NCBI GenBank assembly: GCA_048213135.1
Contig: PS015156.1
Location: 3,318-57,415 of the forward strand
Direction of reading: 5' to 3'
Source: Reclinomonas americana ATCC 50394
Taxonomy: Eukaryota
DNA: 54,098 bases
The notes under the pieces are model-generated. The model saw nothing but the letters and a program-made list of their open reading frames with translations. It did not search any database and was not told where the DNA came from. Below, one piece after another: positions 1 through 54,098 of this stretch. Position 1 is the stretch's first letter, and every line of letters begins with the position of its first letter. The position numbers and the translations under genes were made by a program.

Positions 1-1065
1 ACCGCGCGAACCCGAATCCGCGCGCCTCACCAGCCATCAGTTCGCCGCGATCGGAGGTCTACGATCCGAATGTGGACGAGCTGCCGCCGCTCTCGGCGGT
101 GTCGGTTAAGCCGTCGGCCAACAATCTCAGCATCAACAGCAGCGGTCTGAACAACTCCACGTTTGTGCTGTCGGACGATTCGCAAGACCTGGACGACAGT
201 CAGTCGTCCAAGAACCCCTCGTCGTTGCTGCGCTCGCGCCGCGCCAACCCCGACGATCAGCCGCTGAAGAAACTGGCGGGCGGCGAGCCGGCAAAGCCGC
301 CCGACGCCTCACGNNNNNNNNNNNNNNNNNNNNNNNNNNNNNNNNNNNNNNNNNNNNNNNNNNNNNNNNNNNNNNNNNNNNNNNNNNNNNNNNNNNNNNN
401 NNNNNNNNNNNNNNNNNNNNNNNNNNNNNNNNNNNNNNNNNNNNNNNNNNNNNNNNNNNNNNNNNNNNNNNNNNNNNNNNNNNNNNNNNNNNNNNNNNNN
501 NNNNNNNNNNNNNNNNNNNNNNNNNNNNNNNNNNNNNNNNNNNNNNNNNNNNNNNNNNNNNNNNNNNNNNNNNNNNNNNNNNNNNNNNNNNNNNNNNNNN
601 NNNNNNNNNNNNNNNNNNNNNNNNNNNNNNNNNNNNNNNNNNNNNNNNNNNNNATCCACTCGACCCGCCGAGGCCGCGAAGAAGCCCGTCGTCAAGCCCA
701 CAGCACTGCCGCAACCATCGGCCGCCGCCGGCGACAGCGACGACGACGACGACGGGGCGTGGCGACCACCGCCCATCACCATGTCCACTGCCAATGGCGT
801 GGACCCACTGGAGATTGCGCGACGCACGGCAGTCAAGAAGCCCGAGCCGGCCAAGGCGACGGCCGCCGCCACGCAGCACAAGGTGAACATCAAGTCCACG
901 CATGCGTACGCGGCCGTCAAGGACGACGACGACGATGATGACGAGATCGACGATGACATTGATCTGGGTGATGATGATGATGACGACGACGACGATGATT
1001 TCGAGGATGACGATGACGATGACGATGATTTCCCCGTGCATAGTGTGGGGGGTAAGAAGAGATGA
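1..1065 (+). CDS. Hypothetical low-complexity protein (Ser/Pro/Ala-rich, poly-Asp tail); 5'-partial, interrupted by N gap 314-653
   Basis: GC-rich, coding-like open frames on both sides of the gap (VDELPPLSAVSVKPS...; ...AKKPVVKPTALPQ...KDDDDDDDEIDDD...GGKKR, stop at 1063-1065). No recognisable domain. Confidence 0.5.
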
Positions 1066-1085
1066 GTGTATTTTTTGAGGGAATT

Positions 1086-2080
1086 TCAAGTGGGTGGAAG
1101 GGAAAGGGTGGAAGGAGAATGGAGAAGGGAAAGGGCGGAAGGAGAACGGAGAAGGGCAAGAGGGGAAGGGTGGAAGGGAGAATAGTGGAAGGGTGGAAGG
1201 GCGGAAAGGAGAGGGATGGAAGGGAGAAGGGTTGAAGGGATAGATTGATAAAGGGTAAAGGAGTGGAGGCTGAGAAAGGCTGAATTCGAAGGGCGGAAGG
1301 GACAAGGATGGGTGAAGGAGTGCATGGAAAAAGGTGAAGGGTGAGGGGAAGGGATAGAGGAAATGGGTGGAAGGGACAAGAGGAGAAGGGTGAAATGCGT
1401 CGCGGGCAACAGAAGGGAGAAGGATGGAAGGGATAGATTGATAAAGGGTAACGGAGCGGAGGCTGCAGCTGAGAAAGGCGGAAGGGCGGAAGGGACAAGG
1501 ATGGGTGAAGGAGTGCATGGAAAAAGGTGAAGGGTGAGGGGAAGGAACAGAGTGAAATGGTTGGAAGGTGCAAGAGGAGAAGGGTGAAATGCGTCGCGGG
1601 CAACAGAAGGGAGAAGGGTGGAAGGGATAGATGATAAAGGGAGGCTGCAGCTGAGAAAGGCGGAAGGGCGGAAGGGACAAGGATGGGCGAAGGAATGCAT
1701 GGAAAAGGGTGAAGGGTGAGGGGAAGGAACAGAGGGAAATGGGTGGAAGGGACAAGTTGAGAAGGGCGAAAGGCGTCGCGGGCAACAGAAGGGAGAAGGG
1801 TGGAAGGGGTAGATTGACAAAGGTTAAAGGAGTGGAGGCTGAGAAAGGCGGATCCGGAATTCGAAGGGGGGAAGGGACAAGGATGAAAGGGTGGAAGGGT
1901 GAAGGAATGCATGGAAAAGGGTGAAGGGTGAGGAGAAGGAACAGAGGGAAACTTGCGGAAGGGACAAGAGGAGAAGGGTGAAAGGCGTCGCGGGCAAATG
2001 TGCACCATCAGAATTCGAAGGTTGGAAGGTAAAGATTGACAAAGGTTAAAGGAACAAGTAGAGGCTGAGAAAGGCAATCA
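1086..2080. repeat. Purine-rich degenerate tandem repeat, ~180-210 bp unit
   Basis: tgcatggaaaa recurs at about 1321, 1514, 1696 and 1908; gcgtcgcgggcaa and gaagggacaag blocks also recur. Confidence 0.85.
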
Positions 2081-2182
2081 GAAAGGTGCCAATGCGGAAG
2101 GAGAGAAGGGGGCAATATGTGCGTCGCGAAGTGCATGCTCGAATGTGTCCCACGGCAGCACAACAAAGGCAACGAAGAAGAA

Positions 2183-2628
2183 ATGTCGTGGAAGCGACTC
2201 ACGTGTGGTTCTCTTGTTGGACTTGGCTTGGGCGCACTGGTGGCAGTGGTCGTCTCCAATGCGCTGGTGGAGATCTCCACGTCGACGATCTTTGCGGTGG
2301 TGAGTGCAACGGAGGGAGAGAGAGAGAGAGGAGGGAAGGGAGGAGGAGGAAGGGAGGAGGAAGGGAGGAGGAGGGAGGAGAAGGAGAAGGGGAGGAAGGA
2401 TAAAGAGGGAAGGGAGGGAAGGGAGTGAGTGAGTGAGTGAGTGAGTGCATGTGTGCAAGGGAGAGAGTGAGAGTGAGTGAGGGAGTGAGTGTGTGGGTGA
2501 GTGAGAGAGTGAGAGAGTGAGTGAGTGAGTGAGTGAGTGAGTGAGTGAGTGAGTGAGTGAGTGAGTGTGAGAGAGAGAGTGAGTGAGTGAGTGTATGTGT
2601 GCAAGGGAGTGAGTGAGTGAAGAAGTGA

Positions 2629-2673
<45 letters not shown>

Positions 2674-5600
2674 TGAGTGAGTGAGCGAGTGAGTGAGTGA
2701 GTGAGAGACAGTAGAAGGGTGAATGAGGGAGAATGCAAAGAAAGGTGAGTAGGTGATGACTTTATGGCGCTTTTAGGCAGTGTAGGCGATGACTAAGGCG
2801 TGAGTGAGTGAGTGAGTGAGTGAGTGATTGTGCATTCGTGTTTTTGAACGAATTTGCTCTCTGTTCTCTCTCTCTCTCTCTCCTCATTTGCAGATTTTCG
2901 CTGTTGTGCTTCTTGTGCTTGGTGGATTGATTGTGTGGCGAGCGTTTACTGCGGACCCGTCGACGCCGGTGTTGAGTAAGATTCTGGTGTGCGGGTTTGC
3001 GTCGTTGGTGAGTGGTGGGAAGGAGGGAGGGAGAAGGGGAGGGAGAAGGGAGAAGGGAGAAGGAAGGAGAAGGGAGAAGGGAGGAAGAAGGGAAGAAGGG
3101 AAGGAAGAGGGAAGCGAGAAGGGAGGGAGAAGAGAGAAGGGAGGGAGAAGGGAAGAAGGGAAGGAAGAGGGAAGCGAGAAGGGAGGGAGAAGAGAGAAGG
3201 GAGGGAGAAGGGAAGAAGGGAAGGAAGAGGGAAGCGAGAAGGGAGGGAGAAGAGAGAAGGGAGGGAGAAGGGAAGAAGGGAAGGAAGAGGGAAGCGAGAA
3301 GGAGGAGAAGAGAGAAGAGAGGGAAGAATAAGGAGCGGGAGAGAGACAGACAAACAGACAGAGAACGGGAGAGAGAGAGAAGAAGAAAGAAAGAATGAAA
3401 GAAAGAGAGAAAGAAAGAAACAGTGGAGAAAGGACATAAGAGAGGGAAAGAGATGGAGTGAGAGAAGGAAAGAACGAAGAGCGACAGAAGGAAGACATGG
3501 GAATGCTGTTCACTTCTCAGTGAATAGTCATGGGCGAGTTGTGAAATACGCACACGCGCCAGAAACTGAGAAGGCGTGATAATTCTGGTTGAAACTGGAA
3601 TGGAGAGAAAGAGAGAGAGAGAGAGAGANNNNNNNNNNNNNNNNNNNNGAGAGAGAGAGAGACAGGGAGAGTAACGCGACAAATGTTCGCAGTCAGGCAC
3701 GCAGTTGGCAAGTCAGTGTGTGTGTGTGTGTGTGCGTGTGCGTGTGTGAATGTTTTGTGCGTGAGAGGGAGAGAGAAGAGAAAGAGAGAAAGAGAGAGTG
3801 TATGGCCAGCAAGCGGGTGGAGATATTTGTTTGGTCACCGATGGGCTGCCACTCATCCTTCTTCCACAGGTACTGCTGAGCGGTCTCTTCTGCTTCCTGC
3901 TGGAACGCGACTGGGTCACCTCACTGTCACCCGCCGCCAAAGTACCGAGTTGCGCAACCCTCGCTCTCTATCTCTCTTCCAAATTCATCCTCTCACACAC
4001 GCCACGCCGCCCTGCAGTGTACCTGCTCCTCGGCATCGCACTCTCCTTTGCGGTGTCGTACTCGATTGTGGATCTGCTCAACCAGGGTTGCTTCTCGTGC
4101 GGATGCACGACGTCGCACTCGGACAGCCGACCGATCATCACGTCGCCGCAACAAATCTACATTATCCTGCTGGCCTCGCTCGTGCTTGGCGCCGTGTTTG
4201 GTCTCACGTTTGGATTGCTGGATGTGGAGGACGAGCCGTACCCGCAGACCCGGTTCTATGAGCAGCAGATCATTAGGTTTGTCGGTGAGGGAAAGGGGGG
4301 AAGGGGGTAGAGAGGCTGGAAAGGGCGGGGCGCTTGAGGGTTGCGAGTCAGAGAACTGCTGTAGCGTCACACTGCAAGTGAAGAGGAGGGATCGAATCAT
4401 CTGACGTGCGTCGTGGTGCTGCTGCGCTCTCATCGTCACGGTATTGCACCCTATTTGCTGAACAGCTGTTGTCGTGTGTCTCTCGAGTAAGACAGCAACA
4501 AGAGATGCAGAGAGAGACAACACGCGCACACGGAGAGACAGAGACAGTGAGGCAGACTTATGAGAGACAGAGAGATCGGCATGCAAGAGTGTTTCATTCA
4601 CCTCATGCCCTCTCGTTGAATTGCAGTCTCTTTTCTGTCCTCTCCTCTCTCTCTCCTGTCCCCCCCTCTCTCTCTCTCTCTCTTCTCTCTTCCTNNNNNN
4701 NNNNNNNNNNNNNNNNNNNNNNNNNNNNNNNNNNNNNNNNNNNNNNNNNNNNNNNNNNNNNNNNNNNNNNNNNNNNNNNNNNNNNNNNNNNNNNNNNNNN
4801 NNNNNNNNNNNNNNNNNNNNNNNNNNNNNNNNNNNNNNNNNNNNNNNNNNNNNNNNNNNNNNNNNNNNNNNNNNNNNNNNNNNNNNNNNNNNNNNNNNNN
4901 NNNNNNNNNNNNNNNNNNNNNNNNNNNNNNNNNNNNNNNNNNNNNNNNNNNNNNNNNNNNNNNNNNNNNNNNNNNNNNNNNNNNNNNNNNNNNNNNNNNN
5001 NNNNNNNNNNNNNNNNNNNNNNNNNNNNNNNNNNNNNNNNNNNNNNNNNNNNNNNNNNNNNNNNNNNNNNNNNNNNNNNNNNNNNNNNNNNNNNNNNNNN
5101 NNNNNNNNNNNNNNNNNNNNNNNNNNNNNNNNNNNNNNNNNNNNNNNNNNNNNNNNNNNNNNNNNNNNNNNNNNNNNNNNNNNNNNNNNNNNNNNNNNNN
5201 NNNNNNNNNNNNNNNNNNNNNNNNNNNNNNNNNNNNNNNNNNNNNNNNNNNNNNNNNNNNNNNNNNNNNNNNNNNNNNNNNNNNNNNNNNNNNNNNNNNN
5301 NNNNNNNNNNNNNNNNNNNNNNNNNNNNNNNNNNNNNNNNNNNNNNNNNNNNNNNNNNNNNNNNNNNNNNNNNNNNNNNNNNNNNNNNNNNNNNNNNNNN
5401 NNNNNNNNNNNNNNNNNNNNNNNNNNNNNNNNNNNNNNNNNNNNNNNNNNNNNNNNNNNNNNNNNNNNNNNNNNNNNNNNNNNNNNNNNNNNNNNNNNNN
5501 NNNNNNNNNNNNNNNNNNCAGTCTCTTTTCTTGTCCTCTCCTCTCTCTCTCCTGTCCCCCTCCCTCTCTCTCTCTCTTCTTCTCTCTTTCCCTTCTTCTC

Positions 5601-6058
5601 TCTATCTCTTTCTGTCCTTCTTTCTCTCTCCCTTCTTCTTCTTCTCTCTCTGATCCCTTCTTCTCTCTCTCCCTCCCTTCTTCTCTCTCTCTCGCCTCTT
5701 CTCTCTCTCCCTTCTTCTCTCTCTCCCCCCTTCTTCTATCTCCCCACTTCTTCTCTCTCCCCTCCATTCTTCTCTCTCTCCCTCCCTTCTTCTCTCTCTC
5801 CCTCCCTTCTTTTCTCTCTCTCCCTTCTTCTCTCTCCGCCTTCTTCTTCTCTCTCTCTCCCTCCCGTCTTCTCTCTCTCTCTTTTCTGTCCCTCTTTCTC
5901 TCTCCTCACCTGCTGATCCCTTCGCCCCTTCCCCCCACAGCATCCCCATTGGCGCCGCCCTCGGCGCCGTCGTCGGCTTCCTCAACCAAAGACTCCGGCA
6001 GCAGGCGTACTCCGAGAGCGGCTTCAACCCGCTGCCGAACCGCGGTGAAGGCATCTAA
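2183..6058 (+). CDS. Multi-pass membrane protein of unknown function (~228 aa, ~6 TM)
   Basis: Exons 2183-2299, 2894-3007, 3870-3948, 4018-4276, 5941-6058 join in frame via GT-AG introns (687 nt). Hydrophobic helices with KVPMYLLLG, FGLTFGLLDVEDE and SIPIGAALGAVVGFLN segments. From memory it resembles an uncharacterised protist membrane family (not searched). Confidence 0.75.
2425..2705. repeat. (GAGT)n/(GT)n microsatellite in intron 1 of the membrane-protein gene
   Basis: Directly visible; one of many (GA)n, (GT)n, (GAGT)n and (GTT)n tracts in the window. Confidence 0.9.
3090..3300. repeat. Perfect 60-bp purine-rich minisatellite (3+ copies) in an intron
   Basis: The 60-mers starting at 3121, 3181 and 3241 are identical. 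Confidence 0.95.
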
Positions 6059-6223
6059 CCACCACCCCCCACCACCAACCTCGTCCGGCTCGATCTCTCT
6101 NNNNNNNNNNNNNNNNNNNNATGACAGCATTCTTTCGTTGTAACATGGCTGCCTGACTTTGCATTCCCCCTCCCTTCCCCTTTCCCCCTCCCTTCCCCCT
6201 TCTACCCCCTTCCCTTACTCAAG

Positions 6224-6704
6224 GCCCACACCTGCCCCTTCATCGGCCCCGGCGTCAAGCTCTCCTCCTGGCGCTACATCGCCGAAGGCCTCACCCAAAT
6301 GGCTCCGCGCTTCGGCTCCCGCATGCTCGGCGGCCACCTGGCCGTGCGCGGCACCGACGGCTTCACCCGCACCGACGCCGACGAGGTCCTGCGCGCGCTG
6401 GAGGGCAAGGGCTTTGCGCCCGTGCGCTGGAACCCCGACCCGTGGCGCCAGTCGCTCTCCCGCGCCATGGCGCTGTCGGCGGCCCCGACAGCGCCTGCCC
6501 AACACCCTTACGCTGCTGGCCAATCGCACCGGCGTCACCGCGCACCTCGGGCACGTGCTGGAGAGGGCGCGCACGACGTTTGAGAGTGGCGCCTATGTGC
6601 ACTGGTTCGAGCGGTACGGGTGCGAGAGGGATGACTTTGTGGAGAGTTTCGAGCAGATGCAGAGGGTGGTCGACTTTTACGACGACATGGCGGCTGATGG
6701 GTGA
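6224..6704 (+). CDS. tubz1: Terminal exon of the zeta-tubulin gene, in opposite orientation; apparent frameshift near 6470-6495
   Basis: Polypyrimidine tract and AG acceptor at 6222-6223. Reads AHTCPFIGPG...VRWNPDPW, then in another frame LTLLANRT...GAYVHWFERYGCERDDFVESFEQMQRVVDFY...stop, a delta/zeta-type tubulin C-terminus. Phase 0 matches the donor at 7944 of the minus-strand gene. Confidence 0.8.
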
Positions 6705-6819
6705 TTCTTAATGGAGAGAAAGGGTTCACGAAACGCGGTTTCATTTGTTTTCTTAGCGNNNNNNNNNNNNNNNNNNNNCACTTTCTTCTCTCCATCGCGC
6801 TCGCTCTCCTGTCTCACCT

Positions 6820-7410
6820 TCTCTCCTCTCTTTGAAAGCTTCCTCTTCCTCTCTGCATGTCACTCTCTTGCTCTGGTGCATATCCTTCATCTCCATTTGC
6901 CGCTCTCCGTTTTTTCCCCCAGCGTTGTCGCCTTTGCCCTCTCTTTCTTCAGTTGCTACAACGAAAGTATGCTACCATCACTTCCACTCTCTTATTGTTT
7001 TACTCTGCTGTCTCAACTTCTCTCTTCCTGCTCTCCTCTCTTTGAAAGCTTCTTCTTCCTCTCTGCATGTCACTCTCTTGCTCTGGTGCATTTCCTTCAT
7101 CTCCCTTTGCCGCTCTCCGTCTTTTCTCTCAGCGTTGTCGCCTTTGCCCTCTTTTCTTTGGTTGCTACAACGAAAGAATGCTGCCATCACTTTCTTCTCT
7201 CGTCTCGCCTTCTCTCCTCCTGCTCTGTACTATTCGAAAGCTTCCTCTTCCTCTCTGTACGTCACTCTCTTGCTCTGGTGCATATCCTTCATCTCCCTTT
7301 GCCGCTCTCCGTCTTTTCTCTCAGCGTTGTCGCCATTGCCCTCTCTTTCTTCAGTCGCTACAACGAAAGTATGCTTCCATCACTTCCACTCTCTTATTGT
7401 TTTTCTGCTG
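6820..7410. repeat. ~200-bp pyrimidine-rich tandem repeat, 3 copies
   Basis: The block gaaagctt...gtcactctcttgctctggtgcat recurs at about 6834, 7044 and 7236. Confidence 0.9.
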
Positions 7411-7944
7411 TTGTTACACTCTGCTTTATCTGGGGGCGCTGGTAAACCCCACTCTATCTTCGCTCTCCAATCACCGTCAACCTCTCCTTGTCTAAATTCT
7501 ATGTATCCCACAACAGACGCATGAAGCGGCCAGAGGCACACGGCCATCAGGCACGAAAACGAACAGAAAGAGCAAACAAAAAGGAACAAGCAGGTTGACA
7601 AGAGCTCTATCTCTCTCTATCCCACAACAGACGCAGGAAGCCACCTGATCGGAAGCAGTGAGGCACAAGTGACACCAGGCACAAAACGAGCAGGAAAAGC
7701 AAACGAAGAGGAACAAGCAGGTTAACAGGGTCTCTCTCTCTCTCTCTCCTCCCTCTTCTCTTTTCCTCCTTTCCCTCTCCCATTTCCACCCCGCCTCTTT
7801 TTCTCTCTCTCTCCCTCTCTCTCCTTCTTCTTCTTTCTCTCTTCAACATCCTCTCTCTCTCTCTCTCTTCCACTTGCAGTCTTCCTTCCCCTTCTTCCCC
7901 TCCTGTCCCTTCCCTCCGTCTCCCTTCCTTCCCCGATCACCCAC

Positions 7945-11704
<3,760 letters not shown>

Positions 11705-12435
11705 CTCTCTGGCTCGAGTGTGTGATTGAGTTGTCCTTGAGAGAGTGGGACGAGAGTGGGGAGACCGCGAAGTTGAGGCCAGGTGAAGCTCTCATCACTT
11801 GGCAGCGGCGTACCAGTGTGGAAAGTCTCCGTTGTGCACGGAGATAAAGTTTCAAAGCCTTTGCACCTGGCAAAGCACTCACTTACGCACGTGCAACTGT
11901 AGCACTGCAACTCTTCGTTTGGTCGAAGAGTGGAAGCCAACAGAAGCGATCCGACAAGGAGAGCTCAATCTCAGGGTGTCCTCGACTAAGTGCTACTCTC
12001 CTCTCTAATACTTCTCTCGGCAGGCCATCTGGAGATACCTATAAGGCGGCATCTGTTCGAATTCACCAGCACACACACACAAGGAACCTTCTGCTGCCTC
12101 AAGATGGTGTCTGTGCTGATGTTTTGGATACTGTTGAACGTGGTCATCAAGACAGCTGTTGCTTGTTTGTTGGTGAATGAATTTGTTGTTGTTGTTGTTC
12201 TCAGCGTCCATGTACAGGAAGGTATCTGAGGCACACATCACGTCTGCGTTCAAGCTGCACCAATCGAGATGAAAGACACTGCAGCCTCGGCTCGACAAGA
12301 TTGTGATCAGAGGAACAAACCGTTCGTGGTGGTGCTGCTGCTGTGGCATTGGAGGCGAAAGTCAGAGTCCGCTGCATGCATCACCACTCCTGCCCAGATC
12401 ACTGATGCGCCATCGCCAGCTATTCACTTGTCGCG

Positions 12436-13339
12436 CTAGTGACCAATCACCGGCACATCCTCCCCCTCCAGCGCCCTCTCCCCATGCACCAGTATCCTCG
12501 CCAGCAACGCGGCATCAATATTTCCCCCCGACACCACCGCCACAATGTGCTTCTCCGCCGGAATCTCACCCCGCGCCGAGAGCTGCAGTGCGGCGGCCAG
12601 TGCGGCACCACCAGCCCCCTCGGCAACGACCTTGTTTCGCAACGCCATGCTCTGTATCGCGCCGGCCGTGGCAGCCTGGGGGAGGGGGTAAGACACCACT
12701 AGCAGTTGTGAAACACACCAGCGTGTCGCACCTCGGTGACCACCAGCGAGCCGTCAACCAAGTCACGTACGTGCGGCCACATTTCGTCGAGCACACACGC
12801 GCTGCCGATGCCGTCAATCAGCTTGGGTGGTCTCGTGTCGATGCGCACAGGACTGCCGTCTGCGAGAACATCGAGAGTCAGGCGAAGCAAGGACCGGCGC
12901 GGAAAGAGTGACACAACTCTCGAGGGCTGCTGCGAGGGGTGCGGCGATGTCGGGCTCGCTGGAGGAGTGGGAAAATAGAGGTGAAACACAAGGAGCGCAC
13001 AAGGAAGCTTCAAGAACACAGACCATGCATACACATGAATAGAGGGGTCCAGCTCCTTGGCAGCCTGCAGTGATCATGAGCGCAATGGAAAGTGGAAGAG
13101 AGAGGCAGACGACGCACCCGCGCAATGCCGACTGTGAGTGCGCCACCGCCGTATGGAACCACAAAAGCGCCCACTGAGTTGTCACCGAGCTCGGCGATGA
13201 CCTCGCGAGCGATGTCTGTAGATGAGGGGGAAGAGGGGATGAGCGCACTGACGAGAAGAGAGGAATGGCCGCAGTCCTCTCACATTCAGCTTGATTGTCA
13301 ACTGACACCGGCAACATATGACGAAGAACTGACAGGCTT

Positions 13340-13386
<47 letters not shown>

Positions 13387-13555
13387 TCGTCTACTACTCG
13401 TCGTCNNNNNNNNNNNNNNNNNNNNTACCGTACCGTACCTACCTCTACTACTACTACGTACGTACGTACGTTACGTACGTACGTAACCGTAACCGTAACC
13501 GTAACCGTAACCGTAACGTAACGTAACGTAACGTAACGTAACGTACGTACGTACT

Positions 13556-13622
<67 letters not shown>

Positions 13623-15901
13623 ACGCAATACGAAATCGCGAGCGCACGAGATGATATACAAAGTACAAGATACTAGTTGGCAATCACTGCACGAAGACGC
13701 GCTGAGCGCCAGCGAGCACTCTGCCAGTGAACAACCGAAGAGAAAATAATTTGATGCGCGATAACTGAGAGTCGATTTTCAACCAAGAATGCAAACGAGA
13801 GTGCAAGGCAGAGCGACTCGGTGCACGAATAGATCAGCTGTCAGTACAAAGAAGAGACAACATGAAGGAAAACGGGAGTGCAAGCGAGAGAAAGATACAA
13901 AAGGCAATGGCTGTCAAATAAGAAAGAAGCGACTGTCCAACATGAAGGAAAACGGAGGCGCAAGTGAAAGAGACTCGTTGCACAAGACATCGGCTGTCAA
14001 AGAATGAAGCGACTGTCCGACATGAATGCACACGTAGGCGAGAGAGAGAGAGAGTGACTCATCGGCAGTTGAATAGAGAGAGAGAGAGTGTGTGTGTGGC
14101 TTGCTTGTGGCTGCATCTACATCGAAAGATTGACGACGTTGAGAGACCACAGATCCAAATCGGAAGCAGAAGGCAGCCTTCTCTCCCTCTCCATCCCTCC
14201 CCTTCCCCCCCCCCTCCTCTCTCTTACACTCACCACCATACGCATTCTGCACGCTCCTGTTGCACACCTGCCACCCCCACATGAATGAGTTGCACGGCAA
14301 GAGACTTGCTCACCTCATCACCATTCTCACCGGATGCAAGAACAACGCCCCCGTAGCCGCCAGCTCACCTCGACACTCGTGCGTCACAATCGTCTCCCAC
14401 CACTCCGCCATCGGCACCCGTCGAACCACCGCACCCAACTCCTCCAGCAGGCGCGTCTTGGCCTCCGGGGCGTGGTCGGGCACCAGCACGTAGCACGGCA
14501 CAGCGCCAATGCTCTCCTGCAGCACATCGCGGCAGTAGCGCGCGAGGCCGAGGGCGAAGTTGCCGGCGGAGGCTGGTGGGGAAGGGAAAGAAAAGGGGAA
14601 AGGGAGGAGAATGAGGGCATGGGGAAGATGGACAAGGATGGGAGGCAATACTCTCCTTTGCCTACGTGCCTCCCCGTTCATTCTCCAATCCACTTTCCTC
14701 CTTTTGTGCATCTCCCCTCCTTCCCACGCTGCCAAGTTCCTTCTTTGACTACACTCGCATCATGGTCTTTTTCTCTGTCTCTCGTGGCTCTTTCATGTTC
14801 TCCAGTGTCGCTATTTTTTCACAGCCATGAACCACTTGCCTCTCTCACTCTCTCTCTCTCNNNNNNNNNNNNNNNNNNNNNNNNNNNNNNNNNNNNNNNN
14901 NNNNNNNNNNNNNNNNNNNNNNNNNNNNNNNNNNNNNNNNNNNNNNNCTCCTCCTCCTCCTCTCACTCTCTCCACTCCTCCTCTCTCTCTCTCTCTCTCT
15001 CCGTGGTTGACTGCAGCTTGCAGTCTCCATTCCTTCCTCAATTTCTCCGATCCATCCCCCTCCCTCCCTCCCCTCCTCCTCCTCCTCCTCCACCCACCTG
15101 TGATCACACCCTTGGAGAGATCCACACCCCTCTCCATTGCATCCACGAGAGCTCCCCTCGCACCGCGAATCTTGAAGCACCCGACACTCAGCAAGCATTC
15201 ACACTTGAGATAAATGCTGTTGCGCGTTTCCTGTAATCAAGAGAGAGAGGCAAAGAAAATAAGAAGGCGGGGGAGGAGACAGAGGCAGGGGGAGGAGGAG
15301 AACGAAGAAGGAGAAGGAGGAGAAGAAGAAGAAGAAGAAGAAGATTAAGTATGAATGTGTGGTGAAAGAGAATGGGAACAATGAGGTGAACAAGGAGAGA
15401 GCAGGAGGAGAAAGAAGAGGAGAAGAGCTCGAGACTGAGATGAAGCAGAGACAGAAAGAGAGATGGAAGAGTGGGAAGAGGAGACAGAGCTCGAGCAGAG
15501 ACAAACAGAGAGGAGGAAGAGGAGGAGCAAGAGAAGGAAAAGAAGGACGGAGAGGAGAAGGAGAGGAGGAGAAGGAGAGGAGGAGGAGGATGCAGATGAG
15601 AAGAAGAATGAGAAGTGAGTGAGTGAAAGAGAACAAGAGAGAAGAAGAAAGAAGAGCAAGAAAATGATGATGAATGATGATGACGATGATGATGATGATG
15701 CTGATGATGATAATAAAGGAGAAGAAGAAGGACGGAGGTGAGGGAGTGAGCGAGAATGAGAGAGAAAACGGGAGAGAGAAGAGGAAGTGAAGAGGCATCT
15801 AGGAATGTGCAAACAAAGGTAAAGAAACGCAGCGGAGAAGGAGGAGAAACAAGACAACGCACTTGCAGAGTGTTGGCCTTGACCAGTGGCGACTTCTCCA
15901 T
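12436..15901 (-). CDS. PLP-dependent fold-type II enzyme, threonine/serine dehydratase (serine racemase-like) family
   Basis: Exons about 15901-15863, 15230-15098, 14572-~14314, 13215-13118, 13064-13024, 12958-12918, 12859-12732, 12675-12436. Motifs: YLKCECLLSVGCFKIRGA (PLP Lys), ASAGNF, VPYGGGAL, VAEGAGGAALAA, VVSGGNID. Start codon uncertain; a small exon for the AGxGT segment is unresolved (candidate VLAGA near 13700-13721). Confidence 0.85.
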
Positions 15902-16225
15902 TGTTGCACAAAAATTGTCGGATTTGTCGGATTTCTTTCACAAACCTGTCGTCTGACTCAGAAAAAAGAAGCAAAAACTCTTCGCACATGCACTACACAC
16001 AGCGCAACAACGCACCACTGCACCCTCCACTGCCACTCGCCCCTCTCAAGACGACTTCAATCGTCCTCGTGTCCGGCGGCACTCAACGCCCGCGATGACG
16101 TCATCACTCATCACGCACTCTCTCACTCGCTGCCCTGCGCGAGTGTGTGTGTGTGTGTGGCCCTGTCTTCGCACACATCTCTCTCTTTTCTCTCTTTCTT
16201 TCTCTCTGTCTTCGCTCTCTGCTCA

Positions 16226-16884
16226 ATGGAACTCCCCATTGCTCAATCCAACAAGCGCATTCAACTTCGCGGTCTGTTCCCCACACACAGCGGCCAGCGC
16301 GTCCTCGTTGAAGCGTCCCGCGATGATCCGTCGATCGGCATGGCACGCCTCGATCCACGCGTCCGTCTCGTCTCCTCCACCACCACAACATCAACAACAC
16401 CTGCTGAGTCATCATTGCCATCATCGCACGCAACGTCACCGCCTCGCTCGCTCGCGTCCGCCATGCGCATGAAACAACAGCAACAGCAGCAGCAGCAGCA
16501 GCCGATCAATCATCATTATGCGCAGGTCGGACACAATGACTGTATCTTTGGTGCTGGAACCGCATGATTGATTGGTTGGTTTTTTGTTCTCTCTCTCTCT
16601 GTGAGTAGGAGCATGTGATGAATCCGCCGGGGCATGCACCGAAGTTCCGGCCGTCGAGCTCGTCGATTGTGACGAGGAATGCGCGGGCGTTGTATGGGCA
16701 TTTGAGTGTGGCGAATCCGGTGGCGGCGACGTATGCGGGTGGGCCGAGTGGTGAGTGGTGGTGGGAGGGAAGGAGAGGGGGGAGGAGGAGGAGGGAGAGG
16801 GAAAAGGAGAGGGGGAGGGCTGGGGGAAAGAGAGGGAGGGAGGAGATTGTTGATCATGACTCGTATGGTATATGAAAGTACAGT

Positions 16885-16959
<75 letters not shown>

Positions 16960-17480
16960 NNNNNNNNNNNNNNNNNNNNNNNNNNNNNNNNNNNNNNNNN
17001 NNNNNNNNNNNNNNNNNNNNNNNNNNNNNNNNNNNNNNNNNNNNNNNNNNNNNNNNNNNNNNNNNNNNNNNNNNNNNNNNNNNNNNNNNNNNNNNNNNNN
17101 NNNNNNNNNNNNNNNNNNNNNNNNNNNNNNNNNNNNNNNNNNNNNNNNNNNNNNNNNNNNNNNNNNNNNNNNNNNNNNNNNNNNNNNNNNNNNNNNNNNN
17201 NNNNNNNNNNNNNNNNNNNNNNNNNNNNNNNNNNNNNNNNNNNNNNNNNNNNNNNNNNNNNNNNNNNNNNNNNNNNNNNNNNNNNNNNNNNNNNNNNNNN
17301 NNNNNNNNNNNNNNNNNNNNNNNNNNNNNNNNNNNNNNNNNNNNNNNNNNNNNNNNNNNNNNNNNNNNNNNNNNNNNNNNNNNNNNNNNNNNNNNNNNNN
17401 NNNNNNNNNNNNNNNNNNNNNNNNNNNNNNNNNNNNNNNNNNNNNNNNNNNNNNNNNNNNNNNNNNNNNNNNNNNNAGAG

Positions 17481-17533
<53 letters not shown>

Positions 17534-18603
17534 TACTCATGTAAGAAGGTTGGGAGATTGGGGGTTGAGAGATTTTGATGGATCGTACCGAGAGACATCA
17601 TTTGCAGAACGCTGCGACACATACGCACGCACATACACACACACACACACGCACACAAAGACACACATTCTTTCTATCTCCCTCTCTCACAGCAAGATCG
17701 TATATCTTTATCATCATAGGTGCACGAAAGGATCTCTGGAAGAAGATGTCACCAGAGCCACACACACACACATACATACGCACAACGAGAGAGAGAGAAA
17801 GAGAGAGAAATCAGTTCGTTACCATCTGTTCACGTGAAGGTTGACGGTCATTCAAGCTGGTAGCGAAGATACGCACACTTACGTTGAGAGACATGGATCG
17901 CAGACAGACTAGCATGCAGACACATCCAGACAGACAGATAAATAGAAAATAGGCCTTCAAGCAAGCACAAACACAGCGGGAAAGAAGCAAGGCATAAAGG
18001 AAAAAACAAGCAATAGACGTACGAGAGAAAGACATTCGTGTTAAAGAGAATAGACCACTCGCCACATTTCAATAGCATGACGAAAGTTTATCAGACCCCT
18101 GCCTTCTAATCTCCCCCTTCCCCCTTCTCTTCCCCCTTTCTGCAGTCCCCCCCTCCCGCTCCCCCAGCCCACCCCCCGGCGACCCCGCCCTCAGCGACTC
18201 CGCCAACCTCGCCGGCTCCGTCCGCCTGCCCCCACTCCGCTCGCAATCCACACCCCCACTGGCCGCGGCAATTTTGAACCAGGGAGTGCAGAAAGGTATT
18301 CACATCTCCTTCTCCCCCCTTCTCAGTACTCTCCCCACCTCACACCTTTTTCCCCCGCAACCAGGCCTGCAAGCCTACAGTGGCCTCCCACCCGCCGCCG
18401 TCGCCGCCTTGACCGACCACCTCCGCGATCCACCCATCACACAGAAGGAGGCGGAGCGATTCTGGGCGCGTTTGGAGACCGGCAACGGGAGCGTGGAGTT
18501 TGCGAGTGGAGTGACTGGACTCGGCGTGGAGACGCCGTACATGATGTTGGTGGGCGCGACCAATGTGCGACGGCACAGTCGGGTGGCTCCGTGGGTTGCG
18601 TAG
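16226..18603 (+). CDS. Hypothetical protein (~276 aa; Ser/Thr/Gln/Pro-rich)
   Basis: Exons 16226-16525, 16609-16750, 18146-18295, 18365-18603 join in frame via GT-AG introns (831 nt). Divergent from the dehydratase gene. No domain recognised; an extra exon could lie in the gap. Confidence 0.55.
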
Positions 18604-19542
18604 GCGATGGGATGGAGAGAGAGGATGTAGGAAGAGAAGCCTCTTCGCATCGTGGCCCGGCCTTTGGATTACTCTACGTCTTCAACTCGCTCACTGACTC
18701 ACGTTGTCGTATTCGCCGCTTTGCTTCTCTTTCCTTCGTCTCTCTGTTTTCTCTTATTGCTAGCAAACTCTCGTCACAATGGGTTGTTTTTCTTCACGCT
18801 CGCTTCCTGCCGTTCAACTCTCCTCTTCTCTTCTTTTATTCCGGTCGCTCGCCTTTTAGCATATTCTACTTTCGCCACAATGGATCCGCGCTCGCTTCTC
18901 ACGCCTCTTGTTGTCTTCTTTCTCTGTTGTCACCTTGTCACTGCTGTTCTCGAATCCTTATATCTTTCCGTCCAAGCTCCTTGCCGCCGTTGTTGTTCAT
19001 CCGTGTTGTTACCACCCGTCCTCTCTCGCAATGCAGTTCGTCTCCGCTGCCTTGCCGTGTTTCCCTGTTGCTAAAAGTCCTTTACCTCCACTCCATTTTC
19101 TCTTCATGCATTTCGTACTTTCGTCTTTGCCCGGTCTTCAGTCGCTTCTGCTCTTCCTCTTCTCTGTTGTCTCACTTGTGGCAACCAACTTCCGAGCATC
19201 GCTGTCCTCGCTTCTATCGTTTCCTACAACACCAGTTCTTCTCGTTCACTTCACCGCTGCTGTCCTCCTCGCTATTGTCTCCTCCCCCACCCCCCTTCTT
19301 TGTTCCCCCTTTCCATCCCTTCTCCCTTCCCCCTTCTCCTCTCCCTCACCCTTCCCCTCTTCCTTCCCCCTCTCCCTTCCCCCTTTCCATCCCTTCTCCC
19401 TTCCCCCTTCTCTCTACTCCCCTTCCCCCTTTCCCTTCCCCTTTCTCTCCCTTCTTTATTCCCCCTTCCCCCTTCTCCCTTTCCCATTGCTTCCCCTCCC
19501 CCTTTCCCATTGCCCCCCTCACCCTTCCCCCTTTTCCCGCAG

Positions 19543-25070
<5,528 letters not shown>

Positions 25071-25132
25071 GAATAATGTAGGATTGGAGTAATTGCCATC
25101 GCAGAGGTAACGATCCTATTGTTCAATCCACG

Positions 25133-28100
25133 TCACAGCTCCATGGTGAAGCCACCCAGCTTCTCTCGCAGATCACGCATCACCGTCCTTGCCTCCGCCG
25201 CAGTTGGTCTGTCATAGAACAGCGACATGCATCTGCACAGAAAGCAAGCGAAGTGAGCGGCGAGCCAACTCTTCTCTCTCTCTCCTCCTCGCACGCAACT
25301 GCACTCCCAACCGCAGCATCCCGCTCGCCACATCCGCCGGCCACTCGCCCGCAGCAAGATCCGCCTCCTCGGCACCGTCCACCGACTCGAGTGACCGTTC
25401 CCACCGCGCAGCCTGTCCCACCAGGGTGCGCGCCTCGCGACCCGTTAGGAGCTGCAGCAAGACGACACCAAAGGCGTGCAGATCCATGGCTGCACGGATC
25501 TCGCCCGAGCGGAAGAAGAGTGGATCGGTATAGTACGAGGAACCGGCGTGTTTGGCGGTGTGGTGGTGGGTCTGTGCGCGGGGAGAGAGGGGGATGACGA
25601 AGAGAATGACGAAGAGAGATGCATTCTCTGTTCGTGAACTCATGCTCTCGCCGTGCTCTCAAGACACAATCTCCACACATGCGAGAGTGCAGAACGACAA
25701 TCTTTCCATTCTCTCTGCGACGAGAATAGTTGTACAACCCATCCTCTCAACGTGGAGATGCACGAGTACACGTTTACCTTTCTCTCACCCACCGCACAAA
25801 TCACAGGTGCCGATCAAGGAGACACGGAGAACGAGAGTAGTTCTCGTGCACCAGAGTTGCGAAGAAAGAGAGTGGACACAGAATGAGCAAGGCGATCACG
25901 CTGAGGAATGGGGAAAGAGTGCACATACAACAAACATGAACACTACATCGATCGCGCTGCAAGCACCTGCTAATTTTCGATGACATTCATGAAAGAATCC
26001 ACTCGACAACGAGAGTGAAAAGTGGAAAGAAGACGAACTCATCTCGGGGATCGGAATAATGAGTGAAACGCACACCAACAAAAAGAAGTAGATATGCATC
26101 TTGCTGTGCCACTGTCCATCTGCACACTCACCTCCCCCTCATCGAAAATGCGCGCAATGCCAAAGTCTCCAAGACGTGGCTCACATCGATTGTCAAGCAG
26201 AATGTTAGATGGTTTGAGATCGCGATGCACAACGCCGTTCTGAGAGGAGAGAAAGTGAGGGTGACGAAGGAAGGGCAGGTAAACATTCGGAAGGAGAGGG
26301 CGATGGTCCCCGAGAAAGCATGACGACGAGAAAGGAACGATGGGCCGAGAAGGTATCGACAAATGGCAGATTGTGGGTGAGATGGAAGAGAAGACAGGTA
26401 AGATCACCAACACGAGCGGTGCAAACACATAGCAAATGATGGTATCCCCAAGCGAACACATCTGGAGTGAGAAGCACGAGGAGAGGAAAGACAAGCAACA
26501 CAATCCAGCGACAGACAACTCAATGAAGACGAGTAAGCTGACAACAGCCAAAGATAACAGCCTTATCAACAAAGAAGAGCCTGAAGATGCTCTCACAAAC
26601 AACAGACACAGACAATGATTGCTCTCGCCTATCTGAGAGGTCGCGCAGGGAAACTGTCGACTAACTCACCTGATGCAAGAAACACATGCCCTCGACAATG
26701 CCGAGTCCGATTTGCACACGTTGCACCACCGTCAACGGTCGCATCCCGTCCTTCCGCTTCATGAGTCGCACCTCCAGATCCTGTCCACTGCGGATGCATT
26801 GAATGTGAGGAAGAAGGGAATGCAAAGGGAAGAGAAAGAGAATAGGAAAGAAGCTTCGGTAAAGAAGAATGATCTCTGGAAGGTGCTCATTGTGTATGGA
26901 CCAGTGAAGACTCAGATTATTATTTCAAGGAGTGAGAGAGAGAGAACGAGAAACAATGAAGGGAGGTGGAGAGCAAACGGGGGGAGAGACACATATAATG
27001 CAAGTAAGCGGGAGTGAACCAACCGCCTCGTCACACTTCCCCCACGAACTCACCGCATGGCTCGATACACCAGACATCGCCCTCGCACACCACCACCCTC
27101 CACCAGTGTGGAGTATCCCAGCAGCGGAACAAGTCGACGATGATGTAGTCGTCCGATCGTGTTCAACTGGCATGAGTAGAAGTGAGCAACAGCTTAATCC
27201 CATTCCCTCCTGCTTCAACAGACCTCGGCATCGTACGACTCCATTGCCGAGGGCGCGGCACCATCCAGTCGCTTGACAGCCACCTCTTCCTCGTTCAGCC
27301 AACACAAGTACACCTCACCATGACCGCCTTCGCCGGCCTTCAGGTCGTCGGAGAAGGATTCAGTGGCGCGTAGAATGTCAGGCCAGGGGTATTCGCGCAG
27401 GCGATTGGGATCAGCGGCTGCAGATGGGGAAAGGAGAAAGAGAGGTTCAGAGTGACGGTTCGAAGGGAAGAGATGCATCTCTCTCACACGCACCTTGGAG
27501 AGAGGCCAGCTCGCGGCGCAAACGACTGTTTTCATGCGTGAAATCGACTCGCTCACTGGCGAAGACATGCGCCTGCTGCTCCAGTTCACGCTGCAGCTGC
27601 GCGACACGCTGTTCCGAAACAGAAAGAGCCTGTTGCAGTTCCCGCTGCTGCCGCTCAGCTTGTCGCTCGAGTTCCCGCTGCTGCTGTTCTCGCTCACGGC
27701 GGTATGCGTCGTATTCACGCTGGAGATGAGAAATGACGGCGTCCTTGTCGGCTAGCTGGCGCAACAACGCAGCGGCGTCTAGTGCCTGCAGGGAATCAGG
27801 GAGGTAGGATTGAGGCGAGAGAAACAGAGTGACAAAATTTGGCATGTGAGATGGTGCATGAGTGGAACTGAATGCGCAGCTCCTCACCTGTCGATGTATG
27901 GATGCTGCTGCTTGTGCGACGACACGATTTGGGCAGACAAAGGCACGAAACGCTGGTCAGGAAAAAGGGACAAGCGCAGAAAATGGAGCGAGATACCTGC
28001 AGGTGGAGATCGCTGCTGTTGTTGTTTTTGACGTGGTGATGCTTGCTGCTGCGCAGCCAGGCGGTCGAGCAACTCAGCCACATACTGGTGGCCGTTATCT

Positions 28101-28698
28101 CGAGCCCACTGAGCCGCCGATTCGCCTTCCTTGTCGACCATGGGAATGAGGTCGGGAAAGCGCGTGGCGAGGAGTCGCACAACGGCTTCGTGCCCTCGTG
28201 CGGCAGTCCAATGCAGTGCAGTGGACTGTGGATTCGGATGACGTTCATTGGTGACCGCCCGCACCATTTCCGGGGGACATCGTCGCTCATCGGCCAGCAA
28301 CCACTCGACCACGTGCAGATGGCCTTTGATGGCAGCCGCCATCAGTGGCGTCTCGCCATATTCATCGACCACCAGTGCGAGTTCCGGACCGACGCCACTC
28401 TTCTCCCACAAATACTCCAACACAGAGAGATGGCCTCCGTGAGCGGCACGGTAAAATGCCGAGCAGCCCTTATACATCTCCTCTCTCTCCAGCAGAGTGT
28501 GTGCACCCTCGCGTGCCACCAGCTCGCGCAGTGCCTTCACATTGCCATCATATGCCATCTCCCAAGCTTTCAGCCTGCAAAACACAACCAGCAAATGGTG
28601 AGTGCGCTCCAGTGACAGACCTGACAACAATACAAACAACACACATACACACACCTTCGAGCGCCACCACTGCCCGCTCCACTCCGCGCCGCACTCAT
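25133..28698 (-). CDS. Ankyrin-repeat / coiled-coil / IRAK-Pelle(RLCK)-type protein kinase, copy 1 (~613 aa)
   Basis: Exons 28698-28655, 28574-27997 (ankyrin), 27910-27888, 27785-27494 (coiled coil), 27417-27224, 27166-27054, 26787-26670, 26239-26132, 25571-25300, 25232-25133 join in frame (1842 nt). Motifs [40 protein letters not shown]. Confidence 0.9.
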
Positions 28699-29211
28699 TC
28701 TCCTCAACGACAGGAACGAAGTCGTGACAGAAGTGTCCTGCAAGTTTCGTTCACTTCGTCGTTTTCGCTTTCTCCATTTCCCTCCATCACTCGCGACTCC
28801 ACTAATACACACAGCCATCGAACTTCACGTATGCGACAGAGTAAACACCCGCACAAACAGAACTCAAAAAAGTCGACGTTCACGACGTCGCTCCGTCGTT
28901 CTCTAATTCAATTAGCACCGTGAGTTCAAGCGTAAGTACCCTCTGCCGACCGACGTATGAGGTTCCTTGTCGCACACCTTCATTATCGTGCTCAGCATTC
29001 TCCTGCTCTCATATTGAGCGACGAAGTTGCCTCGAGGGCTGGGCACTGAAATCTCGCTCGGAGTCGCCAAGCGTGGCGGGCTGCATGGTGACTGGCCGCA
29101 GTCAACATCGACAGTCCTCCAGTCACCTGCCAACGGCACAGGCGACAGCTGTGGCCACAAGCGTCGGGGGGCACCTGGATTGCAATGCACCTTCCACTCC
29201 CTTCTGTCTCG

Positions 29212-32810
<3,599 letters not shown>

Positions 32811-33315
32811 CCTCCCCAACAACGACAGGAACGAAGTCGTGACAGAATGTGTCCTGCTATGCAAAGTTTCGTTCACTTCGTCGTTTTTGCTTTCTCCATT
32901 TCCCACCATCACTCGCGACTCGGCTAACGCACACAGCCATTGAACTTCACGTGTGCGACAGAGTAAACACACGTGCAAACAGAACTCAACAAAGTCGACG
33001 TTCATCACGACGTCGACGTCGCCATTCCGTAAGTTCAAGCTAAAATGCCCTTCGCCGACCGACGTATGAGGTTCCTTTTCGCACACCTTCATTATCGTGC
33101 TCAGCATTCTCCTGCTCTCATTTCGAGCGACGACGTTGCCTCGAGGGCTGGGCACTGAAATCTCGCTCGGAGTCGCCCAGCGGGCTGCATGGTGACTGGC
33201 CGCATTCAATATCGACAGTCCTCCAGTTACCTGCCAACGGCGCAGGCGACAGATGTGGCCACAAGTGTCGGAGGGCACCTGGATTGCAATGCACCTTCCA
33301 CTCCTTTCTGTCTCT

Positions 33316-36300
33316 TCACAGCTCCATGGTGAATCCACCCAGCCTCTCTCGCAGATCACGCATCACCGTCCTTGCCTCCGCCGCAGTTGGTCTGTCATAG
33401 AACAGCGACATGCACCTGCGCAGAGAGCAAGCGAAGTGAGTGGTGAGTCAACTCTTCGCTCTCCCTCCTCGTCGCACGCAACTGCACTCCCAACCGCAGC
33501 ATCCCACTCGCCACATTCGCCGGCCACTCGCCCGCAGAAAGATCCGCCTCCTCGGCACCGTTCACCGACTCGAGTGACCGCTCCCACCGCGCAGCCTGTC
33601 CCACCACTGCACGTGCGTCGCAACCGGTCAACAACTGCAGCAAGATGACACCAAAGGCGTGCAGATCCATGGCGGCACGGATCTCGCCTGCGCGGACGAA
33701 CAGCGGGTCGATGTAGTACGAGGAACCGGCGTGTTTGGCGGTGTGGTGGTGGGTCTGTGCGCGGGGGGATGAGAAGAGAATGGCGAAGAGAGATGCATTC
33801 TCTGTTCGTGAACTCATGCTCTCGCCGTGCTCTCAGGACACAATCTCCACCATGCGAGAGTGAACAATGAGATTCTGTCTATTCTCTTTGCGACGAGAAA
33901 AAACGATGTGCAACTAATCCTCTCAACGTGGAGAGGCGAGTACACGTTTACCTTCCTCTCACCCATTGCAAAAATCACAGGTCTACGAACAAGGAGACAC
34001 GGAGAACGAGAGTAGTTCTCATGCACCAGAGTTGCGAAGAAAGAGAGTGGACACAGAATGAGCAAGGCGATCACTCTCAGGAATGGAGAACGAGTCCGCA
34101 TGCAACAAACATGAACACTCCATCGATCGCGCTGCAAGCACCTGCTAAGTTTCGATGACAGTCATGGAAGAATCCACTCGACAAAGAGAGTGAGGAGTGG
34201 AAAGAAGACGGGCTCTGGGTCTCCAACAAGCAACTGGGCAAGGGGATCGATAGAACGAGTGAAACGCACACCAACAACAAAGAAGTGGAGAAGTATCTTC
34301 CTGTGCTAACATCCATCTGCTGACACAGACACACACCTCCCCCTCATCGAAAATGCGCGCAATGCCAAAGTCACCGAGTCGTGGCTCGCATCGATTGTCA
34401 AGCAGAATGTTAGATGGTTTTAGATCGCGATGCACGACGCCGTTCTGAGAGGAGAGAGAGTGAGGGTTACGGTGGAAGGGAACATTTGGAGAGAGGGCGA
34501 TGGTTAACGAGAATGCATGACGACGAGAAAGGAACGACGGGCCGAGAAAGTATCGACAAATGGCAAATTGTGGGTGAAACGGAAGAAGATCAAGAACACG
34601 AACAGCAAGCACACGTAACCGATGATGGTATCCACAAGTGAACTGTCGAGAGTGAGAAGAACGACGAGAGAAAAGACAGGAAACACAATCCAACGGCAGA
34701 CAACTCAAGGAAGACGAGTGCCCGCCCACTCTCCGCTGACAACAACCAAAGACACAGCCTAATGAACAAGAAAGAGCCTCACGATACTCTCATCAACCGA
34801 AGACACAAACAAAGATTACTCTCGCCAAGCAGGATAGCAGAGAGAGAGTGTGTGTGCTGCGCCACTCACCTGATGCAAGAAACACATGCCCTCAACAATT
34901 CCGAGTCCTATTTGCACACGCTCCACCACCGTCAGTGGCTGCATGCCGACCGCTCGCTTCATGAGTCGCACTTCCAGATCTTGTCCACTGTGTGCGAAGC
35001 AAGGGAATGCGGAGGGAGAAGGAAGAGAAAAGGAAAGAAGCAAAAGGAGGAGACAATGCGCTTGGTTGAATAAGAATGACGATCTCTGGAAGGTGCTCAT
35101 TGTGTATCGGTCAGTGACGATTCAGATCATTATTTCTAGGAGAGAGAGAGAGAAAGAGAAACAATGAGGGGAGGTGGAGAGCAAACAGGGGGAGAGACAG
35201 ATATGATGCAAGTAAACGGGAGTGCACAGAAGAGAATCAACAAATTAACCACCTCGTCACACTTCCCCCACCAACTCACCGCATTGCTCGATACACCAAA
35301 CATCGCCCTCGCACACCACCGCCCTCCACCAGTGTGGAATAACCCAAAAGCGGGACAAGTCGACGATGATGCAGCCGTCCAATCGTGTTCAACTGGCATG
35401 AGGAGAAGTGAGCAACAGCTTAATCCCATTCCCTCCTGCTTCAACAGACCTCGGCATCGTACGACTCCATCGCCGATGGCGCAGCACCATCAAGTCGCTT
35501 GACAGCCACCTCTTCCTCGCTCAGCCAACACAGATACACGTCACCATGACCGCCCTCTCCGGCCTTCAAGTCGTCGGAGAAGGATTCAGTGGCGCGGAGA
35601 ATGTCGGGCCAGGGGTATTCGAGAAGGCGATTGGGATCAGCGGCTGCAGATGGGGAAAGGAGAAAGAGAGGTTCAGAGTGACGGTTCGAAGAGAAGAGAA
35701 GCATCTCTCTCAGTCACACCTTGGAGGGTGGCCAACTCGCGGCGCAAGCGACTGTTTTCATGCGTGAGATCGACTCGCTCACTGGCAAACAGTTGCGCCT
35801 GCAGTTCCAGTTCACGCTGCAGCTGCGCGACACGTTGTTCTGACACGGCATTGGCTTGTCGAAGCTCTTCGTGCTGCCGCTCAAGTTCCCGCTGCTGCTG
35901 CTCTCGCTCACGGCGGTATGCTTCGTATTCATGCGGAAGATGAGACATGATGGCGTCCTTGTCGGCGAGCTGGCGCTCCACCGCGACGGCGTCCACAGCC
36001 TGCAGGTAACAAGGAGGTCGGAAAGAGTAGAGAGAAAGAGAGCGACAAGAAACCACCACAGACGGTGTGCGAATGGACTGACGTCGAAAGGAATGCGCAG
36101 ATTCTTACCTGCCGCTGTGGCGAAGCTGCTGCTGGCACACGAGCAAATTCGACTATGCGGACGGAGTAGGAACACAAAGTCACGAAGTGCAGGTCAGCAT
36201 GTGCAAGGGAGAGACAACAGCACACGTCAGAGAAAGACCTGGAGGTGGAGGAGATCGCGGCTGCTGCTGTTGTTGTTGTTGTTGACGTGGTGGTGCTGGT

Positions 36301-36958
36301 TGTGCAGCGAGGTGGTCGAGCAAGTCGGCCACTTGGTGGCAACCAAAGAGGCGTGCCCATTGAGCCGCCGTCATGCCCTCCTTGTTCACCACGGGAACGA
36401 GGTCGGGAAAGCGTGTGGCGAGGAGTCGCACAATGGATTCTTGACCAGATGCGGCAGCCCAATGCAGTGCAGTGGACTGTGGAACGTTTGCACGATCATT
36501 GGTGACGGCCCGCACCATCTCCGGCGGACATCGTCGCTCATCGGCCAGCAGCCACTCGACCACGTGCAGATATCCATTGAATGCAGCAACCATCAGTGGC
36601 GTCCAGCCATAATCGTCAACCACCAGTGCAAGTTCCGGACCGACGCCACTCTCTTCCGACAAATACTCCAACACAGAGAGATGACCTTGTTGAGCGGCAC
36701 CGTAAAATGCCGAGCAGCCCTCATATATCTCCTCTCTCTCCAGCAGAGTGTGTGCACCCTCGCGTGCCACCAGCTCGCGCAGTGCCTTCAAATTGCCATC
36801 ATATGCCATCTCCCAAGCTGTCAGCCTGCAAAACGCAACCAGCAAAGAGAGTGAGTGTGCTTCAGAGATCGATCGGACAACATCACACACATTCACACAC
36901 GCACACACCTCCGAGCGCCACCACTTCCCCCCACAGCTCCCCTGCGCGCCGCGCTCAT
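33316..36958 (-). CDS. Ankyrin / coiled-coil / IRAK-Pelle-type kinase, copy 3
   Basis: Same structure; ankyrin exon 36825-36239; catalytic motifs intact. Confidence 0.88.
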
Positions 36959-37467
36959 TCTCCCCAACAACGACAGGAATGAAGTCGCGACAGAAGTGTC
37001 CTGCAAGTTTCGTTCCAACTTCGTCGTTTTCGCCTCCATCTCTCTCGCTCGCTCGCGACTCCACTAACGCACACAGCCATCGAACTTCACGTATGCGACA
37101 GAGTAAACACCCGCACAAACAGAACTCAACAAAGTCGACGTTCATCACGACGTCGCCCTGTCGTTCTCTAATTCAATGAAGTTCAAGCGTAAGTACTAGT
37201 ACCCTTCGCCGACCGACGTATGAGGTTCCTTGTCGCACACCTTCATTATCGTGCTCGGCGTTCTCCTGCTCTCATATAAAACGAAGATGCCTCGATGGCT
37301 GGGCACTGAAATCTCGCTCGGAGTCGCCCAGCGGGCTGCATGGTGACTGGCCGCATTCAATATCGACAGCCCTTCAGTCACCTGCCAAAGGCACAGGCGA
37401 AAGCTGTGGCCACAAGCGTCGGAGGGCACCTGAATTGTAATGCACCTTCCACTCCCTTCTGGTCTCT

Positions 37468-40400
37468 TCACAGCTCCATGGTGAATCCACCCAGCCTTTC
37501 TCTTAGATCGCGCATCACCATTCTCGCCTCAGCCGCAGTTGGTCTATCATAGAAAAGCGACATGCATCTGCACAGAGAGCAAGCGAAGTGAGTGGTGAGT
37601 CAACTCTTCTCTCTCTCTCTTCTCCGTCGGACGCAACTGCACTCCTAACCGAAGCATCCCACTCGCCACATCCGCCGGCCACTCACCCGCAGAAAGATCC
37701 GCCTCCTCCGCACCGTCCACCGATTCCAATGACCGTTCCCACCGCGCAGCCTGCCCCACCAGCGTGCGCGCCTCGCGACCCGTCAGCAGCTGCAGCAAGA
37801 TAACACCGAATGCGTGCAGATCCATTGCTGCACGAATCTCGCCCGAGCGGAAGAAGAGCGGATCGGTGTAGTACGAGGAGCCGGCGTGTTTAGCGGTATG
37901 GTGGTGGGTCTGTGTGCGGGGAGAGAGGGGGATGAGAAGAGAATGGCGAAGAGAGATGCATTCTCTGTTCGCGAACTCATGCTCACGCCGCAGCGTGCTC
38001 TCAAGACACAATCTCCACACATGCGAGAGTGAACAACGAACATTCTGTCTCTTCTCTCCGCGACGAGAATTGTTGTGCAACTCACCCTCTCAACGGGGAG
38101 ACAGACGAGTACACGTTTACCTTTCTCTCACCCACTGCACAAATCACAGGTCCACGATCAAGGAGACACGGAGTATGATAGTAGTTCTCATGCACCAGAG
38201 TTGCGAAGGAAATGAGTGTGGACACATAATGAGCCAAGTGTTCACGCTGAGGAATGGAGAACAAATGCATATACAACAAACATGAACACTCCATCGATCG
38301 CGCTGCAAGCACGTGCTAAGTCTCGATGACAGAAACGAAAGAACCCACTCGACAGAGTGAGAAGTGGAAAGAAGATGAGCTCTGGGTCTCCAACACGCAA
38401 CTATGCAAGGGGATCGGTAGAACGAGTGAAATGCACACCAATAACAAAGAAGTGGAGAAGTATCTTCCTGCTATTCTCCATCTGAGGACACACACTCACC
38501 TCCCCCTCATCGAAAATGCGCGCGATGCCAAAGTCTCCAAGACGTGGCTCGCTTCGGTTGTCGAGCAGAATGTTGGATGGTTTGAGATCGCGATGCACGA
38601 CGCCGTTCTGAGAGGAGAGAGAGAGTGAGGGTGATGGAGGAAGGGCAGGTAAACATTTGGAAGGAGAGGGCGATCGTCTCCGAGAATTCATGATGACGGG
38701 AAGGAACATGCCATTCGAGGGCAGATTGTGGGTGAAGTGGAAGAGAAGACAAGGAAGATCACCAACTCACGAGCAATGAGCATCACATCGCAAATGATGG
38801 CATCCACAAGTAAACTGTCGAGAGTGAGAAGCACGACGAGAGGAAAGACAAGAAACACACTACAACGACTGGCAACACAAAGACGCGAGTACTTACTCTC
38901 TGCTGACAACAACCAAAGACACAGCCTTATCAACAAAGAAGAGCCTGAAGATGCTCTCACAAACAAAAGACACAGACAATGATTGCGCTCGCCAACAGGG
39001 AAACTGTCGACTAACTCACCTGATGCAAGAAACACATGCCCTCGACAATGCCGAGTCCGATTTGCACACGTTGCACCACCGTCAACGGTCGCATCCCGTC
39101 CTTCCGCTCCATGAGTCGCACCTCCAAATCCTGTCCGCTGTGTGCGAAGCAAGGGAGGTGAGAGGAAGAAGGGAATGCAGAAGAGTGAAAGGAAAGAAGC
39201 AAAAGGAGGAGACAATGCGCTTCGGTAAAGAAGAATGATCTCTGGAAGGTGCTCATTGTGTATGGATGAGTGAAGATTCTGGTTATTATTTCAATGAGTG
39301 AGAGAGAGAGAACGAGAAACAATGAAGGGAGGTGGAGAGCAAACGGGGGGAGAGACACATATAATGCAAGTAAGCGGGAGTGAACCAACCGCCTCGTCAC
39401 ACTTCCCCCACGAACTCACCGCATGGCTCGATACACCAGACATCGCCCTCGCACACCACCACCCTCCACCAGCGTGGAGTATCCCAGCAGTGGAACAAGT
39501 CGACGATGATGCAGTCGTCCAATCGTGTTCAACTGGCATGAGGGGAAGTGAGCAACAGCTTAATCTCATCTCCTCCTGCCTCAACAGACCTCGACATCGT
39601 ATGACTCCATGGCCGACGGCGCAGCACCATCCAGTCGCTTGACAGCCACCTCTTCCTCGCTCAACCAGCACAGATACACCTCACCATGACCGCCTTCGCC
39701 GGCCTTCAAGTCGTCGGAGAAGGATTCCGTGGCGCGTAGAATGTCGGGCCAGGGGTATTCGCGCAGGCGATTGGGATCTGCGGCTGCAGATGGGGAAAGG
39801 AGAAAGAAAGGTTTAGAGTGACGGTTTGAAGAGAGAAGAGGTGCATCGCTCTCAGTCAGACCTTGGAGGGTGGCCAGCTCGCGGCGCAAGCGACCGACCT
39901 CATGGGTGAGATCGAACCGCTCACTGGCAAAGAGTTGCGCCTGCTGTTCCAGTTCACGCTGCAGCTGCGAGACACGTTGTTCCGAAACAGAAAGACCCTG
40001 TCGAAGTTCCTCGTGCTGCCGCTCATGTTCCAGCTGCTGCTGCTCTCGCTCGTGTCGGTATGCGTCGTATTCATGCTGGAGATGAGAAATGACGGCGTCC
40101 TTGTCGGCTAGCTGGCGCAACAACGCAGCGGCGTCTAGTGCCTGCAGAGAATCAGGGAGGTAGGATTGAGGCGAGAGAAACAGAGTGACAAGAAACTACC
40201 AGAGACGGTACGCGAATGGACTGATATTGTAAGGAATGCGCAGATTCTCACCTGCCGCTGTGGCGAAGCTGCTGTTGGCACACGAGCAAATTTGATGATG
40301 GGGACGGAGAAGGAACACAAAGTCACGAAGTGCAGGTCAGCATGTGCAAAGGAGAGACAACAGCACACGTCAGAGAAAGACCTGGAGGCGGGGATCGCGG

Positions 40401-41082
40401 CTGCTGTTGTCGTTGTTGGGGTGGTAGTGCTGGCGGCGCAGCGAGGCGGTCGAGCAACTCGGCCACTTGCTGGCGACCAAAGAGGCGTGCCCTCTGAGCC
40501 GCCGTCTTGCCCTCATAGTCGACAATCGGGACGAGGTCGGGAAAGCGAGCGGCGAGGAGGCAAACAATGGCTTCGTGGCCCCAGGCGGCAGCAAAATGCA
40601 GTGCGGTGGAATGTGGATTCTTGTGACGATCATTGGTGACCGCCCGCACCATCTCCGGCGGACATCGTCGCTCATCGGCCAGCAGCCACTCGACCACTTG
40701 CAGACACCCTTCAGCGGCAGTAACCATCAGTGGCGTCATGCCATAGTCGGTGACCACCAGTGCGAGTTCCGGACCGACGCCACTCTCCTCCCACAAATAC
40801 TCCAACACAGAGAGATGGCCTTCGTGAGCGGCATAGAAAAATGCCGAGCCGTTATTACGCATCTCATCTCTCTTCAGGAGAGTGCGTGCGCCCTCACGTG
40901 CCACCAACTCGCGCAGTGCCTTCACATCGCCAAGCAAAGCCATCTCCCAAGCTTTCAGCCTGCAAAACGCAACAACAAGCAAAGAGAGTGAGTTTGCACA
41001 GAGCGATCAGACTGCAAACAACAGATCCCAGGCACGCGCACCTCTTTCCTCCACCGTTGCCTCTGTTCTGTGCAGCACTCAT
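37468..41082 (-). CDS. Ankyrin / coiled-coil / IRAK-Pelle-type kinase, copy 4
   Basis: Same structure; ankyrin exon 40959-40382; catalytic motifs intact. Confidence 0.88.
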
Positions 41083-41674
41083 TCTGCACACACTCACAGG
41101 GCTCCACACACAAGGGTGATCACAAGGGCGGGAGTTGGCGGAGTGACGAGAGATGATCGTCCTGCAGGTTTTTCCGATGTCGACGTCTCTCTTCTTCAAC
41201 ACTAAAATTCACTGCCTCGCCTCACCGCAGAGCTGTAGTGCTCGTGAATGTTCACAGCAGCTGCCTCAGACGCGCAGGGTGCCAATTGTGTGCCGACGTC
41301 GATACTGTTTTCGACGTCGCGCAGCGTGCGCAAACAATCACTTCATACACCACATTCCAAATGCGACAAACGCCCACAAATCCCTTGCCGATTGCGACGA
41401 TGACCTTGGCACACCAACAATATTCAAACACATAATTACTCTCTTCTCTAACAGTCATCTTCCCTTTCTGGAGACAAAGCCAATTAAAGACGCGTGTTGG
41501 CCTCGACTGGATCTCATGGCGCAAATGGTGTCAGCGGCCTACGGAACTCATCTGCGATGAAAGTAAGCATCGTAAATGGCCACTCTTATCCCCCCTACCC
41601 CCTCACCCCTCTCAACCTCTTCTCCGTCAACCTCAGACTCTCACCATCGCTCCCACCGCCGCGCAAATTCACCT

Positions 41675-42661
41675 CTATGAGAGAATCTCTTGACGCTGCT
41701 GAAGATCGGCCAGCGCGCTGCGCAAATGGTCGAGCTCACGGGTGAAAGCATCAGCCTGCTCCTCCAGTTCTCGTTCCGCCTGCTCAAGCTTCCGTCGCTG
41801 CTGCTCGAATTCTTCCTCACGCTGCTCACGCTCCTCACGGTACGCAGCACGCTCACGTTACAAAAGTGCAATGAGCGCGTCCTTGCCTGCCGCGGCCGCC
41901 TGCACGACACAGCGAGGGGTGAGGCAATGAACGAGAGGCGCCAACAATGGAAAAAAGGTCACCTGCTGCAGCGATGACTTCAGCAAAGCGTGTGGACCAA
42001 CATGTCAAGGATCATCGCTTAACCTTCATCGAGCAGCTCAACAACCCGCCGTTTCCCGCCCTCACGCGCCATCGCAGCCGCCGTTCTGCCACTCTTGTCC
42101 ACCGCACCGACAAGATCGGGAACGCGTGCGACAAGGAGCTCCACCACTGCCTCATGACCTTGCATGGCCGCCCAATGCAACGCCGTGAACCCGTCACAGT
42201 TGACCGCTCGCGCCTCACACCGCCGCTCATCAGCAAGCAACCACTCCACCACGCGCACTTGTCCCTCGGCCGCAGCATCCATCAGTGGAGTCGATCCACA
42301 GTCGTTCGCCATGTGTGCCAGCTGCGGACCGACACCACTCTCCTCCCACAAGTACTCCAACACTGAAAGGTGGCCGTAGGAGGCGGCGTAGGCAAATGCA
42401 GAGCTGCCGCTGTTTGTTTCCTCTTCTTGTAGGAGAATGTGGGCGCCTTCACGTGTGACTAGCTCGCGCAGTGCGTCCACGTTGTTGGCCTCTGCCATTT
42501 CCCAGGCGGGTGGTCTGGTGTGAGGGAAAGAGAGGGAGAGGGAGGGAGAGAGGGGGGAGGGAGGGGGAGTGGAGTGACAGAGAAAGAGAGTGGGCAGAGA
42601 GAAAGAGGGTGAGTGAGGGGAGAGCGAACCTCTCGGACGGTGCATTCTGCTCGGCAGCCAT
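41675..42661 (-). pseudogene. Divergent copy 5: ankyrin + coiled coil, premature stop, no intact kinase
   Basis: Short first exon (MAAEQNAPSER, ATG at 42661) and open ankyrin exon 42514-42024. The coiled-coil exon (AAAAGKDALIALL*RERAAYREEREQR...) has an in-frame TAA at 41858-41860 where copies 1, 2 and 4 have Gln. It could still encode an ankyrin-only protein. Confidence 0.7.
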
Positions 42662-42967
42662 TGCAACAGAGAAACTGTCCTGCATGCGTTCTGGATCGTC
42701 GGAACATTCAGGGAATGAACGTCCTTTGCCAGCGTTGGGTGGTGCGGCAAGTACGACATGCAGAATGGGAGCACACGGGAGAGGGGGTATGACGTCGACG
42801 TCGACGATGCTGAAGTTTGTGGTGGTTCGGCGTCAGCTGAAAGCCGGCTCACCAGTGGCCACCAGAACTTGTGCTGACAAAGCGCTGATGCCTGAGCCCC
42901 ATCGAAAGCTTCGACTCAGACGGGAGAGCATCTCTCTGCGTTGTCTGCATGACTTTATAAATTTACT

Positions 42968-43949
42968 TCAAAGCTCCTTCATGAGCCCACTCAGCTTCTC
43001 TCGGAGATCCCGCATTGCCGACAGGAATAGCGACGCGCATCTGCACAAAAGAATGAGAGGCAGCCCAACCGCATCCCTTCCCATCTCTTCTCGCCGCAGA
43101 CGCAACTGCATATCTCACAGTGTCGGTCGACTGTACTGATCGTTCCCGTCTGCGCAGCACTTGCACCAGATTCACCTCGAGTGTAGGGACGCTGCTGGTG
43201 GCAGGTTCGGGGACGCACAATGACACGCAATGCAAGTCAGGAAACGAGAGACAACAGCTAATGAAGACAACGAGAGACAAATATACCTGGAGGTGGCTGG
43301 TCTTGTCGATGTGCTGGTGCTGGCTGCGGAGAGAGGCGATCGAGCACCTCAGCCACCTGGTGGTGGTCGTTGTCGCGTGCCACCTCAGCAGCTGTCTTGC
43401 CTTCCTTGTCAACCATGGGTACGAGGTCGGGGAAGCGAGTGGCAAGGAGTTGCACAATGGCTTCGTGGCCACTCCAGGCAGCGAAATGCAGCGCAGTCCA
43501 CTGTTCATAGTCGACTACCTCTGACGCACATCGTCGCTCGTCGGCCAGCAACCATTCCATCACATGCAAATGTCCTTGCTCGGCAGCTACCATCAGTGAT
43601 GTCAAGCCATAGTCAGTGACCAACTGTGCGAGTTGCGGCCCGACGCCACTCTCCTCCCACAGATACTCCAACACAGAGAGGTGGCCTTTCCACGCGGCAC
43701 AGTAGAATGCCGAGGCGCCCTCATCCATCTCCTCCTTGTTCAGCAGAATGTGCGTGCCCTCACGCGCAACCGACTCGCGCAGTGCCCTCACATCGCCGTA
43801 ATAAGCCATCGCACATGCTCTCAGCCTTTTACCATGAAGCAGCCAGTGTGCGTTCCATAAGACTGACATCGAAACAACGAATTGCACATGCACACGCACC
43901 TCTCATCGCCACCACGTGCATCCTTGCCTCTGCTCCGTGCGGCACTCAT
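42968..43949 (-). pseudogene. Copy 6: intact ankyrin exon, internal deletion of the coiled coil and nearly all of the kinase
   Basis: First exon MSAARSRGKDARGGDER (ATG at 43949) and open ankyrin exon 43825-43287. It then passes almost directly into sequence homologous to the last two kinase exons (...[15 protein letters not shown], stop 42968-42970). Confidence 0.7.
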
Positions 43950-44254
43950 TCTTGAACACACAAACAGCTGACCGCGTTGTCCTGCATGATTGTTCCGATG
44001 AAGTCACGTCGCGCTTCATTGCAATGCAGTGGTGCATCTTAGTAGCAGACGCACGAAGCCAACAGCAAGTGCACTTTACCGACTGCGACGTTTCCATCTC
44101 CTGCTTGAGATTGAGCTGGCTCGTTCCGACACCTCGCGATCGAGCTCGGTCTCAGCAGCCGTAGCTGGTTGCTCTGCAGTCAAGTGAAATTCACAGCCGA
44201 AGCGCAGCCTGCGCTGGCCGCCGAACGCGGCCTCGTGGTCATCTGCAATGGCCA

Positions 44255-44355
44255 CTCTTACTTGCGCTGACAAAGTGCTGATGCCTGAGCCCCATCAACG
44301 AGGATGCATTTCTCTGCAGCTGCGTTGTCTGCATGACTTCACTTTAAAGCTCCTT
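44255..44355 (-). repeat. 3'-end remnant of a further array unit
   Basis: gctgacaaagtgctgatgcctgagccccatc...tgcgttgtctgcatgactt...aaagctcctt matches 42870-42980, the 3' flank and stop region of copy 6. Confidence 0.7.
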
Positions 44356-44439
44356 GAACAGGGAAAGGATGCATGAAGGGTCCTCTTTGTCATGCAATGC
44401 ATTTTTCCGACTTACTTTTTTGTTTATCTTTTTTCTCAC

Positions 44440-44569
44440 ATGTCGATTGCTGAGGATCTTGCCGGGCACTTTGTGGAGGTTCCTGCCACGCAGATTGGGC
44501 GGGTTATTGGTGCAGTTGCGTTTTTATGTGAGAAAGGGGGAGGGAGGAGAGTGGGGAGAAGGGGAAGGA

Positions 44570-44606
<37 letters not shown>

Positions 44607-47600
44607 AGGGAGGGATAACCCGCATTGCATTCGTTGCATGCATGATCAATTCTTGTCTCTTTCTGCATCACTCACTTCATCGCTATTGCGGTTTGCTCTG
44701 CACAGAAAGGCGCTCATGTGCAGGAACTGGAGTCGACTTACGGAGTGGTGCTGCGTGTGCCCGGGCGAGGAGCCGTGGGACCGGTGTCTGTCAGTGGACC
44801 GTGAGTGGTGGAAGAGGAAGATGGGGCGAAGAGGGTGGACATAAGGAGAGAGGGGAAGAGAAGGGAGATAAAGAGAGAGAGAAGGAGGAATGAGGGCGAG
44901 AGAGGGGGTGCAAAGAGAGAGAGAGAGAAGGAGGACAGAGAGTGAGAGCGAGAGGTAAGGGAGGAAGAAGGAGTAAGGGGGAGAGAGAAAGGGAGGAAAG
45001 AGAGCGAGAGAGAGAGGGTGGGTGGAGTTAAAGAGAGAGAGGAGGAGGACAGAGAGCGAGAGCGAGAGAGGTAAGGGAGGAAGAATGAGTAGGAAGGGGA
45101 GGGGAGCGCCTCTTCTGCCCTATTTCCAGCCCCGCCCTCTTTGAGAACGCCCTGAAGATCGTCACAAACCCCCTTCCTCTCTCATCCTCTTCTCCCTCCA
45201 CAGTGAACGCGGCTGCTGTGACGCCCTGCTGGCCATCCTCCGTGCCGCGGGAGATAATGTACGAGTCGCAGTGCAGATGCCGTTTGTGAACATTGCCGGC
45301 GACGTGACGGCCTTTTTTGGTGCGTTGAGCTCTGATCGTCTTACTCGCAGTCGCTGACTCACTGAGCTGTCTCCGTGCCTTGCGCAGCCGACTTGAAGGT
45401 TTGTATCTTTGTGAGGGACCTCCTCTCTCTCTCTCTCTGTGGTTGTTCCTGTTTGGTGCTTGAGGAAGCTCTCATTTCAGTGCTTGCTCACTTGCGAACT
45501 AAGCGCATTTCCTCCTCTACTCTCTCATCTTCGGTTGCGTACTTTCATGTCTGGTGGCGCATCTGTCAGATACCTACTCTCGTTCTCTTTTATTCCCCCT
45601 ATTGGAGCGTGAATGCAGCTCTTTCTGAGCTTGCACTTGTCGTTGTGTTCTGTTCGACCTAGCACTCGCCTTCAATTCATTCTTCCCCTCTTTCCCCCTT
45701 TCCCCCTCCCTCCCCCCCCATCCCACAGCCCGACCTCGAAGGCATCCACGTCGTCGACAGCGAAATGAAAGTCGCCGTCGTCTCCGGCGAATCGGCCATC
45801 GTGCGCAAGCTCCTCTTCACCTACATTATCCAAGCGGCGCCGTGGGGACGAGGTGGGCGCGCCTTTCTCTTGATACCCTCTTATCTTTGCTCACTTCTTC
45901 GACAGGCGAGTACGCCTTTGTCGAGTACTTTGTGCCGTCGGCCCGCGTGGGCCGCATCATTGGACCGCAGGGCTCGGTGATCCGCGACATGCAGCAGGCC
46001 ACCGGTGCCAACATTCAAGTGCTGCAGCCGAGTCGCGGCCGACAAGGCGCCGACGAGCACGTGGTGCACGTGACAGGTCCGCCGGCGGCCGTGCGCGCGG
46101 CGTGCCAGCGCGTGGAGGCGGCGTCGGGGGTGGTGAGTGAAGGAGAGAGAGTGGACGAGAGGCAAGAGACCGGAGAGTTGAATGTGTGTGCGCATACTCG
46201 CAGGCTGACCTTCACGGCACCGCGATCTTGGCGCCGCCGGGTGCACCACCGGCAAACACCGTGTCGTCGTCGTCGTCGTCGTCTGACGCGTCTGTCCCAA
46301 CGGCTGCCGCCGGAGGTGCCTCGGGATCTGGTTCCTTCCTCCCCACGCCGGGAGTTGCTTCCGCCGCTGCGACTCCGGCGGATCCGGGCGACACCTTCAC
46401 CGCCATTGGTGCGCTGCTAGTGGCCAGTTGCAATCACTTTTTGGAGAATGCCGGCACGCGAGTGGCCATCCGTGCCGACATGGCGAAACTGCAGCAGGCG
46501 TTGAAGCAGGCGCCAGGTGCGTACAAGGGGGAAGGGTGGAGTGGGAGATCATCCGAGGACGTGCATCTTTGCGTAGTTTTCATTGTCGTCTCTTGCGCTC
46601 TTTTGTCGTGCCCTTTTCGTTCCCTTTTGTGTTGAAGGGGGAAGGGCGGTGTGGGGAAATCCTCCAAGGACGTGCATTTTTGCGTAATTTTCCTTGTCGT
46701 CTCTTGCGCTCTTTTTTTGCCGAAGGGAAAAACAAAAAAACATTCACCGCCTTATCTCGTTTTCTGCCTGTCCCTCTCCCTTGTGTGTGTGTGACCGCAA
46801 GGCAACTGATGATTCTTTCTCTTGTGTCTTGATTCTCACTCTTCCCCATTCCCTTTCCCTTGCTTCCCTTTCCTTCCACAGACGTCACCTTCGCCTGCAC
46901 CAGCGCCCGCCGCCTCATGCACGCCACCGCCAAGAGCGCCCTCTCGCGAGGCGGCCTCGACCCGGAGTTGTTTGTCGACTGGATGAGCGACGTCGCCGAG
47001 TGCATTGCCATTGCCGAGCACAATGCGGTTCGTTACATAGTCATTTCTCTTTGCGTATTCTTGCTGAGTTTGCGGACACAGACCGCTCAACACGAATGCC
47101 TGTTCTTCCCCTCCGAGGCCTCGTACCTGCGTGTGCTCGAGGTGCTGAGCTCGGCGCACGTCTCCATGGACATTTGCGTGTTCACCATCACCGACGATCG
47201 CATATCCAACGCGGTGCTGCGTGCGCACGATCGCGGAGTGCGTGTTCGCGTCATCAGCGACGACGAGTGCCTGAAGCAGCGCGGCTCGGATGTGGAGCGC
47301 ATGGTGAGCAGAAAGTGGTGAAGTGGTTATTCTCGTTGTCATCTCACCGCTTGCGCCCAGGCGCGAGCTGGCATTCCGTGCCGTCCCGACGCCAATCCGG
47401 CCTCCCACATGCACCACAAGTTTGTGATTATCGATGGTGGTCGTGGTGAGTGGCAAAATAAGAACGGAGGTGTGTCGTGGAGGCCTTCTCACTGCGCATC
47501 GCCAGTGATGAACGGGTCGTACAACTGGACGCAGAACGCCTCGCACATCAACCGCGAGAATGTGGTGATTACGAGCGAGCCGTCGGTGGTCAGCGCTTTC

Positions 47601-47660
47601 CAGGATCACTTTAACACGCTGTGGGTGGAGTACCGAGCCAATGAGCTGCCGCGCAAGTGA
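44440..47660 (+). CDS. KH-domain RNA-binding protein fused to a single-HKD PLD6/Zucchini/Nuc-like nuclease domain (~522 aa)
   Basis: Exons 44440-44514, 44706-44800, 45204-45319, 45388-45398, 45729-45852, 45906-46132, 46204-46516, 46882-47027, 47082-47303, 47361-47445, 47506-47660 join in frame (1569 nt). KH1 VPATQIGRVIGAKGAHVQEL; KH2 VPSARVGRIIGPQGSVIRDMQQATGANIQV. PLD domain CLFFPS...MDICVFTITDDRIS...GVRVRVISD...HMHHKFVIID...NGSYNWTQNA...NREN. Confidence 0.85.
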
Positions 47661-48960
47661 TAAGAGGGGGAGGGAAAGAGAGCGGTGAAGGAGAAGTGAG
47701 TGGTAAAAGCCGTTTCTTCGATCACGCAAGCAACACTGAAGGATTGCGAGGAATTGTGAGGGAGGGAAAGGGGCAAAGGAACTTTGTGCTACTCCTGTCT
47801 GTTATTCACACTCGCACACCTGGACGCATTTGATGCACGAAGGCATGTGGATGAGGTGAACGGAATTACGCAGTCTCTCATGTACCAGAATCTGCAAGCT
47901 GATCTGGTCACCAACTTCACAACCCGTCAGAGCCTTGGTTGGTTATTGCCTTGTTTCGTCTTCCCTCTTCTCCCTGTCATTCCCTCTCCCCACTCTCAAA
48001 GCGTTTCTGTCTCCCTATTTGTGTGCGTGTGTGTGTGTCTCTCTCGCGCTCCCATTGTCAAAATCGTTCACATCAACGAACTGCGTGGTGCACAGAGCCA
48101 GTGAGTTTTGCGCTGCCCAGGGTCACCGCAACACAAGAAAATGCTGCCACACACACGAGCATCGCGCGAGACAAGGGAAGAGCTACAGCCGCAGACTACG
48201 TCGCGCTCCTCTTGCTCATATNNNNNNNNNNNNNNNNNNNNNNNNNNNNNNNNNNNNNNNNNNNNNNNNNNNNNNNNNNNNNNNNNNNNNNNNNNNNNNN
48301 NNNNNNNNNNNNNNNNNNNNNNNNNNNNNNNNNNNNNNNNNNNNNNNNNNNNNNNNNNNNNNNNNNNNNNNNNNNNNNNNNNNNNNNNNNNNNNNNNNNN
48401 NNNNNNNNNNNNNNNNNNNNNNNNNNNNNNNNNNNNNNNNNNNNNNNNNNNNNNNNNNNNNNNNNNNNNNNNNNNNNNNNNNNNNNNNNNNNNNNNNNNN
48501 NNNNNNNNNNNNNNNNNNNNNNNNNNNNNNNNNNNNNNNNNNNNNNNNNNNNNNNNNNNNNNNNNNNNNNNNNNNNNNNNNNNNNNNNNNNNNNNNNNNN
48601 NNNNNNNNNNNNNNNNNNNNNNNNNNNNNNNNNNNNNNNNNNNNNNNNNNNNNNNNNNNNNNNNNNNNNNNNNNNNNNNNNNNNNNNNNNNNNNNNNNNN
48701 NNNNNNNNNNNNNNNNNNNNNNNNNNNNNNNNNNNNNNNNNNNNNNNNNNNNNNNNNNNNNNNNNNNNNNNNAACCTGCCTTCGTCACTCTCTTCGTCTG
48801 CCTCCCTGTCTCCTACGCATCTCCAGATCGTGTATCGAGTAGCCAGCGACAAGTGCCTCCCAGGATCACACGTGTGAGACGTGCGAGACAATTAAACAAG
48901 AAGCAGCTATACTATGATTCTCTCCCTCCCCCTCTCCTTCTCCTCTCTCTCACTCCTTAT

Positions 48961-50037
48961 TCACACGGTGTCTCCTTGCTCCGCGGCCTTGTCCTCGCGG
49001 TAGCCCGCCACAGCACTCTGCATCATGACACGCTGCGCGAGGGCCTTGAACTGCAAGAAGTGTGAGTGAGAGCGAGAAATGGGAGATCACTGGGAGGGCG
49101 ACAAACCTCGTCGAACTCGATGACCCCGTTTCTGTTGCGATCGAGGACTGCACGAGAGAGGGAGGTTGAGAGGGAGAAGCAAGTGAAAGAGGGCGCTCAT
49201 TTGCACTCACCAAAGAAGGTCGCCTCGGCCATTTCTCGCGTCGGCGGTGCTGCGGCTTGTGATGGGAATTGTTGCACGAAGGCTGGGAAGGAGGGAAGGA
49301 GGGAGGGAGGGGAAGGGAGGGGAAAAGAGAAGGGTGGGTGGTGGAAGGGGAAGGAAGGGGAAGAGGGTGGGAAGGAGGGAAGGAGGGAGGAGAAAGCAAC
49401 GCAGAGAGGGCGAGTGATGGAAGGGAGGAAGAACCAAAAGAACAGAAAAAGAGAGAAGGTTGGAACGGAGACAGGAAGGCAAACGGAGAAGGTCAGAGAG
49501 GAAGAGAGGCAGAGAAGAAGGAGGAGGAGGGTGAATGATGAAAGGGAGGGCGAACAGAGGAGGGAGATTGAGGAACAGAAGGAGAGAGGAACAGCGCGCA
49601 AAAACTGCAAGGGAGGGAGGAGAAAGAGAGGCGGACAAGGAGGAGGAGGAGGGCGAATGGAGGGGGAAGAAGGGAGGGCCGAGGAGAGAGGAAGAAAGGG
49701 CACTAACTGTAAGGAAGGGAGGAGGGAGAGAGGGGGAGGAGGAGGAGGAGGGCGAATGATGGAAGGGAGGGCGAACGGAGGAGGGAGAAGAAGGGCGGGA
49801 CGAGGAGAGAGGAAGACCGACTGGAAGGGAGTGATGCATGAACAAGTGCCTGACTGAAACAGAGAGATTGCTGAAAGTCTCTCCCCTTTCTGTGAGTGAG
49901 TGAGTGTATGTGTGAGAATGAGTGGAGTACTGTGTGTGAGAGTGTGTGTGTGTGAGAGAGAGAAAGAGACTGAATGAATGTGTGTCTCTTCCAGGTCCTC
50001 TGTCATTCGCTCATTCGCTCACTCATTCGCTCACTCA

Positions 50038-50083
<46 letters not shown>

Positions 50084-50437
50084 CTCTCACACACACACTC
50101 CTCCTCTCTCTCTCTCTCTCTCTCCCTCTCTCACACTCACACTCACTCACTATCCCCACTCAACTCTGATGCACAGACAGCAACACGCCAAACAACTCCT
50201 CAAAGTCCAGCACTCCATTGCCATCCTACAGGAGAGCAGTAAGAGCACAACACACACACACAAACACGCGCGCGAAACACCCTTCTCACACTCAACTTGA
50301 TCTGCTGCACTGAACGCCGTCAACACCTCCTCATGGAAAGCATCAGTGAGGAAGTGCGCCTCCACCTCCTCGCGCAGCTGCAAGAGGCCCTCGTCGGACT
50401 CCTCCTCCAACTCGGTCGTGTGCGGTTGGTCGCACAT
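48961..50437 (-). CDS. Small two-EF-hand calcium-binding protein (~134 aa)
   Basis: Exons 50437-50297, 50225-50165, 49282-49211, 49147-49107, 49050-48961 join in frame (405 nt). Canonical loops DQDGNGVLDFEE and DRNRNGVIEFDE. Confidence 0.8.
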
Positions 50438-51808
50438 CACAGCAGTAAAGGTAATGAAAGGATGAATGGCGATTGGTTGGTTGGTCGGTGGTCTTTCGGT
50501 GAACGTGTTTCTCTTGGTCTCACTGGTGTGTGTGAGAGAGAGTGTCGCTGCAGTGAGTGAGGCTTTTTTTGCCTTGTCGAGAGGTGTACAACACAATACC
50601 GAACCGAACACGATGTGAGAATTATGAGGAGCGACAACAAGTATCCTGACGGCTATGCCGTCACGGCCGCTTTAGTGTGCGCGTGTACGTTGTGTGAGTA
50701 CTAGTCGCGCGAGTGTTGTACTGCTTTTGCACGGCAGAGCGATGGACCGGGGATGTAGCGTTTGATGATGATCATGACACGCTGCGCAACAACAACTTTA
50801 CTAATCCAAACAGCAACACAGCTGCATGATAACAACAACTTTACTAATCCAAACAGCAGCAGCTGCATAATGATCACCATCTTGAGTGAGCACCAGAAAC
50901 TCAGACATCATGATCACGTGAACACTGAGAGAAAGTCGAGATGGCTAATGCTGGCGTTTCTGCAAGAGAAACCACGGCTCATGACAAGCATGGATTTGAC
51001 GCCGAATTCCAAAAAGGAAACGAGAAAGATAGCAAAGTGTTGGTACCAGAACATATAGGGAAAACCAACAAAGCCAGGCAACGTGCAAGCAAGTCCGGGA
51101 AGGAACTGAGATGCACTAGAGAGGTTGTTGTTGGTGATGGTGTTGCTCACGGGAGTTGTCACTGCAGCTGTTGTTTTTGCTCGACGATGCTTTGTGGCTT
51201 GAGGTGATTGGAACATGGAGATCACAGCTGCATCGCCGCAAGGATAGTGCATCCGATCCCAAGCGTGCGAGGGAACTGCAGTGAAATCGTGCGATGGTCG
51301 AAACCACAACAAACTACTTCGCCAGCAAACTCCATGTCGACAACAACAGTTGCTTCGCGAATGCCAACAGCAACACAGCTGTCTACCCCATGCTCCTTTT
51401 GCTGCCATCCCATGCCCCCTTTTGCTACCTTCCCCTTCTCCCCTGTTGCTGTCTTCACCTTGCCCCTGTTGCTGTCCTCCCCTTCCCCATTTGCTGTCCT
51501 CCCCTTCCCCATTTGCTGTCTTCCCATTGCCCTGCTTGCTGTCCTCGCCTTGCCCCTTTTGCTCTCCTCCCCTTGCCCTTCTAGCTCTCATTCCCTTGCC
51601 CCTTTTGCTGTCTACCCCTTTCCCCTATCTTGCTGTCTTCCCCTTGCCCTTTTTGCTCTCATCCTCTTTCTTTTTGCTGCCACCCCTTCCCCCATTTGCT
51701 GTCTTCCCCTTGCCCCTTTTGCTTTCTTGCCCCTCTCTCCTTTTGCTGTCTTCCCCTTTCTTGCTGTCCTCCCCTTTCCCCCATTTGTGTCAGACAATTC
51801 CATTCGCC

Positions 51809-53528
51809 TCACTGGTCACCATCCACAGCCATTCGCTGCACGCTGGGAATGCGCTTGCTCGGAGTACCGCCACTGCCTTCCGCGAGCATTGCAGGCGGGC
51901 GCAGCACACTGGCGGCAGCGGCGGCGGCAGCAGCAGCAGAGGCAGAGGCGGCAGGTGGTGGTCGCTCCACACTCCCCTCCCGGATCATGCGGACGATGCT
52001 GTTGCTGCTGGTAAAGACGAGGTTGCTGCGCAGGTATTGCGCGACCTGCGTGACAAGGTGAGACACGGGATCACCCGCCGCTTCACGCATCCCTCGCACT
52101 CACCGCCGCCGGCGCCGACTTCATGGCCAAGTTCTCGTGCAGCAGGCGCGGCTCGCTCGAGCCCTTCAGCAGCACCTTGAAGGCCACTTCGGCGCTGCCG
52201 GGCGCACCCTCCTCGCCCACGAGAGTGGCACCAATGACACGCCGAATGGTGCCTTCTTTCGTCTCGCCGTTGCCGTCGCGATACTGGGGCGAAAGGAATG
52301 TAAGGGGAAGGAAGGGTGGGTGTGGGTGGGCAAGGGACGCAACGAGGAATGGCGCAGGGGTGAGGTCAATGTGCTTGGTGATGATCACGGTGGAGGGGTC
52401 GATGAGGGCGGCAGGGGTGTCGACCTCGGCCTCCCATTGTGAGTCGTCGGTGGAGAGGTCGGACTGCGCGGAAGAGGGGAAGGGGGTTGAGGGAGAAAGA
52501 GGTGAAGGGGGTGAGGGGGGAGGGAATTTGGGTGGGGAAGGAGTGGAGGAAAGGGTGCTGAAAGGAAGGAGTATGAGCGAGAAGGAACTGGAGAGGTGAG
52601 GCACTTCTCTGCGCTCAGAACACGGTCCGGCGGCAGCGGATGAGAATCCATTCCAGCTGCCCACCTTTCCAAAACATGATCCAGCTTCCTCGCAGTCTCT
52701 TTATCTCTCTTTCTCTCCCCTTCCTCACTCCGTCTCCCTGCCCCCTCTCTGCCCTCCTTCTCACCGGTCGGTTCGTCGAAAACCTACGACGTTCCTTGCT
52801 GCCCGACGACGACGCACCATCGCTGGTGACTCCCTCCATCAGCCTCCGCTTCTTCTTCGCACTCTCCCCGTTGGCGTCGCGTACAGGTGTTGCGAGGTGA
52901 CGAACCGCGGTGGAGGGTGATTTCTGCAAAATGTGACAATAGCGGCATGTGAGAGAGATGGGGAGGAAGGGGTAAAGGGCGGTGGATGGAAGGGGAAAGG
53001 GGGAAGAGAGGAACGTGGAAGAGGGAAGTGAGGAAAGGAAACAAAGTTAGGTCGGGAGCAACAGAGGGGTGGAATGGGAGCGCAACAGAGAGACAGAGAG
53101 GCAGGAAGAGAGGAAGAGATGAAACGCCATGATCATGGACGCGCAGAAAGGAGAAGAAAGGAGTAGAGCGAGACAGCGAGCAGCAAAGAGATGGAAAGAG
53201 ATTGACATGGAAAGAAACAACAGCGAGTGTGCGTGTGTGTGTGAGAGAGAGTGAGAATGAATGCGACAGAGCTGAATAGGCAGTACGAGAGGAAAAGATG
53301 AAAAGGCATGAACATGGACGAGAGACGTGAGGAACAGGAAGAGAGTGAGAATGCAAGCAGCAAAGGGATGGAAGAGATTGAGATGGAATGAAAGAGAGTG
53401 TGTGTGTGAGAGAGAGAGTGAGGCACATGCAGTACGAGAGGAAGAGATGAACATGGACGAGGGAACTGAGCAATAGGAAGAGATTGTGACCGCGAGCAGC
53501 AAAAAGATGGAAAAAACAAGCACACACA

Positions 53529-53570
<42 letters not shown>

Positions 53571-53985
53571 ACGGAGAGTGTACGTGCAAGTGCGTGAGAC
53601 AGAGACTGATGGCCAGGCAGGGAGGCAAAGACCCACTCGACAACCAACTCACCTCTCCAACCAACACGTCACGCTTATCGCCCAACTCCTTCTTCTTCTC
53701 CTCCTCCGCCTCCATCTGCAGCACGACAAAAAGTCAGGCGCCACCCGCAAGTCATTCCCCTCTGCGAACAAGCACACACCAATGCGCGCTTCTTCATCCT
53801 GGCGAGCTTGCGCTTGTACTCCTCCAGCGCACCCTCGCAACCAATCAGGTTCTTCTCCGGCTCCCATGTGTCGCTGTCGGGTGAGTAGCCTGTTGATATG
53901 GTGTGAGGAATTAAAGGAGAAATGGAGAGAGATAGAGAGACGGGAGTGGAAACAGCGCACCTTTCCATCGTACTTTGTACTCCCA
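51809..53985 (-). CDS. HP1: HP1/Swi6-like protein (chromodomain, basic hinge, chromoshadow-like domain); 5' end beyond the window
   Basis: Chromodomain [33 protein letters not shown] (53985-53961 + 53889-53780). Hinge with KKKRR. Chromoshadow-like IRRVIGAT...VAFKVLLKGSSEPRLLHENLAMKSAPAAVAQYLRSNLVF (52283-52104 + 52045 onward). Stop at 51809. Confidence 0.75.
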
Positions 53986-54098
53986 CTGCGAGAGAGGGGA
54001 AGGGTGATAAAGAGAGAGGGTCAGTCTCGTGCAGGAGGTGTGTGTGTGTGAGAGAGAGAGAGGGAAGGGAAAGTGAGGGAAGTAGGGACTGAGTGAGT

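Follow-up and report, generated by a model that had tools for sequence, protein, structure and literature searches.

What does a tandem run of ankyrin-repeat exons, several of them followed by kinase exons, do for the flagellate protist Reclinomonas americana? The preliminary description of this stretch of DNA (54,098 nucleotides, hereafter the window) proposed a family of cytoplasmic immune sensors in which a diversifying ankyrin domain is joined to a coiled coil and a fixed IRAK/Pelle kinase. Here we ask how the array is built, which of its sites are under selection and in what direction, and what kind of function this would favour.

Organization of the array and its kinase

All genes of the array are on the minus strand (Table 1), and no N run of the window falls within 22214–48221; the array is therefore without assembly gaps. 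Four copies are intact nine-exon genes (589–593 aa), each joining five ankyrin repeats to a coiled coil and a kinase, and two further copies (5 and 6) are truncated, with the ankyrin exon present and the kinase absent. The architecture first described for the family thus stands, with the kinase confined to four of the six copies. The ankyrin exons themselves are real in every case (Pfam Ank_2, E 1e-17 to 8e-29); their earlier lower bounds lie within 1–3 nt of the GT donors in copies 1–4, but the upper bounds were each set 16 nt upstream of the ATG (at 28558, 32659, 36809, 40943, 42498 and 43809 in copies 1–6). A 23-nt micro-exon, inferred between the ankyrin and coiled-coil exons, appears to be required for frame in the gene models. 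Its aligned acceptor in copy 4 is AA, where an AG 3 nt downstream preserves the frame, and the donor of intron 8 in copy 2 is GC rather than GT. The ankyrin exon of copy 5 has a deletion in the loop between repeats 3 and 4 and an open reading frame; copy 6 lacks both coiled coil and kinase, apart from a remnant of the final kinase exon. The genes neighbouring the array (TTL, tubulin, KH, PLD-like) are ordinary cell-biology genes.

Table 1. Features of the ankyrin–kinase array (positions in the window; ANK, ankyrin).
Feature	Position	Strand	Description
Copy 1	25133..28558	-	Intact, 9 exons, 593 aa + stop; spliced ORF 1782 nt, single terminal stop, introns all GT-AG
Copy 1, exons 1-3	28558-27997 (ANK), 27910-27888 (inferred 23-nt micro-exon), 27785-27494 (coiled coil)	-	
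Copy 1, kinase exons	27417-27224, 27166-27054, 26787-26670, 26239-26132 (HRD-DFG), 25571-25300, 25232-25133	-	
ANK domain, copy 1	27997..28558	-	Five repeats: N-cap-like first, three internal, C-cap-like last; DARPin-sized
Coiled-coil exon, copy 1	27494..27785	-	97 aa
Copy 2	29212..32659	-	Intact, same 9 exons, 590 aa + stop; 1773 nt, one terminal stop; ANK exon 32659-32095
Copy 3	33316..36809	-	Intact, same 9 exons, 592 aa + stop; 1779 nt, introns all GT-AG; ANK exon 36809-36239
Copy 4	37468..40943	-	Intact, same 9 exons, 589 aa + stop; 1770 nt, one terminal stop; ANK exon 40943-40382
Copy 5	41678..42498	-	Truncated; ANK exon 42498-42022, in-frame stop 42019-42021; coiled-coil relic 41857-41678; no kinase
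Copy 6	42968..43809	-	Truncated; ANK exon 43809 to ~43287; last-kinase-exon relic ~43045-42971, stop 42968-42970

As first read, the proteins show neither a transmembrane segment nor an N-terminal hydrophobic stretch by Kyte–Doolittle analysis (19-residue maximum 1.25–1.58, always within folded domains). The kinase motifs, including the glycine loop, are intact in all four copies that have them, and the HRD exon matches Pfam Pkinase (E 6.9e-11 in copy 1). This 36-aa HRD–DFG exon is indeed identical in copies 1–3 and carries a single change, C to S, in copy 4. The domain is apparently an active RLK/Pelle-type Ser/Thr kinase, but its catalytic competence is only presumed: the activation segment reads DPL and so lacks the customary APE glutamate. 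Searches of the PDB returned 40 matches for the N-lobe exon, all RLK/RLCK or IRAK1/4 (IRAK1, E 6.5e-5), and 23 for the C-lobe exon (phmmer), all plant RLK/RLCK; the HRD exon is closest to MAP kinases, not RLKs. Among the proteins compared, the best full-kinase matches (~35% identity over 270–299 aa) include proteins named U-box domain-containing protein 51 and 33, a TIR–kinase–RING protein and an ANK–kinase–U-box protein from Mesostigma. These best matches place the domain among RLK/Pelle/IRAK-like kinases, probably in the RLCK-like branch formed by plant U-box kinases; the E3 ligase tail of that branch is missing here. The affinity originally assigned is thus retained, but the proteins are not IRAK or Pelle kinases in the strict sense, as Pfam finds no death domain in any exon.

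The coiled coil, described earlier as oligomerizing, is modelled as a parallel, in-register homodimer (contacts e.g. 61–61, 64–64, 54–54), with a score of 0.56 against 0.00 for the best of three controls. At least 97% of contacts agree across dimer runs, with partner pLDDT of at least 88. Of proteins solved as one-chain pairs, 21 of 30 attain the mark used for this score, whereas none of 23 single-chain structures does (among eukaryotes, 17 of 29 and 0 of 30).

Synonymous divergence is similar in all three domains (dS 0.24–0.47), and the copies are therefore old paralogues. Mis-assembled haplotypes, a possibility raised at the outset, are not borne out, because, besides this divergence, the introns of the copies carry different indels, and the array runs head to tail with no gap in the sequence. 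Nonsynonymous divergence varies by domain, with NG86 ω of 0.05–0.11 in the kinase, 0.20–0.32 in the coiled coil and 0.50–0.72 in the ankyrin exon; the signalling kinase is, as proposed, strongly constrained.

Selection on the ankyrin domain

The AlphaFold2 model of the ankyrin domain (pLDDT 91.8, pTM 0.84) has designed ankyrin repeat proteins (DARPins) as its best Foldseek matches (TM 0.7 by query and 0.8 by target; 28–34% identity). On this model the first helices end at residues 41, 77, 121 and 154, which are repeat positions 13/14. The variable residue pairs listed in the preliminary description (YD/WN/YD/LL/EA/YY and the rest), like the hairpin strings DEYGE/TDHGE/DDYGW/TDYGM/NDCGS/TDYGL, read exactly so in the sequence.

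The binding face was defined in advance as 26 of the 169 columns, at repeat positions 2, 3, 5, 13, 14 and 33; where repeats 2 and 4 have irregular loops, the canonical positions were placed by eye. Codon models were our own implementation rather than PAML or HyPhy, applied to six sequences from one array. Face sites hold a mean of 3.35 distinct residues per column versus 1.73 at the other 143, a sum equalled by none of 100,000 random 26-column draws, and aromatics and His together account for 23% of residues on the face versus 9% elsewhere. With a fixed partition, maximum likelihood gives ω of 2.3–2.5 (2.30–2.48) on the face versus 0.34 elsewhere, and the face departs from ω = 1 under all four topologies (2ΔlnL 24.0–28.6). 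Site models run separately by domain recover a positively selected class in the ankyrin exon (M1a vs M2a, 2ΔlnL 27.5–35.9; ω2 4.6–5.2, ~11% of sites) and none in the kinase or coiled coil, where M2a gains nothing (2ΔlnL 0–1.96 and 1.0–1.7, respectively; coiled-coil exon ω ~0.3). In copy 1 the residues with NEB P(ω>1) above 0.9 are 3, 37, 40, 41, 69, 77 and 121; the predefined face holds six of these seven sites and 14 of the 19 above 0.5, the remaining site above 0.9 being position 10.

By position, the signal is strongest at 13/14 (ω 5.4 alone, 2ΔlnL 47) and at 10 (ω 2.9). The hairpin sites 2, 3, 5 and 33 taken jointly are not significantly above 1 (ω 1.36, p 0.14). The diversifying face that had been suggested is thus under positive selection rather than mere relaxation, but this does not extend to the hairpin as a whole. 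On the concave ligand-binding face, positive selection for amino-acid change acts where the inner helix ends (positions 10 and 13/14) and at hairpin position 5. The convex surface is conserved, and across the paralogues the ankyrin scaffold, coiled coil and kinase are under purifying selection.

Could these values arise with no adaptation at all, from unconstrained ankyrin surface sites and an ω inflated by recombination, by substitutions of several nucleotides at once, by the small number of sequences or by mis-assembled haplotypes? The predefined positions are naturally high-entropy ones in ankyrin repeats (PMC4308713), and NG86 computed on the face codons' own dS, which is noisy (~14 synonymous sites), gives ω of only ~0.5–1.4. 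Recombination among the copies is also evident, the kinase tree favouring 14|23 by ~40 lnL units and the ankyrin tree 12|34. Yet exposed helix-2 sites have ω 0.37, significantly below 1 (2ΔlnL 22), and the kinase and coiled-coil controls are negative. Moreover, 29 replicates simulated with a neutral face under one three-segment recombinant history reached at most 5.03 in the M2a test (0 of 29 at the 5.99 cut-off) and 6.54 in the partition test, far from the observed values, with estimated face ω of 0.64–1.44. We consider an artefact of this kind very improbable.

Transcribed relatives and possible roles

Two Reclinomonas americana EST peptides in EukProt, P0266 (75% identity to the copy-1 ankyrin domain) and P0113 (65%), show that relatives of the array genes are transcribed; P0113 crosses the predicted exon 8/9 junction.

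Such a combination of variable face and fixed kinase is what a family of recognition receptors would be expected to show. We put at roughly 0.5 the probability that it encodes tandem cytosolic receptor-like kinases whose face-variable ankyrin domains sense fast-changing ligands, an innate-immune-like array in which the term 'immune sensor' is used by analogy. The concave face of each paralogue would recognize its own variant of a rapidly evolving protein ligand, and ligand on a pre-formed or induced dimer would control trans-phosphorylation and downstream signalling. The likeliest ligands would be non-self or antagonistic proteins from prey or from intracellular bacteria, viruses or selfish elements, which would make the array an innate-immune-like sensor set. 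Copies 5 and 6, lacking the kinase, may be decoys or regulators, or gene-conversion donors.

A possible but less probable reading is that the array encodes ordinary signalling kinases that use their ankyrin domains to recruit differing host substrates or scaffolds (e.g. cytoskeletal or flagellar), as in ILK, TNNI3K and RIPK4; selection would then, again tentatively, reflect bursts of change after duplication rather than an arms race. Fusions of ankyrin repeats and kinases are widespread (5 of 104 ankyrin matches bear kinase domains too), and the neighbouring genes would suit such a role. Divergence toward different endogenous partners predicts positive selection among paralogues equally well, and ω above 1 among paralogues alone cannot tell repeated adaptation from one-off divergence. 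However, face ω is 2.6–5.05 (p 0.008 to 4e-6) in all six pairs among copies 1–4, the signal extends to comparisons with copy 6, and a Reclinomonas EST paralogue has still other residues at the same face sites. The high ω of the selected class and the restriction of aromatic-rich residues to the concave face also argue against this reading, as does the constraint on the kinase-less copies, whose non-face ankyrin sites have pairwise ω of 0.19–0.22 (copy 5 scaffold) and 0.19–0.31 (copy 6). The overall pattern is nearer to recognition families than to a few fixed substrate adaptors.

The same selection would be predicted if the array served in allorecognition, in telling mating types or kin apart, or in interacting with selfish elements, like fungal het genes with hypervariable repeats. 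Loci of that kind typically consist of tandem arrays that undergo gene conversion. Allorecognition genes are among the fungal NLR-like ANK, WD and TPR proteins that bear the same signature (PMC4986451). The window holds neither a partner locus nor a death-effector domain, however, and cytosolic kinases that carry neither a membrane nor a secretion signal are poorly suited to cell-surface recognition; we regard this role as rather improbable.

Comparison with known systems

The sensor-kinase reading draws on several known architectures. Plant U-box kinases (annotated as U-box domain-containing proteins 33 and 51), a receptor-like cytoplasmic branch of RLK/Pelle, provide the best full-length kinase matches (~34–35% identity over 272–299 aa). 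Like the array proteins they are cytosolic, with a coiled coil ahead of a kinase that begins deep in the protein (aa 434 in P0238, 499 in P0201), and the juxta-kinase motif and glycine loop of the array kinases are of the RLK/IRAK type. The plant kinases end in a U-box E3 ligase, whereas the array proteins stop ~30 aa past the kinase and carry an N-terminal ankyrin domain. Two proteins from the same kinase subgroup, Mesostigma viride P0215 (EukProt; ANK–kinase–U-box) and P0225 (TIR–kinase–RING; an MMETSP transcript, with one cluster member labelled Pyramimonas parkeae), likewise have an N-terminal interaction or immune-type module. P0215, the only ankyrin-bearing protein among the 150 nearest kinase representatives, nevertheless has just 28% kinase identity, a long many-repeat ankyrin region and a U-box; both proteins come from green algae, not a jakobid, and we know of no tandem array or hypervariable face for either.

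Among animal proteins, IRAK1 and IRAK4, both among the N-lobe matches, are cytosolic signalling kinases of a family activated in oligomers, but have a death domain that the array proteins lack. The animal ankyrin-repeat kinases ILK, RIPK4/ANKK1 and TNNI3K share the combination of ankyrin repeats with a TKL-group kinase domain, and account for none of the 40 N-lobe or 23 C-lobe PDB matches. ILK has the N-to-C order of the array proteins but is a pseudokinase, whereas HRD and DFG are intact in the array; RIPK4 and ANKK1 have the kinase ahead of the ankyrin repeats.

For the ankyrin domain, the nearest parallels in fold and size are engineered. DARPins are randomized at positions 2, 3, 5, 13, 14 and 33. 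The ANK-N5C library uses 2, 3, 5, 10, 13 and 33 (PMC4308713). The sites under natural selection in the array coincide with those randomized to obtain binders. The array domain differs in being natural, in having two long, irregular loops (at repeats 1/2 and 3/4), and in its fusion to a coiled coil and kinase. Among natural proteins, fungal NLR-like proteins with hypervariable ANK, TPR or WD repeats signal through NACHT or NB-ARC, where the array proteins have a kinase and no NOD domain; their variation lies among closely similar internal repeats and among alleles, that of the array among tandem paralogues. The array nonetheless shares with the ANK members, candidate non-self receptors (PMC4986451), positive selection on the concave ankyrin surface, there reported for inner helices and hairpin.

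The ankyrin–kinase gene array

The window is nuclear DNA of a eukaryote, and its genes are spliced. The six ankyrin (ANK) paralogues that it carries, copies 1–6, are all encoded on the minus strand in gap-free sequence, N-filled gaps being restricted to sequence outside 22214–48221. Exons were placed by means of open reading frames and conserved GT-AG sites, and splicing throughout is an in silico prediction. On these models, copies 1–4 are intact spliced ORFs of 590–593 aa that share one common nine-exon layout, including a micro-exon that was placed because the reading frame is otherwise lost. Their splice sites are GT-AG with two exceptions: copy 2 has a GC donor at intron 8, and in copy 4 the aligned micro-exon acceptor is AA, an AG 3 nt downstream keeping the frame. 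All six ANK exons match Pfam Ank_2 (E 1e-17 to 8e-29), and the residue strings quoted for them in the preliminary description are each exact on re-reading, while its upper exon bounds lie 16 nt upstream of each ATG. Neither of the two truncated copies encodes a kinase: copy 5 is an ANK exon closed by a stop and followed by a coiled-coil relic, and copy 6 an ANK exon with a remnant of the final kinase exon. The scaffold of both is still constrained (pairwise omega 0.19–0.31 at non-face sites).

ANK domain, linker, coiled coil and kinase account for all nine exons of copies 1–4, among which no NACHT/NB-ARC NTPase was found. Nor did we find a signal peptide, ectodomain or transmembrane helix: the maximum 19-residue hydropathy is 1.25–1.58, reached within the ANK and kinase folds, and the N-terminus is polar, with the ORF of P0266, a Reclinomonas americana EST peptide in EukProt, starting at the same Met. 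The proteins are therefore RLCK-like rather than membrane RLKs, and the cytoplasmic location first proposed for them holds on these measures.

The ORFs on either side of the array match the Pfam families TTL (tubulin-tyrosine ligase family), Tubulin, KH_1 and PLDc_2, an unremarkable gene set for a flagellated eukaryote. Positions 1–24000 and 48000–54098 abound in low-complexity DNA that is asymmetric between the strands (CT/GA tracts and CA/TG dinucleotide runs), with a repeated unit coding ‘SLTH’, GC skew of up to 0.56 in 2-kb windows and 12 N-filled assembly gaps of 20–875 nt each.

Features of the array and its flanks, in window coordinates
Feature	Position	Strand	Remarks
Exons of copies 1–4, in order		minus	ANK exon, 562–571 nt; micro-exon, 23 nt; coiled-coil exon; six kinase exons (predicted)
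Copy 2, intron 8 GC donor	29371–29373	minus
Copy 4, AA at aligned micro-exon acceptor	40275–40276	minus
Copy 1 region with segments near-identical to copy 4	25300–27840	minus	introns and middle kinase exons
Copy 4 region with segments near-identical to copy 1	37638–40200	minus	introns and middle kinase exons
Tubulin ORF	7846–8493	minus	Pfam E 2e-13
TTL ORF	23046–23675	plus	Pfam E 6e-29
KH_1 and PLDc_2 ORFs	45629–46417, 46833–47657	plus	Pfam; KH_1 E 1e-16, two adjacent PLDc_2 ORFs E 9e-9 and 2e-13

Selection on the concave ankyrin face

Repeat positions 2, 3, 5, 13, 14 and 33, which we take to be the DARPin design positions, were chosen beforehand as the face set and correspond to 26 alignment columns, the canonical positions in irregular loops of the domain having been assigned by eye. 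These columns hold a mean of 3.35 distinct residues against 1.73 in the remaining 143, and none of 100000 random sets of columns reached the observed variability sum. Tyr, Trp, Phe and His together make up 23% of face residues and 9% of those elsewhere. An independent ankyrin library randomised positions 2, 3, 5, 10, 13 and 33 (PMC4308713).

Codon likelihoods were computed with a custom Goldman-Yang F3x4 program on an ANK alignment of 169 codons from the six copies of this one array. The selection tests were repeated on three to four topologies because the ingroup of the nucleotide tree is nearly star-like (supports 30–73). A single omega for the exon (M0) is 0.51; under a fixed partition, omega is 2.30–2.48 at the 26 face sites and 0.34 elsewhere, and freeing face omega from 1 gives 2dlnL of 24.0–28.6 across all four topologies tried. 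M2a is preferred over M1a (2dlnL 27.5–35.9), with ~11% of sites at omega 4.6–5.2. Six of the seven sites with NEB posterior >0.9 fall within the predefined face set, the seventh being position 10 of repeat 2, as do 14 of the 19 with posterior >0.5. Likelihoods for two sequences at a time, for which a tree is unnecessary, put face omega at 2.6–5.05 in all six pairs of copies 1–4 (p 0.008 to 4e-6, the pairs not being independent).

Most of the signal comes from positions 13/14 (omega 5.4, 2dlnL 47), and position 10 adds to it (omega 2.9, 2dlnL 10). Hairpin positions 2, 3, 5 and 33, when pooled, have an omega of 1.36, not significantly >1. Of the hairpin and helix-end sites of the concave face to which the preliminary description had assigned the variability, selection is thus significant at positions 13/14 and 10 and falls short of significance in the pooled hairpin set. 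General relaxation of the surface is rejected: on the convex side, omega at exposed sites of helix 2 is 0.37, significantly <1. In the AlphaFold2 model of the copy-1 ANK exon (seven aligned sequences; pLDDT 91.8, pTM 0.84) five helix pairs are predicted, with first helices ending at residues 41, 77, 121 and 154, the places of positions 13/14. The best Foldseek matches of this model in the PDB are DARPins (TM ~0.7 by query and ~0.8 by target, 28–34% identity).

The remainder of the protein behaves differently from the face. Nei-Gojobori estimates among copies 1–4 are dS 0.24–0.30 and omega 0.50–0.72 for the ANK exon, dS 0.28–0.57 and omega 0.20–0.32 for the coiled coil, and dS 0.29–0.47 and omega 0.05–0.11 for the pooled kinase exons. 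Synonymous divergence is similar in the three parts, and the copies are therefore old paralogues; since kinase dS is no lower than ANK dS, the kinase owes its conservation to purifying selection, and homogenisation by gene conversion is rejected as the cause. Mis-assembled haplotypes are likewise ruled out, by dS of 0.24–0.47 and intron indels between copies in gap-free sequence. The M1a/M2a comparison gave no signal of positive selection in the kinase (299 codons, 2dlnL 0–1.96) or the coiled coil (97 codons, 2dlnL 1.0–1.7), so that the contrast first drawn between a diversifying face and a fixed kinase stands.

The copies have also exchanged sequence. Four ~4.1-kb units align head-to-tail (MAFFT) with segmental identity of 0.4–1.0, and nearest-copy relationships switch along the unit; the kinase strongly favours the 14|23 tree, by ~40 lnL units, and the ANK exon the 12|34 tree. 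Copy 1 and the non-adjacent copy 4 share segments of 97–100% identity, and between them dS is 0.038 in exon 6 and 0.30 in the ANK exon. Such patterns point to recent gene-conversion tracts in copies 1 and 4 that spare the ANK exon.

Recombination is thus real, and together with the use of six sequences and custom code it raises the question of whether the selection signal is an artefact, as does the omega of ~0.5–1.4 obtained when the face codons' NG86 dS serves as the denominator, a noisy and multi-hit-inflated figure from ~14 synonymous sites. We regard an artefact as unlikely: in 29 data sets simulated under a recombinant history of three segments, with the face left neutral, the M2a statistic reached at most 5.03 and the partition statistic at most 6.54, with face omega estimated at 0.64–1.44, and the kinase and coiled-coil controls are negative. 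Omega >1 is confined to the concave ankyrin face, and the scaffold, coiled coil and kinase are constrained. This signature, seen in six sequences from recombining copies with custom ML code, fits a diversifying recognition-receptor family. Fungal NLR-like proteins are a documented case of positive selection on the concave side of ANK repeats (PMC4986451).

Kinase affinities, dimerisation and transcribed relatives

The glycine loop, a motif of 12 residues and DFG are kept in all four kinase-bearing copies, and in all four the APE glutamate of the activation segment is replaced (DPL). The 36-aa exon containing HRD and DFG is, as first described, the same in copies 1–3 with a single change in copy 4; it matches Pfam Pkinase (E 6.9e-11), the other single kinase exons being too short and without a Pfam match. 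Against PDB sequences, the C-lobe exon has 23 matches, all of them plant RLK/RLCK (among them RIPK, PBL2, SYMRK, BIK1, CERK1, FERONIA, BRI1 and Pto), and the N-lobe exon 40, all to RLK/RLCK or IRAK1/IRAK4; matches to the HRD exon are generic, with MAP kinases best. With the C-lobe exon as query, exhaustive HMMER searching found 396 proteins at E <=0.001, headed by multi-kinase models from Closterium and angiosperms, a kinase-U-box protein of taro and P0113, a 98-aa Reclinomonas americana EST peptide (EukProt) at 65% identity. When the spliced copy-1 kinase was compared by blastp with the proteins retrieved in this analysis, the best identities were 34–35% over 272–299 aa, to proteins that include those named U-box domain-containing protein 51 and 33, a TIR-kinase-RING protein whose cluster carries a Pyramimonas parkeae label, and a kinase-RING protein of Haptolina. 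By these likenesses the kinase appears closest to RLK/Pelle/IRAK (TKL group) among kinase families. The IRAK/Pelle assignment of the preliminary description can be kept to that extent; the N-terminal exon matches ankyrin families only and Pfam finds no Death in the other exons, so that these are not IRAK/Pelle proper.

Downstream of the kinase there is no U-box/RING E3, the ORF stopping ~30 aa past subdomain XI in all four copies, and P0113 ends at the same place, ~30 aa past the kinase. Of the 150 nearest kinase representatives, just one has ankyrin repeats, an ANK-kinase-U-box protein of Mesostigma viride with 28% kinase identity, which differs in its U-box. This protein (P0215) and the TIR-kinase-RING transcript from MMETSP (P0225) are green-algal kinases of the same subgroup. 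Their domain orders suggest that a design joining a sensor or adaptor module to a kinase and an E3 recurs outside land plants.

The coiled coil had been proposed to oligomerise, and when its exon was modelled as two copies, a parallel in-register dimer was predicted (score 0.56, best control 0.00; contact agreement >=97% and partner pLDDT >=88 across runs). Of 30 proteins solved as same-chain pairs, 21 attain the mark for a dimer, against 0 of 23 single-chain proteins (17 of 29 and 0 of 30, respectively, among eukaryotes), though likeness to many solved structures may alone explain the score.

Against longer proteins, the ANK exon retrieved generic ankyrin proteins (25–54% identity, and up to 39% where at least 45% of the query was covered) and no orthologue. 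P0266, of 154 aa, is 75% identical to it and has still other residues at the variable sites, and P0113 crosses the junction predicted between exons 8 and 9. Transcription of relatives of the window family in a jakobid therefore follows, and Reclinomonas or a near relative is the probable source of the window, both as judged from these two peptides, whose identity is within the paralogue range. The C-terminal 20 residues of P0266 match an alternative frame of the window's ANK exons, and the EST is therefore probably frameshifted or mis-sequenced near repeat 4–5.

A candidate recognition system and its known counterparts

The same kinase clade is used for immunity in plants, as RLK/RLCK, and in animals, as IRAK/Pelle. 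Tentatively, with a probability of roughly 0.3, we propose that the array belongs to an innate-immune receptor-kinase system of a free-living heterotrophic Discoba flagellate, in which selected, conversion-shuffled DARPin-like paratopes recognise cytosolic bacterial or viral proteins, a dimerising RLK/IRAK-clade kinase signals, and kinase-less copies act as decoys. Each paralogue would have its own version of a variable protein ligand to bind, the ligands being non-self or antagonistic, and dimerisation of the coiled coil could couple binding to trans-phosphorylation; copies 5 and 6 might be decoys, regulators or donors for conversion. The chief alternative is that the paralogues have diverged toward different endogenous partners, and a role in allorecognition or genetic conflict is possible. 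If the ligands are host proteins, the family would still be a clear natural case of specificity evolving on the ankyrin face. If they are foreign, hypervariable repeat sensing would take in a domain pairing new to it, ANK with kinase, and a new eukaryotic supergroup. The finding would then bear on whether plants and animals share an ancestral immune role of the kinase clade or arrived at it convergently, and natural ankyrin paratopes would become available for protein engineering. Should the innate-immune reading be true, the pairing of this clade, as an immune output module, with hypervariable repeat sensors would be either far older and more widespread than plants and animals or a third convergent assembly.

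To our knowledge, little is known of non-self recognition by free-living protists, and jakobids have barely been examined beyond their mitochondria. Fusions of ankyrin repeats with kinases already exist. Our literature search, of the papers themselves, found none on ankyrin kinases of jakobids or Reclinomonas or on RLK/Pelle kinases in Excavata, nothing specific in a kinome preprint, and no description of a positively selected DARPin-sized ANK domain joined to a coiled coil and an RLK/Pelle-type kinase, lacking an E3 tail and arrayed in tandem, in a jakobid-like protist. The candidate is compact and experimentally tractable, with a ~170-residue DARPin-sized binder and about ten identifiable specificity sites joined to an RLK/Pelle/IRAK-type kinase.

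Among known systems, NLR/STAND proteins with an ANK sensor require a central NACHT/NB-ARC, IRAK/Pelle proper an N-terminal death domain, and membrane RLKs a signal peptide, ectodomain and TM, all of which the window proteins lack. Plant-type U-box kinases differ from them in carrying a U-box/RING tail, but it is these that provide the best match over the full kinase.
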